A stretch of DNA of 61,892 bases, taken from IMG/VR virus record IMGVR_UViG_3300037461_001800, positions 1 to 61,892 of that record; one strand, given 5' to 3'. Both the position numbers and the translations under genes were made by a program. Shown piece after piece: positions 1 through 61,892 of this stretch; the stretch's first letter is position 1; each line of letters opens with the position of its first letter. The stretch is from a virus (lineage: Duplodnaviria; Caudoviricetes). Under the pieces are notes generated by a model. The model did no database searches, was not told where the DNA came from, and worked only from the letters and a program-made list of their open reading frames with translations.

Positions 1-372
1 TCAATAGGTTCCAGGCATTTCGCCGGCAAGCACTCTCCCAAGAACATGTTCCAGAAATTCATCTGGTGGTTTAACTCCATGTTTTTCAATGTAATGGGAA
101 AAACCATCAGGCCATGCGTATTTGTCATCTCCTAAACAGGAACTTCCATTTGGTTTTCCACATATATAACAGTTTACCCACCCACGCCATTGAACAATAG
201 GACATCCAGCTTTTAAATACATAACAACAGCCTTCCGTTCTACAGCATTCCAATTCCAATTTATATAATCCCTCGGATCTGGAAGATCCGGATGATGTTC
301 ATTCTTCCAGTATCCAATAGCTCTTAGCCCGTTCGTTTCTTGTATGCCGTCTGGGTGTCCGTATAGGATCAT
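1..372 (-). CDS. Conserved hypothetical protein (Cys/His motif)
   Basis: Complete 123-aa ORF with GYW, WRG..CxxCG..NGS and WPDGxxHYIExHxVxPP motifs; TGGTATAAG lies 8 nt upstream of the ATG. Confidence 0.75.
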   Translation of the reverse strand: MILYGHPDGIQETNGLRAIGYWKNEHHPDLPDPRDYINWNWNAVERKAVVMYLKAGCPIVQWRGWVNCYICGKPNGSSCLGDDKYAWPDGFSHYIEKHGVKPPDEFLEHVLGRVLAGEMPGTY

Positions 373-422
373 AACTAGTCCTTATACCATGGATTAGATA
401 TAATCATACTAAGATTGAAATT

Positions 423-647
423 CTATTTCGTCATCACAGATATTACGGTATAATAGTCACAATCATATGTTGTCTCGATGTCGGCGTCGGAATCTTCTGT
501 GACATGTATTGTGGATTTTGATATGAATCCTATAATACCACATTTAGAACAAACAAAATTCATTGGGTTTCCTTTTACCTTTTTCCATTCGTGCCCGTGT
601 TTGACCCCAATTGCCGGCAATGGGCCTATAATTTCTATCATGTTCAT
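423..647 (-). CDS. Small CxxC protein with the shared C-terminal tag
   Basis: HEW...CSKCG motif; ends CDYYTVISVMTK. Confidence 0.65.
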   Translation of the reverse strand: MNMIEIIGPLPAIGVKHGHEWKKVKGNPMNFVCSKCGIIGFISKSTIHVTEDSDADIETTYDCDYYTVISVMTK

Positions 648-688
648 GCCTTAGAATACTTGGTCCAAATCAAGATCTACGAATATAA

Positions 689-3600
689 CTAAACTAAATC
701 TTGTAATGCACGCACATGAAGTTCATTAGTACGAGCGTGCAACATGGCTTCTACGGCTGACTCAGCAGCAGACAACGTGGTAATACACGGGATGTTATGT
801 TCAGAAGCAGAAAGGCGTATCGCTTTTTCGTCAAAATATGATTCATATCCAAGTGGGGTGTTGATAACTAATTGAACAGCATCATTTCGAATCAAATCAG
901 TCACATTGGGACGTCCGTTATTAACTTTAAATACAAGCTGGACAGGAAGACCGTGATCAAACAAGTATAAAGCTGTTCCACGAGTTCCCGCCAGCTTGAA
1001 CCCAAGTTCATGTAATCGTCGTGCAATCAATAATGCATTAGGCTTGTCGTGTTCGTTAACTGACAAAAATATAGTTCCCGCGTTGGGGAGACGTAAACCA
1101 GCACTCATCATTGCCTTCAAGAGTGCTTCACCAGGAGTGGAACCGATACCCATAACCTCACCTGTCGATCGCATCTCTGGTCCAAGAAGTACGTCTGCTC
1201 CAGGAAATTTTCGAAAAGGAAACACCGGAGCCTTTACATGGAATAATCGTGTAGTGACATCTTCAGTCAAACCAACTTGTTCCAGTGTTTGTCCAATCAT
1301 GATCTTTGCTGCCAACTTCACAAACGGTACCCCCGTGGCTTTGGCAAGAAAAGGCACAGTACGCGAAGCGCGGGGATTAACTTCAAGCACATATAGTCTA
1401 CCGTCACGCTCAGCAAACTGTACATTCATTAGCCCACGAACTCCAAGAGCAAAACCAAGCCGACGTGTGACATCAAGCATTTCTTGTAAAATGGCTGGTT
1501 TAACACGATATGGAGGAAGAAATGCTGTGGAATCCCCAGAATGAACGCCAGCTTCTTCAACATGTTGTAAAACCCCCGCAATCACCACACGTGTGCCATC
1601 TGACACTGCGTCAACGTCGTATTCAAAAGCATCTTCGAGGAATTTATCAACAAGAACCGGGTGATCAGGTGAAACACAAGTGCCTGAAGTCAAATATTTT
1701 TCAAGAGCCTCCGGTAAATAAAAAACACGCATGGCACGTCCACCAAGGACATAAGATGGACGAATAAGTACTGGAAATCCAATACACTGGGCAATGCGCA
1801 TGGCTTCTTCCACCGATCGAGCAGTGCCATGATCAGGCTGACGGATGTCAAGCTCACGGACCAAAGCACCAAATCTCTCTCGATCTTCGGCTAGGTCAAT
1901 AGCGTCGGGGCTAGTACCAAGCACAGGCACACCAGCGCGTTCCAACCCGGCGGCAAGTTGTAAGGGTGTCTGCCCTCCAAGTTGAACAATTACTCCAGTT
2001 GGCTTTTCTAACTCAGCAATCGATAATACATGTTCGAGTGTAAGCGGTTCAAAATAAAGCCGATCAGCTGTGTCGTAATCGGTTGATACTGTTTCCGGAT
2101 TGCAATTGACCATAATGGTCTCAAATCCTGCCTCCCGCAACGCATATGCCGCATGGCAGCAACAATAATCAAATTCGATTCCTTGACCAATCCGATTTGG
2201 TCCTGACCCAAGGATCATGACTTTATGTCGATTAGTCGGACTAGCTTCACAACGACTCTCATAAGTAGAATATAGGTAAGGCGTAAATGACTCAAATTCA
2301 CCTGCACATGTGTCGACACGCAGGTATGAAGGTCGGATGTCATACAAACGACGTAGCTCCCGCACTTGCTCGGCACTACGCCCAGACAGTGTGGCAATAT
2401 CCTCGTCCGACACACCCTCTCGTTTGGCTAAGGCAAGTTGACGCACAGGCAAATCGACGCCACGGTATAACGCCAACTTGCAGTCAATAACAAACATATC
2501 CTCGAATTGATGCAAAAACCAAGGATCAATTCCGGTAACTTTGTGTACATCCTCAACCGAATACCCCTTGCGAAGGGCATCAAGCACAGCAAAAATGCGC
2601 CCTGGACTAGGTGTATGTAGCATTGTATGCGTCAAGTCATTACTATCGGGAAGGTCTTGATCAAGTGAAACAAGTCCTTTACGAAAGGCCTCCCGAAAAG
2701 TTCTTCCGATAGCCATCACCTCACCGACTGACTTCATTTGTGGGCCAAGGCTAGTGCTAGCATCGGGGAACTTAGCGAAGTCAAAGCGTGGAATTTTAAC
2801 AACAACATAATCAAGCACCGGCTCAAAACATGACGGTGTCGACTTAGTTATGTCGTTAGGGATCTCATCAAGTGTGTAGCCTAATGCCAATTTCGCAGCG
2901 ATCTTTGCAATCGGAAAGCCGGTCGCTTTACTTGCAAGTGCTGAAGAGCGGGACACACGTGGATTCATTTCAATAACATGTAGCTCACCGTTTACTGGAT
3001 TAACCGCGAACTGAATGTTACTACCGCCAGTCTCGACGCCAACCTTGCGAATGACACGTATGGCAGCATCCCGCATAGCCTGATATTCACGGTCAGTAAG
3101 AGTTTGGGCGGGCGCTACCGTGATTGAGTCTCCCGTATGCACCCCCATAGGGTCCAGGTTTTCAATGGAACAAATAATGACCACATTGTCAGCACAGTCA
3201 CGCATTACTTCAAGTTCGTATTCTTTCCAACCCACCACAGATTGCTCAACAAGCACCTGATGTGAAGGACTTTCCCCCAAGCCGCGTGATAAAGCAGCAT
3301 AAAATTCATCACGAGTGTAGGCCATCCCCCCACCGCTCCCCCCAAGTGTGAAGGAAGGGCGCACGATGACAGGAAGTCCAACGAAGTCAAGTGCGTCATC
3401 GGCCTGGTCAAGACTGGTGATAACTATTGAACGTGGAGTCCGTAGGCCGATCTCCGCCATCGCCATAGAAAATTTTTGTCGGTCTTCAGCCAATAAAATC
3501 GCATCCAAATTTGCACCAATTAACTTGACATTATAACGCTCAAGCATACCCTGCTGTGCAAGTGCGATGGCTAAGTTCAAACCTGTCTGACCGCCTACCG

Positions 3601-3859
3601 TTGGTAAAATGCAGTCAGGTCGTTCTCGGGCAATAATAGCCTCAACAACTTCAACTGTCAATGGTTCAATATATGACCGATCCGCAACAGATGGATCGGT
3701 CATAATTGTGGCAGGATTAGAATTAACAAGAATGACTCGAGCCCCTTCTTGACGCAGTGCTCGACAGGCTTGCGTGCCAGAATAATCAAATTCACATGCT
3801 TGACCGATTATGATGGGCCCACTACCAATGACCAGCACACTACGGCCCTTACCCTTCAT
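689..3859 (-). CDS. carB: Carbamoyl-phosphate synthase large subunit
   Basis: 1056 aa; [17 protein letters not shown], duplicated ATP-grasp halves ([19 protein letters not shown]), C-terminal MGS domain. Confidence 0.98.
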
Positions 3860-4992
3860 CGATTTACCTCCATCATAGATATGAAACGTGCAAATAGACT
3901 GTGACTATCATGCGGACCAGGTGATGCTTCCGGGTGGAATTGTACTGAAAATGCGGGGAATCTGCAATGGCGAATTCCTTCCACTGTGCCATCGTTGAGA
4001 TTTATGTGTGTCACCACAACTTGACGATCATCCAACGACGAACCGTGTACTGCGAATCCATGGTTCTGTGCCGTGATCTCGACTCTTCTACTTTGTACAT
4101 CACGCACAGGATGATTCCCGCCACGATGTCCAAACGGCAGTTTATATGTGGTACCACCACATGCGAGTGCAAGCAATTGATGACCGAGGCAAATCCCGAA
4201 AATCGGGATTTTTCCTAGAAGTCCACGGATGGTTTGCACTGCATATTGCACCGGTGCAGGGTCACCTGGACCGTTAGATAATAAAACGCCGTCTGGTTTC
4301 AGAGCCTCAATGGTAGCTAGCGACGACGATGCTGGCACTACCGTAATGCGACAACCAGCAGTTAGTAACTGCTGTAGAATACTTCGCTTCACACCAAAGT
4401 CTATCACGATCACATGTAAGCGTGCATCACGCTTACCGAGTGCATAAGGATTGTCACAAGTAACACGACTAACAAGATCAAGACCGCCCATAGACGGGAT
4501 CTTGCGCGCTTGTTCAACAAGAGTCCACAGTTTGATATAACAACTGTTGTCTTCAATCTTTCCAGCCAACGGTAACGAGTCCATTGTGTCAGGTAACCAC
4601 CGTAACACTCCGCGTAGTGCACCCTGGTCCCGTATATGTAACACAAGCGCACGAGTATCGACGTTACCCATCGCAGGAATACCTGTGTCGTTAAGATAGT
4701 CAGCAAGGCTTATAAGTGAACTCCAATTGGATGGAATAGGGTGATAATCACGTACAATCAGCCCTGAAGCGTGTATAACTGATGACTCATTGTCGTTATT
4801 ATTCACGCCATAATTTCCGACATGAGCAGTTGTCAAGACTACAATCTGACCAGCATATGATGGATCAGTAAGGATTTCCTGATACCCAGTCGGTGAAGTA
4901 TTGAATACGACCTCCCCACCACCATTCTCAGATAGAGAAAAGAAATCACCTCGAAAGAAATGCCCATCTTCAAGGACCAAGATACCGTGCAT
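3856..4992 (-). CDS. carA: Carbamoyl-phosphate synthase small (glutaminase) subunit
   Basis: [30 protein letters not shown]; ATGA overlap with carB. Confidence 0.98.
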
Positions 4993-4998
4993 GATTCC

Positions 4999-5042
4999 TT
5001 CCTATGTATAGGAAAGCAACTTCAGTCGCCGAAAACCTATAC
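4999..5042 (-). promoter_or_regulatory. carA leader with two mutually exclusive hairpins, one covering the Shine-Dalgarno site
   Basis: Stem A GTATAGG/CCTATAC (5006-5012 with 5036-5042) encloses a small inner hairpin; stem B TTCCTA/TAGGAA (4999-5014) overlaps the AGGAAGGA SD. Confidence 0.4.
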
Positions 5043-5060
5043 CTTCATGCTGTTTTACAT

Positions 5061-5384
5061 CTAAGAGCTGGTCGGCACCCACGAGTCTATGATCGTACGC
5101 TCAACCCATGATCCTATCGGCGTCCCAGGAGGTGTACTATCTTTGTATATTGACACCCAAACGTTGTATGAATATGGCGGACTAGTGACGCCGGAGTCTC
5201 TAACTCTCAGCTTATACCAAGTTGTTGGATGAGCTCCAAGATTAGCTATCTCAGCCGTGTCCCTTCGGTCGACTGATCCCGAAAAATCAGTATCTGTTTG
5301 AATTAACTCACCAGTATCCCTTCGATCAATCGACCCATACATCACAGCTTCTTCCTGAATCATCCCTCCGGCAAGATCCGCCAT
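5061..5384 (-). CDS. Small hypothetical virion-associated protein
   Basis: Last gene of the fibre-like operon; GS(I/V)DRRDT(G/A)E occurs twice. Confidence 0.7.
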   Translation of the reverse strand: MADLAGGMIQEEAVMYGSIDRRDTGELIQTDTDFSGSVDRRDTAEIANLGAHPTTWYKLRVRDSGVTSPPYSYNVWVSIYKDSTPPGTPIGSWVERTIIDSWVPTSS

Positions 5385-5386
5385 GG

Positions 5387-6718
5387 TTAAAGCCTCATCA
5401 CGGGTTTAGTTCCATTCCATGGAAAAACGAAATCATCACACTGCCAGTATAAATAACTTGAATCATCCGGATAAGAAGTATCAATAAAACCGCCACCAAT
5501 GACTGGATATTGTTGTCCCCACCACATATCGTACAATTGCCCATGACGCCCTTTAGCGCTTACTGTATCTGATACAAGTCCAATTGGCCATATTGGATAT
5601 TCCAATGACAATTGGTTCCGTTGCGAAATTTGGTCCCATTCCATTATCGTAGAAGATGAAGCTCCCTCACAAGTCAGAAATAAAGAAGCCCATACACCAT
5701 TCATATATGAATACGCTCTGGCCGTGTCATTGAATCTTGATAGGCTCATGGCCGAGCTGTATCCACCGGCGCTTGAAGAACATCCAATGGCAGGATTGGT
5801 CCATCCAGAAACTGGATTTTTCGGTTTCTCAAAAAACCAAAAAAGAACCGGCCAGCCATTGGAGATGGCCACGATTCGAGTGCATTGACCATCTGTACTT
5901 TGCATGGCCACTATTATTGAAGGCCACCCGGCGGTAGCTGTATCAGCAGCTAACCAATAGGCATTGCTATGTAAGATCTGTTGTGTTGTGGCTGTTGGAC
6001 AAGCTGTCGTCGAACCACCGGAAAATCCAGAAACCCCCATTACAACAGTTATATAATGGGTGCTCGTATTCGAGCAATCAATGCAAATTTCAAAATTTGA
6101 GTGAATACCCGTTTGTTTAAGAACAATCCATGAATGTTCCGACCCTGCTGAGTTCCAGGTTAGATTACTCCAAGTGTTCATCCCACCTGAAGTAAACTCG
6201 CACGGAGTTCCAAGGGTAGATCCGTTTGCGATTGAATCAATCTCAATAGCCGAATTTGCACTAGAGTCCGAAATGGTTAATTGATTTGTTCCTGTAATAC
6301 TAGCTACGAGATTAGCTGTTACTGGATTAGACGGAAATCCAGTGCTAACATTATTCAAGTCAGATACAATGGTTGTTTTGTTAACAGATGCCCCAGAAGT
6401 TACCGAAAAAGCTTGAAAAGATCCATAGGTTCCATTTGATCTTACACGGATAACATTGTTTCCACCGCTAGTGTTTACACTGGCACTTGTATTTGTACCC
6501 TGAAGATATGTTGGCCATCGGTCAACTGCGTCCATCCCTGCTGCCGTGGAATTTGACGAACCTGTAACCGTCCATGGATTATTTGCAAAGCTACATAAAG
6601 CCTTCTTAATGTTAAGCAGTGTGACTTTATTCTCTGTGGATGCGTTAGTGACTAAAGCAATAATCGTCTTATATGCAATGGAATACTGCCAAGTTTTTTC
6701 AATGGTCGGCATTGTCAT
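5387..6718 (-). CDS. Putative virion fibre/receptor-binding protein, paralogous family
   Basis: Ser/Thr/Gly/Trp-rich; WTVxxSSN...SWIVL...GRHGxxYDxWW module shared with its neighbours. Confidence 0.7.
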   Translation of the reverse strand: MTMPTIEKTWQYSIAYKTIIALVTNASTENKVTLLNIKKALCSFANNPWTVTGSSNSTAAGMDAVDRWPTYLQGTNTSASVNTSGGNNVIRVRSNGTYGSFQAFSVTSGASVNKTTIVSDLNNVSTGFPSNPVTANLVASITGTNQLTISDSSANSAIEIDSIANGSTLGTPCEFTSGGMNTWSNLTWNSAGSEHSWIVLKQTGIHSNFEICIDCSNTSTHYITVVMGVSGFSGGSTTACPTATTQQILHSNAYWLAADTATAGWPSIIVAMQSTDGQCTRIVAISNGWPVLFWFFEKPKNPVSGWTNPAIGCSSSAGGYSSAMSLSRFNDTARAYSYMNGVWASLFLTCEGASSSTIMEWDQISQRNQLSLEYPIWPIGLVSDTVSAKGRHGQLYDMWWGQQYPVIGGGFIDTSYPDDSSYLYWQCDDFVFPWNGTKPVMRL

Positions 6719-6727
6719 GATAATACC

Positions 6728-8044
6728 TCACGCTGGAACAGGATTAGACCTATTCCAAGTATGCACAAGCTGTGGAAGTACTATGAACAAACGGTTTCCA
6801 GTACTTGGAATTGAACAATTTGGCTGAATGTCCGTTGACGTATACCATAAATCATAAATTTCCCCGTGTCTCCCATACACTCCTGGAGTAGCACTCACTA
6901 GCCCACATGGTGTCATAGGCCACTCTCCTGAAAGTTGATTTGGGGTTGTTTGACTTTCCCCAATGGCCGCACTGATATAGAATTCTGTTGTAACATATAG
7001 CCATATATTCTGATTTTTCGCACGAGCCGATATTAGCGCGTTATCAGTCAATTCTGTATACGCCGATGGAATCAAAGAACCAGAGTTGTGCTGCATCAAA
7101 CAAATAGAAGGATTCGTCCATCCAGATACTGGATTTTTTGGTTTATCAAAGAGCCAGAAAGTTCGTAAATTCCCCCATCGATAGCACCATATCCGAGTAC
7201 ATTGTCCATCCGTACTCATGGCTACATTCAGCACGGCATCGAATGCCGTGTTGGTCGACAAACCAACAATATAACCATCATTCAAATGTGTAATACGATC
7301 AGAAGCTGTAGGAACTGCTGTAGTTAAAAGACCCGTTAGTGTAAACCCAGAACTGTGTGAAACGAATGTATTAGCAAGGTAATATGTTGCTGAACTCGAA
7401 GTAGCAAGACATATTTCAAAAGTTGGGTTTATTTGAGACTGCCGAAGAACAACCCAAGAATAATTTGTCCCCCACACAAGATTGTTAGTGGTGCTCATAC
7501 CACCGGAAGTGAACCCGCATGGAGTTCCAAGAGTTGACCCATTTGCAATAGATTCGATCTGAATGTAGGCATTCAGCCCAGTCGAGTCTGAAATGGTAAG
7601 CTGATTTGTTCCTGTAATACTAGCAGTCAATCCAAGATTCGTAAACGATGAATTCCCATTCAAATCAGACACGATAGTTGTTTTAGCAACAGATGCTCCG
7701 GAAGTCACTGTAAAAATGCTATAACTAGGTAGTGGCGAACTTCTTATCATCAGTACATTATTTCCACCACTGGTATCCACATTGGCATTCGTATCCGTAC
7801 CTTGAAATGAAGCCGCCCAGTTATCATTGGTATTTGCTACTGTTGAATTGCTAGATGCTCGAACCGTCCATGGATTAGAATTTGTTGTCGGAGACCCAGT
7901 ACCATCTGTCCACCCTGCACTCGTTGCCAAAAGGTGCTTTATTGTTAATAACAATCTCCGGAAATCAATTTGATAGTTCCCTGTAGACGGTAATAACACA
8001 TTAGTCTTAAAAATCCAAGTTTTGTTAAGTGTCGGGAGAGCCAT
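6728..8044 (-). CDS. Putative virion fibre/receptor-binding protein, paralogous family
   Basis: Full-length paralogue of 5387-6718 (STDGQCTRI, KPKNPVSGWTNP). Confidence 0.7.
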   Translation of the reverse strand: MALPTLNKTWIFKTNVLLPSTGNYQIDFRRLLLTIKHLLATSAGWTDGTGSPTTNSNPWTVRASSNSTVANTNDNWAASFQGTDTNANVDTSGGNNVLMIRSSPLPSYSIFTVTSGASVAKTTIVSDLNGNSSFTNLGLTASITGTNQLTISDSTGLNAYIQIESIANGSTLGTPCGFTSGGMSTTNNLVWGTNYSWVVLRQSQINPTFEICLATSSSATYYLANTFVSHSSGFTLTGLLTTAVPTASDRITHLNDGYIVGLSTNTAFDAVLNVAMSTDGQCTRIWCYRWGNLRTFWLFDKPKNPVSGWTNPSICLMQHNSGSLIPSAYTELTDNALISARAKNQNIWLYVTTEFYISAAIGESQTTPNQLSGEWPMTPCGLVSATPGVYGRHGEIYDLWYTSTDIQPNCSIPSTGNRLFIVLPQLVHTWNRSNPVPA

Positions 8045-8051
8045 CGTTACC

Positions 8052-10457
8052 TCATGTCGTCACTGGAGTAGATTGATTCCATGGTAAAATCACGTCTTTT
8101 ATGTGTATGAATTGTTTAAGCGTTCCCGATGCTGGATATGTATCACCTGTAGAGGGGGTAACACTGCCCCACCACATGTCAGATACCTCGCCATGTCTAC
8201 CATAAAGACCAGGAGTGCCACAAGCAAGACCCATTTTATTCATAGGCCATTCATTTGAAAGAGAATTAACAGTCGTCTGGGTTTGTCCGACACAAGATGA
8301 CACATAAAATTCAGAAGTTGTAAAACATCCGCCATATATATTCTTTTCCCGTATAAGAATGTAGTTATTATCGTTAAAGGCCGTATATAAAGGACTGCCA
8401 CTTGCTATCCAGCTCGTAGTAACTGGGTTTGTCCACCCAGAAACAACGTTTTTCGCCTTTCCAGCAAGAAATATGGATTTACATGTTCCTGCTACAAGAC
8501 CCCACCATCGTCCCATACTACCATCTGAAGTAACAGAAACATTCAAAACGGCGTTAAAAGCAGTGTTTCCGTTAAACCATGTTGTCGAAGATGACCACCA
8601 TCCAAATTCATCAACAGATTTGGGGCGATTCGTTACACTTAAAGAAGAGGTTGAAAACCCTGTACCCATTGAAATGGCACATAAAAGCTGATATACGTTT
8701 GCAGTCGCGCAGTCTAAACATATTTGACACCCAAGAACTGAATTCTGAAGAACAATCCATGAGTGGGCGCTCCCTGCATCCGCAAACACAATGTCAGATA
8801 ATAAATTCCAGTTATCGTTCGTATTAGCAGTTGTTCCATTACTCGAGGCAACAACCGTCCATGGAGTTGTAACTGTAGCAGATGCCCCCGTGCTGTCGGT
8901 CCATCCGGTTCCGGTTGTCAAAGCGTTCTTGATGTTAATCAATAAGTTTCTATGGTCTGTCGTAACGGACCCGCTTGTTGGCCAGTCAGAAGTCATGACC
9001 GGTGAGTTGGTCATCGTTCCATTATGCCCACCTGTTGAATTATCTGTAATAGTTGGAGCTGTGTCCCCATCTCCCATACGCCACCACCCCATTAAGTTGG
9101 CAGAAGGTGGGGATGACCAACTCAATAAATTAGTTGGAGCCTTATCATTATATAGAGCTGTGACCTGTGCTGATGATAATTCAATGTTCCATAGTGACAA
9201 TTCATCCATTGATCCAGAGAAATACTGACCACTTCCAGACGAGGCTCTACCACCGGCATATATGTTATTCGAAGTCAAAATGCTATTAGATCCCAAGGTG
9301 TCATTATTCGTGGTCTTAGTTTGGGAGCTACCATCAACATAAATAGTCACTCCTGAAGCAAGACTATTTCCAGAATATGTAATACACACATGATGCCATG
9401 TTGCTGTTGTAAATGTCCCCGTAGTCACAACATCTATATATAAGTTCCCACTTATTGAATTCACCAGTTGACAGCCAATATGTCCAGAGGCGTCCATGTA
9501 AACAGCCCACCCGGCATACGCTGTTCCGTCTCCCTGTTTTGTCACAAGGCTATAAAGAGCATTCGTTGACCATTTGAGCCAAAACGAAACAGTAAACGTG
9601 TCCGTCCGTTCAAAATTAAAATTGTCACCAAACGTCACATACATGCTACTTGCAGCCGTAAATACAAGACATTTACGGCTATAAGGTATGGGGATGTTTA
9701 CCTTGAAACGCCAGTCATGATGATCTATGCCGGGCAAAGTAATGGTGGGAAATGCAGGGTCTGTTGTGAAGCTCCCGGCACTCATGTTAGTCATGGTGCC
9801 ATTATTCCCACCCGAGGAAGAATCAGTCATAGTTGGATGGGTATCCCCATCCCCGATTTTCCACCATCCAATAAGATTGGAAGTCGGCCCCCAAATTGAT
9901 AAATCTTTCGGACCACCAGAAAAGATCCAGAGTGCTTCCGCAGCCGTGAAAACACGGTTGTAAATGGAAACGCTATCAATCTTTCCATCATAAAACATGC
10001 GACTTGCTGTTATATTTCGAGCTCCAAATTGAAAGTCCGCTGTTGTGATAATCGATGCTGAAAGAGCATCCGTCACCGTGGTTTTTGCCACAGCTGTCCC
10101 ATTAATATATATGACTATCCCAGATGCAGTTGAAGACCCATCATACGTAATGCAAATATGTTTCCAGGATCCATCGTTATAGGCTGAATTTGTCCTAACA
10201 TCAATATAATTTCCACCCCCAAAGTCGTTAACTAGATAAATCTCAACTTGCCCAGAGCTATTTGCAAAAATGACGAATCCAGGATTTCCCGAAGTGTCAT
10301 CCATCTTGCCAATGAACGCATAAGTACTAGATCCAGACCACTTAGCCCAAAAAGAGAATGTTCTTGAGGAGGTTCGCTCAAACCCAAGTACATTGCCAAA
10401 AGCAACATACTGGCTGCTTGATGCCACAAATATACAAGATTTAACCGAGTATGCCAT
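8052..10457 (-). CDS. Virion protein with 2 LamG/ConA-like domains plus the paralogous module
   Basis: Two FERTxxFxxSFW...WxHxCxTY...GxxDExxxxN...GWW repeats; C-terminal family module. Confidence 0.8.
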   Translation of the reverse strand: MAYSVKSCIFVASSSQYVAFGNVLGFERTSSRTFSFWAKWSGSSTYAFIGKMDDTSGNPGFVIFANSSGQVEIYLVNDFGGGNYIDVRTNSAYNDGSWKHICITYDGSSTASGIVIYINGTAVAKTTVTDALSASIITTADFQFGARNITASRMFYDGKIDSVSIYNRVFTAAEALWIFSGGPKDLSIWGPTSNLIGWWKIGDGDTHPTMTDSSSGGNNGTMTNMSAGSFTTDPAFPTITLPGIDHHDWRFKVNIPIPYSRKCLVFTAASSMYVTFGDNFNFERTDTFTVSFWLKWSTNALYSLVTKQGDGTAYAGWAVYMDASGHIGCQLVNSISGNLYIDVVTTGTFTTATWHHVCITYSGNSLASGVTIYVDGSSQTKTTNNDTLGSNSILTSNNIYAGGRASSGSGQYFSGSMDELSLWNIELSSAQVTALYNDKAPTNLLSWSSPPSANLMGWWRMGDGDTAPTITDNSTGGHNGTMTNSPVMTSDWPTSGSVTTDHRNLLINIKNALTTGTGWTDSTGASATVTTPWTVVASSNGTTANTNDNWNLLSDIVFADAGSAHSWIVLQNSVLGCQICLDCATANVYQLLCAISMGTGFSTSSLSVTNRPKSVDEFGWWSSSTTWFNGNTAFNAVLNVSVTSDGSMGRWWGLVAGTCKSIFLAGKAKNVVSGWTNPVTTSWIASGSPLYTAFNDNNYILIREKNIYGGCFTTSEFYVSSCVGQTQTTVNSLSNEWPMNKMGLACGTPGLYGRHGEVSDMWWGSVTPSTGDTYPASGTLKQFIHIKDVILPWNQSTPVTT

Positions 10458-10458
10458 T

Positions 10459-11298
10459 TCATGTATCCATTATTCTGTTGATAACGGCGCAGGATGGATG
10501 TCTCAAAACCTTAAGTGGGCCTTCATAACTAACGAGCCAGCATAAGTCGCGGTCTACAGATACATCTGAAAACTTCATTGGATTTCCATCGACAATCATA
10601 TCAGGACTCATTAAACGCACAACCTGCGAATAATCAGTGTGGATCGTGTGGTGCCTAGTACCAAGTGTTTGCCACATATATCCGCCAGCTGGGCACGGAT
10701 AGGGTCCGCTCTTTGGATTAAGTAAACCGGGCCTCTGCCTTGTGTGCCACCCATAATTCGCTGCCAGTTCTTCCCTGCCATACAACAAATTTGATAAGAC
10801 CCAGTCTTTGCCAACATCTGACACAATTCCGATAGATCCGGATGAGATGTACGGCTTGTCGATGGGTCCACCAAAATCAGTCTTCCAAGTCTTAGTTGCA
10901 GCTAAAATTGCATTTGTAACAGCTTCACTGTGTTTAACCATTCTACTCGTGAATGTCATTCTGTTATCAGCCGTTTGAATGCATGGCTCTATAACAACTG
11001 ATGCGTTTATCCTAATAAGGTCTGCAATTTTTGGGGTAATAAGTGACATAGTTAAAATATCTGCGATACATTGTTCACCTTTCATCGTGGTATTGACTCT
11101 CAAGAAGTCATCCGGCTCCCCAAGCATAAGAGCATCAGACATAACCTGGATCTTTGCGACATGTCCTCCCCATTTTGATTCAATCTCAAACATTCGGGGA
11201 GCAATATAGTTGCCTAGTCTAATAAAATCTATTATTTTTGCTTCACGTTCTGGTGTTGCTTTCTCGGGAAGTCTAGCTACAATTTCTGATGCTTTCAT
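10459..11298 (-). CDS. Hypothetical protein downstream of the endolysin
   Basis: 279-aa ORF with NYGWH and HxDYSQ motifs; ends VINRIMDT. Confidence 0.7.
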   Translation of the reverse strand: MKASEIVARLPEKATPEREAKIIDFIRLGNYIAPRMFEIESKWGGHVAKIQVMSDALMLGEPDDFLRVNTTMKGEQCIADILTMSLITPKIADLIRINASVVIEPCIQTADNRMTFTSRMVKHSEAVTNAILAATKTWKTDFGGPIDKPYISSGSIGIVSDVGKDWVLSNLLYGREELAANYGWHTRQRPGLLNPKSGPYPCPAGGYMWQTLGTRHHTIHTDYSQVVRLMSPDMIVDGNPMKFSDVSVDRDLCWLVSYEGPLKVLRHPSCAVINRIMDT

Positions 11299-11316
11299 GT
11301 TAGGTTAACATTTACC

Positions 11317-12054
11317 TTATACAACTGCTAATTCAAAATGCATTCCATCGGGGCGACTCCATCCGCTCCCACCCCAAAAGAATCCGAATTCCTCAGCATA
11401 CTGTACTAGCCTACGTACTGAACCTTTAACACCATCCGCAGGGGGGTCAACTCCAAGTGGGTTCCATCTAGCATTAATGTCAAAAGCTGTTGCAAAAGCG
11501 TGGGAACTCAAAATGGACTTACTTCCTCGAATAAAACGCGGTGCCCACCCACCATCCCAAGTCAGTATGAGTGGAATCAGGCCTTCATCTTCCCATTTGT
11601 TCCATAATTTTACTAATTTTTCAGCACCTTTCATATGAAATAGCACAGTTTGATTTGATGGAGCTCCGCTAATCCCGGAAAGTTGTGGAATTCTCACTCT
11701 CTGTAGATTCTTAGACCAATCATTTGTGATCTTAATAAGCTCTGGGTTACCTGGTTTTGGTGTAGAAATAAATTCCAATGGCCCAAATATGGCTTGCTTA
11801 TCCGCATAACTCAATGATCTAAGTGTAGTTATTGAGACTGGCTGAACTGTGGAATACCCAATCCCAGCTGCCACCGTCAGCGTCTTGTTACCGACAAGAC
11901 CATCAGATTTTAGTCCTATGGCCTTTTGAAAGGCCATTGTAGCCTGATGTGTCATGGGACCAAATGTACCGTCAGCCTCTTCAAGTAGTCCCTGACCTAC
12001 GAGAAACTGTTGCCACCTTTGGACATCCGAACCGTCATCGCCTAACTGCAGCAT
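11317..12054 (-). CDS. Endolysin: peptidoglycan-binding domain plus M15-family zinc peptidase
   Basis: LQLGDDGSDVxxWQ...DGxFGPxT PG-binding domain; SxHxxxxAxD and DGMHFE zinc ligands; GGAGG before ATG at 12054. Confidence 0.88.
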   Translation of the reverse strand: MLQLGDDGSDVQRWQQFLVGQGLLEEADGTFGPMTHQATMAFQKAIGLKSDGLVGNKTLTVAAGIGYSTVQPVSITTLRSLSYADKQAIFGPLEFISTPKPGNPELIKITNDWSKNLQRVRIPQLSGISGAPSNQTVLFHMKGAEKLVKLWNKWEDEGLIPLILTWDGGWAPRFIRGSKSILSSHAFATAFDINARWNPLGVDPPADGVKGSVRRLVQYAEEFGFFWGGSGWSRPDGMHFELAVV

Positions 12055-12083
12055 ACGTTCCTCCAAACAGGAAACTGTGATAG

Positions 12084-12929
12084 TCACTGACGTTTCCAAA
12101 TAGTCATAAAATCCTCAATACCTGGCCATCTCAACAATGTAACTGTTCCAGTTAGCTTAAACGAGGACCGAAGTTCCTCCCGAAATGCCTTATTGGCATT
12201 TATTGAAACGGATTCATCATTCATATCCCCTATGTATACCAAGTATTCCCCCTTCCATTCATCCAAACATTGTTTTGCCATGTCTCCAAGTGGGGGCCAA
12301 CATAAAAATAAAGTTCTGTCGGAATGCTTCTTTAAAACCTCCGGAGTACCGGACTCCACTTCTGTATGAAGTCTTGCCCCGATATGCCAAGGGTTACAAG
12401 CCAACGCCAGGGACCCTGTAGAATCAGATGGAATTTTATCATACGCTATCACATCCACACCCATACTCCGCAATAAATATGTCCAGTATCCGGTTCCAGC
12501 ACCCATTTCAACAATTGGAGATAACTCTGCTATTGCACGCAGAGCTTCTTCTGTCGGGATTGCCCATGAATACTCCGTCACCAGTCGAGCACGAAGCTCG
12601 ACCATATATTTTAGGGCCTCAGGATTTGAAGCGATTTCTTTTTCGCTTGGGCACTCCTCAGAGAATTTCAAAAGAAGAGGATTCATCTGTTTAACAATCT
12701 CCTCTTTTGCTTTCTTTGAAAGCTTCTTAATATGAGCCTCTTCCCGAAGTGCTAATGACTGGTTTGCAAATTTTTTGAACCAGGCTATGGTTAAAAACCC
12801 CTTCCCCCTTAAGAATTTCGCGCCTTTCTTCTTGTCATGATGTTCTTTAAACCTACGGTAAACATTCGTTGTCGCCCCCGTATAAAGCGAGCCATCGCTG
12901 CAACGAATCATATATACCATCCAAGGCAT
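12084..12929 (-). CDS. GIY-YIG nuclease domain fused to a class I SAM-methyltransferase-like domain
   Basis: N-terminal VYMIRCSDGSLYTG..RRFxEH..E; C-terminal EMGAGTGYW, DVIAYD, LFLCWPP. Confidence 0.75.
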   Translation of the reverse strand: MPWMVYMIRCSDGSLYTGATTNVYRRFKEHHDKKKGAKFLRGKGFLTIAWFKKFANQSLALREEAHIKKLSKKAKEEIVKQMNPLLLKFSEECPSEKEIASNPEALKYMVELRARLVTEYSWAIPTEEALRAIAELSPIVEMGAGTGYWTYLLRSMGVDVIAYDKIPSDSTGSLALACNPWHIGARLHTEVESGTPEVLKKHSDRTLFLCWPPLGDMAKQCLDEWKGEYLVYIGDMNDESVSINANKAFREELRSSFKLTGTVTLLRWPGIEDFMTIWKRQ

Positions 12930-12997
12930 ACACTATCTTTCATAGTAAGCTTGACTTCGGTAGTTTTTGGTCCTTGTTATGGATAACAAGGAAATTG

Positions 12998-13828
12998 TTA
13001 GCATTTCATATTGCTAACAAGTATTTCCGGAACAGAAGCACGTTTATCTGGTCTACCGATACTCCTAAGTCCAATGACAGTTTCTATACTAAATCCTTCG
13101 AAAAACTTTGCATCACCAGCACTGGATGAATTTGACAACACTTGGAAGACCCCAACTTCGTCCAAACGTTTAAATAAGCGCGCAAGCCTTTCATGATCAA
13201 TTTGTGAAAAACCTCCAACAGTATACTTAGTGAAACTCGAAGTTTTCGATATAGGCAAATATGGTGGGTCGTAGTATATGACGTCCCCAGGCCCTGCATC
13301 TGTACAAATATTTTCAAAATCCGATTCAGAAAGTTCAGCAGACTGGAGTGCATCAGAACATGCACGCAGGTTGTTTTCGTCACAAATGACAGGGTCATTA
13401 TATTTTCCAAATGGTGTATTGAAATGACCTTTATTATTGACCCTATACAGCCCATTGAAAGAAGTCTTGTTTAGATAAATAGTCCTAGCAGCTCGAGTTA
13501 TTGGGTCTAGTTTGTCAGAGTCAGTTCCCCTGATATCAAGAAAGGCCTTGCGGTCATATTTATACTGCGGCTGTTTCAAAACATGAATCAGACTGTCAAC
13601 ATCATCACGAACGACTTGAAATGCATTCATAAGTTCCGGGCATAGATCCCCAAGCACAGCTCTATCGAATCGACCAGATTTTGATAGGGCGAAAAATACC
13701 GCCCCACCTCCCAAGAAAGGCTCATAATAAGTTCCAATCTTCGTTGGGAACTTCGCTATTATGCGATGGGACAGTCTACGCTTTCCGCCAGCCCAACGTA
13801 AAAACGGTGTTACTTTTGATGACAACAT
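12998..13828 (-). CDS. dam: Dam-family (D12 class) DNA adenine methyltransferase
   Basis: PFLRWAGGK, YYEPFLGGGAV, FNGLYRVN, DPPY. Confidence 0.93.
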   Translation of the reverse strand: MLSSKVTPFLRWAGGKRRLSHRIIAKFPTKIGTYYEPFLGGGAVFFALSKSGRFDRAVLGDLCPELMNAFQVVRDDVDSLIHVLKQPQYKYDRKAFLDIRGTDSDKLDPITRAARTIYLNKTSFNGLYRVNNKGHFNTPFGKYNDPVICDENNLRACSDALQSAELSESDFENICTDAGPGDVIYYDPPYLPISKTSSFTKYTVGGFSQIDHERLARLFKRLDEVGVFQVLSNSSSAGDAKFFEGFSIETVIGLRSIGRPDKRASVPEILVSNMKC

Positions 13829-13867
13829 TGTTATATTTTTAAACGGTGTTAAAACGTCTAAGTCGAC

Positions 13868-14356
13868 TTACTGATTTGGGTACATTTCTAATTCATCGTG
13901 AAAAACTGTGAGCTCCACACCCGCTTGTACCAATAACTCACGTGATTTAGCGGCAGCATGATAACGTCGTTCGCACACGACACGTCGTATGCCAGCGTTA
14001 ACAATAGCTTTGGCACAATCAAAACACGGCTCAAATTTACAGTATAACGTTGACCCATCTGTTGCTACACCATTACGGGCAGCGTTACATATGGCATTAA
14101 TTTCCGCATGTGTCGTGCGAACACAGTGTTTCGTAGTATTTCCTGAGGTGTCAGTGCGGGTCACCATCTCATGACCCACATCATCACAATGAGGAAGACC
14201 AATTGGAGCACCAGCGTACCCAGTAGCAAGTAGTCGTTTATTGAACACAAGTACTGCACCACAAAAACCTCTGTCACAAGTGCCACGCTCACCGATGACA
14301 TTTGCGACTCTAAGAAAAGTCTCATCGACTGATGGCCGACATCGCTTAAATTCCAT
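13868..14356 (-). CDS. dCMP deaminase (ComEB-like)
   Basis: HAExN and PCxxC zinc motifs. Confidence 0.9.
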   Translation of the reverse strand: MEFKRCRPSVDETFLRVANVIGERGTCDRGFCGAVLVFNKRLLATGYAGAPIGLPHCDDVGHEMVTRTDTSGNTTKHCVRTTHAEINAICNAARNGVATDGSTLYCKFEPCFDCAKAIVNAGIRRVVCERRYHAAAKSRELLVQAGVELTVFHDELEMYPNQ

Positions 14357-14393
14357 AAATCACCTTTGCCGGTTATTCTCACAACAAAAAGTT

Positions 14394-14951
14394 TCACGAC
14401 GTGAACAACGGAAGTTCAACCCTTTGGCCAGATTCCAGAAACTTTTGAGCCGCATATGCCATATTTGCAGCTACAACGACAATAAACGGGAGGAACTTTC
14501 CATTTTCACACGTCGATGGCTCATCATTTGGCCCATCATCAATAGTAAAATTTTCATCCCATACAACACGACCAAGCTTGCACCCATCTTTCAGGATTCC
14601 ATGTAAACATGGAATCCCCCGACTTCGAGCAAAATTCTGTATAGCACGTCTCGACTCTCTGTTATCAACACAATCGAGGAGTAAATCAGCATTCCCTATG
14701 ATTTCTGACGCATTTGAAGGAATTAACTGGTGTGGAACTGCTCCAAGCTTGGTGTTGAACAATAGCTGCATAAATTTCTGAAGGACCACAACCTTCAATT
14801 TCCCAATATCATCATTGGCGTATACTTGATATAGTACATTTTTACGCAAGACACGCTCAAAATCGACAATTGTGATGTTAGCACAATTTCTGAAAGTCAA
14901 GGTCACATGTGACCCGAGAGCTCCTACTCCGACAAGTACAACTTTTTTCAT
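14394..14951 (-). CDS. ThiF/E1-like adenylyltransferase
   Basis: VGVGALGS, DFERV..KN, GKLKV, DCVDNRESR. Confidence 0.82.
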   Translation of the reverse strand: MKKVVLVGVGALGSHVTLTFRNCANITIVDFERVLRKNVLYQVYANDDIGKLKVVVLQKFMQLLFNTKLGAVPHQLIPSNASEIIGNADLLLDCVDNRESRRAIQNFARSRGIPCLHGILKDGCKLGRVVWDENFTIDDGPNDEPSTCENGKFLPFIVVVAANMAYAAQKFLESGQRVELPLFTS

Positions 14952-14978
14952 GAGGTTATACCTTTCTTAAGAACTCCT

Positions 14979-15440
14979 TCATATTTCCATTACCTGATGG
15001 ATTATTTCCCCAGCAACCTTCTCAAAGTCCACGCTCCGTTCAAGTAGGTTCCACAACGGACCGGCTGCACATTCCATATAAAAACTCTCATACCTCCAAT
15101 CCTGGTTATGGTAATTATAACTGTCAAACTCCGGCTTTGGACATCCATATTCTTCTTTAGATCTAAGTATTCTCACTCTAATCATCAAATGACCCTGGAA
15201 AAGTTCCTCACAGAAGGAACAGTATGCACACGCTATCATGTTGCTATTGTTTCCCGGTGACCCCCAAGGCTCAAACTCCGACATTGAAAAACACACCCTG
15301 AAACCGTCAATCCGTCTTAACGAGTCATAATTCTCTGTGATATGCGTGTATAATGGAAAGTCTTTAATAGAATTCCGACAGTTCCTAATATCGCGGCGCA
15401 TTTGTTCAATCGCCTCGCGAAATACCCGATGCAACATCAT
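14979..15440 (-). CDS. Hypothetical protein with the shared C-terminal tag
   Basis: 153-aa ORF; ends IIHQVMEI. Confidence 0.6.
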   Translation of the reverse strand: MMLHRVFREAIEQMRRDIRNCRNSIKDFPLYTHITENYDSLRRIDGFRVCFSMSEFEPWGSPGNNSNMIACAYCSFCEELFQGHLMIRVRILRSKEEYGCPKPEFDSYNYHNQDWRYESFYMECAAGPLWNLLERSVDFEKVAGEIIHQVMEI

Positions 15441-15687
15441 ACCATATTTTACAGTTACTAGGCACTCTAACTAGATACATTAGACATCTTTTGATTAATA
15501 AGTCGCCGACAGATACAGGACAGACATTAACGTGAATGTTGATTAAACGTTAGGAAGATACTGACGGATTGGTCTAAATATCTTATGGATATCCACAGAT
15601 AAATATGGCTATCATATTATGGCACACCGTGTACACGGTATTTTCGACCTTATATATCTCATCACGAACTACTTGAGCGTCATTTCA

Positions 15688-17490
15688 TTATTCAAATTCG
15701 ATTGTGGCTGGAGGCTTCGCTGTTACATCAAGCGCAACCCCCGAAGTACCCGGGAGCTTCATCAATTGAGATATAATTTCGTATATCATTGATCTAGGTA
15801 AATCTGCTGGCTTAGCTGTCATTGCACGCTCACTGTGCACCGGACGAAGCATGACAAGTTCACTACCTTTCCCATCAATCTTGAGGGGTGCAATGGCTAC
15901 GGGGCACTGCCAAATTTGTTTATATAACCCATAACATTGCAGTGCCTGCGTTACAATATGATCTGCCTCACGTAGCATATCAAGTCGATCTTTAGTTAAG
16001 TCAGCTTTTAAGCCCTTTACTGTTGATATGCCATTCCCTGTTAAGTCTACTAGGCACCTGTTTACACCAGTCACTTCAGCACATAACAAATTTGCTATAC
16101 TTGCTAAATCGTAATGTGAAGCCTGGCCCCAGAGAAATATTGGGGACTCATATGAACGTAAATCAGCCTTGACACCAGTAGTCATTATTGGTAATAACAT
16201 TCCCTTAAGCCCGGTTCCGTCTAAACATCTCATAATGCTCGGGTCAACTCCAGGGAAATGTAACACATCAGTTTCCACTTCAGTGCACAGGCACCGCACA
16301 CTAAGTCCAGGTCCAGGGAACGGATGACGCCATACCATATGACTAGCGATCCCGAGTTTTTCCCCAAGATCACGAACTTCAGTTTTATATAAATCTCGAA
16401 TTGGTTCTACAACACGCCCTTCGTCAGTCATCTTCTTTATGATTGGGACCCTGTTATGATGTGTTTTTATGGTGTCAGATCGCTTTGTCCCTCCGGATTC
16501 AATGGTATCCGGATAAATAGTCCCCTGCCCAAGCATTGCCCCGCCAATTTTTTCAACTTCACGTTCGAATATACGAACAAATGTGTCGCCTATCGCTCGA
16601 CGTTTATACTCAGGGTTAGCAAGACCTGATGCTGCTGTCAAAAATTCTTCAGATGCATCAATAAAGTATAAACTTTCACCGAGACCCATGATTTTTAATT
16701 CTTCAATCACATCTTCGGACTCATATTTCCGCATGAAACCGTTGTTTATATGTAGCAAGCGAAGCTTGCTTGGACCTAATGCCATGCCAAGAAGTTTCGC
16801 ACACACCGTTGAATCCACGCCTCCGGAGACCAGCATTAAAACACTCCGGTCCCCAACTGAAGAACGAATCGATTCAACCTGTTTACTAACAAAGTCTTCC
16901 ATTATCCAAGTTGGCTCACATCCGCAAATGTTGAATACGAAATTCGCTAAAATCTGATCACCAAATTCGGTGTCGTCTACCTCAGGATGAAATTGTAACC
17001 CGTAACGATTCGTTTGTCTACACTCAATTGCAGCATTGTGGTGTATTGCTTTTTTAGCAGTGCTAAAACCGGTTTCTCTAAATCCCAACGGGAGTTTAGT
17101 CACCGTGTCACCATGACTCATCCATACGGTTATTTGATCGGGTATTCCTTCGAAAAGCCTGCTATCCCCAACTGTATGAAACGTAGCAGGACCGTATTCA
17201 CGTGCAATATGCTTAACTTCGCCACCGGCATGTTTAATAATTTCCTGATGTCCAAAACACAGCCCAAGCAACGGAACCGATAGGTTCATTATTTCTTCGC
17301 CAACACCTTCATCACCTCGCGATATTAGTGCAGGACTTCCTGACAAAATAATCCCTTTAAATTTATCGAATTCATTTAACTTGTCTTCTGGTTGGCGAAT
17401 TTCAGCAAACACATGCATGCGCCGGATCTTGTTGGCTATTAAATGAGCATACTGCCCACCAAAATCGACGACTGCAATGTGATTATACAT
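15688..17490 (-). CDS. guaA: GMP synthase (glutamine-hydrolysing), long form
   Basis: DFGGQY, GLCFGHQ, QFHPEV, SGGVDS, IKTHHN, HPFPGPGL, KPPATIEFE. Confidence 0.96.
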   Translation of the reverse strand: MYNHIAVVDFGGQYAHLIANKIRRMHVFAEIRQPEDKLNEFDKFKGIILSGSPALISRGDEGVGEEIMNLSVPLLGLCFGHQEIIKHAGGEVKHIAREYGPATFHTVGDSRLFEGIPDQITVWMSHGDTVTKLPLGFRETGFSTAKKAIHHNAAIECRQTNRYGLQFHPEVDDTEFGDQILANFVFNICGCEPTWIMEDFVSKQVESIRSSVGDRSVLMLVSGGVDSTVCAKLLGMALGPSKLRLLHINNGFMRKYESEDVIEELKIMGLGESLYFIDASEEFLTAASGLANPEYKRRAIGDTFVRIFEREVEKIGGAMLGQGTIYPDTIESGGTKRSDTIKTHHNRVPIIKKMTDEGRVVEPIRDLYKTEVRDLGEKLGIASHMVWRHPFPGPGLSVRCLCTEVETDVLHFPGVDPSIMRCLDGTGLKGMLLPIMTTGVKADLRSYESPIFLWGQASHYDLASIANLLCAEVTGVNRCLVDLTGNGISTVKGLKADLTKDRLDMLREADHIVTQALQCYGLYKQIWQCPVAIAPLKIDGKGSELVMLRPVHSERAMTAKPADLPRSMIYEIISQLMKLPGTSGVALDVTAKPPATIEFE

Positions 17491-17493
17491 ATT

Positions 17494-17733
17494 TTATTCC
17501 TCCATGAGGGATACAACCGGATGTCGCTTTATACATACCCAGCATATTCGCTGCCCATCCAGGTTACCAGGTTGGTGTCTCCCCTCGCCATACCAACTAG
17601 CCGGAAGCCACCACATACGTATCTTTTTACATCTCGGGCAACGTTTATGCCTAGGGCGAACTTTATTTGGGATCCCTATTCGCGCATTTAGTTTTGTCCA
17701 CTTTTTTATTCTTCTAGAACGTTTAAATCTCAT
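17494..17733 (-). CDS. Basic zinc-ribbon hypothetical protein
   Basis: CPRC...CWVC; ends PVVSLMEE just upstream of guaA. Confidence 0.55.
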   Translation of the reverse strand: MRFKRSRRIKKWTKLNARIGIPNKVRPRHKRCPRCKKIRMWWLPASWYGEGRHQPGNLDGQRICWVCIKRHPVVSLMEE

Positions 17734-17794
17734 TATTTATATTCCGGGCAGTATGAAGTAAATCCATTTAGTCCGCATTGTTAACTTTTGATCT

Positions 17795-18679
17795 TCAGCT
17801 TATGGAGTCTGAAAAATCACTGTGAACAAGTTTATATAATTCATTATATAACACTTCCGGTTTGTTCATAGACAAACCGGACATTTGTCCGTCATTTAAT
17901 TCAATAACGATCCATCTACCTGATTGCGTTCTAGCCACATCGACCACTACGAAGTTTACTTTATTGTGTATACGTCTGAGAACTTCAAGCATGAATTCTT
18001 CTGGAACATTACTGGGGTCAGGAGGCCCCCCAGGAATGTCATCTTCATAATTTGACCAGTAATACCCTCTAGATAAAATCTTCCCACCAAGCGTAAAGAA
18101 TCGGTATTCTTCCGTAACTGGCATGCCCTGAAGTCCATCTATCAGCTTAATTAATGGTATATACTCGCGCACATATATATGTTGATTGCATATTAGACCA
18201 TCGTCCATCAATCTGCATGCAGTATCTACAGCCTCACGCTTGTTTCGCGCAAACATGTGAGTCTGCCAACTAAACTTTTTACTGTTAGTAGCCCCTTTTA
18301 CAACAAAAGGGCCTCCATCTTCTGGTACATCCTCAAGTCTATTCCATGTTCGTGGTGTTAATCCATCAAGGTCTTCAACCCAGTTTCCAAGATCGGAAAC
18401 ATAATTATGCTGGCTGAAGTTATTAATTAACTTTGAACCATAATCAGCAAGTTCTTGTTCCAGCTCCTTATAAAAGGGAAGAACACTATATCTACCGATG
18501 ACAAGTGACCCAGGAGGAACACGAGATCTTAAACTAACACATTTAAAATGACTCTGAGCCACCTTCAATTCCTCACCACCCATCCCACGGTGTAGAATCA
18601 CAGGCTCTGGTTTGTATATTCTATCTTCAGAAGAATTAGAGCAACGGCATTTATACTGTCCATTACAAAATCTGTTCAT
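17795..18679 (-). CDS. ATP-grasp protein (R2K/DUF4343-like clade)
   Basis: FVVK, EEYRFF, VVDVA...WIVIELNDGQMSG. Confidence 0.8.
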   Translation of the reverse strand: MNRFCNGQYKCRCSNSSEDRIYKPEPVILHRGMGGEELKVAQSHFKCVSLRSRVPPGSLVIGRYSVLPFYKELEQELADYGSKLINNFSQHNYVSDLGNWVEDLDGLTPRTWNRLEDVPEDGGPFVVKGATNSKKFSWQTHMFARNKREAVDTACRLMDDGLICNQHIYVREYIPLIKLIDGLQGMPVTEEYRFFTLGGKILSRGYYWSNYEDDIPGGPPDPSNVPEEFMLEVLRRIHNKVNFVVVDVARTQSGRWIVIELNDGQMSGLSMNKPEVLYNELYKLVHSDFSDSIS

Positions 18680-18704
18680 ACAACACCTCCAAGTATGTCA
18701 AAGT

Positions 18705-18887
18705 CTACGTGTTAAATATATCACCAATAATTTGCTCATCACATTCAAGAATTCTGTTTAGTCTCCACAGCATATTATCTTGATTTGGATCTGAACTATA
18801 ATTAGTAATAATGCTAGCATGACAATTTATACACATCCACATTAGCCATTTATTTCCTTGATCGGATATCACCCAATTATGGGACAT
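18705..18887 (-). CDS. Small CxxC protein with the shared C-terminal tag
   Basis: HNW...CINC; ends CDEQIIGDIFNT; same layout as 423-647. Confidence 0.6.
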   Translation of the reverse strand: MSHNWVISDQGNKWLMWMCINCHASIITNYSSDPNQDNMLWRLNRILECDEQIIGDIFNT

Positions 18888-18930
18888 CTATATTTAATCT
18901 CCATCGCGACAACATACGAAATTATACTGA

Positions 18931-19087
18931 TCGTTTGTATGATTTCAGTGGCTTTTGGGTGCCGACGGCATTTAACCAGCCCAAAGACCATTCTCCGAAG
19001 TAATAACAACTAGATCTCGCAAGATCGGTTCCCCTACGGATGGGATACACACCCTAGCCCCAAATTAACACCAGCAGTCACAAACGA
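18931..19087. ncRNA. Candidate structured non-coding RNA (family not recognised)
   Basis: Terminal pairing TCGTTTGT(AT)GA with TCACAAACGA encloses several hairpins in an intergenic gap with no long ORF. Confidence 0.35.
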
Positions 19088-19153
19088 ATTTACCCTATAC
19101 CGACATTAACTTATAAAATGGAACCTTTAAGACTTGAATAAAACGCCTTCAGC

Positions 19154-19579
19154 ATGGAACCCAACGATATCTCTGCTCGAATCAAACTCGTCGCTGATAA
19201 AATCGACGCTTCGGAACATCCGTCTCGCGCACTAGTTGCCTCAGCTATTCGTGAGATTATAGCTGCCATGGAGCGGAGCAAAGATAAAGAGAAAACCAAA
19301 AATAAAGGTAAAAAGATCAATAAAAAAGATGTGGATTCTAATACGGCTGCGTCGATGCATATGGGACTGCTTGAGAGGTATAAAGACTTCCATGATACCG
19401 GGTCAAACCTTCTCGGTTTCCGAAATGTGGTTGTTGATGTGATTCCCGAAGATTTCCCTAATGACGTTCTGACCGCAAGGAAGGAATGCGCAGCAGCATT
19501 TGATGCTCTCGATATAGCTCTAAGAAACGCGCGAGCGAGTTATAGCAGACTTATGGCGTCTCTAGCTGGTATTGGATAA
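19154..19579 (+). CDS. Hypothetical protein, N-terminal KIDxSExPS family
   Basis: N-terminus resembles that of 40995-41522. Confidence 0.7.
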   Translation: MEPNDISARIKLVADKIDASEHPSRALVASAIREIIAAMERSKDKEKTKNKGKKINKKDVDSNTAASMHMGLLERYKDFHDTGSNLLGFRNVVVDVIPEDFPNDVLTARKECAAAFDALDIALRNARASYSRLMASLAGIG

Positions 19580-19674
19580 ATTCCTTCATATAATCAAAAA
19601 ACCTATCATCTGTTGCTATATGTATCAAATTTTCTTCCTCCAAGATACTGGACTGTTTATTGGTTCCACCGATT

Positions 19675-19950
19675 ATGAATTTCAAAAAGATTGCTTATAG
19701 GATAGCCCAAGGATGGCAAGATGAAATACAAGGGGGACTTGCTGACGAGAAGACTCCTAAGAACTTTGACCCACAAGCCTTAATCAAAGGTCTTGTGGTA
19801 GAACTCGAGCATGTAAATAAGGAAGCGCATGAACTTCTAAAGAATGATCCAGAATCTGTCCATAAAGCAATGGAAATTGCAATGGACCATCTAACAGAAG
19901 ATCCGGAATACTATGAAAAATTGGCTGTCATGGAACAGCAGGAATACTGA
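19675..19950 (+). CDS. DUF5661-like phage protein
   Basis: GLVVELEH...AMEIAMDHLTEDPEYYEKL; N-terminal KKIAYRIA. Confidence 0.75.
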   Translation: MNFKKIAYRIAQGWQDEIQGGLADEKTPKNFDPQALIKGLVVELEHVNKEAHELLKNDPESVHKAMEIAMDHLTEDPEYYEKLAVMEQQEY

Positions 19951-20235
19951 TCAGCGATCATACATCGCATTTCCAGGCCCGTACATACCAGATTCTACAA
20001 TTTCTTTAGCCACAGCAGCCACAGCTTTTTGATCGTCTGCTCTTCCCTTTGCAAGCGATGCAAGAATCTTACGTAGCAGAGTATCCCCCCTCTTCTGATG
20101 TGACATATCAGACCTTATGGAGATACCCAATAACTCACGTTTTATATCCTTGGCTTTTATGAAAGGGACTTTCTCCGAAGTCTCAGCCGTATCCTTTCCA
20201 TTTGAAATTGCCTCTATCATTTTGTTAATACCCAA
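19951..20235 (-). CDS. Hypothetical protein
   Basis: 94-aa ORF with GAGGAG RBS. Confidence 0.65.
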   Translation of the reverse strand: MGINKMIEAISNGKDTAETSEKVPFIKAKDIKRELLGISIRSDMSHQKRGDTLLRKILASLAKGRADDQKAVAAVAKEIVESGMYGPGNAMYDR

Positions 20236-20280
20236 TTTTGTCTCCTCACAAACTGTTAACTCAGGCGTTTTTAGCTATCA

Positions 20281-20619
20281 TTATGGATTATATAAAACTG
20301 CAAATCCTCCTACAACCATTGTAGCATTTACATCAATTACTGATCCATCCTGACAGTCAACATATAGTTGGGCTAACCACCTGCCATATTTATCTGATTT
20401 TGAAGTTATAGCTCGGATTCTCCCGAGCGACAATAATCTTTCAAGTTCTGCTTTTGATTTAAGACCGCATGCTTTTGAGGCACCTATAACTTCCGGGGCA
20501 TTGATTCCAGCAAGACGGAAGTCCAACCGAACTGTTATCATAAACCCCAGGTCAACATCCATCCATACTGTATCTCCATCAACTACCCTATTTACAACTG
20601 CTTTATACTCATAGTTCAT
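20281..20619 (-). CDS. Thermonuclease (SNase-like)
   Basis: VVDGDT, RLAGINAPE, DKYGRWLA. Confidence 0.88.
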   Translation of the reverse strand: MNYEYKAVVNRVVDGDTVWMDVDLGFMITVRLDFRLAGINAPEVIGASKACGLKSKAELERLLSLGRIRAITSKSDKYGRWLAQLYVDCQDGSVIDVNATMVVGGFAVLYNP

Positions 20620-20642
20620 ACCTTTACAATAAAAAAACAGTG

Positions 20643-20679
20643 TAATTATACATATCAATGACATTGATATGTATAATTA
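20643..20679. repeat. Perfect 37-bp palindrome (18-bp arms, 1-nt centre) between divergent genes
   Basis: TAATTATACATATCAATG-A-CATTGATATGTATAATTA; TATAAT on both strands. Confidence 0.9.
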
Positions 20680-20712
20680 AAGCACTTCAAACGTTTTATT
20701 GCCAGTGGGTGT

Positions 20713-22491
20713 ATGTTCACTCTAAGCCCATCAGGATATGTGTTAATTTATGACCAAATGTCACCTCTCGGCTTGATTGGTCGAGAGTCCCAACCTGTCA
20801 CTATCACTTCAAACCTAACAGGGCAGGTCTTTTCATCCAAGACATCAGAAAAATACGACCTAAGTATGATGTCGGGGGACAAAGGTTCCGTCGATGGAAT
20901 CATAGAAGCCGGAACACCGGGGACGCTAAGACCGGTGTTCGAAATCCAAGGCGGAGCTGACTGCCCAAATGCTTACATAAAAGCTTGGCTAGATAGCTCA
21001 AATAAATTTTTTGCCGAAATTACCGACGCTTCAGGAAGTGTTGTTGCTACAAGTCTTGCAGCCAGCGGAAGCCTCCCGTCCGGATTTGGAGTAACTTTCA
21101 GACTTGTGTGGTCCTGTGCTGGTAATCTCCCAGATATTTTAATGACAAACTTCGGCGGGGCATATGTTAACGTTGATGGGACAAGACCGGACTGGTCAGT
21201 GTCAAGTAATACTTGGGATCCATGGAGACCAGGGATGATACATGTTGGTGCTTTTTCGGGAAGTTCAACCGCGTTTAATGGGAAAATTAGACATATTTCA
21301 GTCAGTGTGTCCGCAAATCCAGATGCTACATTAAAAACATGGTCCTTGCCGCCAGAAAGCCCGCCACCCACTCTTACATCTGCTTCCATAACTCACTTGG
21401 GAGACTTGGCGGTAGTTGGAACAGACCTCCTCAGCAAACCAGGTCGAACAACGAATGTGCGTTTAACAGGAACTGGAGCTACATATGTAGTGCAGGCAAG
21501 TATCCTGGGAGAAGGTGGACATATCGGACCAGAAACAATCACGGTTCCAGCCATAACGATTCCAGGTATTAACGACACAACTGACTGTGTTGTTATAGCC
21601 AACGGGTTTGACTCTAACTCCGTTACATGTTCTCTCCCATCCGATGAGCCAACAATTTCGAGCGCCACAATAGGATTTGACGAAAGTCTAAACCTAACTG
21701 GCACAAATTTCCTATCGAGAGTTCCAGATGTTTCTTCAATCGAAGTTACAGCTCCTGGGGCTGTAACACTCACAAGATCTCAAGTTCTGACGGGTGGTGG
21801 AACATGGACCGATGTGTCTATTTCGATTCCTGCTTCCCTCGTTCCGGGGATTGATGATACTTCCACATGTGCTGTTACTTCAAACGCTCAAACAACTGCT
21901 TCGCATGCTATTTATTGGCCGGCCCCCGCCCCCGCAGTGTCATCCGCCAGTATTGCACACCTCGGAGAATTGACAATCTCTGGAACTGACATGCTGTCCA
22001 CCTCCCCAGCATCAAATTCCGTAATCATAACCGGAGACGGAGCCGTAACACTCACAAAGGCTCAAATTCTGTCCGACGAGGGTACGTTTACTGCAACAAG
22101 CATCATTATCCCGGCCAGCCTCGTTCCAGGAGTTACTGATTCGTCGTCAGTGAAAATTCATGCAAACCTACAGGATTCAAATGTTGAATCCTGTTCTCTT
22201 CCATCTGACGAGCCAACAATCACTGGAGCTGAGATCCAGCCAACCAGCCTGGATCTTGTTGTTGACGGGATAAACTTCCTATCAAGAACCCCGGATGTTT
22301 CATCAATTGATATCACAACACCAGGCGCCGTAACACTAACCCAATCTGATGTCGAGACGGGTGGTGGAACATGGACCGATGTGTCTATTTCGATTCCAGG
22401 GTCTCTGGTTCCTGGAATCGACGATACATCAACTTGTGCTGTCACATCAAATTCTCAAACTTCCTCCTATTCTTCAATCACTGGTCCATGA
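20713..22491 (+). CDS. Putative virion protein with four Ig/IPT-like beta repeats
   Basis: PxIxSAxI...GTx(F/L/M)LS repeats in ABAB order; identical 42-bp segments at 21789-21830 and 22356-22397. Confidence 0.7.
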   Translation: MFTLSPSGYVLIYDQMSPLGLIGRESQPVTITSNLTGQVFSSKTSEKYDLSMMSGDKGSVDGIIEAGTPGTLRPVFEIQGGADCPNAYIKAWLDSSNKFFAEITDASGSVVATSLAASGSLPSGFGVTFRLVWSCAGNLPDILMTNFGGAYVNVDGTRPDWSVSSNTWDPWRPGMIHVGAFSGSSTAFNGKIRHISVSVSANPDATLKTWSLPPESPPPTLTSASITHLGDLAVVGTDLLSKPGRTTNVRLTGTGATYVVQASILGEGGHIGPETITVPAITIPGINDTTDCVVIANGFDSNSVTCSLPSDEPTISSATIGFDESLNLTGTNFLSRVPDVSSIEVTAPGAVTLTRSQVLTGGGTWTDVSISIPASLVPGIDDTSTCAVTSNAQTTASHAIYWPAPAPAVSSASIAHLGELTISGTDMLSTSPASNSVIITGDGAVTLTKAQILSDEGTFTATSIIIPASLVPGVTDSSSVKIHANLQDSNVESCSLPSDEPTITGAEIQPTSLDLVVDGINFLSRTPDVSSIDITTPGAVTLTQSDVETGGGTWTDVSISIPGSLVPGIDDTSTCAVTSNSQTSSYSSITGP

Positions 22492-22502
22492 TTCATTATA
22501 TA

Positions 22503-22811
22503 TCAATATTCAAGTAGGCCATTTGCCTCAGGCCAAAGATTCACGATATACGCCCCAACGTGGTTTGCATTTCCGGCGGGTAGCGGGAGAAACTCCAGAC
22601 CAACGATCTGTGCGAGTTGTGCACCGTCCCGTATCCTAATGACCTGAGCCCTGATTGGATATAAGCTATGATTCGAACGAATTGCCCAGAGGAATTCTGA
22701 ATGTGACGAATAAATTGCCAACCGTTTTGGTTTACCTGAAATATCAGATATAACCATAACAGGGTCATGTGATGTGATCGGCGGACTGGACAAATCAACC
22801 CTATGCGTCAT
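22503..22811 (-). CDS. Hypothetical protein
   Basis: 102-aa ORF with GGAG RBS. Confidence 0.5.
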   Translation of the reverse strand: MTHRVDLSSPPITSHDPVMVISDISGKPKRLAIYSSHSEFLWAIRSNHSLYPIRAQVIRIRDGAQLAQIVGLEFLPLPAGNANHVGAYIVNLWPEANGLLEY

Positions 22812-22829
22812 TGTTAAACTCCATGCCTA

Positions 22830-23033
22830 TCATTCATACCATGATGCTTCATTATCAAAATATTCAACAATGTTTACAGCCAATAAGAAGAAACCAAAGA
22901 CCGCCAGTTCCCAAACTTTGATTTCTTTAGGTTCAGGTTTAAGATTAAAACATTCGGTGAATGTGCAGCATTCACATTCATTACAACTGCATATTCTTCC
23001 TGATTCAACAGTCGGACATCCAGACTTCACCAT
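22830..23033 (-). CDS. Small Cys-rich protein with a C-terminal hydrophobic segment
   Basis: AAGGAGA RBS; CSCNECECC; LAVFGFFLLAV. Confidence 0.55.
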   Translation of the reverse strand: MVKSGCPTVESGRICSCNECECCTFTECFNLKPEPKEIKVWELAVFGFFLLAVNIVEYFDNEASWYE

Positions 23034-23266
23034 TCCAGAATCTCCTTAAATTTCTTTCGGGAAATGTCAACGAATACCAAACGTATTACATCCTTAACCG
23101 GTGTTTAACAAAATCCAACGGTTTAGTTACGCATATATTCCACTAGCCTAAGCATAAAGACAAACAAAATCATATCGACAGTATGCACATACGCTTTTAA
23201 AGCAAAAATTCCTCACACACTAAACATTCAGACAGTTAGTTTATGGCGTTTAATGCAAAAAAAAAT

Positions 23267-23294
23267 TTTACACCCGATGGTTAACTGTTATAAT
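23267..23294 (+). promoter_or_regulatory. Sigma70-type promoter
   Basis: A-tract, then TTTACA-N16-TATAAT with the extended -10 TGn, upstream of the nucleotidase. Confidence 0.65.
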
Positions 23295-23342
23295 GAACCA
23301 TAACAATGGGCCTAGACCAAATGCAACTGTAAACTATAAATT

Positions 23343-23924
23343 GTGAAGCCAAAAATACTTATGGATGTAGACGGGATTTTGACAGATTTCCACGCCACCG
23401 TAGCCCACATTTCCACAAAGGCTGGTTTCCCAATAACCTCAAAGGAAATGTCTGAATGGGAAATTGGATCTGCACTACGCAATGTAGGCGCTCCTAAAGA
23501 AATAGTCGAGACATGCTTAAAAGCTATATCTTCGGAAGGATTTAATACTAATCTCGAACCTGACAAAGAAGCTCAGATCTGGCTTCCGGAAGTAAAGAAA
23601 ATTGCCAATGTTCTATTTATCACATCCCCAAATTTCGAGTGTCCTACGTGGATACCCGAGCGTGTAAAATGGATGTACAAACATTTTGGTATTGAAAAAA
23701 ACGAAATTTTACTGTCCATAGATAAAAGTTGGGTGCCTGGAGATATATTCATAGATGATTGTCCAAAAAATGTTACCAGATGGTCTTCCAAAAACCATCT
23801 GGGGGTTGCTCTTCTTTGGGATAAACCATATAACCAAGCATTAGATATAAGGAGAGTGGTAGGATGGGAGAAATTGATCACAATAGTTAAAAACTATAGC
23901 TTCTATCAGGTGTTGTCCACATGA
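23343..23924 (+). CDS. 5'(3')-deoxyribonucleotidase (NT5C, HAD family)
   Basis: MDVDGILTDF, ITSP, DK..GDIFIDD, PYN. Confidence 0.88.
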   Translation: MKPKILMDVDGILTDFHATVAHISTKAGFPITSKEMSEWEIGSALRNVGAPKEIVETCLKAISSEGFNTNLEPDKEAQIWLPEVKKIANVLFITSPNFECPTWIPERVKWMYKHFGIEKNEILLSIDKSWVPGDIFIDDCPKNVTRWSSKNHLGVALLWDKPYNQALDIRRVVGWEKLITIVKNYSFYQVLST

Positions 23925-24292
23925 AACCAGAAGATCTCGTTGAAGTAGCTCTGAAGGCTGCCAAAAAACGTGGAGTTAAGATTGTACGTGGTCCCGTGTT
24001 CAACTGGTGTAGTCCCCTTAATAACGAGACCCCACTAGCCTGTAATGCAATCGGAGCTTTACTTCTTCATTTCGGTTTACAAAATTTGGTGCGAGACGGA
24101 TTTAAAACAGGATGGGCCGGTATTCTATGTAATACGTCTGGTTTGACATATCCTTGGATTCTAAGATTCTCCCATGGGTGGAACCACGGAAATTGTCTAT
24201 TAATCACTTACATTGACAATGGAAAAGAAAAGACGTCCCAAGACGAAACATCTAAGAACGCCAACAAAATGGCTTCACGATGGGTGCGTTAA
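23921..24292 (+). CDS. Hypothetical protein
   Basis: ATGA overlap with the nucleotidase gene. Confidence 0.65.
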   Translation: MKPEDLVEVALKAAKKRGVKIVRGPVFNWCSPLNNETPLACNAIGALLLHFGLQNLVRDGFKTGWAGILCNTSGLTYPWILRFSHGWNHGNCLLITYIDNGKEKTSQDETSKNANKMASRWVR

Positions 24293-24445
24293 TCACCGCA
24301 CAAAAATACAGATAGTATAACTAATGGAACACGGATAAATACTTATGAAGTATAATTAGAATCGTAAATATATGTGTTTTATATCGGGTATGTTAATTCT
24401 ATTAATTTTTGTGACAGAAGACTACGTTATACTCGGATGAAACAA

Positions 24446-25510
24446 TCATTTGACTATCACGCCATGAACACCGTTCTCTTGAATTCCTGCTGAGGTAACC
24501 CTAACAAATCTTGCTTTTACTTGAAGTTCTTTGATTGTTTTAGAACCAGTATATCCCATACCAGATTTCAGACCACCAATCAACTGATGTAGAATATCGA
24601 CAACTGGTCCGATATGCGGAACCATTGCTTCAACACCCTCAGGAACAAGTTTATCATTTGTCACATTAGATTGCCCGTAGCGATCTTTAGACCCCCGTTC
24701 CATTGCGCCAACCGACCCCATGCCACGATATTGCTTCCACCGACGGTCAATCAGTTTTCCCGGAGATTCAGTTGCTCCAGCCAACATAGATCCAATCATA
24801 ACAGCATCAGCTCCAGCCCCAATTGCTTTAACAATATCACCGGGGCATTTGATCCCACCGTCAGCCACAATTGGAACTCTATGTTTGTCTGCTTCTTCGG
24901 CACACTCGCACACTGCTGTAAACTGTGGCATTCCACACCCAGATACCATACGTGTAGTACATATACTCCCGGGTCCTTGACCCACTTTAATAATGTCTGC
25001 CCCGGATTCCACTAAAGCTCGTACTCCAGCCAGCGTAGACACATTTCCGGCCATTATCTTCAACTTTGGAAATTTCAACTTGACCCCGGAAACTGCTTTC
25101 AACACATTTATGGAGTGCCCATGAGCCGAATCGACAACAACCAAGTTTAAGAATGCTTCACATTCTGAGATTCTCTGTTCCCAGTCTTTAACCCCTACCG
25201 CTATAGCAATAGTCGGTAAGTTAGCTGAGTCTTTAACCGCGTGACATTTCCTCAGTCTGCGCGCTTTCCCGATCTCTTCTACCTGCTGAACAGCGGTTAA
25301 ATTCTTATGTAAAACCCCACACCCTCCAGCCTCAGCCATTGCTGCCATCATCTTATACTCAGTCACCGTGTCCATTGCAGCACTAAAGATCGGTATCTTT
25401 AATTTTATCCCAGACAGTTCAACACTCGTGTCGACATCTGATGGAACAACTTCACTGTATTGGGGTATGATTAAAACATCGTCAAATGTTAAACATTCCA
25501 CGAGATTCAT
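24446..25510 (-). CDS. guaB: IMP dehydrogenase lacking the CBS (Bateman) domain
   Basis: LTFDDVL, AAMDTVT, DSAHGHS, GPGSICTTR, YRGMGS, DRY flap, VPEGVE; only 354 aa. Confidence 0.93.
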   Translation of the reverse strand: MNLVECLTFDDVLIIPQYSEVVPSDVDTSVELSGIKLKIPIFSAAMDTVTEYKMMAAMAEAGGCGVLHKNLTAVQQVEEIGKARRLRKCHAVKDSANLPTIAIAVGVKDWEQRISECEAFLNLVVVDSAHGHSINVLKAVSGVKLKFPKLKIMAGNVSTLAGVRALVESGADIIKVGQGPGSICTTRMVSGCGMPQFTAVCECAEEADKHRVPIVADGGIKCPGDIVKAIGAGADAVMIGSMLAGATESPGKLIDRRWKQYRGMGSVGAMERGSKDRYGQSNVTNDKLVPEGVEAMVPHIGPVVDILHQLIGGLKSGMGYTGSKTIKELQVKARFVRVTSAGIQENGVHGVIVK

Positions 25511-25525
25511 TCTTCCATAATCCTT

Positions 25526-26815
25526 TCAAGGGTTAACGACAGTTAATGCTCGCGCGCCAATATCTTTCCGATAATGCATGCCTTCAAATCGAATTTGAGA
25601 ACAGGCTAAATAAGCACGATCTCGTGCATTTGTTAATGAGTCTCCCAATCCAACAACCCCGAGTACCCGCCCACCAGATGTAACAAGATCATTTCCAATG
25701 ACTCGCGTGGCTGCATGATATACTATCACGTCTTGCATCCTAACAACTGTATCCAATCCGTCAATACGATCACCGGTCCTCACATGACTTGGATACCCAT
25801 GCGATGCCAATATCACACATAGTGCGTTGCGCTTTTTGACTTGAAGCATCCCTTCTTGTAGGTTACCAAGTGCACATGCATAGCAAGCCTCTGCAAAATC
25901 TCCTTGCAATAATGGTAACACGACTTGTGCCTCTGGATCACCGAAGCGTACATTGAACTCTAGTAAACTCGGGTCACCATCGGGTGAGATCATCAAACCA
26001 GCATATAGTACACCGCGAAATGGATGCCCACGGTCTCGCATACCCATAAGTGTTGGCACCATTATACGCTCACGTATTTTCTTTTCCAGTTGTGGTGTGA
26101 GTATGTGTACTGGTGCATATGCGCCCATACCCCCAGTATTTGGTCCCATATCACCATCGCCAACACGTTTATGATCCTGCGCAGCAGGAAGTAGAATCAT
26201 ATTCTCGCCATCACACACGGCTTGAATACTTAGCTCTGTACCATAAAGTCTATCTTCAATAATTACCGGCGTGCTAGCAGCACCAAACATACGCTGACCT
26301 AACAACATTTCAATCGTTTTCAACGCTTCTGAAACAGACTCAGGAAGAATAACACCCTTACCGGCACACAGACCGTCAGCTTTAATAACTAAAGGTTTGT
26401 CATGCTTCAACACGTAGTCCTGTGCTATAGAGAGTTCGGAAAAAATATAACATGGAGCAGTTGGTATCTTATAATCAGTTGCAAATTTTTTCATGAACGC
26501 CTTTGACCCCTCAAGTCTTGCAGCCAGTCCTGTTGGTCCAAATGCCGGAACACCGTGTTGATATAATTGATCAACAACACCTTCGACCAAGGGTCCTTCT
26601 GGTCCAACAACAACTAGGTCAATCTTGAACCGGTCAACAATCTCTAGTATAGACCCGTTTTTACCCTGATGTGTGGGACAAAACCACTCCTGAGAAATAC
26701 CTGCATTCCCCGGAATTGCAAACACTTTAGATACTGAAGGTGATGCAGACAACGTCGCACAAAGTGCATGTTCGCGACCGCCACCGCCAATCACCAGGAT
26801 GTTTTTTGAAGCCAT
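25526..26815 (-). CDS. purD: Phosphoribosylamine-glycine ligase
   Basis: GGGGREHA, LEGSKAF, KADGLCAGKGV, GPNTGGMG, EFNVRFGDPE. Confidence 0.97.
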   Translation of the reverse strand: MASKNILVIGGGGREHALCATLSASPSVSKVFAIPGNAGISQEWFCPTHQGKNGSILEIVDRFKIDLVVVGPEGPLVEGVVDQLYQHGVPAFGPTGLAARLEGSKAFMKKFATDYKIPTAPCYIFSELSIAQDYVLKHDKPLVIKADGLCAGKGVILPESVSEALKTIEMLLGQRMFGAASTPVIIEDRLYGTELSIQAVCDGENMILLPAAQDHKRVGDGDMGPNTGGMGAYAPVHILTPQLEKKIRERIMVPTLMGMRDRGHPFRGVLYAGLMISPDGDPSLLEFNVRFGDPEAQVVLPLLQGDFAEACYACALGNLQEGMLQVKKRNALCVILASHGYPSHVRTGDRIDGLDTVVRMQDVIVYHAATRVIGNDLVTSGGRVLGVVGLGDSLTNARDRAYLACSQIRFEGMHYRKDIGARALTVVNP

Positions 26816-26960
26816 AATAGTTATCCACAACTGTCAACACAGAACTTAACACCGGTACAACTATAGGTTTTGTGATCTAATTATCTACATGCGGTTAGAT
26901 TACATGATATTCCGGATGTCTCCTTCTTACCAAATTCATTATGGACACCCATACGCAGCC

Positions 26961-26969
26961 ATTATACCA
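26961..26969 (-). promoter_or_regulatory. Extended -10 promoter upstream of purD-guaB
   Basis: TGGTATAAT on the minus strand in the intergenic gap. Confidence 0.55.
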
Positions 26970-26993
26970 CAGACACTGGGTTTTTCCGCCCTA

Positions 26994-27323
26994 TCAGTTA
27001 CATACGGTCTCAATATCCTCACAGGTTTTAGCTTCATTTATAATGCATTCGTTATTCCAAGCCACACCGTTATTATGTTGATAAACACAAAAATCTACAC
27101 ATGATATTTGTCCCCCGTCCTTAAGAGGAACCGGTTTCCCCTCCTCACAGCCAATAACATCTGGACCGGCATCAGCCGGAACAAGCTTATTGTTCATAAC
27201 GTCGCAAGCTGCTGAACACTGATCTGCAGGCTTGGGGGTGATGTGGGGGGCGGGATCTTGTCCGGTGGTCCACGCACATGCACACACAAAAACATACAGC
27301 ACTAAATTATAGTTACGTTTCAT
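26994..27323 (-). CDS. Small secreted/lipoprotein-like Cys-rich protein
   Basis: Basic then hydrophobic N-terminus, many Cys; TAATG coupling to the protease stop codon. Confidence 0.65.
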   Translation of the reverse strand: MKRNYNLVLYVFVCACAWTTGQDPAPHITPKPADQCSAACDVMNNKLVPADAGPDVIGCEEGKPVPLKDGGQISCVDFCVYQHNNGVAWNNECIINEAKTCEDIETVCN

Positions 27324-28150
27324 TATAGCGCTCCGCGTACAGCACACCAAAGTGACTTGGTCTTATGCCATGTTATATAGTCAGGATGAAGCCAACAGTA
27401 TCCTTGTTCACCCCACCTGGGACTCCAAGAGTTTCTAACTTTAAAAGCCTGACGAGCGGGGTCCCATCCACAAATAACCATAGCATGGCGCCCAATAACC
27501 GTGTCATAGGTGCCAGGTCTATGCATGACTCCACCAACATACTGCATGAACGTCTTCGTTAGCGCAGTCCCAAACAGAACATTATGCTTGGCATTCAAAG
27601 CTTGAACAATTGCACGTAGACGGTCATCTCCATCCCTGTTTATACTATAAAACGCGTCAAACCTGTTAGGAAAAGCTTCACGATATGACATGATTGATGG
27701 CCTAACCGTCGCCTTCAGAGGATCGTATGGCCATCTAGCCTCCGTACAAACACCAAACCTGGCCAGAACATCCATGGCTAAACGATTGAAGGTTCCACTA
27801 TTTGGGTTGTTTATTTGGGGTGGGTCCATCTCATTACGAGAATTCCACCATATAAACATGCGAGACAAATCTGGAGTCGATGCACGGGCCTGTTGTAAAC
27901 CCATACCACCGTTTACCCTATCAAGAATGGTAGCGGCTTCCATCATGTCAGCTGCTGCATTGGCGACACAAGCTGGGAGACTAAACTGATCCGAAATATC
28001 CTTAAAATAAGGTGCGTTATCGATCAACTGTGAATCTGTTGACGACGAGGAAGTCAGTGGACTTGAATCAAATGGAACGTCCCTAACATCAAAAGGATCT
28101 TCGACCCACCCAAAATTCATCAATACTTGTACTCCAGCAATAGCTATCAT
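27323..28150 (-). CDS. Papain-like C1A cysteine peptidase
   Basis: DQxxxxACVANA, GRHAMVICGWD, VRNSWxxxWGEQGY; start may be 28120. Confidence 0.9.
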   Translation of the reverse strand: MIAIAGVQVLMNFGWVEDPFDVRDVPFDSSPLTSSSSTDSQLIDNAPYFKDISDQFSLPACVANAAADMMEAATILDRVNGGMGLQQARASTPDLSRMFIWWNSRNEMDPPQINNPNSGTFNRLAMDVLARFGVCTEARWPYDPLKATVRPSIMSYREAFPNRFDAFYSINRDGDDRLRAIVQALNAKHNVLFGTALTKTFMQYVGGVMHRPGTYDTVIGRHAMVICGWDPARQAFKVRNSWSPRWGEQGYCWLHPDYITWHKTKSLWCAVRGAL

Positions 28151-28300
28151 GTATACACTCTCTTTCGCAATTCGAGTTCAAACTCAACACCTATTAACTA
28201 TCATCCCTTATAAAGGGAGTTTATTCTTATCGTCTAAGAATAAAGCTACAAGCTATCAAAAATAGAGTTACACTTGAAGAAAGATTCAATGGCAGTCCAA

Positions 28301-28537
28301 CTAGACAACTTTTTTCCAAAATGCAGCAATGGTTATTCCAGTTATTGGGTCCCCGGAAGGGGGAGATGGGTCCGGGTTGTCTTCGGTTGTCCAAGTCTCG
28401 TATAATAATTCGACTGTATTCCAAGCCCTATGAAAATAGAACTTTCGCAAAGCAGGCGTCGGTTCTGTATACGGTAATTTATCAAACTCAAAAATTGGTT
28501 TGTTGACTAGTGGCCTTGTGAAATTATAACTAGCCAT
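28301..28537 (-). CDS. Small hypothetical virion-associated protein
   Basis: Last gene of the second fibre operon; loosely similar to 5061-5384. Confidence 0.6.
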   Translation of the reverse strand: MASYNFTRPLVNKPIFEFDKLPYTEPTPALRKFYFHRAWNTVELLYETWTTEDNPDPSPPSGDPITGITIAAFWKKVV

Positions 28538-29559
28538 TACAACCTAAAAGGATCTCCTGGACAAGGGATCCAAAAAGCCGAACCGGAACCGCCAACACTG
28601 CATACTCTAGTGTCTCTATCTAAAAAAGCTGGAGTTCCTAGTACTAATGATCTCGGACACCACCAAACATCTGACAATCTACCTCTATAACTTTTTTTCC
28701 CCGAAGTTGTACAATATGTCCGAATTTGTTCCGATGCATACTTATTATAATACGGGTCTTCAACTTCGTTATGAAGTATTGACTGATTTGGTTTAGTAGT
28801 TCCGTCCTGAGACGTCGGATAATTTCTAACCATGCTTAGCGTTATTTGGGTTCCATCCGGATCAAGTCCGATACCATCATTCCACACACTGCTATTTAGG
28901 TCTAATGTTGATGTAATATCATCTTTAGCAAAGAAGAATGCCCCAAACGTGTCCTGACGGGGCGTTTCTTCCATAATGTTGAATATTAATAGCGATGAAA
29001 CTGAAGAGCTGCCATCAACATCACTAACTCCATATCTAACAAACATGAAAAAACTTCCATCGTTTGCCACAACAACGTCTATTATATATGCTTGGCTATT
29101 ACCCCCACTTGAGCCGGGCTGGACCACACATGCACCGCTAGCAGCAGGCCCAGTGAACGGTGGGAGTCTATACGTGACCATATTTGATAAATCCGGTTCA
29201 CTCTTTGTTATCCAAAATCTTGTAGGTGTGGCCCTATCGTAGTTATCATCAGAAAGAGCCATAATAAACCAATAGGGCCCCTTCGTTCCTGTTGGACTTT
29301 TCAGTATCATCCATGATCCTGGATTAATATAAGTATCATTCATAGAATTCTGACAGATTACATCCTCCCAACTTGTCCAGGTGTCATATAAACCAACAAC
29401 GGATGTGTTCGAACTGGCAACGACAGTCCACGCTCCAACAGAGGCGTTGACCAATGCCTCTTTGAACCAATACATAAGACTGGGTATTTCTACGTCATAC
29501 CACTGCCTGGCCGGTCGTTTAGATTCAAAAGGACGACACCATGTTTTTTCTAAAGGCAT
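28537..29559 (-). CDS. Putative virion protein, paralogous module family
   Basis: EKTW, WTVVASSN, SWMILKSP, RGRLSDVWW. Confidence 0.7.
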   Translation of the reverse strand: MPLEKTWCRPFESKRPARQWYDVEIPSLMYWFKEALVNASVGAWTVVASSNTSVVGLYDTWTSWEDVICQNSMNDTYINPGSWMILKSPTGTKGPYWFIMALSDDNYDRATPTRFWITKSEPDLSNMVTYRLPPFTGPAASGACVVQPGSSGGNSQAYIIDVVVANDGSFFMFVRYGVSDVDGSSSVSSLLIFNIMEETPRQDTFGAFFFAKDDITSTLDLNSSVWNDGIGLDPDGTQITLSMVRNYPTSQDGTTKPNQSILHNEVEDPYYNKYASEQIRTYCTTSGKKSYRGRLSDVWWCPRSLVLGTPAFLDRDTRVCSVGGSGSAFWIPCPGDPFRL

Positions 29560-29561
29560 CT

Positions 29562-30677
29562 TCACACCGGGGATGATGGTGATGGTATCCAAAGTTTAAG
29601 TTCTCTATCATAATCGACATCAGATCCTCGCACGCCAATGCTGGCGAAATAATATCTGATGTCATCATTAGAATCAACAATGACATCTCCCCGATCGAGA
29701 ACAGCTTTAAGAACATCTGGAGCCAGATATAAATCCGGAGCCCTTCCGACATATGCGGACGTTGCTGGATCACTCCCGCTAATACCTGACTGGGAATAAT
29801 AAACACTCCATGTCCGAATAAAATGAGCTGGGAATATTGACATCTTTCCTTCAAAATCTAGTGGGAAATCGGTAGACTGAACAAGCGTGTTATAACCCCG
29901 GCATGGGAAACAAGCTAGTCCACCTCTGTATGGATACCTAACCTTCGGGGTTTGAGCAGTCCAGTCATCCCAATTTGTTAAGTGTAACCCGAACACGCTA
30001 TGGAGATCCATTGCCCAGATTGCTCTGTACGCGGAATTTATATCTCCAGTAAGGACCACTGGTAAATATCCAGAAATCCCAGATGTGTCCAATATCAAAA
30101 ACGAACACATCCCTGCATAGTGAATGCTCCAATCACTCTTTTGGATTACTATAATAAAACTTCCGTCACTGGAACATGCAGATGTGTGTAAGGTATACGT
30201 AATAGATGACGACGGCCAGAATGTATTGTTATATCTTGACCCGGCTAACCTCGCCAAGGGATTTGGCAACGGTAAATCAGACCCCACAGGCTCCAAAAAT
30301 TTCATGTCACTTGCAAAAAAGCAAACACTAGCCGATAAGCTAGAACCCGATCCGTACATACCAAGGAGTATATGGTACTGACCAGTTTTTCCCATTGGAC
30401 TACGAAGCATAGTCCAGGAGGTGTTCTGTGCGATTTGTGCATAATTTGACCATACATCATATGGGCCTGTGCTATCGCCACCGTAAGATCCACCACCTGT
30501 AACACCTTCATATTCGTATAGGGCACTATGGCTCGATGCTTCAACAGTCCATCCAGCCTGGGATACCATCAAATTTTTTGTGCGATGCATTATCTGCTGA
30601 CGAGAGATTACCGTTGCCGAACTCGAAACAGAAAATGACTGTCTTAAATAGGTCCAGTTTTTTTCCCAAGCGTACAT
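29562..30677 (-). CDS. Putative virion protein, paralogous module family
   Basis: EKNW, GWTVEASS, SWTMLRSP; YEYEGxTxGGxYGGDSTGPxDVW shared with 31701-35534. Confidence 0.7.
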   Translation of the reverse strand: MYAWEKNWTYLRQSFSVSSSATVISRQQIMHRTKNLMVSQAGWTVEASSHSALYEYEGVTGGGSYGGDSTGPYDVWSNYAQIAQNTSWTMLRSPMGKTGQYHILLGMYGSGSSLSASVCFFASDMKFLEPVGSDLPLPNPLARLAGSRYNNTFWPSSSITYTLHTSACSSDGSFIIVIQKSDWSIHYAGMCSFLILDTSGISGYLPVVLTGDINSAYRAIWAMDLHSVFGLHLTNWDDWTAQTPKVRYPYRGGLACFPCRGYNTLVQSTDFPLDFEGKMSIFPAHFIRTWSVYYSQSGISGSDPATSAYVGRAPDLYLAPDVLKAVLDRGDVIVDSNDDIRYYFASIGVRGSDVDYDRELKLWIPSPSSPV

Positions 30678-30678
30678 T

Positions 30679-31704
30679 CTATATCACAACTAGGTTTCTA
30701 GTTACTGGGACTATGAAAGCTCCGAAACGGACACCACACAAAGAGCCATTCTTGAACACGGCGTTTCCATCATTCGTATGTTTTGGAACCATCGGAAGGT
30801 CTTCCAAAAGACCTCTCCAGCACTTCTTCCCAGTGTCAACACTTACAAGCTGAGGAGGCCAGCAAATAATCTTGCTTCCGTCCCTTAGATCATCATTATG
30901 AATTTCACATGACCAATTTGTTTCTTGTCTTTCACACAGGTTAACGGGCTGCAGGTTGCATTGAGACCCGTCTATATGAAGTGATTGGAAATTTATATCA
31001 GAATTCACTACGATTCCTAAGTCGTATTTGAAAGAAACGGCCTGTGTCATGTCCCATGAAGGATATGACCCTTCATGTAGAATGTTAAAGAATGTTGCAC
31101 ACTTAAATGAGTGCCAGGTGCCATCGTTGCCACCTATCAGGTGCCCAAACACAAAACTCCCGTCATGGGCGTTTACCATATATGTTCTGTATGCGAAATA
31201 ACCTGTGTATATAATTCTTGAATTAGCGTGTACCCATTCGTTTCCTGTCGGACTTGGTCTTGCATTTGTAACTAGAGTTGATAAATCCGGAAGATACTTA
31301 GTGAAATACCATTGACATATATATTCATAAGAGGCATGATACCAATCCAGAATTATATAAAATATTCCCCTTCGAGTTATAGGACTACGAAGTACAATCC
31401 ACGATCTAGGTACAACACTGCTGGTACCTCTTGACAAATCATCAACACTCAGCCAGTTGTCACCAAGTGAAGCAACAAGAGACCCACCACCAGCTCTACC
31501 ACAACTAGCTAGAACTGTCCATCTTCCCACTGAAGACGATGTCAATCCCGTTTTAAATTGAAATAGTGAATGTGAACACTGATTTATTGTTGAAGGACTG
31601 GTGTATGGACATAATGTTCCATCATCAGTCGTTTCCCAAATCTTCCTCCACACACCACGTTCATAACGTAGATTTTGTGTAGATCTGGTGTTATAAATTG
31701 TCAT
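30679..31704 (-). CDS. Putative virion protein, paralogous module family
   Basis: WTVLASC, DNW, SWIVLRSP, RGLLED. Confidence 0.7.
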   Translation of the reverse strand: MTIYNTRSTQNLRYERGVWRKIWETTDDGTLCPYTSPSTINQCSHSLFQFKTGLTSSSVGRWTVLASCGRAGGGSLVASLGDNWLSVDDLSRGTSSVVPRSWIVLRSPITRRGIFYIILDWYHASYEYICQWYFTKYLPDLSTLVTNARPSPTGNEWVHANSRIIYTGYFAYRTYMVNAHDGSFVFGHLIGGNDGTWHSFKCATFFNILHEGSYPSWDMTQAVSFKYDLGIVVNSDINFQSLHIDGSQCNLQPVNLCERQETNWSCEIHNDDLRDGSKIICWPPQLVSVDTGKKCWRGLLEDLPMVPKHTNDGNAVFKNGSLCGVRFGAFIVPVTRNLVVI

Positions 31705-34700
31705 GCAAACACCGGTTCAACACTTCCAGGAACCCAATACTTTCCTTCTACACATATATAGGCGTAAGGAGGTTTTTCGGGAGCCATGGAGGTATTCGGT
31801 GTAGTGGATACGCTCAAGTATACATCCCGAATTGGACCAATAAGTGTATTCATTCCCCCATAAAAATCAACATTCGATATGAAGGGCTGAATCATTACTG
31901 GATGGGCTACCGTGTTCCAAAAATAATCATATAAACCAATATCTGAAATGATCCTATATGAACTACTAACGTTATAGTGTGGTATTTGTACCCCGCATCC
32001 TATTAGACGTGGGCCACCTGGAACGTAAGATCGCCACTTGGTATACTGTACATCATTCCTTGCAGTCCCCCATGGATAATGATACATTACACTTTTCTGA
32101 AAAGAATCCGGAACGCTATCAGACGATAGCACAGAAAAGATTGTCATAGCATGCCAATAAGTACTGGAAGCTATAGTCTGACGTAGGAATATAAAACTGC
32201 CGTCGTTACAGACTGACAAGTAGTTTCTGCATCCGGATGTCCCGCTAGGGTAATACACATTCTCGTCAAAAACTGAATAATACCACTTATCATCATTAGT
32301 CCAAAACGGACACAGCTGGCCCCCAGGCGTTCTGAAAATCGGCTTCGAATTTCCTACAATAGCCTGCATTTTGACATTCGAAGTGGAATAATTCCATAAA
32401 ATCAACCAGAATCTCCCACTGCTAGATATGGGACTCTGGAGGACTACCCATCCACTCGGCCCTTGCCCACTGCCGCTGTCCCTCCACAAAACATCTGTAT
32501 ATGTCTCCCATACGTCGAATGGACCGGTACTATCACCGCCATAAGTTCCGCCAGAAGTTGTTCCTTCATATTCATATATAGTTCCGTCACTGCTGCCTAT
32601 AACGGTCCATCCGTTCGCTGCCAACTTGTTTTTCCAGTCCAAAATAAGTCTCTGATGTGTTATCGAAATTGAGTCCCCGGCTCCAATCACATATTGAGGA
32701 ACTGTGGTCCATAGTCCTTCTGTGGTCAAATCTGAATGCGTAGGATAATCAAGTACATAATTATCACTCTTCATATTTACCAGAGTCCCTGGATAGTATT
32801 TATTACCTAGAGACCAATAAGCCAAAAGATCAGAACTTGTAGTTAAAGTTTCTGGATCCGCTGGAACCCCACCATTATAAATTTCGGTAATTTCAGGTGC
32901 CGTCAATTCCGTTATGTAGAAAGATACCTCAGCCAGGTTACCTAATAGTGGAAGACTAGATCTAGCGGTCGATCCAAAATATAAACTGGCGTTATCATTA
33001 ATGTCTGCGGTCAAAGCGTCTAAGACAGTAGTAACGGTTTGCAAACTTCCATCAACATATATCTTCATGGAAGATGCGAGAGACACACCCCCATGAGTAA
33101 CCACAAGATGATGCCAAAGATTGTCATCAAAAGACGTTGTCGTACGTATGGTGGCCCTTACTGTTGCTGTATTCGCTAAAGTCCATTCTATTAGTCCAGT
33201 CGTTGTTAGGCTAATGACGTACCCTTTCCTTGTTGCGTCCTCTTTGGCTATAATGGTTCTCTCCACACCATATGAAGGAGCTTTGAACCAGCATGAAATC
33301 GAAAATTTTTCGTTTCTAAGAAAAATAAACGCATTCCCAACGGATAACGTTTGCGACTTACCAAAAAATATGGACTTTTTGGCCACTCCACCAGGTGTAT
33401 CTACATCAATTCTGTTTAAGAGGGAGCTCAATACACCCTGTGGTATGTCTTCAAAATTATTCGTATTACCCAGTCTCCACCAGTTCAAAAGACTCGATGC
33501 TGAAGCAAGAGTCGTAACATCTGTAGGTGCACCGCCGTTATATAAATCAATTGCATCTGATTCAACTAAGGACGTATTGTAAACAGAAATCTCTGTCAGA
33601 TTTCCTCTATAATTATAATTGTTGGACTCCTGATCTCCGTTACCAATCACTACCGAATAATTATATGATGGCATGACAGTCCCACTACTGGTTGAAGTGG
33701 TCGATTGTTGAACACCGTCAACCCAGATCTTCATGCTAGATACAGAGTCACCACCTTTCACAGCCAAAACATGATGCCAATTTCCATCTAGCCAGGTGCT
33801 GACAGTTTCAATACGACGATAAAAAGACGTGCCCGACCTAAAGTTCAGCTTTATGACCCCGGAGCTTCTAATTCCTAAAAACCAGCCATATTGCCCCCCA
33901 CTCATTTCGTTGGAACGACCAATAATCGCTCCACAAACATACTGACTTGTAGACTTGAACCAGGCAGACACTGACCAAACATCATATTGTCCAAAAATCA
34001 AATTACTTATTAGACCCAGATGCCATATTAATTCAGAAGAATTTGTCTCCATGCAAAATCTGGCTATTCCACCTGGACCAATAGCCCTCATCTTAAGATC
34101 AGTCGGACTTGCGTATGGTAGACCATAGTCTGTTTCATTCAACGAGCATTCGAGCTTATTACATCCTCTTCCAGATCCACCAGTCGGAGAAACATTCGGA
34201 TACTGAGCTAGGTCCTCCAGCCGTAGGGGTGGGTCTCCAAGCTTCCAATATGAAACTAGTGTCGGAGCCGATACCAACGCTCTCGGGTCCACAGGAGCCC
34301 CACTGTTGTATAAGGCTGCGGCGTCGGTCCCGGTTAAAGCAGCTGTGTATACCGATACTTCGTCAATCAGTCCGGTAAAAAGAACTGATCCATCCGATCT
34401 ACCAGATATATTTAAATTGCTTGAAGTTGACCAATTCGTCGTTAAGTTATTACCGACTACGGTTATTGTTTGAACAATTCCATCGACCCACATAGAAAAG
34501 CCAGAAGCATTACTGGACCCTGTGTATGATACAAGAACATGATGCCAAGCCCCGTCATTAACGACTGTCGACCCATATAAGTCTATTCTGTTAGTACCAC
34601 TATAATACCAAATTACCTTAATCTGATATGTCGAACCCCTCAGCAGAATTCCATAGCCTGACGGCAAGCTGCCAGAAGTCATTTTTGATATGATATATCC

Positions 34701-35534
34701 TTCTGTTGTAGAGGTAGTCTTGACCCAAAATGAGAATGAACATGCGGTCGTTCTCTGGAATGCGTTCACATTGCCAAATCCGACATACTTCGTCAAGGCT
34801 GCATTGAACGACAATGACTCTGTCGACACTCCACCGGGGGTATCTGAAGAAATATCTGTGGTGGTCATGTTGACAGCTGTCCCATGATAGCTGGATATAG
34901 ACGAGTCTAGCACTGTTGGGAACAGTATGGACGAAGAATCGCTTGTAGTCCACCAAGCAGACAGGTACTTTTTACTACCAAGTGCATTTAAATTAATTAA
35001 ATTTCCATCATTATATAATAAAGAAACATCAGAAATGGACATTTCATAATCTGCGTAGAATGCCACTTCGGTAAAACGACAAGATAACAAATTACTACCG
35101 TTGTTTCTGCCTCCTAGGTTAAATTCTGCCGTTGTTGTTGTCGGATTTGATCCAAGCGAACTACTAATCACAGTTGACGGTTGTAAAACTTCGTCAATCC
35201 ATAGTTTACTACCTACTCCAGAAACAGGAGGTGAATACGTCCAAACGACTTGGTGCCAAGTCCCGTCATTCCATCCAACAGAATCAGTTCTAATTTCTTC
35301 TTGGTAAGTTGCGTCTGAAAATAACCTGGCTCTTAGCTCGCCAGAAGCTCCAACAAAGATTCCGTACCCGGTTGGCGCGTCGTCCATTTTGGACAACAAA
35401 TATCCGTTAGAATCGGTCGTTTTAAACCAAACAACTATGGAAAACGTGTCTCCCGGAGACACGTTCAAGACGTTGCCCATCTTCACGTATTGTGAAGATC
35501 CGTTAACTTCAAGGCAGTATGGAACGTTACTCAT
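31701..35534 (-). CDS. Large virion protein with 4 LamG/ConA-like domains and a C-terminal family module
   Basis: Four SxSxWFK...WH(H/Q)V...EVxxY...LYNxGxP...W repeats. Confidence 0.82.
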   Translation of the reverse strand: MSNVPYCLEVNGSSQYVKMGNVLNVSPGDTFSIVVWFKTTDSNGYLLSKMDDAPTGYGIFVGASGELRARLFSDATYQEEIRTDSVGWNDGTWHQVVWTYSPPVSGVGSKLWIDEVLQPSTVISSSLGSNPTTTTAEFNLGGRNNGSNLLSCRFTEVAFYADYEMSISDVSLLYNDGNLINLNALGSKKYLSAWWTTSDSSSILFPTVLDSSISSYHGTAVNMTTTDISSDTPGGVSTESLSFNAALTKYVGFGNVNAFQRTTACSFSFWVKTTSTTEGYIISKMTSGSLPSGYGILLRGSTYQIKVIWYYSGTNRIDLYGSTVVNDGAWHHVLVSYTGSSNASGFSMWVDGIVQTITVVGNNLTTNWSTSSNLNISGRSDGSVLFTGLIDEVSVYTAALTGTDAAALYNSGAPVDPRALVSAPTLVSYWKLGDPPLRLEDLAQYPNVSPTGGSGRGCNKLECSLNETDYGLPYASPTDLKMRAIGPGGIARFCMETNSSELIWHLGLISNLIFGQYDVWSVSAWFKSTSQYVCGAIIGRSNEMSGGQYGWFLGIRSSGVIKLNFRSGTSFYRRIETVSTWLDGNWHHVLAVKGGDSVSSMKIWVDGVQQSTTSTSSGTVMPSYNYSVVIGNGDQESNNYNYRGNLTEISVYNTSLVESDAIDLYNGGAPTDVTTLASASSLLNWWRLGNTNNFEDIPQGVLSSLLNRIDVDTPGGVAKKSIFFGKSQTLSVGNAFIFLRNEKFSISCWFKAPSYGVERTIIAKEDATRKGYVISLTTTGLIEWTLANTATVRATIRTTTSFDDNLWHHLVVTHGGVSLASSMKIYVDGSLQTVTTVLDALTADINDNASLYFGSTARSSLPLLGNLAEVSFYITELTAPEITEIYNGGVPADPETLTTSSDLLAYWSLGNKYYPGTLVNMKSDNYVLDYPTHSDLTTEGLWTTVPQYVIGAGDSISITHQRLILDWKNKLAANGWTVIGSSDGTIYEYEGTTSGGTYGGDSTGPFDVWETYTDVLWRDSGSGQGPSGWVVLQSPISSSGRFWLILWNYSTSNVKMQAIVGNSKPIFRTPGGQLCPFWTNDDKWYYSVFDENVYYPSGTSGCRNYLSVCNDGSFIFLRQTIASSTYWHAMTIFSVLSSDSVPDSFQKSVMYHYPWGTARNDVQYTKWRSYVPGGPRLIGCGVQIPHYNVSSSYRIISDIGLYDYFWNTVAHPVMIQPFISNVDFYGGMNTLIGPIRDVYLSVSTTPNTSMAPEKPPYAYICVEGKYWVPGSVEPVFA

Positions 35535-36220
35535 GTGATTTTAGTGAAAATTAATTCAGCAGATTTACATACTACAGCGTTTCCGCCACCCTCAACCCCA
35601 ATCCACAATCGAGCCTCGAATACACCAGGGCCACCGGCAGATAAGTCTTCAAACGCCGTGCTAACATCAGTTTCGTAAGCACTTGGTATCAACTGATTCG
35701 GCGTTGGTCCACCTGGAGGTGGACTCCCAGTTCCGGTGTCTATCTGAGAACCAGAAACAACGTCAGGAACACCAGAGTTTAAAACGCCATTGATATCATA
35801 TAGATCCATATATGCCTCATATCCGGCGCTTCCACTCGTAGATTCCATAATGACACGGTATTTTACTGTGTTTGGGACGCTCGGTACCTCATTTGCGTCA
35901 ATGTACGCAGCCCCGACGGAAGTTGGAATACTTACCGAGACTGGCTCCGACTTTGCATTGATTAGGATGACCGGCTTGGAATTTGATCCTGCCCCCGGAG
36001 TCCATTCATCCCAAGCAAGTAAATCAATTCCAAGCTGCCATAACTTATTATCATCTTGTGTGACAGCGAACATTCCAGCTTTTCGATATCCAGCAGGAAT
36101 GGCATCTCTTGCAGTCGCATCTGCTACGATGCGTAAACTGCCTTTAAAATCCGAGTCTTCGATAAGCGGGAATTCGGCGGCGTTCTTTTGCTTTATTTGA
36201 TCTATAACATAAATAGGCAT
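35531..36220 (-). CDS. Putative fibre-associated virion protein
   Basis: ARDAIPAGYRKAGM N-terminal motif; C-terminal VGAAY domain also found inside 37377-40874. Confidence 0.65.
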   Translation of the reverse strand: MPIYVIDQIKQKNAAEFPLIEDSDFKGSLRIVADATARDAIPAGYRKAGMFAVTQDDNKLWQLGIDLLAWDEWTPGAGSNSKPVILINAKSEPVSVSIPTSVGAAYIDANEVPSVPNTVKYRVIMESTSGSAGYEAYMDLYDINGVLNSGVPDVVSGSQIDTGTGSPPPGGPTPNQLIPSAYETDVSTAFEDLSAGGPGVFEARLWIGVEGGGNAVVCKSAELIFTKIT

Positions 36221-36221
36221 T

Positions 36222-37334
36222 TCACGTCACCGTGACCGTTGTCGTTCCAAGATTCGGCTGCACAGACCTGTACACCCTATAATTTTCAGTAAACCCATAT
36301 GCATTTTCTACAGAAACTGTAGCCGCAAGTTCAAATCCACCCTCAAATCCACCAACCCAAAAAGTTCCGGTCCCATAGGCATCTCTATAACAGTAATGAA
36401 TGTGCTGGGTAGCGCCAGCTGTAACAGTAAACGTCCTGGATCTAGAGCTAGCAATGGCATAGTTGGACAAAGATTCGATGAAAGCCTCGTCATAACCGAC
36501 AGGAATATCCGCGGCGTCCCAGTATACTCTCTGAAGCCAAGAGACTGTAAAACTAGCCGTTTTAGAAAAAGTATACTCTGTCGCTTCAATAGAAAATGTG
36601 ACAAAACCACCATAAGAATTTTTCACAAAGGTTCCGTCACTCGAAAAGGCTGTTGGGGTGCTGCTTACATCTTTCGGTGGACTACCCTCTGTGTCTGTTA
36701 GAATAACCGAATCCGGTGTCCTTGGGTATGCTGCCGTAAAAGCAGGAGTGACAATAGACTGCCCAACTTCAAGTGCAGAAGTACCTGATAGCGAAGCTGT
36801 AAACGCAGGATCTATCATATCAAGTGTCAACTTTGTTGGGGTCCATATGGCCCCCAGCCATAATGGGGTGTAGTACAGATCTGGAGCATCGTCACTAAAT
36901 GGTCTCCCCTGGAGGCCTGCAACTAATGGATCCGGGTATTCGTCTGCTAAGTCCCCTCCAGCAGGACCGTATATATTACCAGGATCACCCTTATCACCTT
37001 TGGGTCCAACCGGGCCCTCTTCTCCTTGTGGTCCAACCGGGCCTTTCTCCCCTGGTGGCCCTTTGATTGAGTCAAGCTTTGCTCCCTTCTTGGCGAGTTT
37101 CACCATGAAGGTGTATTCCCAAATTGTCTGCTTTTGTGCAATTCCAAAAAGAATAATCTGAATAATGATATAGTCTTGGTTCAGTCCAAGCGTCCCATAC
37201 ACTTGATTATATACTTGTGGCGTATCAAACTGGAGTGCGGGATTTGATAACATTTGATCGGTCGTTAGAATGACCGTGGCCTTATAAGTGTCGGCCTGAT
37301 CTGATACTTGCTTTATAACACCAACGTTAATCAT
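36222..37334 (-). CDS. Collagen-repeat fibre protein
   Basis: Short Gly-X-Y run, GPAGGDL..YPDP motif; N-terminal domain shared with 37377-40874. Confidence 0.75.
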   Translation of the reverse strand: MINVGVIKQVSDQADTYKATVILTTDQMLSNPALQFDTPQVYNQVYGTLGLNQDYIIIQIILFGIAQKQTIWEYTFMVKLAKKGAKLDSIKGPPGEKGPVGPQGEEGPVGPKGDKGDPGNIYGPAGGDLADEYPDPLVAGLQGRPFSDDAPDLYYTPLWLGAIWTPTKLTLDMIDPAFTASLSGTSALEVGQSIVTPAFTAAYPRTPDSVILTDTEGSPPKDVSSTPTAFSSDGTFVKNSYGGFVTFSIEATEYTFSKTASFTVSWLQRVYWDAADIPVGYDEAFIESLSNYAIASSRSRTFTVTAGATQHIHYCYRDAYGTGTFWVGGFEGGFELAATVSVENAYGFTENYRVYRSVQPNLGTTTVTVT

Positions 37335-37376
37335 ATTGGAAAAACCTCAATGGGGTCAATTTAAACTAATCAAACA

Positions 37377-40300
37377 TCAAAACATATCCCTGAGCCGCCA
37401 GTATCCAACCAAACCAGAAGACCCTGCTACATTCTTTGGCACTCCCATATTGTATACTGTAGTAACCTCTGAACCTGATAACACTTTGTTCCATACTGAC
37501 ACGTCAGCGATTGACCCGTTCCAAAAGAAATTGGCACCTTCAATTGACCCAATTGATAAGGAAGCCGTTGATGTTATGCTGCTGCTTAGGGTATTAAAAT
37601 ATGTAACCGGTGATGAATCGAGAACGCCGTCCAGATATAACTTAACTCCAGATGGTGTTGAAGAACCGTCATAAGTTGCCACAATATGGTGCCATTTATT
37701 ATCTACGACTTCTATACTTGTTCCTACCGCTAAATGGTTTGTGGTAGCCGTATTTATCAGATCTAATCGCATACGTTTGTAAGGGGAGTCTGGATTATTG
37801 GTTGTTACTAGTCTCCATCCTCTATAAGTTCCAGAAGAAATACCCTTTGCGATAACGGCCTCCCACTTCTGTGTTCCTGTTTTAAACCATGCAGATACAC
37901 TAAAAGTATCCGTACGTTCAAAATTAAGAATGTTATTCATTATAACGTATTCATTTGTTCCATCGAACACGAGACAATTCTTCAAGAATGCTTTAGAAAC
38001 GAATAGGGAACGGTCAAGTATGTCACTGCTGCTCATATTAGTCATTGTGCCATTATGAGGCGTTACAGCTCTATCTTTTACAGTCGGATGTATATCTCCA
38101 TTACCTAGCGACCACCAGCCAACAATATTGGCTGCCATGCTGGTTTGATCTAAAATCACTGGCATAACCCCGTTGTTGTATAACTCTGTGACCTCTGTGG
38201 CAGACAGTTTCTTATTCCAAACGGCAACATCATCTAAAGAACCGTTATAGTACTGATAGGAAGTAGTAATCTCCCTACGGGCAATAGTTAACGACGTGCC
38301 AGCCTTATATATGCTAGCGTTAAGATTGTTATATGCAACAACAGCTGACTGTAAAACTCCGTTAAAATAAAAAAGAATTCCACTAGCTGATCCGGATCCG
38401 TCATAAGTACAAACACAATGGTACCATTTATCATCATTCAAAATAGGAACCAAGCAATAAGACCAAAGCAAGTTTGTTATCCATGTGCGGACGAGGCCAA
38501 AAAAAATTTGGTTTCCACCTGTTATGCCTAAAACCCATCCCTCTGGGGATGTCGAGCTCTCACGAGCAATTATAGTACTGTCAGCGGCTGTAGTTGTTTT
38601 CATCCAAAATGAAACAGAAAAAGCAGTATACCGATCTACAACCGACCCAAGTACATCTCCCATCGTTATATAATCATTGCTTCCGTCAAATTTAATACAT
38701 TTACCATAAGGAGCATCAGATGTGATATCCGATATCTCCATATTAATAGAGGTTCCGGTATAATTATTCCCAGAAAAATCTGGAACTTCAGGAAAGTTAC
38801 CGCCGTAATCAACATCCAACTTAGCCATGCTGCATGTTACGTTTTCGGTTTGTGAAGAATCACCCATCCATAGCATGCATTCAAGTACACCAGAAGCTGT
38901 TACAGACCCTAGAACTGACGACAAGTTTACCGAATAATAAGTTGCCGTCAAATCAGTTTTTGGCCCAATTAAAGAGATCGATATATATCCTGGGGTCCCT
39001 GTTATTCCATCTTTATCATATATTTTAGTGTTTACTGAGTATGATGCGTTTGTTGTCTCCAGTATAACTTTAAAGTCTACTGTCCTAAAATAGGAGCCGG
39101 CATTAAAATATGCCGCTCCAACCACCGCCGGTACTGATGATGTCGAATTTGTAGATAGCTTACCACCAAAGTCCATCGTTCTATACTGATACGGGCCTAC
39201 AGGGCCCATTGGTCCTACAGATCCATCCGCTCCAGTTGAACCTGTAGGACCAATGGGCCCATCCGCTCCAGTTGGACCTGTAGGACCAATGGCTCCATCC
39301 GCTCCAGTTGGACCTATGGGACCAATGGCTCCATCCGCTCCAGTTGGACCTGTAGGACCAATGGCTCCATCCGCTCCAGTTGGACCTATGGGACCAATGG
39401 CTCCATCCGCTCCAGTTGAACCTGTAGGACCAATGGCTCCATCCGCTCCAGTTGAACCTGTAGGACCAATGGCTCCATCCGCTCCAGTTGGACCTATGGG
39501 ACCAATGGCTCCATCCGCTCCAGTTGGACCTATGGGACCAATGGCTCCATCCGCTCCAGTTGGACCTGTAGGACCAATGGCTCCATCCGCTCCAGTTGAA
39601 CCTGTAGGACCAATCGGTCCGGTAACTCCATCCGCTCCAGTTGAACCTGTAGGACCAATGGCTCCAGAACTTATTGTCGTAGTTAAATTAGATTTATTAG
39701 AACTTCCCTCGAAATATAGGGTTACGCTAGGTGTTCCACTACTGATTATTGCATATAATTTGAATATTATTCTATCTGAAACAAGCAGAGCATACGAACT
39801 CAAATCCGAGTATTCACTCTCGATTTTCTCGATTGTTGTATTTGAGAAAGCCCCGGAAGAGCCACTTCGTAAAAAAAGTTCCTTAGTCGTTATAACTATT
39901 GACGCCCCAGCTGATTCATCAATTATAGTTTCTTCGACCACGATGTCAGTTGCTGTAATTGATCTAATTGTGAATTTATCCGTTCCGAAATTTGAAACAG
40001 ACCCTGATACACTCAAGCTAGAACCAAATGTGAATCCATCAGTTATAAATGACCCTGACGTTCTATGAATAGTCTTTGTTGATGCAATAAAAGAAATGTT
40101 AGTTTGAGCTCCAGTGGTTGCTACGTCAGCAACCGACCTCTTAAACAAACTAATGCTAATTATGGCACTGTCTTGGTTTACTTTTGCATAATAATTCTTA
40201 TACGCATTCCCAGACGGGAGGCTGGTTACGCCGGGTTCCCCCGAGGGAGTTGCGAATCCTGATATTAAAGTTCCAGGAGAACTGGTTGCAGCAATTGCTC

Positions 40301-40874
40301 CAGTATTAGATTCGGTGTTTGGGCTCGGAGATGCTAATGCAATTTTATACGATGATATGTCAGAAGAGTCAGTAAAATCTAGATAAAAAACCTTTCCTGT
40401 TATTTGACCTGATGGCCCGGCTGGGCCAGTTATCCCCTGAATACCCTGGGGGCCAGTTGTGCCAGTTGTGCCAGTTGCCCCCGTACTTCCGGTAGTTCCC
40501 GAAGGTCCAACCGGACCCAAAGAACCGGTTGGACCGGTTCCTCCGACTGGTCCTGGCCTACCAGCAGGCCCAGCAGGCCCTAAGGGTCCTGCTGGGCCCT
40601 GAATTGTGTCTAGTCTGGCTCCAGATTTAGCGAATTTAAATGAAAAGTTATATACGTAGGATCCGGCACCTTGCGTAATTTGAGTCAGGACAGCCTGAGA
40701 CACAAAATAGTCAGTTCCGATTCCGAGAGATTTATAAATTTGACTCCAGTTAACGGGGTCATTTAGCGTGGTGAGCGGATTTATCAGATATGAGTCCGAT
40801 GTCAATAATATAAGCGCTCTGATCGTTCCGGCTTGATCAGATGCCAGCCTCATTGTACCAATTGTTATAGTCAT
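37377..40874 (-). CDS. Collagen-repeat fibre protein with 2 C-terminal LamG domains
   Basis: Two Gly-X-Y tracts followed by two LamG repeats. Confidence 0.85.
39223..39666. repeat. About 12 tandem copies of a 36-bp unit encoding GAIGP(T/I)G(P/S)TGAD
   Basis: Repeated CCATCCGCTCCAGTTG(G/A)ACCT(G/A)T(A/G)GGACCAATGGCT. Confidence 0.93.
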
Positions 40875-40994
40875 TAATTACTCACACGATAACGTCTAAC
40901 ACGTCGTTAGTCATTAGAAGGTCCTAACATGACATGTTAATGACACCTTTTATATAACTATACATTGTATATTCTCAATCCTTTTATTCCAGTT

Positions 40995-41522
40995 ATGAAC
41001 ATGAGTATAACTCCAGAACTCGTAGCATCGGCTATTCGCCGTATCGCCTCAAAAATCGACAAATCTGAACAGCCAAGTATGCGACTCGTATGCCGAGACC
41101 TGACCAAGCTTGCACAAAATATGCGGACTGCGGCAAACGGCCCGATGTCTCTAACGCTAGACGGTGAAATTAGTATCTTCGATATTGATGTGAAATATGA
41201 ATTTTTTAATATGGAGAAAAAGATGGATGAAGACTCACTCAAATTCGGGATCCGATTTGTTCTCGGATCTGATTTGGAAGAGCGAATGGCGACAGGCCAG
41301 GTCAGCTCAAGTCTGACAAAAATGCAGCTTCATCGTTATGTTTTTCGTAATGCAGACCTAGCCCGAACTGGCCCTCCCGGGGCCATAAAAGGAGACCCGG
41401 AACTTAATAGATTCGGTTTGTTCCCGAATGTGTTCACAAAGTGCCTGAAGGATGCTATGGCAAGAATGGGACTATCATCACTGCGCGGAATAAATATAAC
41501 TGATGAAGCTTTCCATCCATAG
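40995..41522 (+). CDS. Hypothetical protein, N-terminal KIDxSExPS family
   Basis: LVASAIRRIASKIDKSEQPS resembles 19154-19579. Confidence 0.7.
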   Translation: MNMSITPELVASAIRRIASKIDKSEQPSMRLVCRDLTKLAQNMRTAANGPMSLTLDGEISIFDIDVKYEFFNMEKKMDEDSLKFGIRFVLGSDLEERMATGQVSSSLTKMQLHRYVFRNADLARTGPPGAIKGDPELNRFGLFPNVFTKCLKDAMARMGLSSLRGINITDEAFHP

Positions 41523-41879
41523 TTATTGCAAGTCGTTTCTCTTAAGTTTTCCAGCAATATCTACAACATAATCCCATGGATTAACATCCACACCAAGCCT
41601 TTGGCTAATTGTTTTTGACATATCAACACGTTGATCCCTATCAAAAAAGTCTCCTACCTTTGAAAGATTAGTAACCAAGGCTTCTGGACGACCGATAGCT
41701 TCAAGTACTTTTTTAACCCACGGAAAAAGTACTGTGACACGATCTCGACTAACATACTCTATCTTAATGTCTCCCCGTTCTATCTTCCTGCGAATATCCG
41801 AAGCACGTGTTCCTCTTTTTTCTCCGTATTTGCTGAAACCTGACATTATTAGTACCTTCATTGTTTGTTTAGAAGACAA
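41523..41879 (-). CDS. Hypothetical protein
   Basis: ORF downstream of purB; start codon uncertain. Confidence 0.6.
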   Translation of the reverse strand: MSSKQTMKVLIMSGFSKYGEKRGTRASDIRRKIERGDIKIEYVSRDRVTVLFPWVKKVLEAIGRPEALVTNLSKVGDFFDRDQRVDMSKTISQRLGVDVNPWDYVVDIAGKLKRNDLQ

Positions 41880-41920
41880 ACTAACGACATGTGTAACTGA
41901 TCAAATCAGATTGTCTTCGT

Positions 41921-43222
41921 TTATATACCTAGCGCTCTATTGATTAGAGTATCGGTATGTCTCAGGGCATGTTCAAGGTCAAAACATTTTTTCAAACCAT
42001 AAAATCCAAGAGTAGCTATAACGTCTGAATCGAACCCAATAGTATCTTCAAAAGGAATGGTGCTATGATACATAGCATTACGCTGAACTATTTCATATGC
42101 TCGTTTCTTTTCCATTCCAGACTTAACTAAAGCTAACATCACTGATTCACTAAAAATTAGCCCCCCAGTAAGAAGTAAGTTTTCTTTCATACGTTCTACA
42201 TTAATTTCAAGGTTTTTGATTAGATCTGTAGCTTTATCTATCATATGAGCTAAAGTCGCTGTTACATCTGGGGCGATATATCTCTCAACAGAAGAATGAG
42301 AAATGTCACGTTCATTCCATAACGCCACGTTCCTAATTGCGGGGTCTATAGCCCCACATACAATCCTGGCTAGTCCACACAAATTCTCACTGAGTATTGG
42401 GTTTCGTTTGTGTGGCATTGCGGAGGAGCCCGTTTGGCCCTCCCTGAAACCTTCTCGCACTTCCCCGACCTCGGTTCGCTGCAAATGCCTGACTGTGACA
42501 GCGAGCCTTTCGAGGGCTGCGGCGGTCAAACCGAAAGCACAAAACAAATTCGCATGTCTGTCCCTAGACACCACTTGTGTTGGGATAACTTCGGCTTTTA
42601 ACCCTAAACTAGATAAAATCTTATCTTCTAGTTCTGGACTCAGATGGGCATATGTCCCCACGGCTCCAGAGATTGTTCCAACAATATCTTCACAAGCCAG
42701 TAGAACACGCTTTTTTGCCCTATGAACTTCTTGATAATGTCCAGCTAATACTAGTCCAAAAGTTGTTGGTTCGGCATGTTGTCCATGGGTCCTACCAACC
42801 ATAGGGGTGTGTGCATGTTCGATGATACGTGCTTTAAGCGTGGATATAAGATTTTCCATACGTGTATCAATCAAACTACACGCTTCCAATAGTGTCATGG
42901 CAAAAGCTGTATCTACAACATCACTCGACGTAAGCCCGAAATGTAGCCACCTTGCTGGCGTGCCAATTCCTTCTTCTAAATGTCTAAGAAAAGCAACAAC
43001 ATCATGACGGGTCACTTGTTCAATATTAGATATTCTATACGGGTCTATTTCAAAATTTCTATCGGAAACCGCGGTGTTAATAGCTTCCAAAGTCCCAGAC
43101 GGGACTAGACCAGCATGTTGCATAACACAACATGCTGTGGTCTCAATTTTAAACCATAAATTGAATTTATGTTTATCTGACCATAACTCAACAAATTCTT
43201 GTGGGGAATACCTAGGAATCAA
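41921..43222 (-). CDS. purB: Adenylosuccinate lyase
   Basis: IPRYS, RHDV, HFGLTSSD, GRTHGQHAEPTTFG, GSSAMPHKRNP; TTG start. Confidence 0.97.
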   Translation of the reverse strand: MIPRYSPQEFVELWSDKHKFNLWFKIETTACCVMQHAGLVPSGTLEAINTAVSDRNFEIDPYRISNIEQVTRHDVVAFLRHLEEGIGTPARWLHFGLTSSDVVDTAFAMTLLEACSLIDTRMENLISTLKARIIEHAHTPMVGRTHGQHAEPTTFGLVLAGHYQEVHRAKKRVLLACEDIVGTISGAVGTYAHLSPELEDKILSSLGLKAEVIPTQVVSRDRHANLFCAFGLTAAALERLAVTVRHLQRTEVGEVREGFREGQTGSSAMPHKRNPILSENLCGLARIVCGAIDPAIRNVALWNERDISHSSVERYIAPDVTATLAHMIDKATDLIKNLEINVERMKENLLLTGGLIFSESVMLALVKSGMEKKRAYEIVQRNAMYHSTIPFEDTIGFDSDVIATLGFYGLKKCFDLEHALRHTDTLINRALGI

Positions 43223-43259
43223 GGTATTTTCCTTTCAAAAAGAAGTAAATTCTAAAAAT

Positions 43260-43652
43260 TTATTTTCTTCCTGGTGGCTTAAGTGGTCTAGGTAGATTAT
43301 ATGGAAATTCCATTGGTTTACCCATTGGAACTTTTCCAGAGCTCCATAGATTCTTCACACCTAAATCGTCAAATCCTAACCGCTTCCAAACTACATTGAT
43401 CTTTTCACGCTGTAGTTTGGTTATTTTATCAACTTTTTTGTCAAGTCCATCTTTTATCTTTTTAAGTTCTTCCTTTTCTGAATCATCTAAGTCTTTTTCG
43501 TGGCTTAAAAGAACTTCTAGCATGTCAAAATAGTCTGATCTATTCATAAGAACGCCTTTCGTTATTGAAAAGTATTCATTATCGTAGCTCTCTATATCTT
43601 CTTCACAATTTATAGCAACACTAGATACGTCGATATAATATTGTCCATTCAT
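43260..43652 (-). CDS. Hypothetical protein
   Basis: Ends PRPLKPPGRK; start may be 43547. Confidence 0.6.
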   Translation of the reverse strand: MNGQYYIDVSSVAINCEEDIESYDNEYFSITKGVLMNRSDYFDMLEVLLSHEKDLDDSEKEELKKIKDGLDKKVDKITKLQREKINVVWKRLGFDDLGVKNLWSSGKVPMGKPMEFPYNLPRPLKPPGRK

Positions 43653-43656
43653 ATTA

Positions 43657-44010
43657 TTACTGTTCCATAATTTTCCTTACCAAGGAAGTATCTAAAATTT
43701 GGGAAACAACATTATCCCACAGTTTGGTTTGTCTTATTTCGGCTTTATACCGTTCACTTAAAATAAATATACTTTTCGGTGTTTCAAACGGGGAAATAGC
43801 ATCAACAACCGCTCTTGCAGCTCTACGAGCAAGAAGTGACGCAATTACTTCATACGATTTTTCATCTTTATCTGATAGATGTACCCTCATGTCAGGACAT
43901 TCATGATATAAAGGACCAATGCCAATAGCCATACTCCAAACATTTGATTCCTTCTCATGAACAAAAGGTTGGATTTTGTTCAAAGCAGGGAGCTTCAGCA
44001 TTATTTTCAT
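43657..44010 (-). CDS. Hypothetical protein with the shared C-terminal tag
   Basis: GGAGG RBS; ends LVRKIMEQ. Confidence 0.65.
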   Translation of the reverse strand: MKIMLKLPALNKIQPFVHEKESNVWSMAIGIGPLYHECPDMRVHLSDKDEKSYEVIASLLARRAARAVVDAISPFETPKSIFILSERYKAEIRQTKLWDNVVSQILDTSLVRKIMEQ

Positions 44011-44025
44011 GATCCCTCCATTTAA

Positions 44026-44367
44026 TTATTTATTACTTGTACGTCCCACTGCACGTTGTAGTGCCTCAACAGCACAAGTATGGAACTCATTTAACTGTTT
44101 TGGTAATTTCATTCCTGGAAAAGAAAGGATATCACTTAATGCGATATTCTCTGCTTGTTCAACCCATTCATTGAGTTCATTTAGGTCATTGTTCTCGAGG
44201 CCAAATTCGAATATTATCTTATCAGGTGTTCTATTACCAAACACAATTTTCCAATAATCTTCATAATCAATATTTGTATAATCATTCGGGTTAAATATTT
44301 CTCTAAATATTTCCCTAAAAAGTTTGATCATTTTTGACTTATTTGTTACTAGTGACATTGATTTCAT
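44026..44367 (-). CDS. Hypothetical protein
   Basis: 113-aa ORF in a run of minus-strand genes. Confidence 0.6.
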   Translation of the reverse strand: MKSMSLVTNKSKMIKLFREIFREIFNPNDYTNIDYEDYWKIVFGNRTPDKIIFEFGLENNDLNELNEWVEQAENIALSDILSFPGMKLPKQLNEFHTCAVEALQRAVGRTSNK

Positions 44368-44523
44368 AAAATGATTTTGAGGCTTCGAAAAAGCTGATAG
44401 TTAATCTATTTTATGCAAAATAATTGCTAAAGTTGAAACAACTAGATCATAAGCTATGACGTTTCGATTGCACATGGCTCAAATGTCACAAAAAATTTCT
44501 TAGTATATATATACGTTAATATA

Positions 44524-45003
44524 TTACACCGCTTTTGACATTGGAACGCTGCGTTTATCAGTTTCCTCAGGAAATTCATTTACATCAATTATTTCACCAT
44601 CAACAACAATAATGTTGTTAACGTCTGCACTTGGCCCAGAAGACCTAATCATAGCATCTTTCAATACGCGTTTAACCCATAATTCAGGGTCCACTCCAAA
44701 AACCTTAGAAGATTTCGATGTATCAACAGAAATGAATTTACCACGTCCATCGTCGCCCAAGATAGACTTAAAATGTACTTTCCCATTAAAAAGATTCCCT
44801 GACAGTATGAATGTATTACCAAGAAGATTCAATTCAAGTCTAAATGAACACTCATTTAGACTACCATTAATATTTTTTATTGAATATTTGGCAACCCGAT
44901 TCCCAATCTGAACTGTCCCAGTGTCAATTAATGGGATTCCAGAGATTTTTAGAAAGTATGAAAACACCCTTTTAGCTATTCTAGTTATCATTAAACTTGC
45001 CAA
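44524..45003 (-). CDS. Hypothetical protein with N-terminal RIAKRV
   Basis: MITRIAKRV near the start. Confidence 0.6.
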   Translation of the reverse strand: MASLMITRIAKRVFSYFLKISGIPLIDTGTVQIGNRVAKYSIKNINGSLNECSFRLELNLLGNTFILSGNLFNGKVHFKSILGDDGRGKFISVDTSKSSKVFGVDPELWVKRVLKDAMIRSSGPSADVNNIIVVDGEIIDVNEFPEETDKRSVPMSKAV

Positions 45004-45113
45004 ATTATGAAAACTGTAACGATTATATATTTAATTCTTCTAATTACCATTGTTTATGTTGTTAACGATATATAATTTGATTATCTGGCTTCCTATCAAT
45101 ATAAATCAACTCA

Positions 45114-45131
45114 TCCGTATGAAAATACGGA
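45114..45131. other. Intergenic hairpin with a GAAA loop
   Basis: TCCGTAT-GAAA-ATACGGA; no clear U-tract. Confidence 0.35.
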
Positions 45132-45183
45132 CATTATCCAAGTCCATTTATTGTTAACCGCCCTAACGTCAACATCACGTTAT

Positions 45184-45435
45184 TTACCCATTTACCAAAT
45201 CTAACTCAAGATACTGAGTCAATCCCTTGTTACATTGATTTTCAAAAGAGTACACTAAAAGTCTCTTTGACACTTTATAATTTCCATCAACTTTTCTGAT
45301 TCTATTCAAATCTCTCGGATGCTTCAAATTTACCTTGAAGCGTATACACACACCTTCTGGAACAATTGGCATGTCGCTGACTCTATACTCAACGTGTACT
45401 GGAAGATCCTTGAATACTAAATATGTGCGAATCAA
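45184..45435 (-). CDS. Hypothetical protein
   Basis: 83-aa ORF with TTG start. Confidence 0.55.
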   Translation of the reverse strand: MIRTYLVFKDLPVHVEYRVSDMPIVPEGVCIRFKVNLKHPRDLNRIRKVDGNYKVSKRLLVYSFENQCNKGLTQYLELDLVNG

Positions 45436-45531
45436 TGTCTAACTGCCTTCCGTTGTCTACACCACTTCTACTGCTTCTACTGCTTCCACCTTCTCCACTG
45501 TTTCACATTCCATACGTTTCAACATATGAAT

Positions 45532-45852
45532 TCATGCCATATAGCTCTTACTGCGCTTTGATGTATTAGCAAATAATGCGGATCGAAGAGAAAAAAGAGC
45601 AAGAAAACTATTGTTTTCACAACAAGGGGCTACAGATAATGATCTGGCTACTTGTTGCAGCAGGATGGACCAAAAGGAACCAGTCCATCGAGCAGTCCCC
45701 TTTTCTCTAATCTTTCGGATCATGCCTCTGTCTAAAAGAGCGGCTTTTCGCACACTGGTTCTGAGATAGAAAAACCGCAGGGAATAGGCATGCTGTAATG
45801 TCATGTATATTCCCTCAGTCCGCACATTGCAAAAAACAATACAGGTGAACAA
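45532..45852 (-). CDS. Hypothetical protein
   Basis: Fills the gap divergent from 45853; start codon uncertain. Confidence 0.4.
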   Translation of the reverse strand: MFTCIVFCNVRTEGIYMTLQHAYSLRFFYLRTSVRKAALLDRGMIRKIREKGTARWTGSFWSILLQQVARSLSVAPCCENNSFLALFSLRSALFANTSKRSKSYMA

Positions 45853-46608
45853 ATGTCAGAACAGAAGAAAACAAGAGGTGGCAGAGTTAAGATAGACATG
45901 CAGAAAGTCGAACAAGCTGTCCATAAATGCATAAAAAGATTCAGAGGAGCGAACGAAAAACGTTATATGGCAGCACTTCTATACGCCATGCTCACAAATA
46001 ATACGATCCCTATTGATCTACTAGATACGATCCCTACCTCTTCAGATGAAGTTGGAAAAACTAGGTTTGATCAATTATATGATGCTGCAATGAGTATTGC
46101 GTTTCCTAGTTATAGACTGGAAACTCTAGAAAGACTTTTAGGACCTGATGCAGAAATTTCAGAAAATACGAAAATCTGGAGGGTAATCCTACCTCAGAAA
46201 TTCAAGTTGGCCCATGTGCTTATAAGAGCAGACTCTTATCAAGAAGCCTTTGCCCTCGCATGTGACTATGCATGCCGTGCATCATTGCGCGTTTATGGAA
46301 AGATTCCACACGATTTGACTGTAAGAGTAATGTTCATGACAGAAAAAGCAATTCGAAGGAAGCTTGATCTACGATGGGCAAACCGAGTAAATAAGAGAAG
46401 ACAACTACAATTGATTGGACGTGTATATTCTCCTAAAGAGATAGGAGGAGCCAGAGTAGCGGCTATTGGTCCGCCAAGCAGTCCAGCATTCCAGCTTGCA
46501 AGGTACATAGAAGCTAAGGATTTAGGAAAAATTTTAAGGTCAAAAAACTTGGTTCGAGTATCTTCTGTTGAATCTGAAGTATTTATTGAAGAAAATTTAG
46601 CTATTTAA
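45853..46608 (+). CDS. Basic hypothetical protein directly upstream of the purZ-like gene
   Basis: 251-aa ORF on the same strand, 17 nt before 46626. Confidence 0.7.
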   Translation: MSEQKKTRGGRVKIDMQKVEQAVHKCIKRFRGANEKRYMAALLYAMLTNNTIPIDLLDTIPTSSDEVGKTRFDQLYDAAMSIAFPSYRLETLERLLGPDAEISENTKIWRVILPQKFKLAHVLIRADSYQEAFALACDYACRASLRVYGKIPHDLTVRVMFMTEKAIRRKLDLRWANRVNKRRQLQLIGRVYSPKEIGGARVAAIGPPSSPAFQLARYIEAKDLGKILRSKNLVRVSSVESEVFIEENLAI

Positions 46609-46625
46609 AAGTCAAAGGAAAAATC

Positions 46626-47843
46626 ATGAAACAAGGGAAATTCAACGTTATTATAGACGCATTTTGGGGAAGCTCTGGAAAAGGGAAAGTGTCGGCGTGG
46701 CTTGTTGATTACTTCGGAGTAAAAAATATATCTTCGTCGAACTTCCCTAATGCTGGGCACACTTTCCAATTTGGCGAGTATAAGTTTGTCGCCAAAGCTA
46801 TCCCAACAGCACTTGCACTGAAACATGCAAAAGGGATGGGAGTTAAGGGGTGGCTTTCTCCTGCTTCTGGACTAAGTGTGTCGGATCAAATGAAATGGGA
46901 TAGGCTCATTGTTGAATGGGCTCAATCAGGAAAACCTGATCTGATCATTCACAACAGGGCGTCAATCGTAACACCCGAACACGCTCAGGCCGAAAGAGAT
47001 GGAACGGGGTCTACAAAACATATTGCATCAACAATGCAGGGATGCTCCGCAGCTATGATTGATAAGATTCTGAGAAAAAACGAATGTTTGTTGGCAGGAT
47101 CCAAATCGGTTGGGGAATGGACTCCAAATTCCGTCATACTTCCTAACGGGTTATCTTTATCAGAGTCTGATATCGAAGAGTTTGTAACACGAACTATGAT
47201 GTTGGACAGTATGCATTTCAGGATTAGCGTCCAAAGCCTGATTAAGGGTGGCAACATGTGGCTTCATGAAGGGAGCCAAGGTTATGCTTTATCAATTGAT
47301 CACGGATCAAGTTATCCACACTGCACAAGCCGAAATTGCACTTTGCAAAAAGCAATGGACGACATGGCCGTTCCCCCAGACATGGTAGGGGACGTTTATC
47401 TTAATTTAAGAACACATCCGATTCGTGTTGGAAACGTTATAGAAGACGGTGTCCAACATGGATATTCTGGAGATTTTTATCCAGACTGCAAAGAACTTAC
47501 ATGGGAACAAATAGCTGAAGAATCTGGAATGCCTGACGATGAAGCTAAAGCACTAACTGAACGCGAGCGTACCACAGTCACAAAACGTGTACGACGAGTC
47601 TGTTCATTTTCGTTTGTGGGGCTTGAAGATGCGGTAGTAACAAATGGAGCCACAAAGTTGATACTGAATTTTGTTCAGTATCTAGACTGGAATGATTATG
47701 GGCTTCGTGGTGATAAGAAGGCCTTCAACAAATTATCAAAAAAGACTCGGTCCATGATCGATAAAATCGAACAAGTGGCAAATGTTCCGGTAGTTTTGAT
47801 AGGAACTGGCGCCGATCATGAAGATATGATAACACTTATGTAA
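46626..47843 (+). CDS. purZ: PurZ-type adenylosuccinate synthetase homologue (putative N6-succino-2-amino-dAMP synthase)
   Basis: PurA fold (NAGHT, EGSQG..L.IDHG..YP.CTSR, PIRVG, TTVTKRVRR) with GSSGKGK for GDEGKGK and NFVQ for TKLD. Confidence 0.72.
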   Translation: MKQGKFNVIIDAFWGSSGKGKVSAWLVDYFGVKNISSSNFPNAGHTFQFGEYKFVAKAIPTALALKHAKGMGVKGWLSPASGLSVSDQMKWDRLIVEWAQSGKPDLIIHNRASIVTPEHAQAERDGTGSTKHIASTMQGCSAAMIDKILRKNECLLAGSKSVGEWTPNSVILPNGLSLSESDIEEFVTRTMMLDSMHFRISVQSLIKGGNMWLHEGSQGYALSIDHGSSYPHCTSRNCTLQKAMDDMAVPPDMVGDVYLNLRTHPIRVGNVIEDGVQHGYSGDFYPDCKELTWEQIAEESGMPDDEAKALTERERTTVTKRVRRVCSFSFVGLEDAVVTNGATKLILNFVQYLDWNDYGLRGDKKAFNKLSKKTRSMIDKIEQVANVPVVLIGTGADHEDMITLM

Positions 47844-47844
47844 T

Positions 47845-49365
47845 TCACCTAGTTAGTACAAACTTGATTTTTTCTTTCCCGAAGACTTTCTTCCATCCGT
47901 GTTTACTGGCGTAAACAGTTTCCAGCATATGCACTGATCTTGCTTGATTATATAAAGTTTTCTTGTGCATAACCCACCCATCTTTTCTCACATATACGTA
48001 ATCCGGTTTAACCCGGCTAACTTCTTTCCAATTTGAAGCTTTATATATCGTCCCATCATGCCCAAATGTTGTATCTGAAAATGCCACTAGGCTACGGCAC
48101 TGTGGGTATCGATTAAAGAACATGTTGGAAGCGCGACTCAAAAAATATGAGCAAAAATTCTTCTTCTGACGCATCGGATGTATACAAAAACGATCTAACT
48201 CGAATGTTTCTTTGGGCGTTGATCCGATACTAGTGGCGACTTCCTTCCGGGAAACAGGGCTAAATTTCGCCAAAGCTATTATCTGGTCGTTCAACATTGC
48301 TGCAATAGTCATTTTTCCTTGTTTACCGAATTGAGCATAATGCCATGATGACAAGAATTTTTTCGCTTCATTCCATGAAGGTTCAGATATGGACAAATCA
48401 GACCAGGCAAAATCAAGTGTTGGTAGACTTGCTAGTCCGATTGCCTGCTTCAATTTATTCGTATACTCTCCGTTAACAATGTCAAAGTCCCATATATACA
48501 CAATCTTCGAATCTGGCACTGATGAACGCAAATACGAGTATTTGGACCTATCTCTTCTTTCATTATTGGGCAGAGTGTGCCAATATTCTCCTTGGACTTC
48601 AATGAATAAATTCAGCGATGGTATATAAAAATCGAAATTGTACGGCCCGATTGATTTATTGTATATGAAGTCAACCCCAAGATCGGATAATAGGTTTTGA
48701 ACTGAAGTTTCTCCGCTGGACATTTTTCCACCACGTGGAAACCCCTCCAAACCGTTGGCAATTTTTTCTTTATATTCAGGGTTTTTAAAGCGTTCTAAAG
48801 CCAGTTGTCTATGCAACTCCCGATATTCAGTATTGGATAGGGCGGTTTTATGAGCGGCTCTTGCCTCGGGGGTCCATAAAGCTGAAGTTTTTTCTGCGAT
48901 ATATTTGTCTGGGTCGCTGACATACTGTGAACGGTTTCTTTCAGAAACCAGGTTTCTATGTTCCTCGGATTTAAATTTTTCAGAAATTCGTTGCCTTTGT
49001 TTACTGGCATATTCAACATTTTCCCATGCAGCTTTGGACTGGGAAGACCTCTGACTACGACCAGCAGCTGATCTAGCTGCAGCAGAACTGTTTTCAATGA
49101 TCTTTGTGGCAATTTCGGGGTTAGACCATGATTTCTTGGACTGAGAAGAACGGGCAGCTCTCCCCTCTGGGGACCTTGCAATACAAAGCCCGCACCTATA
49201 CACGCCACGCTTTCTCAACGTTCTACAGATCGCCAAGCGTGTTGTTTGTATTGCCGTCCCACAAAGGCTGCATCGAGCAAAACATTTACTGTTGAAACGT
49301 GGCGGTAGGGTATACCCAAATTGTATTGAAGTTTCTTTTTGATCCACGTAATAAGTATAATCCAT
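47845..49365 (-). CDS. Zn-ribbon + DUF559/Vsr-like endonuclease + Mom/Hef-like GNAT domain protein
   Basis: CSLCG/CGLC; DFYIP..IEVQGEYWH; ELDRFC...AFSDxxxGHxGTIYKASNW. Confidence 0.75.
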   Translation of the reverse strand: MDYTYYVDQKETSIQFGYTLPPRFNSKCFARCSLCGTAIQTTRLAICRTLRKRGVYRCGLCIARSPEGRAARSSQSKKSWSNPEIATKIIENSSAAARSAAGRSQRSSQSKAAWENVEYASKQRQRISEKFKSEEHRNLVSERNRSQYVSDPDKYIAEKTSALWTPEARAAHKTALSNTEYRELHRQLALERFKNPEYKEKIANGLEGFPRGGKMSSGETSVQNLLSDLGVDFIYNKSIGPYNFDFYIPSLNLFIEVQGEYWHTLPNNERRDRSKYSYLRSSVPDSKIVYIWDFDIVNGEYTNKLKQAIGLASLPTLDFAWSDLSISEPSWNEAKKFLSSWHYAQFGKQGKMTIAAMLNDQIIALAKFSPVSRKEVATSIGSTPKETFELDRFCIHPMRQKKNFCSYFLSRASNMFFNRYPQCRSLVAFSDTTFGHDGTIYKASNWKEVSRVKPDYVYVRKDGWVMHKKTLYNQARSVHMLETVYASKHGWKKVFGKEKIKFVLTR

Positions 49366-49422
49366 GCAACCATCTTACCATAAAGAATTAGACACGTCTA
49401 TTACATAGACAGGGGGTCAATC

Positions 49423-49797
49423 ATGTCAGTTGTACAAACGTCAAATGAGTCACATGTTAGTTGTGAAAAGACTGAGCGTAAACACTGGAGGGAATTTGTT
49501 AGTCAACGAATTCGCGATACTGAAGATCAAATGAGTTCTAAAGTCTTCGCCGATAATACGTTAACAATTGCCATAGGACCGGATGACCTAACGCACGTAT
49601 CTATCTATGCTTGGCAGCACAAGTTGAGATTTGTTATTTCATTCGAGATAAAAGCCAACACCTCGCCAGAGGACAACCGTGCAAAAGGGGTTGTCAGACT
49701 TCCTCCTCCAACTGGAGATGAAGAAACTGACCTGAAGATTGAAGAAGAAGCTAGAATGTTAGCTGGATTTAAATGGCTTGAGATTCAGCGTCATTAA
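49423..49797 (+). CDS. Hypothetical protein
   Basis: 124-aa ORF with AGGGGG RBS. Confidence 0.6.
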   Translation: MSVVQTSNESHVSCEKTERKHWREFVSQRIRDTEDQMSSKVFADNTLTIAIGPDDLTHVSIYAWQHKLRFVISFEIKANTSPEDNRAKGVVRLPPPTGDEETDLKIEEEARMLAGFKWLEIQRH

Positions 49798-50341
49798 TTT
49801 CTCTTCGTCGTCTCTTCATATGAATCCACAATTGATCTCGATTATTTTGCATATATTCAAAACATGTTTTGAAATACCCGACAACCGGGTAGGCTGCATC
49901 TTTCCTCATTAAAAGTTCCAGAATCGTTTTTCCTCCACTTTCAGAAAAGAGCCATTCCTCATCAATGGGTATATCCGGTTCTTTCTGACTCCAAACGTTT
50001 CCATATGGAAACAACATTAGGACGAATTCCTTCTTTTCAAAATGTGGCTTTGGAAGAGCGATAAACTTCTCCTTGCGCTTAATTGCAAAATACACACCAG
50101 GAGGCAAGTTAACACCTACTGGTGTGGTAGTTACCCATCTCTTTATGCTCATCCATTTAACTTCGGAAGCCTTGTTCCCCATCTGCTTACGACATTGTAA
50201 AGAACAGTTGTAAAGAGCTGAAGGGGATAAGCCACATTCCCACGGTTTGAAGTCGGATGGAACATTTGGGAAAGTGTGCAACGCCTTTAAATGAAAAACT
50301 CCCAAAGCAGAAATTTTTCGTTGTATGTTTGGGTCTACCAT
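49769..50341 (-). CDS. Hypothetical protein
   Basis: 190-aa ORF divergent from thyX. Confidence 0.6.
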   Translation of the reverse strand: MVDPNIQRKISALGVFHLKALHTFPNVPSDFKPWECGLSPSALYNCSLQCRKQMGNKASEVKWMSIKRWVTTTPVGVNLPPGVYFAIKRKEKFIALPKPHFEKKEFVLMLFPYGNVWSQKEPDIPIDEEWLFSESGGKTILELLMRKDAAYPVVGYFKTCFEYMQNNRDQLWIHMKRRRREINDAESQAI

Positions 50342-50352
50342 GGAGAATCACC

Positions 50353-51687
50353 GTGTCAAATGTGTTTTGTTTAACTGGACCTGATGGAAGGCTTTTAGAC
50401 CCATCCTTACAAGCAACCATACTTGCTAAGTATTCACGGTCACCAGATTCTGCAAGAGAAATCCTAGCCAGAATTACGTCGGAGGAGTCTGATAAATTTC
50501 ACGATAAGTGGGTGGTGAAATTTGGACATAGTTCGGTTGCAGAACTAGCTACCATACCGATATGCATGGAAGGTATATCGATTGTTGCATCAAAAGTTGT
50601 TGAGTCAATGCAACGGGGTGCTTTCTCAGAAAAAAGTACCCGATATCAGCGTTTTTCTAGTGAAAGCTTTATCACCCCACCTGGGGGCCCAGATACAATG
50701 AAAGCATTCGCTAGCCGAATGTATGCAGCATATGACAAGCTATACGAACCGATGATGACACGGTGTGCCGTGCTTATGGGTCGAGATCCGAATGATCGTA
50801 AGTCTTTCGATAGGGTCCTGAAAGCCAGGGCTTTTGATAGTCTCAGGTATTTGCTCCCGGCGGGAACTGGAACGAATGTGGCTTGCGTGTTGAATTTCAG
50901 AGATACACGAGACTTGATTTCAACAATGCTGGGACATTCTAACCCTGAAATCCAGAAAATTGGGGAAGATGTGCTTGCCGCAGCAAGTGGAATTAGCCCT
51001 GTGCTTATGCGTCATGCAGTACCAAACGTTTTTGAACCAAAAATTATGTCTTTAGGGGCGTTAAATTCACAATTTATCCCTGAGAGACCCAATTGGTATG
51101 TATCACTTGATAACACAAGTGTATCACAATCAGATGCTAAACAATTTCTCTCGAAACTTATTGAATCTAGGTACAATATGGACTGGGAAACCTTCTCAAG
51201 ACATATGACAGCCAGGCCTGAGCACTTACAAGTCCCAAAAATTTTTGATACAATTACCTTAACATTTGACATCCTGATGGATTATGGGGCTTTCCGCGAT
51301 CTACAGAGACATCGAAAATGTGAACAGTTTGTTGAGCCACTTACGACCCAGTATGGGTTCATGATTCCTGATGACATAGCTGGATCAGATCTCGAATCCG
51401 ATTATGTGTCGGCTATGGAATCGGTAGCATTATATGATGATGACAGGGTCATTTATGACACTGATTTATTCCAATATATGATCCCGATGGGTTATCTACA
51501 TAGGTCATCGTTTCAAATGACCATGAGGGAACTCTATTATATAGTAGAGCTACGAACTCGTCCACACGGCCATATTTCATATAGACGAATAGCCTATAAA
51601 ATGTATGAGCTAGCTAGGAGAAACTTCCCAGACCTTATGGAATGGTGTAGAGCGGTGGAGCCTACATCGATCGGTGATCATGGGTAA
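50353..51687 (+). CDS. thyX: Flavin-dependent thymidylate synthase, long two-domain form
   Basis: AKYSRS, FGHSSVAE, SEKSTRY, FRDLQRHR, ELRT..GHxSYR; probable GTG start after GGAGA. Confidence 0.85.
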   Translation: MSNVFCLTGPDGRLLDPSLQATILAKYSRSPDSAREILARITSEESDKFHDKWVVKFGHSSVAELATIPICMEGISIVASKVVESMQRGAFSEKSTRYQRFSSESFITPPGGPDTMKAFASRMYAAYDKLYEPMMTRCAVLMGRDPNDRKSFDRVLKARAFDSLRYLLPAGTGTNVACVLNFRDTRDLISTMLGHSNPEIQKIGEDVLAAASGISPVLMRHAVPNVFEPKIMSLGALNSQFIPERPNWYVSLDNTSVSQSDAKQFLSKLIESRYNMDWETFSRHMTARPEHLQVPKIFDTITLTFDILMDYGAFRDLQRHRKCEQFVEPLTTQYGFMIPDDIAGSDLESDYVSAMESVALYDDDRVIYDTDLFQYMIPMGYLHRSSFQMTMRELYYIVELRTRPHGHISYRRIAYKMYELARRNFPDLMEWCRAVEPTSIGDHG

Positions 51688-51692
51688 GCTTT

Positions 51693-52031
51693 TTAGAAAG
51701 ATTTAACAACAACGTCTGATGATGTTATTACCGGGTTTTTTTCTCTTTCCGAGAGAACTGGAGGAGAAAATACTTTTTCCACCTTAAATACAACAATCCC
51801 GCTTTCGTCTAAAAACGGAACCTCCGCAATAGTTAAACACGGACCATCTCTGTCGAATTTCATTATTGACTCTTTTGAAAGCAGACTCTTGTCGATCGGG
51901 ATTTTACTATAACCGCCAATTATACGACATAAGATTCTTTTTCCTTTAAACATCAAAGGACTCGCTCCTTTGGATGGACACGATTGCGCCACAGCGCATT
52001 TACCGCATTCTCGTTCTAAATTCATAGGCAT
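51693..52031 (-). CDS. Cys-containing hypothetical protein
   Basis: CGKCxxxxSCPSKG. Confidence 0.6.
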   Translation of the reverse strand: MPMNLERECGKCAVAQSCPSKGASPLMFKGKRILCRIIGGYSKIPIDKSLLSKESIMKFDRDGPCLTIAEVPFLDESGIVVFKVEKVFSPPVLSEREKNPVITSSDVVVKSF

Positions 52032-52068
52032 ACCATACTGCTCAAGGTTTTATCATTTTTCTTTTTAA

Positions 52069-52965
52069 ATGCCCACTAGAGCGAAATCAGCTAAATCTGT
52101 CGTTTCTATCATTCAGGAACGAGAAATAGCCAGACCACTAGACGATATTGGGGTATTTGAAATTGATCTAGTAGAAAATCGAATTATATGGACAAACGAG
52201 TGTGGAGTATGCAAATCTGGATACACAATTGATCAGATCAAACATATGACATTATTTGATCTGACTCCACAGGCATCTCATGGATGTATCCATGAGATTG
52301 TTTCCAATATAATCGAAAATAAGCCAATTGTTGATAAAGAACTAACTTCCATATGGCCTATGCAGACATTTGATAAAAAAATAATTTGGTGGGCCATTAC
52401 CAAATTAGTAATTGAATATCCGATAGTTTTAGTTTATGGTAATCACATTCAAACAACTGGTGACTCAGATATGTCATATGTTTTTATGTGTACATTCATG
52501 CGCGCGGCTAATGGTCAAGTTGGATTATATAATCAACTTTCAGAGTTAAAAGCCTGGACTGATGACCAGATAAAGAAGTTATCAGATGAGGATAAAAACC
52601 TTCATGCAGGACTTAGCTCTCTTGAAAGGAAGCTTGAGGAAGCTTTGACAGCGTCTAAAGAAGCCGCTGAAACTTCAAGGGCTTCAGCCGCGATGACTGA
52701 GAATTTACAAAAAACATTCCAAAACATCGAGACAAAATACGGATCCGAAATTCTGAAACTTGTAAACATTGACTCTGTTCATGATAAAAGGATCGACGCC
52801 TTTGAAAAACATATACAAATGACCACCGATCTAGCAATCGGGTCTATAAAAATGCAAGCCGAAAATTATTCCAAAAATTTAAGCAGAAAAATTGTCATTC
52901 CTGTGTCAGTTATAGCAGGAATTGTGACGATTATCCAGATTTTAGTTGAACGTTTTGTGAAATAA
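52069..52965 (+). CDS. PAS-like domain + coiled coil + C-terminal membrane anchor
   Basis: IGVFEID...IIWTN..C..SGYT.DQI....LFDLTP; heptad region; hydrophobic C-terminus. Confidence 0.65.
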   Translation: MPTRAKSAKSVVSIIQEREIARPLDDIGVFEIDLVENRIIWTNECGVCKSGYTIDQIKHMTLFDLTPQASHGCIHEIVSNIIENKPIVDKELTSIWPMQTFDKKIIWWAITKLVIEYPIVLVYGNHIQTTGDSDMSYVFMCTFMRAANGQVGLYNQLSELKAWTDDQIKKLSDEDKNLHAGLSSLERKLEEALTASKEAAETSRASAAMTENLQKTFQNIETKYGSEILKLVNIDSVHDKRIDAFEKHIQMTTDLAIGSIKMQAENYSKNLSRKIVIPVSVIAGIVTIIQILVERFVK

Positions 52966-52980
52966 TATTTATCTAGAATG

Positions 52981-53769
52981 TCATTTGCGAGTTGGCTTGG
53001 TTACATTTAGACTTGTAGGTGGTGTTGCTGGATAAGTGCGATTGAGTGTTATAGCATTTTTCCTAGCTGTGTTCACATCGTCTCGACGTACCCACATACG
53101 AAGTCTTTCTTCTATGTCGTTTGCACTTCCAGACTCAGTTACGTCTGGATATTCATCTATACTGAATTCATAGTCATAGACTATGTCACTAAGCATTATT
53201 TTTCCCCAATACCTATCCCCAACATCGAATTCTAGTGCTGGTAGTCCACTATCGTCCGTAACATGAACGAAATTCCATCCCTTTCTACTCATTTCTATTG
53301 ACAGCTTCTCAATTTCATCTTTGTGTAAAGCCATCAAGACTGGTCTTGGGTTAGTTCTTACAAACTTAACCAAGTTAGAAAGCCGCTTCAACACTGCAGA
53401 AGCAACTCTCGGATCAATTTTTTCGTGTTCTATAGCCTCAGCAAGACGTTCCAAGAAAACTACAGGACATGATGCATATTTTTCAAGAAAAGCGTTACCA
53501 GGGATGTCTCCTATCATAAAATTGATTATATCTTCAGTTGGTTCTGAAGAATACCCCTCGTCCTTGTCATTTAAGTCTTCTACTGATTGGGCTATCCAGT
53601 GATATATAGTCATCACTGCCTTAAGTTTCAAACGGTACGGATAAGCTTCAACTTCGATTGATCCATTATCTAAGAATTTGACGTCATAGTCGGCCCTTCG
53701 GCCTATAAGATTCAAAACATCATCAATTGTAGTAATGGCCACATGAAAATCCATGTCACAATGAAACAA
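52981..53769 (-). CDS. Hypothetical protein
   Basis: 262-aa acidic ORF. Confidence 0.65.
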   Translation of the reverse strand: MFHCDMDFHVAITTIDDVLNLIGRRADYDVKFLDNGSIEVEAYPYRLKLKAVMTIYHWIAQSVEDLNDKDEGYSSEPTEDIINFMIGDIPGNAFLEKYASCPVVFLERLAEAIEHEKIDPRVASAVLKRLSNLVKFVRTNPRPVLMALHKDEIEKLSIEMSRKGWNFVHVTDDSGLPALEFDVGDRYWGKIMLSDIVYDYEFSIDEYPDVTESGSANDIEERLRMWVRRDDVNTARKNAITLNRTYPATPPTSLNVTKPTRK

Positions 53770-53776
53770 TTAAAGC

Positions 53777-54733
53777 TTATGCTGAATTCAGTTCAATGAT
53801 TCTTTTCATTGTGGTCATCATGACGGTGTTTGGAGACAAGTCCCCTAGAAGTCTAAACCCGGCTGCTTTTCCGTGTCCACCTCCTCCAAAAGATTTGGCA
53901 AGATCAGAAGCTGAAAAACACCCATTCGTCCTAACAGAAACAATTGTACGCATGTCTTCGTCTTCATGAAGATAGAAATATCCAACTACAGCATCATACA
54001 ACATATCATTCATGATACAATGAGCAATATCGCTCATTGAACCTCTCTCTGAGAGGTTGAAGAAAGCTATACGAGTAGTTTTGTCCCCAATAATTATGTC
54101 ATATTTAACAGATGATCGAGTGAAACTCTTTGATGCTCGAAGAACTTTATCATAGAGTTTTTCTCCAATAAATAAAAGCTCCTTCATCGGGGGAACTTTC
54201 CCAGTGTTGGCCATATTCAGTGCCCATTTTTGGCCGTATAGGAGGAGAGCATGGGAGAGTGCACACGCTTCATACCAGTCTGGAGATGTGTCTTTCCATG
54301 TGTCTCTAACCATGCAGAGATGTGTAAATCTCTCCCAGGTTTTTAGATCTTCAGGAGATATCTTATCACCAACTAGCGGAAGCATAATATTTGAATAGAC
54401 CAGCATTGTTCCGGATTCATCTGGTCCCCCATATATACCATTAAGACCATCTATGATATGAGACACTGTTTCATGATGATCAAGGACGATCGGGGACGAC
54501 CCCTTCCATTCTTCCCATCTGTCTTTTGGGGGAGTGATATCAATAAATAGCTGTCTAGGTCTCACCGTTAGGTCTGTATGAGACTTTGTACTATACAGTA
54601 TGAAATTTGTTGGAGGGGGTTGAACTCCCATGGCAACATAGGCTGCTGTGCAAACCATGGCAGCCCCAATTCCATCCGGGCATCCAGAATGGGATACTAT
54701 TTCGGACACTTGAAGAAGGGCATCTCTATTCAT
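53777..54733 (-). CDS. DHH/DHHA1 phosphoesterase
   Basis: HxxCPDG, FIDI, LDHH, SVR, FGGGGHxxAAGF. Confidence 0.88.
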   Translation of the reverse strand: MNRDALLQVSEIVSHSGCPDGIGAAMVCTAAYVAMGVQPPPTNFILYSTKSHTDLTVRPRQLFIDITPPKDRWEEWKGSSPIVLDHHETVSHIIDGLNGIYGGPDESGTMLVYSNIMLPLVGDKISPEDLKTWERFTHLCMVRDTWKDTSPDWYEACALSHALLLYGQKWALNMANTGKVPPMKELLFIGEKLYDKVLRASKSFTRSSVKYDIIIGDKTTRIAFFNLSERGSMSDIAHCIMNDMLYDAVVGYFYLHEDEDMRTIVSVRTNGCFSASDLAKSFGGGGHGKAAGFRLLGDLSPNTVMMTTMKRIIELNSA

Positions 54734-55673
54734 TATTTCTATCCTTCACCTGACTGACGATTGTGTCGACGGTTAGGCTCAACTGCTCAATTGAGCCGTT
54801 ATTCATAACTACATAGTCAAATTCCGAATCTGGGATGGTTTCCTGTTCAGTTTCAGATCTGTGGTTATATGGGGCCTTTTCGATCCCAGGTCGCTTCACT
54901 CTAATTAAGATTGGCCTGAATTCATTTGACTCTTTGGCGGCTTGTCTAGTATATAAAATTTCATGCCAATGACGGAAATCAGAGAAGCATGTGATGACGT
55001 CCCCAGTTACCTCCCGACGAGTCTCGACATTATCAATCACACACTCATTATCTATGAGCCCAAGCATGCGGTCATAACAATATACCGGATGCCTTGTCTG
55101 ATTAAGTCCATCTGTCTTAAAACAGGCTAACTTCCTATGAACTTCTATACCATGCCTTACCCAAGTAAATAAATACATTTTGTTCATCAGGTTACAATAT
55201 TTCTGCAGAGCTTCACGCGGTGATAAGAAAAACCTAGGATCGGTTTCTTCGAAGAATAGACGTATATACCCTTCTTGTTGTGAATGCCGGAAATGATCAA
55301 GAGTTTCCATACCAAGATCATTGAGAAACTGCACCTCATCTCCTTTAGAGAGATCTAAGTCTATACACCACCAGTGTTTGGACGGATCAGTGTAACTGTC
55401 TTGACTGGTGTCAAGTGTTAGTTCACTTTGGCTTGTTCGACGTCCTTTATATGCTGTAACTATTGTTTTGGGATATCGGCAGTCCCCGGCATTTCTCATA
55501 TAGCTAGGTCCAAAGAGTTGGTCCCTAGTAAAACCATATACCTCTGCCATATGGCGCTTTGCTGGGTCTGTTAAACCGGTATGGACCGCTCCATGTTTAT
55601 TCACAAGCCTATAACAAAATTCATCTTTTCCAACTCCGGAAAACCCAGACACACAAAACATTAAATGAGTCAT
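54726..55673 (-). CDS. Deoxynucleoside monophosphate kinase (phage dNMP kinase type, with insertions)
   Basis: P-loop SGFSGVGKD, DPAK..F..DQLFGPS, SPREALQ, SDFRHxHE, HRSE, NNGSIEQL. Confidence 0.8.
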   Translation of the reverse strand: MTHLMFCVSGFSGVGKDEFCYRLVNKHGAVHTGLTDPAKRHMAEVYGFTRDQLFGPSYMRNAGDCRYPKTIVTAYKGRRTSQSELTLDTSQDSYTDPSKHWWCIDLDLSKGDEVQFLNDLGMETLDHFRHSQQEGYIRLFFEETDPRFFLSPREALQKYCNLMNKMYLFTWVRHGIEVHRKLACFKTDGLNQTRHPVYCYDRMLGLIDNECVIDNVETRREVTGDVITCFSDFRHWHEILYTRQAAKESNEFRPILIRVKRPGIEKAPYNHRSETEQETIPDSEFDYVVMNNGSIEQLSLTVDTIVSQVKDRNNE

Positions 55674-55709
55674 GAAATGTTATTACATTCAATATGAGTT
55701 AGAAAGGTG

Positions 55710-56417
55710 TCATCTGCCTTTACCTCGAATAGACAGGGTCCCAAAAACACTAGCGCTATACCAAAGAACGAGATCTATAATTCCAAGCGGCAGTCTTTTA
55801 CCACTGTTGCTCTCGTGTTCTTTCTGAAGTGTCTCACACATGGTTACGCAATCTTTGAACCCCCAATGTTTAGCCATTCGTACAAGATGAAGGTCTGGTT
55901 TGATAAACTCGAGAAGTCCGATATTGCGCGCTAGATGGAAACAAGTGACCTTTCCAATATATGGAAGCTTTGAAAGGAGCTCTGGAGAATTAAGATTCGC
56001 TTTTTTCCAAGCGTCCCACCCAATACCATTCGGTCCGTCAATACCTTTCTGCATTAGTTTTGCTGTTGCATGGACAGCCTTTGCCTTCTGTGAGTTGTTG
56101 CATACGGGTGCAACATATCTCATAACCTCAGAGAATTCCACGCTGGCTAGAGACTGCCATTGCCCATAGGCGCTCAAAAGTCTCGGTATGAATTTCCCAA
56201 CGGCTTTAGCAGAAAAACCCGTTGCATGAACGACCCATACGTACTCTTGGAAAAAGAAATTATCGTCTACATCTTCAAATTTGGTGGATGAGAGTGTCTC
56301 TAACTGCTCTGGATAGTGTTGTTCAACAAATTTTAGAGCAGCTTCGAAATACTCAGGGGGTCCCGCTGACAAATCTGGCGGGTTATTAATTCCAGATAGC
56401 GTCTTGTGTGGTTCCAT
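55710..56417 (-). CDS. Helix-hairpin-helix DNA glycosylase-like protein
   Basis: LSKLPYIGKVT..HLARNIG...KPDLHL. Confidence 0.7.
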   Translation of the reverse strand: MEPHKTLSGINNPPDLSAGPPEYFEAALKFVEQHYPEQLETLSSTKFEDVDDNFFFQEYVWVVHATGFSAKAVGKFIPRLLSAYGQWQSLASVEFSEVMRYVAPVCNNSQKAKAVHATAKLMQKGIDGPNGIGWDAWKKANLNSPELLSKLPYIGKVTCFHLARNIGLLEFIKPDLHLVRMAKHWGFKDCVTMCETLQKEHESNSGKRLPLGIIDLVLWYSASVFGTLSIRGKGR

Positions 56418-56661
56418 AACTTTCGATCTCACAATCGAAAGTTATGGCAATGTCGTCCCTCCATTCCCTGTTATCCATGACGTGTTCTCTCCTTTCCTGT
56501 TGAGCTTTTTTCCAACAAGAATGACAGAAAATGGAATGGTGATCGTCTGAAGTGAAACGTCGAACAGACTTAAACCCATTCCCACAATGAGAACACGTTC
56601 CCGATTCTGGATTCCATAATATGTGCATCTTCCTACGTTTCCGTGATGATAGAAACGTCAT
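56386..56661 (-). CDS. Small zinc-finger protein
   Basis: CSHCG...CHSC. Confidence 0.55.
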   Translation of the reverse strand: MTFLSSRKRRKMHILWNPESGTCSHCGNGFKSVRRFTSDDHHSIFCHSCWKKAQQERREHVMDNREWRDDIAITFDCEIESYGTTQDAIWN

Positions 56662-56719
56662 GAAAGACGAAGTTCAACTGTTTTTATATGAATTCCAACG
56701 ATAATCATATAAGATTGGT

Positions 56720-56902
56720 TTAGCGATTCATAACGGATTTTAACATCCGACCAAATACATCTGTTGCATTTCTCAAGGCAGACGCCTCATCAGCACTAGA
56801 CGCGGAGTACAAGGAATTCCTACGCTTCACTTCATCACTTACAACGTCTAATAGATCGAGTAGCTCTATATCACTAAGTTCTCTGAGATTTAGATGAGTC
56901 AT
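56720..56902 (-). CDS. Small helical hypothetical protein with the C-terminal tag
   Basis: RBS present; ends MLKSVMNR. Confidence 0.6.
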   Translation of the reverse strand: MTHLNLRELSDIELLDLLDVVSDEVKRRNSLYSASSADEASALRNATDVFGRMLKSVMNR

Positions 56903-56953
56903 GATTTCTTCCCCATATACTAAACCGTAGACAGTTGTTCGTATTCCGATACA

Positions 56954-57517
56954 TTAGTCAGGTATGAAGTCTTTGCGTGTGGTGAGCGCGACATACGGCA
57001 AACCTGCTTCGCACAGCGCCTGGCCCCCGCCTTCTAGGCGGTCGACGATGACCACGACGCCCACCGGGTTGAGGCCTGCCTGGCGAAGAGTGTCAGCCGC
57101 ACGTAGGGTGGAGCCACCCGTCGTGATGACATCTTCGAGCAGCACGACGGGCATACCGGGACGCATTGCTTGGTCACCCTCAATGAGCTTCTTCATTCCG
57201 TGATCCTTCTGCGTCTTGCGAACATAGAAGGCAGGCATGGGGCGGTTGCGGAGATAGCTGGTAAGCGAGACGGCGGAGGCCAGAGGACAGCCGCCAAGCT
57301 CAACTCCGGCGACGGCTTCGGCGGGCTCGGGCAATTCATCGAGGGCATCGAACATGAGCTTGCCGAGCAGCGCGTGGCCCTCGGCGGTTAGAGCAACCTG
57401 CTTGCAGTCAATAAAAAAGTCGCTCTCGCGGCCGGATGCGAGAATAACGCGCTTGCGCTGGAAGGAACGTTCGGTGAGAAGTGCAATGAGTCTATCTCGT
57501 TGGGCAATGTTGATCAT
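56954..57517 (-). CDS. pyrE: Orotate phosphoribosyltransferase (GC-rich gene)
   Basis: LASGRES..FIDC, VRK..KDHG, LEDVITTGGS, VDRLEGG. Confidence 0.96.
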   Translation of the reverse strand: MINIAQRDRLIALLTERSFQRKRVILASGRESDFFIDCKQVALTAEGHALLGKLMFDALDELPEPAEAVAGVELGGCPLASAVSLTSYLRNRPMPAFYVRKTQKDHGMKKLIEGDQAMRPGMPVVLLEDVITTGGSTLRAADTLRQAGLNPVGVVVIVDRLEGGGQALCEAGLPYVALTTRKDFIPD

Positions 57518-57645
57518 GGCTTAGGGCTGTTGTGTTTGAGAACGAGTTTCTTAGATTTTTCTTTTAGCGAAGACACGACTGGAGGAAAGAGCTTATTGTT
57601 TAGTTTCGTTGGAAATGTTGATAAGGTATTCGGTAGTTCTAGCTA

Positions 57646-58773
57646 TCATGAATCGTGCGGAGGTGTCTGGAGTAGACATTTGGAACGAAGGGATATGGCA
57701 AATGCTTTCTGTGTTTTTTCTCCAGGGATTCCGTCTGAAACTAGTCCGCACGCCGTCTGAAAATTTTTGACCGCTTGTCTCGTTTTTGGCCCATACGTTC
57801 CGTCTGCCCCCTTTGGACCGAGGTCATATCCTCTTAAAATTAGTTCTTTCTGAATTTCTTTAATATCAAGAAGATGTTTAGATGTTTCAGAAATTCCCAT
57901 CTGTGTATTCCATACAGCCAGATCCTGTGCAAAATCCGGAAGGTCAACCCCATATAACTTTTCTAAAACCGGCCTAATTTTATCATATCGGCCTGGGTAT
58001 ATCATTATCTTTGGCCCAAAAGTTAGCTGACGTAATATATCAATAGCCCAAACTTTTGACCATGGGGTTGCCTTTGTTTGACTAACAGCCATACAAAGGT
58101 TCTTTGAAGCAACAGCAGGCAAGTTTGCAGCAAAGCTGCAATAAGCAGACCTTAAGGCTCCATTAATTCCATTGTTATCCTGAGGAGAACTCGAGCCAAA
58201 CAAAATCTCCTTTGATGCCTTGGTGTAGAAAATATTAAGTCTAGAGGCTGTGTGTTCAACTTGGATTAGCTGAGCAGCTTTGTTTTCCCATACAGATGCA
58301 ACACAGGAAGCCCAGAACAAAGCATGCTGCTTAGAAGCATCATTCCACAATCCCTTTTCTCCACTGCATGCTAAGAAAAGAGACTGCTGCTTAGCTAATG
58401 TATTCACTTCCCCACGACCGTCATTGAAGAAAAATCTCCACTTTCCATCCTTGCGTTTACGAAACGATGCTTGCGAAGCCTTTAAGGCCAGATCAAGCGG
58501 GGAAAGCAGAGAATAATCTTTATCAGCGACAATCCCAAGCATATTTGACACAAAGTAATGAGCTTCGCACCATTGAATTAAACCAGAGCTAAGCACACAT
58601 GAGTCATACATATTAATGGCGTCAAAACGTCCGCCTTCAGTCGTTGTGATTACAGCTAATGTTTTATCGTTATGTGTTGGATTCTGCGGTAAAGAATAAC
58701 TGCATTTCCCAAGATAATACGGGCCTTCCCATTGTTTATATGATCCCCATTTAATGTCGTTGACATTAGCCAT
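57646..58773 (-). CDS. Lysin-like protein: putative lysozyme-like N-domain plus C-terminal PG-binding domain
   Basis: TEGGRFDAINMYD..SSGLIQW; GYDLGPKGADGTYGPKT..FQ..GL.SDGI.G. Confidence 0.75.
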   Translation of the reverse strand: MANVNDIKWGSYKQWEGPYYLGKCSYSLPQNPTHNDKTLAVITTTEGGRFDAINMYDSCVLSSGLIQWCEAHYFVSNMLGIVADKDYSLLSPLDLALKASQASFRKRKDGKWRFFFNDGRGEVNTLAKQQSLFLACSGEKGLWNDASKQHALFWASCVASVWENKAAQLIQVEHTASRLNIFYTKASKEILFGSSSPQDNNGINGALRSAYCSFAANLPAVASKNLCMAVSQTKATPWSKVWAIDILRQLTFGPKIMIYPGRYDKIRPVLEKLYGVDLPDFAQDLAVWNTQMGISETSKHLLDIKEIQKELILRGYDLGPKGADGTYGPKTRQAVKNFQTACGLVSDGIPGEKTQKAFAISLRSKCLLQTPPHDS

Positions 58774-58886
58774 ATCAACCTCTTGATGTCTACTCGCTGT
58801 TTTTTAACAGAAATTCACATAGAAAATTGTTCTCTTAACTATACAGTGTAACTTTTTGACATAGGTTTCTCAAAAAACTTCCAGAT

Positions 58887-59291
58887 GTGTGTATTAAACT
58901 GGTTGGAATTTTGAAAGAGGTTATAGATGAAATGAGTGACTCGTCTACGCTCGCCGAGCGCACAGCTCCGGCAGTCATCAATTTGAAAGAGGTTATAGAC
59001 GAAATGAATGATTTATCAGAGCCAAAGGTTTCTTCTTTTAGAAAACTAAAGTTAAGGTGTATACCCACTACGCCGAGTATCATATCGAATGGAGACTCCG
59101 ATAGCGAGTTTTTTGAAATAGACTCTGAAAAAATGATGATTCTTGTCATCAAGACGGAAAATCATGACGCTTTCCGTAACGGAGAAGCCCTCCAAGGGAT
59201 GTCAAACGCCGTTGAGACGATAACGGGAAAACCGACTATGGCAGTTCTTCTCTCACCTGGAGAAGAATTCGAGATATGGGAAGAAGAATGA
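58887..59291 (+). CDS. Hypothetical protein with a duplicated 5' segment
   Basis: LKEVIDEM(S/N)D occurs twice; start codon uncertain. Confidence 0.55.
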   Translation: MCIKLVGILKEVIDEMSDSSTLAERTAPAVINLKEVIDEMNDLSEPKVSSFRKLKLRCIPTTPSIISNGDSDSEFFEIDSEKMMILVIKTENHDAFRNGEALQGMSNAVETITGKPTMAVLLSPGEEFEIWEEE

Positions 59292-59485
59292 TACTGAAAC
59301 GATTACTATCACGGATTTTGCCTCGTAGAAATAGGAATCTGCCTTGTCTCGTGGACGCCGAAACCGCTGCTAACACGCTGCGTGAATTCCGTTATCCCGG
59401 GTCAGACTTACTTCCTTCTCCTTGTACGACTGAAGCTCTTCAAGAGTTTCTTGAACGTGAAAAACTGAATCTGAGAATTAACTAG
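59288..59485 (+). CDS. Hypothetical protein
   Basis: ATGA overlap with the upstream gene. Confidence 0.55.
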   Translation: MILKRLLSRILPRRNRNLPCLVDAETAANTLREFRYPGSDLLPSPCTTEALQEFLEREKLNLRIN

Positions 59486-59515
59486 ATGTGACGACCGTGA
59501 TCTTCGGATATAGAA

Positions 59516-59629
59516 ATGAAAACCCGTGAAGTTACTCGTTGCATATTAGATATGATTTACATACTAGCTCTCGTTGTTATCATAACGCCTTTTATCTATG
59601 CAATGATAATTATGTTAATACCAGATTAA
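59516..59629 (+). CDS. 37-aa membrane peptide (not in the ORF track)
   Basis: MKTREVTRCILDMIYILALVVIITPFIYAMIIMLIPD. Confidence 0.45.
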   Translation: MKTREVTRCILDMIYILALVVIITPFIYAMIIMLIPD

Positions 59630-59699
59630 CATAATCAGAAGAAATTAGATTTAACACCCGTCGAATAACACGGGAATTCACGTTATAATGACGTAATTT

Positions 59700-60041
59700 A
59701 TGACTATGAATTATAACGGAACCTATTGTCTAAGACAATGGACATCTGATGTGGATGTGAAAGAAGATCTGGAGGATCAACACAACCCACTTCATATGGC
59801 ATTCGTTTCTGTTTGCAGGGAGGTAGAACCGATAGACGTTGGATTAAGAGACGGGTCACTAGCTACTGTGGAAATTAAAAACCTTCCAAACGGAGACCGC
59901 CTGATCAAAGCTGTTAGTGAGGGGCGCGAAGCCCACCGAACAGCTCCTATATGCAAAAAATGTGGAACGCATATGTTCCTTAGATTCCATCTATATAACG
60001 GATGTGAAGATGTGATTGTCGAAGAAATTATGGATCTTTAG
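59700..60041 (+). CDS. CxxC protein with the shared C-terminal tag
   Basis: CKKCG..H; ends CEDVIVEEIMDL; TATAAT upstream at 59684-59689. Confidence 0.65.
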   Translation: MTMNYNGTYCLRQWTSDVDVKEDLEDQHNPLHMAFVSVCREVEPIDVGLRDGSLATVEIKNLPNGDRLIKAVSEGREAHRTAPICKKCGTHMFLRFHLYNGCEDVIVEEIMDL

Positions 60042-60087
60042 TATGAAACACTAACGGGCAAATCGTTTCAGCATGTTGAGGAGAATC

Positions 60088-60177
60088 ATGAAAACCAGTA
60101 AGAAGAACCGATTCATCCCCACGTCAGTTAAACGCTCTTCACAACGTAAGCGTCGTCGACCGCTAGGGAAGCGATAA
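60088..60177 (+). CDS. 29-aa Lys/Arg-rich peptide (not in the ORF track)
   Basis: GAGGAG-N4-ATG; MKTSKKNRFIPTSVKRSSQRKRRRPLGKR. Confidence 0.5.
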   Translation: MKTSKKNRFIPTSVKRSSQRKRRRPLGKR

Positions 60178-60203
60178 AACGAATTCAAAAGATGTACTAC
60201 ACA

Positions 60204-60698
60204 TCAGTCATCAATGGCGATGTCGTACAACCTTGAAATTATCTCGTGAGCGTCCCATCCCCAGTCATTAGCTTCTATGGCTACCTGTGGATTTGGGATG
60301 AATCCGTGATCAGCTTGGCCCTTCATAGCTGACTTAGTCTTACTATCTATTTTAAAACCGGACTCCCTTACCTTCGCCACCAAACCTTGAAGAGCGAAAA
60401 CTAAAGAGCCTGCTCTTTTATCGAGCAGATCGATGGCTCTGTCATCTTCATACATGACCTTATTCATTGGAATTGCCCTGAAAAAATCATTTTTAGCGCT
60501 AAACGCCTTGGCGAAAGCGGCCTTTAACTCATCGGATAAAGACGAATTTTTCACTGTTTCAGGATCGATATGAAGCATACCTTCTCGAAGATGGAGAGTC
60601 CCGAACGCGATTCTAGCGACACGCTGGGCGATCCTGATAAGACGAGAAGTATTTTTATATGCCAGACTGGCGGCGATCCGTAAAATAGCTTGATTCAT
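60204..60698 (-). CDS. Hypothetical protein with repeated N-terminal RIA motifs
   Basis: LRIAASLA...LIRIAQRVARIA. Confidence 0.65.
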   Translation of the reverse strand: MNQAILRIAASLAYKNTSRLIRIAQRVARIAFGTLHLREGMLHIDPETVKNSSLSDELKAAFAKAFSAKNDFFRAIPMNKVMYEDDRAIDLLDKRAGSLVFALQGLVAKVRESGFKIDSKTKSAMKGQADHGFIPNPQVAIEANDWGWDAHEIISRLYDIAIDD

Positions 60699-60829
60699 AC
60701 ATAATTTAATTAATTAAAACTTGACTGGTTTCTTGTTATGCTTCAAATAAATCTTTCTGTATTTTCTAAATATTGGCCACTACCTAATATAAAGCCTACT
60801 GGTAGCAGTATACGGAAGATAAAGACGAA

Positions 60830-61648
60830 ATGATAGAATTAAAAGATAATATTATATGGTTTTGTTTCCCTGAAATTCATTTAGACGCCAAAATTGGCGT
60901 TGTGTTTAATAGAACATTTAGAATTCCGAATGACGGAAAAACATACCCGTTGCCCTATGAATTTGGTAGGTTACCGATTAATCAAATTGATATTTCAAAG
61001 AAACAGACAAAACATAAAAGCATAATACTGCCAATGTGGCAATCAGAAGCGATGCGGATACAATTAATTTCAAATTACTCCCATTTACACAGATATATAT
61101 ACCCTTTCGCTGTTAGAGTGTCAATTGGAGAGTCTGAACTTATTGGGAAACCGTGGTCAAAAACATTAGATGAAAACAACTGTTTTATCACCCCAGAACA
61201 ACCATGGACCTATGGATACAAGACCGAAAATGGAGTTCTTCAACAATTCACGGCCGGTCCGTTGGAAATTAACGCGACTGCGGAAGAAATTGCTGACGAA
61301 GTTGGATCTGAAAAAATTCAGTTCGAAGTATTTCCGATGAGAAGGGACAAATTTGAAAGACGTTTCCCGGCGGGAAGATATCCGGAGGAAAAATATCTGG
61401 AAGATAGATATCCGAAGAGATTATTCACTAAACACGTCTATGACGAAAAATGCTGGGCGACGGAGAATGACGGATGTTTCATATATATGCTAAATTCAAT
61501 TATGTGGAGAACCATTACGAAACAACAAATGCCGACGATGCCGTTTACTGCGTCAGACTATGAACAAATGAAATGTCCGTGGTACGAGCGTTACCGAGAA
61601 CCGGTGACTTATGAACCTTCGATGAAAAAACGTGTGTATGAAATCTGA
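60830..61648 (+). CDS. Conserved hypothetical protein
   Basis: FxRTxRIPxDGKxYPLP, LPMWQSEAM, PEQPWxxG motifs recalled from a widespread uncharacterised family. Confidence 0.7.
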   Translation: MIELKDNIIWFCFPEIHLDAKIGVVFNRTFRIPNDGKTYPLPYEFGRLPINQIDISKKQTKHKSIILPMWQSEAMRIQLISNYSHLHRYIYPFAVRVSIGESELIGKPWSKTLDENNCFITPEQPWTYGYKTENGVLQQFTAGPLEINATAEEIADEVGSEKIQFEVFPMRRDKFERRFPAGRYPEEKYLEDRYPKRLFTKHVYDEKCWATENDGCFIYMLNSIMWRTITKQQMPTMPFTASDYEQMKCPWYERYREPVTYEPSMKKRVYEI

Positions 61649-61892
61649 ACGTTTACATAGGATCGCGAAAAGAGTTATGTCCGCCGACTTGGGAGAATTA
61701 GGACGAGATCTGAAAACGAAAAGAGAACTGGAGAAGAAAACGAAAGACGCGTTAGGGAAAGCGAACGACGAGCTCGGAAAACGCGTTGAAGATCTCGTGG
61801 AAAAAGGGGTGTCCGGCGAAGATGTGTCAAAAGCGATGGGTGAGCTAGAACGAGATTTCAAAGAATTGGAACGGAAAAGTCGAACGCGGTAA
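61638..61892 (+). CDS. Coiled-coil hypothetical protein with N-terminal RIAKRV
   Basis: ERLHRIAKRV followed by a charged helix. Confidence 0.65.
   Translation: MKSERLHRIAKRVMSADLGELGRDLKTKRELEKKTKDALGKANDELGKRVEDLVEKGVSGEDVSKAMGELERDFKELERKSRTR

Follow-up and report, generated by a model that had tools for sequence, protein, structure and literature searches.

The window analysed here, a stretch of 61,892 bp from an uncultured wetland/sediment megaphage, is equal in length to the whole record from which it was taken and represents about one-seventh of the genome. The record is classed as a 'provirus' by IMG/VR and its completeness is put at 14% by CheckV; as the record is a fragment, a gene missing from the window may still be present in the phage. 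The window sequence recurs in the runs of three further studies, one of which is an RNA library; the 34 contigs concerned match at 99% or above and together cover all 30 bins. Pfam searches were performed on 50 open reading frames (ORFs) of at least 100 amino acids; 82 reach that length, but 32 were judged nested or overlapping and left out. The comparison set comprised four complete relatives of about 362-427 kb (G001-G004), with some counts taken over five relatives. The genes relevant to nucleotide metabolism and DNA modification are as follows.

12998 to 13828, minus strand: D12-class N6-adenine DNA methyltransferase (Dam-like); Pfam MethyltransfD12, E 1.3e-54
15688 to 17490, minus strand: GuaA, glutamine-hydrolysing GMP synthase, 600 aa; PRK00074, 496 bits (cut-off 400)
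23343 to 23924, plus strand: NT5C-type 5'(3')-deoxyribonucleotidase, 193 aa; Pfam NT5C, E 5.2e-18; PHROG 2643, E 7.6e-6
24446 to 25510, minus strand: GuaB, IMP dehydrogenase without CBS insert, 354 aa; Pfam IMPDH, 428.8 bits, E 1.8e-128
25526 to 26830, minus strand: PurD, GAR synthetase, 434 aa; GARS_N, GARS_A and GARS_C all over cut-off
41921 to 43222, minus strand: PurB, adenylosuccinate lyase, 433 aa; TIGR00928 equivalog, Pfam Lyase_1 and ADSL_C
45853 to 46608, plus strand: u251, conserved 251-aa protein with no assigned function; conserved position 5' of purZ
46626 to 47843, plus strand: PurZ (N6-succino-2-amino-2'-deoxyadenylate synthase), 405 aa, divergent megaphage subclade, as assigned from PDB ranking, contact residues and tree
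47845 to 49365, minus strand: Mom-like DNA modification protein, 506 aa; Pfam Mom PF25680, PHROG 1384
50257 to 51687, plus strand: long ThyX-like thymidylate synthase, 476 aa; Pfam Thy1, E 1.4e-32; PHROG 36506, E 2.4e-30
53777 to 54733, minus strand: DHH/DHHA1 phosphoesterase, 318 aa; PHROG 4771, Pfam DHHA1
54726 to 55673, minus strand: dNMP kinase (T4 gp1-like, with insert), 315 aa; PHROG 139, 1DEK profile match

PurB, the PurA-family protein, the kinase, GuaA, GuaB, PurD, NT5C and DHH had all been named in a preliminary description of this DNA, and each was recovered in place with Pfam, NCBIfam and PHROG models. The spacings given there also hold: purZ starts 3,403 bp past the end of purB (about 3.4 kb), and the kinase gene lies 6.9 kb beyond purZ (about 7 kb).

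Identity of the purZ product

PurZ is the enzyme that starts the synthesis of 2-aminoadenine (Z), a substitute for adenine in the DNA of some phages. The product of the gene at 46626-47843 matches Pfam PF00709 (E 4.9e-28), and no second ORF with this domain emerged when the entire record was searched in six frames, so that the absence of a canonical purA noted earlier is borne out. The best PDB match is phiVC8 PurZ (E 4.7e-35), followed by S-2L PurZ (1.1e-26), with archaeal PurA (1.6e-22), PurZ0 (4e-12) and E. coli PurA (2e-9) ranking lower. The NCBIfam PurZ model is the top model for the protein but scores below its cut-off (175 vs 300 bits), with the archaeal PurA model PRK04293 12 bits behind (163 bits).

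Residue-by-residue alignment places Ser16 at the Asp13 site, while S135, C233, T234, R267-V268, T316, N348-F349, Q351 and Y352 are the contact residues of S-2L and phiVC8 PurZ, for the roles of which passages in PMC8342488 and bioRxiv 10.1101/2025.10.22.683976 were followed. An ATP-type pocket, N-F-x-Q-Y, replaces the GTP-specifying (N/T)KxD motif. Four contact positions (W14, H232, A134 and A396) are unlike those of characterised PurZ, W14 being the residue of E. coli PurA. Among the best 150 of 2,050 library relatives, Ser occupies the Asp13 site in all 125 with a recognisable P-loop, and the N-F-x-x-Y motif is present in 110 of the 150. In a passage of a NAR 2026 paper (PMC12884076), Ser is given for 100% of 147 phage PurZ and Asp for 99% of PurA.

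A phylogenetic tree of 84 rows places the window protein inside a PurZ clade of 72 rows (UFBoot 100 / SH-aLRT 98), with all ten Asp-bearing PurA and the PurA-like protein of Rizal outside. Three PurZ0 actinophage lineages were compared (Arthrobacter phage Wayne, Gordonia Ghobesvirus and Streptomyces phage Hiyaa); the clade is sister to the PurZ0 of Wayne, the window protein being sister to PurZ0 and not within it, and homologues of DutZ and DmtZ were not found in the window. The protein shares its signature residues and its clade with the PurZ of the S-2L/phiVC8 Z-cluster (PurZ-MazZ-DatZ), but characterised PurZ proteins are only about 30% identical to it and the megaphage clade carries insertions of its own. 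Judged by signature residues and phylogeny, the PurA homologue is PurZ, and the earlier description of the gene as purZ-like can be made firmer accordingly.

Directly upstream of purZ, in six of seven related loci and in all four complete relatives, lies the u251 gene, and the two are probably co-transcribed. The u251 protein has no Pfam or PHROG match and no usable Atlas match, and its AF2 model (pLDDT 55.6) is unusable. The thyX-like gene is found 2-4 kb from purZ in every complete relative, and the order u251-purZ-thyX-like-DHH-kinase constitutes a conserved module.

Purine genes and the kinase

Within this module the DHH and kinase genes overlap by 8 bp, and both are present in the four complete relatives, always adjoining. 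The DHH protein matches PHROG 4771 'DHH phosphoesterase' (E 2.8e-23) and Pfam DHHA1 (26.1 bits, cut-off 25.9). The kinase matches PHROG 139 'deoxynucleoside monophosphate kinase' over residues 6-312 (E 4.3e-19), while Pfam DNMK is sub-threshold (19.7 vs 27.1 bits); a six-homologue profile matches T4 Dnk (1DEK) at E 0.019. The likeness to T4 gp1 comprises the P-loop, the LAxPxK substrate motif and the C-terminal region, although T4 gp1 has 241 aa, whereas the window kinase has 315 aa and includes an insertion of some 70 residues. On these sequence matches, the kinase is a member of the phage dNMP-kinase family and, with its four-of-four occurrence, a core gene.

The other purine enzymes are equally recognisable and far less conserved. 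PurB scores 418.8 bits with NCBIfam TIGR00928 (cut-off 326.2) and is present in two of the four complete relatives, away from purZ in both (about 100 kb off in G001). GuaB scores 388 bits with an IMP-dehydrogenase model against 209-225 bits with the best GMP-reductase models, its translation has the GSICTT loop and the DRY flap, and it occurs in two of the four, as does NT5C. GuaA is missing from all four, yet its flanking genes are syntenic with G001. PurD, as well as CarA, CarB and PyrE, which neighbour the purine genes in the window, are likewise found in none. The curated models identify PurB, GuaA, GuaB and PurD as real enzymes.

According to passages in bioRxiv 10.1101/2025.10.22.683976 and PMC12783734, the published dZ pathway relies on host PurB and GMP kinase, whereas in the window the phage itself encodes PurB, the dNMP kinase, GuaA and GuaB. 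A phage PurB alongside PurZ is not new at the level of annotation. In Streptomyces phage Hiyaa, a stretch of about 5 kb holds genes annotated as a PurZ-type synthetase, a dUTPase and a 'PurB-like adenylosuccinate lyase', with about 4.4 kb between the purZ-type and purB-like genes; in the Ghobesvirus Sapo, a PurB-like gene is annotated beside replication genes. The window PurB, a full TIGR00928 equivalog, is 39% identical to that of Hiyaa over 87% of its length. The self-contained dZ pathway proposed in the preliminary description stands with respect to the enzyme identities and the core kinase, but not as a conserved unit. Together with CarAB and PyrE, the purine genes look like the nucleotide genes that huge phages carry in general and not like a dedicated dZ operon. 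The most fitting role for PurB, GuaB, GuaA and PurD is that of accessory flux boosters, not of obligatory parts of a closed pathway.

DatZ, MazZ, reductase and polymerase

As previously noted, no DatZ, MazZ or polymerase is visible in the window; Pfam searches of the 50 ORFs detected none of these, nor DutZ or DmtZ, and the best tblastn match had an E-value of 0.28. The search recommended earlier for these genes, for ribonucleotide reductase (RNR) and for a second purA was carried out in the relatives. It yielded RNR, PolA and candidates for datZ and mazZ but no second purA, each of the five relatives having a single PurA-family gene.

An HD gene of the YfbR/DatZ family scores over cut-off in all four complete relatives. 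The protein matches DatZ weakly (E 6.7e-4), no better than YfbR, and has Y-x-S/T in place of W20/I22, a combination described as prevalent in dZ-enriched contigs in part of bioRxiv 10.1101/2025.10.22.683976. Downstream of this gene and overlapping it in all four is a MazG-like gene, the pair being located near PolA. No one method places the MazG-like assignment above threshold: Pfam PF12643 matches at E 5.7e-5 to 0.037 in three of the four relatives, a profile matches iMazG at E 0.018, and hhalign against S-2L MazZ gives E 4e-4. Foldseek of its AF2 model returned all-alpha NTP pyrophosphatases in 23 of the best 25 rows (TM about 0.6), the other two being E. coli MazG and a cap-binding complex. 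Pfam MazG PF03819 matched in none of the five relatives, and neither did DUF550 PF04447, a weak negative as its control was silent in all 14 genomes.

The arrangement resembles that of S-2L, where mazZ and datZ are adjacent, in that the relatives have the HD gene beside a small all-alpha NTP-pyrophosphatase-like gene. It differs in that some 200 kb separates the pair from purZ, so that the Z-cluster is dispersed, unlike in S-2L/phiVC8, the genomes of which measure 39-45 kb as against about 362-427 kb. RNR is present in the four complete relatives about 9-10 kb from purZ, and PolA in all five relatives. Given the DatZ-like and MazG-like genes in every complete relative, the DatZ and MazZ missing here probably lie beyond the window, and the earlier suggestion of NT5C or DHH as substitutes is no longer needed.

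A proposed route to Z and its alternatives

The window is probably a fragment of a megaphage with a functional PurZ and a GuaB/GuaA-PurZ-PurB-kinase-DatZ-like route to Z:T DNA. Host IMP would be converted to GMP by the phage GuaB and GuaA, and dGDP and dGTP would arise through kinases of the host and a ribonucleotide reductase of the phage; dGMP would then be regained by the MazG-like pyrophosphohydrolase. PurZ would join dGMP to aspartate with ATP or dATP, forming N6-succino-2-amino-dAMP, from which the phage PurB or that of the host would remove fumarate to give dZMP. The T4-gp1-like kinase would produce dZDP and host Ndk dZTP, while the DatZ-like HD enzyme would remove dATP, allowing PolA to build Z:T DNA. 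The reductase, the MazG-like and the DatZ-like enzymes of this scheme are known only from the relatives. We infer all the substrate assignments, as well as a DatZ-like/MazG-like pair in the unseen part of this phage and Z in its virion DNA. Giant phages, too, may use the Z base, as suggested by the presence here of PurZ along with PurB, a dNMP kinase and genes for GMP synthesis.

PurB also acts in de novo synthesis, at the SAICAR step. A doubtful but not exclusive reading, compatible with the route above, is a general nucleotide-supply load without a dedicated dZ pathway, in which PurB, GuaA, GuaB, PurD, CarAB and PyrE boost purine and pyrimidine pools, PurZ possibly makes some dZ, PurB and the kinase are unspecialised, and purB has come to lie near purZ in the window by rearrangement. 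Such a view agrees with the patchy distribution of these genes (two of four for PurB and GuaB, none of four for the other five), the distant purB of G001 and the synteny break at about 44-45.8 kb of the window, where GC is low (0.35). Al-Shayeb et al. 2020 (PMC7162821) likewise describe, in a passage on huge phages, de novo purine and pyrimidine genes as common and scattered in genomes larger than 200 kb; 'adenylosuccinate' has no occurrence in the main text of that paper. A supply load leaves unexplained, however, both a conserved PurZ with the Ser/ATP-pocket signature and the conserved kinase-DHH pair in the purZ module.

It is more improbable that adenine is retained in the DNA, or replaced only in part, with the PurZ homologue serving partial Z incorporation, pool manipulation or the making of a small molecule derived from a nucleotide, and with Dam and Mom-like proteins countering restriction chiefly by modifying the adenine of the genome. 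The Dam-like and Mom-like genes are to be expected if adenine is retained and hence count against a Z genome: the former is present in the window and all four complete relatives and in none of five known or annotated Z phages checked. The Mom-like protein (PF25680, E 2.1e-18, residues 325-484; PHROG 1384, E 2.8e-26) is encoded convergently with purZ, its stop codon starting one base past the end of that of purZ; its gene adjoins purZ also in G001, is located elsewhere in G002 and G003 and is absent in G004. The PolA of the relatives has no special likeness to that of DpoZ phages, its best match being an uncultured 485-kb phage, and the DatZ-like protein is as near YfbR as DatZ. Passages in PMC8342488 nevertheless report that PurZ, MazZ and DatZ suffice in S-2L without a selective polymerase, and that Dam methylates Z-containing sites in vitro, though poorly; candidates for all three functions are present in every complete relative. 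A PurA-like synthetase of archaeal type, acting on IMP with PurB finishing AMP synthesis, is hardly credible, for the near-equal PRK04293 score, W14 and the nearby purB are set against Ser in place of the catalytic Asp13, N-F-x-Q-Y in place of (N/T)KxD, the PurZ-type T316, C233 and S135, and a position inside the PurZ clade (100/98), apart from all Asp-bearing sequences.

Identity of the PurA homologue and of the other nucleotide genes

The PurA homologue encoded in the window is, as judged from its sequence, the PurZ of a new and abundant subclade of megaphages. In a ranking against PDB it matched phiVC8 PurZ best (E 4.7e-35), followed by S-2L PurZ (1.1e-26) and Pyrococcus PurA (1.6e-22), with Archimedes PurZ0 (7VF6; PMC12884076; 4e-12) and E. 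coli PurA (2e-9) further down. Signature residues were taken from an alignment of 13 sequences. The site of E. coli PurA Asp13 is occupied by Ser16, within G-S-S-G-K-G, and Ser instead of Asp at this site is described as the criterion for PurZ (PMC12884076). The (N/T)KxD GTP motif of PurA is replaced by N348, F349, Q351 and Y352, which correspond to the ATP/dATP pocket residues N294, F295, N297 and Y298 of phiVC8 and N305, F306 and Q308 of S-2L (residue roles in PMC8342488; bioRxiv 10.1101/2025.10.22.683976). In the dGMP pocket, S135, C233, T234, R267, V268 and T316 agree with S-2L and phiVC8 (S-2L S131, Y203, C204, T205, R240, V241 and T273; phiVC8 F12 and T262; same sources), and the mismatches are W14 (for F/Y), H232 (for Y203) and A134 (for G130), which together with A396 make four deviating positions in the alignment. 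The NCBIfam PurZ model NF038379 was the best-scoring model, yet its 175.3 bits lie below the cut-off of 300, in our reading because of the approximately 30% identity to the seed phages of the model; the archaeal PurA model PRK04293 scored 162.9 bits, about 12 lower.

An exhaustive HMMER scan returned 2,050 relatives at E <= 1e-3, including 186 at E <= 1e-30. Among the best 150 of the 2,050, the G-x-x-G-K-G loop was recognisable in 125, all of which carry Ser (125/125), and the N-F-x-x-Y motif was present in 110. A maximum-likelihood tree (LG+G4, 381 columns) was inferred from 84 rows, comprising the window protein, seven IMG/VR relatives, 53 library representatives (every second of 105 full-length sequences), three known PurZ, Wayne PurZ0, phage MaF61, the Rizal PurA-like sequence and 17 loci taken from assemblies of prokaryotes, with PurA of haloarchaea, spirochaetes and other bacteria among them. 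The window protein falls inside a clade of 72 rows together with the PurZ of phiVC8, S-2L and Bm1 (UFBoot 100, SH-aLRT 98). This clade is sister to Wayne PurZ0, and all ten Asp-bearing PurA sequences lie outside it; PurZ0 and the mycobacteriophage PurA-like proteins were each represented by one sequence. The megaphage genes form their own subclade of 31 rows (94/95), apart from the characterised PurZ (6 rows, 100/99).

Several close PurZ homologues of 747-1197 aa (P0002, P0003, P0004, P0009, P0014, P0023 and others) align with the query in two or three separate segments and may carry inteins or inserted domains; they were left out of the tree. Genes of the PurZ clade were also observed on the myxobacterial chromosomes of Sorangium sp. 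So ce131 (L035 452-7871) and Chondromyces apiculatus (L034); they are 42-43% identical and belong to the megaphage subclade. The Sorangium gene is followed, with an overlap, by a gene for a 253-aa dUTPase-domain protein, and a phage integrase lies upstream at about 5 kb, an arrangement suggestive of an integrated element carrying a PurZ and Dut pair.

The nucleotide genes named in the preliminary description were all recovered, at the positions given there, with curated models, Pfam and PHROGs, and the survey added others.

Nucleotide and DNA-modification genes of the window
689-4992 (-), CarB (1056 aa) and CarA (378 aa), both full-length subunits of carbamoyl-phosphate synthase, at the left end
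12998-13828 (-), Dam
15688-17490 (-), GuaA
23343-23924 (+), NT5C
24446-25510 (-), GuaB
25526-26830 (-), PurD
41921-43222 (-), PurB
46626-47843 (+), PurZ
47845-49365 (-), Mom-like protein, 506 aa, with a C-terminal Mom domain (residues 325-484)
50257-51687 (+), ThyX-like protein, 476 aa (about twice the usual length), with a Thy1 domain at residues 57-248
53777-54733 (-), DHH
54726-55673 (-), dNMP kinase homologue, 315 aa
55710-56432 (-), HhH-GPD DNA glycosylase-family gene, adjoining the kinase
56954-57517 (-), PyrE, not a purine phosphoribosyltransferase

PurB scored 418.8 bits against the adenylosuccinate lyase equivalog TIGR00928 (cut-off 326.2) over residues 1-418, and GuaA 496 bits against PRK00074 (cut-off 400). 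GuaB scored 388 bits with the IMPDH model as against 209-225 with the best GMP-reductase models, and stays under the IMPDH equivalog cut-off (481.5), since it lacks the CBS insert; its translation contains a DRY flap, which we take to be a mark of IMP dehydrogenase. GMP reductase, the alternative considered, was rejected from the model scores and the flap motif. PurD has three GARS domains. The kinase homologue matched PHROG 139 (E 4.3e-19) and, at 19.7 bits, fell below the Pfam DNMK (PF21448) cut-off of 27.1; its profile aligned with T4 Dnk (1DEK) at E 0.019, including the P-loop and the following substrate motif, and its sole match among GenBank phages was to a gene of Myxococcus phage Mx1 that is annotated as dNMP kinase (39.7% identity over 20% of the query, E 8e-5). 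A six-frame search found PF00709 in one ORF of the window, which bears out the reported absence of a canonical purA; each relative genome has one PurA-family gene, with all matches in one ORF (5/5 records). DatZ, MazZ and a polymerase, previously reported as missing, were likewise not found within the 61,892 bp, nor were DutZ and DmtZ.

Megaphage origin of the record and conservation of the neighbourhood

IMG/VR classes the record, a single contig that the window covers in full, as 'provirus', with a completeness of 14% (CheckV estimate), and both ends cut through ORFs. Seven IMG/VR contigs of 108-427 kb carry a PurA homologue 41-73% identical to that of the window, and four of these have direct terminal repeats and were counted as complete (362,524, 376,674, 393,220 and 426,960 bp). 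When 58 window proteins were compared by local tblastn with G001, the closest of the complete relatives, three syntenic blocks emerged.

Syntenic blocks between the window and G001 (tblastn)
Block 1, window 10.5-25.5 kb, G001 35-6.6 kb
Block 2, window 27-43.7 kb, G001 360-351 kb, joining block 1 across the ends of G001
Block 3, window 45.9-61.6 kb, G001 248-272 kb

The record thus represents part of a megaphage genome. Genes syntenic with G001 stand on both sides of GuaA and PurD, which are thus phage-borne, not part of a host flank. CarA and CarB may be phage-borne or may lie at a host junction of the 'provirus' call; that label probably stems from how densely cell-like metabolic genes are packed here. 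The GC content of the four complete relatives ranges from 40% to 57%, and the clade of PurZ megaphages thus probably spans quite different hosts.

The single break in synteny (43652-45853, about 44-45.8 kb) falls between purB and purZ, where GC drops to 0.35, homologues of the small ORFs were not found in the relatives, and divergent ORFs have directly adjoining start codons at 45852/45853. Upstream of purZ and the 251-aa gene preceding it (u251, 45853-46608, plus strand), the window has the purB block, whereas the relatives have the large subunit of ribonucleotide reductase (RNR; 4/4 complete genomes) about 9-10 kb from purZ. A chimeric assembly was considered for this junction. One independent contig, from an RNA library, runs from 45562 to 46259, and the stretches 43202-43854 and 44503-45410 are present on further contigs; among the contig pieces listed, the full purB-purZ interval is not bridged by any one of independent origin. 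The 13.7-kb region from purB to the kinase gave zero megablast matches to GenBank phages.

Presence in the four complete relatives, defined as a tblastn match at E <= 1e-4, differs sharply among the genes. All four have u251, PurZ, u190 (a 190-aa ORF, 49769-50341), the ThyX-like protein (beside purZ in each), u112, u262, DHH, the kinase, a PG-binding protein, Dam, an HD protein and a MazG-like protein. The HhH-GPD glycosylase, dCMP deaminase and the Mom-like gene are found in three and PurB, GuaB, NT5C and ThiF in two; GuaA, PurD, CarA, CarB and PyrE gave no match in any. The conserved unit is thus u251-purZ-(mom)-u190-thyX-like...DHH-kinase, and PurB and the GMP branch are accessories of the window phage. 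The mom-like gene is convergent with purZ, one base apart, and adjoins it in G001 as well; in G002 and G003 it is located in another part of the genome, and G004 lacks it. The N-terminal part of its product matches PHROGs labelled HNH or homing endonuclease. The base specificity of the HhH-GPD glycosylase could bear on the discrimination between A and Z (2-aminoadenine). For u251, Pfam and PHROGs returned nothing, Atlas gave no usable match, the AF2 model had a pLDDT of 55.6, and an hhalign comparison with the ORF that precedes the Sorangium PurZ gave a probability of 0.1%, indicating unrelated proteins; u190 had no Atlas match.

Two groups of genes may be mentioned besides. GuaA is flanked by a ThiF-family E1-like protein and an R2K-clade ATP-grasp protein (14394-14951, 14979-15440, 17795-18679). 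Three very large LamG/concanavalin-like proteins (8052-10457, 31701-35534 and 37377-40874), one of them with collagen repeats, are poorly conserved in the relatives and are probably tail fibres.

Candidates for the remaining dZ functions in the relatives

A YfbR-like HD protein above the Pfam cut-off is encoded in all four complete genomes (0/1 incomplete), about 9-10 kb from PolA. Aligned to S-2L DatZ, it has Y in place of the specificity residue W20 and S or T in place of I22, and a Y20-T/S22 pair is reported as prevalent among the YfbR-like proteins of dZ-enriched contigs (bioRxiv 10.1101/2025.10.22.683976). E. coli YfbR (E 5.5e-4) is matched at least as well as DatZ (E 6.7e-4). In all four genomes the HD gene is overlapped on its downstream side by a co-directional gene of 170-255 aa with the core motifs E-A-G-E and S-E-L-P-D-V. 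Three of the four products match the Pfam MazG-like family PF12643 below threshold (23.7, 19.3 and 14.7 bits against 27); the best match of the profile is the integron MazG (E 0.018), and hhalign with S-2L MazZ gave E 4e-4 at a probability of 35% over 34 columns. The AF2 model has a mean pLDDT of 62 (core 70-86), and among the 25 best-ranked Foldseek rows 23 are dCTPase/DCTPP1, iMazG or archaeal MazG (target-normalised TM about 0.6), the best E being 0.035, which is worse than the 0.001 line. Pfam MazG (PF03819) was found in none of the five relatives, with a good control; DUF550 (PF04447) was also found in none of the five, but its control was silent everywhere and the result says little. The overlapping gene is a candidate MazG-like gene, for which sequence and model evidence converge, with no line significant on its own. 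In G004 it additionally encodes a C-terminal Multiubiquitin domain (PF14452, E 1.6e-6).

PolA is present in all five relatives. Its best tblastn matches are an uncultured 485-kb phage and unrelated phages, with no affinity to DpoZ or to Z phages; S-2L is reported to cope with a non-selective polymerase (PMC8065100). Each function of the S-2L triad has a candidate in the megaphage lineage, and the rest of the genome of the window phage probably holds them, together with RNR and PolA; the reservations are that the DatZ-like protein lacks W20/I22 and that the MazG-like protein scores below threshold. The substitution of DHH or NT5C for DatZ and MazZ, considered in the preliminary description, is not needed given the HD and MazG-like genes of the relatives.

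The proposal of a self-contained phage dZ pathway is reasonable and is upheld in part; the support is partial because PurB, GuaB and GuaA are accessory and their substrates putative. A working dZ pathway in which the PurB and the kinase of the phage take part is, in our estimate, somewhat favoured.

Adenine modification, precedent and occurrence

A D12 N6-adenine methyltransferase is encoded in the window and in all four complete relatives, and was found in none of five known or annotated Z phages (phiVC8, S-2L, Wayne, Bm1 and Hiyaa). Dam- and Mom-type enzymes act on the N6 of adenine, and Z retains that amino group. E. coli methylases are reported to accept Z sites in vitro with an efficiency at least ten-fold lower (PMC8342488). 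The presence of Dam and a Mom-like enzyme is in tension with a Z genome but does not refute it. A bolder reading, which we regard as improbable, is that a widespread clade of 360-430 kb megaphages replaces A by Z genome-wide, fed from IMP by its own GuaB, GuaA, PurZ, PurB and dNMP kinase, and that the N6 of Z would then be decorated by the conserved Dam and, in some members, by the Mom-like enzyme adjacent to purZ, so that the purine would be modified twice. Such genomes would far exceed all other Z genomes in size, and their Z would be the first to be hypermodified. If Z-DNA is made at all, the role of the conserved Dam and of the Mom-like enzyme on adenine-free DNA becomes a new question.

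The published pathway assigns PurB and the kinase to the host (bioRxiv 10.1101/2025.10.22.683976; PMC12783734). Window PurB matched 37 records of GenBank phages (tblastn). In Streptomyces phage Hiyaa, a PurZ-type synthetase, a dUTPase and a 'PurB-like adenylosuccinate lyase' are annotated within about 5 kb, and Gordonia phage Sapo (genus Ghobesvirus) carries a PurB-like gene. The literature search found no paper on 'PurB-like' with 'phage'; a phage PurB beside PurZ is thus annotated, with no discussion found in the literature searched. Nor did the search, at the level of the main texts, find a paper joining PurZ with jumbo phages. The records of the Z phages phiVC8, S-2L, Wayne, Sapo, Bm1 and Hiyaa measure 39-83 kb, in contrast to the 360-430 kb of the megaphage relatives. 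If the clade makes Z-DNA, the range of 2-aminoadenine genomes would reach up to phages of 360-430 kb, which are common in wetlands and sediments. The genes of the Z-cluster would then not have to sit close together, and a phage could take over steps assigned to the host (PurB, NMP kinase and GMP supply).

A search at E <= 1e-5 returned 2,957 relatives, and nine of the best 120 are on contigs longer than 200 kb; a PurZ identical to that of the window is encoded on a contig of 109,643 bp. The same phage recurs across studies. Sequence words from the 7.4 kb that run from purB to mom were detected in four runs, each from a different study, and the depth in one run (X1) is about 140. One of the four is a probable source run. 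Another is a metatranscriptome library, in which 34 contigs at >=99% identity cover all 30 bins of window 40-58 kb; such contig cover speaks for recurrence of the phage and is proof neither of transcription nor of a given base chemistry. The remaining two are wetland runs that contain the stretch at low depth.

Follow-up and report, generated by a model that had tools for sequence, protein, structure and literature searches.

A divergent relative of PurZ, likely a PurZ-type enzyme, in a jumbo-type phage that encodes its own PurB and GuaA

The stretch of DNA that we analysed (61,892 nt; the window hereafter) is a whole IMG/VR virus record (IMGVR_UViG_3300037461_001800) with a CheckV completeness of 14%. 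At 46626..47843 on the + strand it contains a single ORF with an ATG start, preceded at ~8 nt by a Shine-Dalgarno-like AAGGA and encoding a homologue of adenylosuccinate synthetase of 405 aa (the query), which we assign to the PurZ family, of the Ser type and ATP type, based on PF00709, phrog_1211, residues and trees. An earlier note on this DNA quoted six motifs, and all of them are present in the translation: FWGSSGKGK (residues 13–21), PNAGHT (41–46), RTHPIRVGN (262–270), SGDFYPDCKELTWE (281–294), TTVTKRVRR (316–324) and LNFVQY (347–352).

Directly upstream, with a gap of 17 nt between its stop and the purZ-like gene, lies a conserved ORF of 251 aa (45853..46608, + strand) with no assigned function, and the two genes are probably co-transcribed. 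A homologue of this ORF is found immediately upstream of the purZ-like gene in six out of seven related loci; its 155 homologues, on contigs of up to 428 kb, are all unnamed or annotated as 'hypothetical'. It has no match in Pfam, PHROG or NCBIfam, and its AF2 model (pLDDT 69.5, medium confidence) has no Foldseek match in PDB at E<=0.001; with neither a family match nor a structural match at that threshold, it was dropped as a candidate for the missing accessory enzyme. On the other side, a gene on the opposite strand (47845..49365) encodes a protein with a repeat-rich, endonuclease-like N-terminal part and a Mom-like domain (residues 325–484; PF25680, 67.2 bits). Its PHROG matches are phrog_1384 (Mom-like) and phrog_559 and phrog_3339 (HNH/homing endonuclease). 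Among the seven related loci the Mom-like gene adjoins purZ only in the window and in L003 (there is a distant copy in L008), and it looks like a mobile endonuclease-type insertion: it is sporadic and probably mobile, and we rejected it as a pathway partner. A ThyX-type thymidylate synthase (50257..51687, + strand, 476 aa; PF02511, 113.5 bits in two Thy1 stretches) belongs to a conserved block downstream and is kept in six of the seven loci.

Several other genes in the window, all on the − strand, concern purines. Adenylosuccinate lyase PurB (41921..43222; TIGR00928, 418.8 bits, cut-off 326.2) catalyses the step after PurZ or PurA and also serves de novo purine synthesis; PurB (PF00206) is found in the window and in two out of four complete relatives. 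GuaA, the glutamine-hydrolysing GMP synthase that converts XMP to GMP, is encoded at 15688..17490 (NF000848, 496.3 bits, cut-off 400), and PurD, the phosphoribosylamine-glycine ligase of de novo purine synthesis, at 25526..26830 (TIGR00877, 500.5 bits, cut-off 288). The gene at 24446..25510 encodes a protein that resembles IMP dehydrogenase but lacks the CBS insert (GuaB-like; PF00478, 428.8 bits). It scores 388 bits with the IMP dehydrogenase model TIGR01302 (cut-off 481.5) and 225 and 209 bits with the best GMP-reductase models, which makes GMP reductase the weaker alternative by these scores. A Dam-family N6-adenine DNA methyltransferase is encoded at 12998..13828 (TIGR00571, 238.1 bits, cut-off 114.85). 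CarAB, PyrE, PurD, PurB and GuaA are ordinary nucleotide-synthesis genes around the purZ-like gene; a plain role in the AMP branch would also fit among them.

The query matches PF00709 (E 4.9e-28, 98.5 bits) and phrog_1211 ('2-aminooxy adenylosuccinate synthetase', E 1.8e-49), and judging from these scores its family match is far above chance. Its top NCBIfam model is PurZ (NF038379, 175.3 bits, under the curated cut-off of 300), the archaeal-type PurA model NF003295 scores little below this (162.9 bits), and TIGR00184 (purA) gives 118.6 bits against a cut-off of 395.55. Among PDB sequences, phiVC8 PurZ (E ~5e-35, 124.5 bits) and S-2L PurZ (1e-26, 97 bits) rank first, followed by Pyrococcus horikoshii PurA (1.6e-22, 83 bits), PurZ0 (7VF6; 4e-12, 49 bits) and Escherichia coli PurA (2e-9, 40 bits). 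A tblastn search against phage records gave 69 matches, all below 60% identity, the best 40 of the 69 being at 28–33%. The matches listed include the Z-phages S-2L and phiVC8 and Vibrio relatives of phiVC8 (Z-phage records among them are ~38–66 kb long); others are annotated as adenylosuccinate or 2-aminooxy adenylosuccinate synthetase. 2957 homologues were found at E<=1e-5, with at least 120 close clusters, and 186 representatives of the wider family at E<=1e-30. As for the prediction that automated annotation would call such a gene purA, the homologues are indeed named 'adenylosuccinate synthase/synthetase' in their sources. The AF2 model of the query (pLDDT 92.6) gives a Foldseek TMt of 0.85 for PurZ and 0.88–0.89 for P. 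horikoshii PurA; because Foldseek does not separate PurZ from archaeal PurA, fold comparison was dropped as a guide and left out of the function call.

PurA is defined as a family by Asp13 and by the use of GTP and IMP. In the query, Ser stands for this catalytic residue (S16, aligned to phiVC8 S14, S-2L S23 and E. coli D13) and N-F-x-Q-Y for the GTP motif T-K-x-D (N348 F349 V350 Q351 Y352, which correspond to S-2L N305 F306 A307 Q308 Y309 and to E. coli T K L D V), bearing out the PurZ signatures first read from the letters alone. The P-loop is recognisable in 256 out of 269 homologues and representatives, with G-S in 255 of the 256 and G-D in none, and S16 is kept in 120 out of 120 close homologues listed and in all 116 family representatives. 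Seven positions (S16, T316, W293, N348, F349, Q351 and Y352) are invariant among those 120 close homologues listed; four bacterial PurA have, in the same order, D, G, G/A, T, K, D and V. According to PMC12884076, PurA cannot do without Asp13 and conserves it at 99%, whereas all of 147 phage sequences of the PurZ group (100%) have Ser. Ten residues separate PurZ from PurA in Yang et al. (bioRxiv 10.1101/2025.10.22.683976), and seven of the ten are identical in the query: phiVC8 S14, T262, F295, Y298, W252, Y244 and S273 (query S16, T316, F349, Y352, W293, Y285 and S327). One more is conservatively replaced (phiVC8 F12, query W14) and two differ (P144 to N152 and I34 to S36). In the alignments, S16, T316, W293, Y285 and N348-F349-x-Q351-Y352 are PurZ/ATP-type, not PurA/GTP-type.

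Three features had been taken for departures from typical PurZ, and none of them is one. Following the Ser of GSS, the 116 family representatives have T (47), S (31), C (18) or E (18). NFxQ occurs in the characterised S-2L PurZ (N305 F306 A307 Q308; PMC8342488). After TTVTK most representatives have Arg (R in 83, K in 28 and L in 5 of the 116), and it is phiVC8 (K) and S-2L (L) that hold minority states. Because GSS, NFxQ and Arg are ordinary states of the family, there is no sequence argument for altered specificity; of the 'distinct clade with altered specificity' proposed in the earlier note, the trees retain the distinct clade. The Arg in question, Arg321, aligns with E. coli Arg303, a residue in contact with the 2'-OH of the ribose (PMC8342488).

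The alignment and tree suggested as a check separate the query from bacterial PurA and group it with S-2L and phiVC8, archaeal PurA being absent from the rows. In a careful IQ-TREE run of 47 rows, PurA splits from the Ser group with support of 100/100, the root being four bacterial PurA sequences with no archaeal short PurA among the rows. PurZ0 (phage Wayne) is basal in the Ser group, outside a 41-row core that holds the query (99/97); within this core, the query falls in a 33-row group (96/90) that also contains the S-2L/phiVC8 clade (100/97), but outside the latter. Two further trees give the same picture. The 57-row and 47-row sets were hand-picked from the 141 rows of a FastTree and cover every major branch; L043 (a partial ORF) and representatives outside 330–460 aa or without the P-loop motif were left out, and L060 (a wrongly extracted ORF, with a 6.4-long branch in the 141-row FastTree) was excluded from later sets. 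A scan of genome contigs for archaeal PurA returned 28 bacterial or MAG loci and none from archaea. On the evidence of the trees, the clade of the query groups with characterised PurZ and not with PurA or PurZ0, yet it is separate, large and uncharacterised, and we found no assayed member of it in the literature. A literature search on jumbo and huge phages with PurZ or diaminopurine gave nothing relevant (its scope does not take in the supplementary sequence lists of Yang et al. or Poubanne et al.). For Flavobacterium phage MaF61, a cultured member of the wider clade, the accessible part of the paper has nothing on its DNA or its copy of the gene.

The closest known enzymes are PurZ of phiVC8 and S-2L: they give the best sequence and Foldseek matches, lie in the same 33-row group, and share with the query the Ser at the Asp13 position, the Thr at phiVC8 T262, W252, Y244 and S273, the C-T-S-R motif, H-P-I-R-V-G with an inserted loop after it, and an N-F-x-(N/Q)-Y adenine pocket (with Q as in S-2L). 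The query differs from them in being ~45–60 residues longer (an insert at ~155–205 and a longer loop after R-V-G), in its identity of 28–33%, its place outside their clade and its score below the NCBIfam PurZ cut-off, in having Trp rather than Phe/Tyr before G-S and Arg rather than Lys/Leu after TTVTK, and in a carrier genome about ten times larger, with no adjacent datZ/mazZ 'Z-cluster' and with PurB encoded by the phage instead of borrowed from the host. PurZ0, a GTP-dependent early form (Gordonia phage Archimedes, PDB 7VF6; Arthrobacter phage Wayne), shares the Ser and the Ser group of the tree, but Wayne keeps the GTP-type T-M-L-D where the query has N-F-V-Q, PurZ0 is outside the 41-row core and scores 49 bits, and its partners are scarce among complete relatives of the window (dUTPase in one out of five, DUF5664 in none of five). 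Short archaeal-type PurA (P. horikoshii, PDB 5K7X/2D7U; NF003295) is similar in size class, fold (TMt 0.88–0.89) and model score (162.9 bits) but does not have the Ser and the ATP-type motif of the query; this comparison was made outside the trees. E. coli PurA (PDB 1ADE) shares superfamily and fold, G-K-G of the P-loop, N-A-G-H-T (which holds the catalytic His) and R-V-G; it differs at Asp13 (D to S), at 298 (G to T) and in T-K-L-D (N-F-V-Q in the query), with 40 bits and the 100/100 split.

The carrier is a jumbo-type phage of roughly 400 kb, the size class that had been proposed: relatives with 59–73% identical copies of the gene are records of 362–427 kb with direct terminal repeats, rated 100% complete, and 360–440 kb phages carry the clade of the query. 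The sequence itself is found only in assembled Logan contigs from 2020 wetland metagenomes, with no raw long reads. Each of five complete relatives has one PF00709 gene only, and canonical PurA was not found in these five. A co-occurrence test through relatives of the PolA offered no contrast, as there was no complete relative without the purZ-like gene; among nine PolA-bearing fragments PF00709 is found in two and the HD protein described next in eight, as expected of genes far apart.

An HD protein of the YfbR/DatZ family is encoded in all five complete relatives; there is none within the 62 kb window. Its R-Y-S-S/T corresponds to R-W-G-I in S-2L DatZ and to R-W-P-L in E. coli YfbR, i.e. it has Y20 and S/T22 in place of the specificity residues W20 and I22 of S-2L DatZ. 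According to PMC8065100, Ile22 of S-2L DatZ sterically excludes 2-amino purines; the HD protein of these phages need not spare dZTP, because Ser/Thr replaces this bulky residue. The Y20-S/T22 variant is, according to Yang et al. (bioRxiv 10.1101/2025.10.22.683976), prevalent in dZ-enriched contigs. None of the known (d)GTP pyrophosphohydrolases for dGMP supply (MazZ, DUF550, DUF5664) was found in the four to five complete relatives searched: MazG (PF03819) in 0/4, DUF550 (PF04447) in 0/4, with a control that was silent everywhere, and DUF5664 (PF18909) in 0/5, with a control that was positive in phage Wayne. The dUTPase family (PF00692), considered here because DutZ is another such supplier, is found in one of the five. 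PolA is present in all four complete relatives searched; with 71 bits for DpoZ_1 (cut-off 500) and 24 bits for DpoZ_2 (cut-off 350), it is not DpoZ.

Dam-family methylases (PF02086) are found in the window and in all four complete relatives searched, and in none of five records of PurZ/PurZ0 phages. The Dam-family methylase bears against a fully A-free genome; together with the adjoining Mom-like domain it suggests that the DNA contains adenine, or else that host DNA or Z is the substrate of these enzymes. Site avoidance was tried as an indirect sign of modified DNA and set aside: GATC has an O/E of 0.99, all sixteen 4-mer palindromes are within 0.86–1.14, and for 6-mer palindromes the medians of 1.01 for those with A/T (n=56) and 0.79 for those with GC only (n=8) come from just 3–7 counts per word, too few to mean anything.

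Taken together, these observations make it likely that the query, a divergent relative of PurZ, is a PurZ-type enzyme. With somewhat less assurance, though still on the favourable side, we propose that it is a PurZ-family N6-succino-2-amino-(deoxy)adenylate synthase, of an uncharacterised clade in ~360–440 kb phages, with the following mechanism. ATP (or dATP) would phosphorylate O6 of dGMP and aspartate would displace the phosphate, as in PurZ of phiVC8 and S-2L; Ser16 (for PurA Asp13) and T316 would make room for guanine's 2-amino group, and N348, F349, Q351 and Y352 would bind adenine, not guanine. The phage PurB would then take off fumarate to give dZMP, kinases would lead to dZTP, and the phage PolA would place it opposite T, while the GuaB-like protein and GuaA would drive IMP to GMP, the precursor of both G and Z. 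Family, residues, place in the trees and which proteins PurB and GuaA are have been observed; from them we infer that dGMP, not GMP or IMP, is the substrate, which phosphate donor is used and, above all, that virion DNA contains Z, fully or partly. Z-containing DNA in this phage is plausible, a candidate with nearly even prospects: PurB, GuaA and the GuaB-like protein are encoded, canonical PurA is missing and complete relatives have the HD protein, all in favour of Z; the missing MazZ, DUF550 and DUF5664, a PolA that is not DpoZ, the HD protein without the bulky DatZ residue and the conserved Dam are against it. It is a more tentative idea that the clade of 360–440 kb phages, found in wetlands and elsewhere, has Z-containing genomes (ZTGC or mixed A/Z) made by a route that the phages largely encode themselves, without MazZ, DUF550 and DpoZ. 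Such a route would run from IMP to XMP (GuaB-like), GMP (GuaA), (d)GMP, the succinyl intermediate (PurZ-like) and the Z nucleotide (PurB); the variant HD hydrolase would serve in it, and the Dam-family methylase would act on Z at N6, or the genome would be mixed A/Z.

PurZ-type chemistry could also have another role or substrate: the enzyme may take GMP (the ribonucleotide) from GuaA, with later reduction, or make Z partially or transiently (for dATP/ATP depletion, or in part of the DNA), while adenine is kept and is modified by Dam and, where present, the Mom-like protein. We consider this rather unlikely, although several observations speak for it. No enzyme from dGTP to dGMP was found in the complete relatives but GuaA and the GuaB-like protein are encoded, Dam is kept in the window and in all four complete relatives searched, the HD protein is without a bulky side chain at DatZ position 22, the phage has a PolA other than DpoZ, and Arg321 is at the position of the E. 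coli 2'-OH contact (PMC8342488). This Arg, however, is no ribo-specific mark, because most of the family has it (83 of 116 representatives, among them BCSR129 and P0266 of the characterised-PurZ clade). Val268 and the loop insertion after R-V-G, longer than the S-2L loop said to exclude the 2'-OH, speak against this reading; S-2L is also without DpoZ and yet has a fully Z genome (PMC8065100), and we found no precedent for a ribo route in the Z-phage literature.

It is improbable that the query is an ordinary adenylosuccinate synthetase (IMP and Asp to adenylosuccinate) serving the AMP branch of a phage purine module with PurD, PurB, the GuaB-like protein and GuaA, its Ser being an odd substitution in a divergent viral PurA. 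The neighbours are indeed standard nucleotide-biosynthesis genes, a Dam enzyme implies that the DNA has adenine, the score of the archaeal-type PurA model comes close to that of the PurZ model and P. horikoshii PurA is no more distant in fold; and because it is the sole PF00709 gene of each complete relative, the PurZ-like gene would fill an otherwise empty AMP branch. But the Asp13 that is essential in PurA (PMC12884076) is Ser in the query and its relatives (255/256 with a P-loop), the GTP-specifying T-K-x-D is replaced by N-F-x-Q-Y, Thr stands where E. coli position 298 is Gly, as in PurZ, TIGR00184 is far under its cut-off, and the tree split from bacterial PurA rows is 100/100. That the gene is a decaying or non-functional relic of purA or purZ is very improbable, given its full-length open frame with a ribosome-binding site, its 2957 homologues, the catalytic and ligand residues invariant in all 120 close homologues listed, the confident AF2 model and the synteny kept. 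Inteins are found within six out of six long homologues checked, at conserved sites; together with the strong conservation they argue for a working and important gene.

Described Z-phages are, in the literature consulted, small siphoviruses and podoviruses with purZ in a compact datZ-mazZ-purZ cluster and a need for host PurB. Set beside these, the PurZ-type enzyme of the query would represent a PurZ clade that is large and uncharacterised and whose phages are some ten times their size, with their own PurB, GuaA and GuaB-like protein and without the usual accessory enzymes. If Z-DNA is made, these genomes would far exceed all known Z-genomes in length, Z-genomes would cover a wider range of sizes and ecology, it would become clear which accessory genes are dispensable, many 'adenylosuccinate synthase' entries in databases would be mis-annotated, and the question would arise how Dam and Mom-type N6 enzymes handle Z. 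If it is not made, the Ser/ATP signature alone would be no predictor of a Z genome, which matters for sequence-based surveys of Z-phages.

The clade also has a member in a prophage-like island of Chondromyces (C. apiculatus DSM 436). There a dUTPase-family gene follows the purZ-like gene, its start overlapping the stop of the latter, a pair that recalls the DutZ partners of PurZ0.

The ORF at 46626-47843 (+ strand) encodes a 405-aa product that contains all six motifs quoted in the earlier note, and an AAGGA box lies ∼8 nt 5' of its ATG and 17 nt 3' of the stop of the upstream ORF. The protein can be assigned to PF00709 (E = 4.9e-28) and to phrog_1211 ('2-aminooxy adenylosuccinate synthetase'; E = 1.8e-49). 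When compared by sequence with all PDB chains, it scores highest with phiVC8 PurZ (124.5 bits) and S-2L PurZ (97 bits), and lower with P. horikoshii PurA (83 bits), PurZ0 (7VF6; 49 bits) and E. coli PurA (40 bits). The top NCBIfam model is PurZ (NF038379; 175.3 bits, under its cut-off of 300), followed by archaeal-type PurA (NF003295; 162.9 bits, cut-off 368) and purA (TIGR00184; 118.6 bits, cut-off 395.55). A tblastn search of 50,697 phage records matched 69, every one at <60% identity; the 40 matches listed are 28-33% identical and include the Z-phages S-2L and phiVC8, the latter together with its Vibrio relatives.

We aligned the query with phiVC8 PurZ, S-2L PurZ, Arthrobacter phage Wayne PurZ0 and E. 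coli PurA, all from annotated records; roles of the mapped residues are taken from PMC8342488 and bioRxiv 10.1101/2025.10.22.683976. The PurZ signatures read earlier from the sequence hold in this map: S16 (S14 in phiVC8, S23 in S-2L) takes the place of E. coli Asp13, and N348 F349 V350 Q351 Y352 (N305 F306 A307 Q308 Y309 in S-2L, N F C N Y in phiVC8) that of T K L D V in E. coli. T316 corresponds to phiVC8 T262 and to a Gly in E. coli, and W293, Y285, S327, P265 and C233 are the same residues in phiVC8 PurZ. W14 aligns with phiVC8 F12 and a Trp in E. coli, and R321 with phiVC8 K267, S-2L L278 and E. coli Arg303. At the ten PurZ/PurA-discriminating residues of bioRxiv 10.1101/2025.10.22.683976, the query is exact at seven, conservative at one and different at two.

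The family to which the query belongs is large: 2957 proteins are homologous at E<=1e-5, and an exhaustive representative search gave 2050 clusters at E<=0.001, of which 186 remain at E<=1e-30. The 120 of the 2957 homologues that were listed share 57-100% identity with the query, on contigs of up to 445 kb, and in a joint alignment S16, S17, T316, R321, W293, N348, F349, Q351 and Y352 are invariant in all 120. A P-loop is recognisable in 256 of the 269 sequences collected, with G-S in 255 and G-D in none (GSS 161, GST 51, GSC 23, GSE 18, GSG 2 and GFS 1, the last probably a mis-match). Among 116 representatives, the residue following the Ser is T (47), S (31), C (18) or E (18), the Q351 position holds N (58), Q (26), D (21) or E (9), and the R321 position R (83), K (28) or L (5). 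The second Ser, the NFxQ and the retained Arg, which had been considered atypical, are therefore common states of the family and no argument for a new specificity. Six homologues (P0121, P0122, P0123, P0128, P0133 and P0142; 747-1197 aa) carry inserted LAGLIDADG homing-endonuclease domains; inteins lie inside all six of these long homologues, the ones checked, an intein-splicing (Hint) domain was matched in four, P0123 has two inserts, and the PurZ match of these long proteins is interrupted at conserved motifs.

Three trees (FastTree, 141 rows; IQ-TREE quick, 57 rows; IQ-TREE careful, 47 rows, LG+C20+F+G4) are concordant; PurA is represented in them only by four bacterial sequences, and Wayne, MaF61 and S-2L are on long branches. 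The careful run separates the four bacterial PurA sequences from the Ser group (100/100) and places Wayne PurZ0 at the base; a 41-row core (99/97) contains a 33-row group (96/90) that includes the S-2L/phiVC8/BCSR129 clade (100/97). The query lineage (20 rows, 96/77; inner 16 rows, 94/97), which also includes Flavobacterium phage MaF61 and a copy from Chondromyces apiculatus, falls in the same 33-row group but separately from that clade, in agreement with the distinct clade suggested by the earlier note. Set against bacterial PurA, S-2L/phiVC8 PurZ and PurZ0, the query is thus PurZ-type, neither PurZ0 nor PurA, yet in a distinct clade for which we found no characterised enzyme. The ORF is a genuine, conserved gene of the PurZ family, and probably an essential one.

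The confident AlphaFold2 model of the query (pLDDT 92.6) has phiVC8 PurZ as its top Foldseek match (E = 3e-28, TMt 0.85), with TMt of 0.85 for S-2L PurZ, 0.88 for P. horikoshii PurA, 0.80 for PurZ0 and 0.65-0.71 for bacterial PurA; the predicted fold cannot tell PurZ from PurA function. An ordinary PurA role appears quite unlikely, and PurZ-type chemistry (guanine nucleotide, aspartate and ATP) is the probable activity.

Copies 41-73% identical to the query are found in seven IMG/VR loci, of which four belong to records of 362-427 kb that have direct terminal repeats and are rated 100% complete; a fifth complete relative (436 kb) was reached via PolA. The expected jumbo-type phage is thus seen in complete relatives of 362-436 kb. 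In each of the five the PurZ-like gene is the sole member of PF00709. Directly upstream in six of the seven loci is a 251-aa ORF with no assigned function (45853-46608, +), which has 155 homologues confined to similar contigs and gave no match in family searches or structural comparison; it may be a pathway partner. Conserved downstream are ThyX and a block (53777-56432, -) of a DHH/DHHA1 phosphoesterase, which could supply dNMPs, a protein with weak similarity to DNMK (19.7 bits, under the cut-off) and one that resembles HhH-GPD glycosylases. The ThyX (50257-51687, +; 476 aa), ∼2x as long as the Pfam Thy1 model (191 positions), has two Thy1 stretches and may be a tandem duplication; in the relatives ThyX is conserved at 441-467 aa. 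Adjoining the PurZ-like gene tail to tail is a 506-aa Mom-family domain protein (47845-49365, -; PF25680 at residues 325-484, N-terminal part repeat-rich), whose full-length ORF matches PHROGs named HNH/homing endonuclease. Among the seven related loci it lies beside purZ only in the window and locus L003, while L008 holds a distant copy; it looks like a mobile endonuclease-Mom fusion.

The nucleotide-synthesis gene set of the window is unusually rich. CarB, CarA, PyrE and GuaA are encoded amid tail-fibre and other virion genes, together with PurB (TIGR00928; 418.8 bits, cut-off 326.2), PurD, a protein that resembles IMP dehydrogenase but lacks the CBS part, dCMP deaminase and a Dam-family methylase; with a ThiF-like gene, the set is scattered over 689-4992, 12998-17490, 24446-26830, 41921-43222 and 56954-57517. 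A GIY-YIG endonuclease gene (12084-12929, -) adjoins the Dam gene. The window is an entire IMG/VR virus record of 61,892 bases (CheckV completeness 14%), and these host-like genes may account for its having been cut and given the label 'provirus'; an identical protein (P0001) is on a 109,643-base contig.

Whether the virion DNA contains 2-aminoadenine (Z) has evidence on both sides. The phage encodes GMP-making genes (GuaB-like, GuaA) and PurB, with canonical PurA absent, which fits both DNA purines deriving from guanylate. Also in favour, the Chondromyces member of the clade is paired with a Dut-like gene in its prophage-like island. All five complete relatives have a YfbR/DatZ-family HD protein ∼10 kb from PolA, with the motif R-Y-S-S/T, the Y20-S/T22 variant that Yang et al. 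(bioRxiv 10.1101/2025.10.22.683976) describe as prevalent among dZ-enriched contigs. On the other side, this Ser or Thr is at the position of DatZ Ile22, the residue excluding 2-amino purines according to PMC8065100; residues 20 and 22 of E. coli YfbR are W and L. Among the complete relatives MazG was found in none of four, DUF550 in none of four (the control was silent too), DUF5664 in none of five (the control was positive in Wayne) and dUTPase in one of five. The polymerase is PolA, not DpoZ, in four out of four, and no family B polymerase was found. The window and all four of the complete relatives searched share a conserved Dam-family N6-adenine methylase, which is found in none of phiVC8, S-2L, Wayne, BCSR129 and MaF61. 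Restriction-site statistics gave no informative signal on a Z genome, and in public runs the query sequence was seen only in 2020 wetland-metagenome contigs. We put Z in virion DNA at slightly under an even chance; the combined explanation, which allows partial substitution, is modestly favoured.

The clade's PolA is 942-994 aa (loci L049-L052), and its closest match among phage records, at 36% identity, is from an uncultured phage of 485 kb (LR745208.1), which is absent among the 40 of 69 PurZ-like tblastn matches listed. Our literature search found no paper on PurZ in jumbo/huge phages; the metaGPA/Poubanne datasets, whose supplements lay outside the search, may hold clade members. The Chondromyces apiculatus DSM 436 copy (contig18, L024:2387-9774; 42% identical) is in a prophage-like island with the order phage integrase, PurZ-like gene, dUTPase-family gene and AAA_25 gene; the dUTPase-family gene overlaps the PurZ-like stop, and its product has a ∼110-aa N-terminal extension. 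This genome additionally holds canonical PurA, and the organism, a cultured myxobacterium, is tractable for studying the clade of the query.
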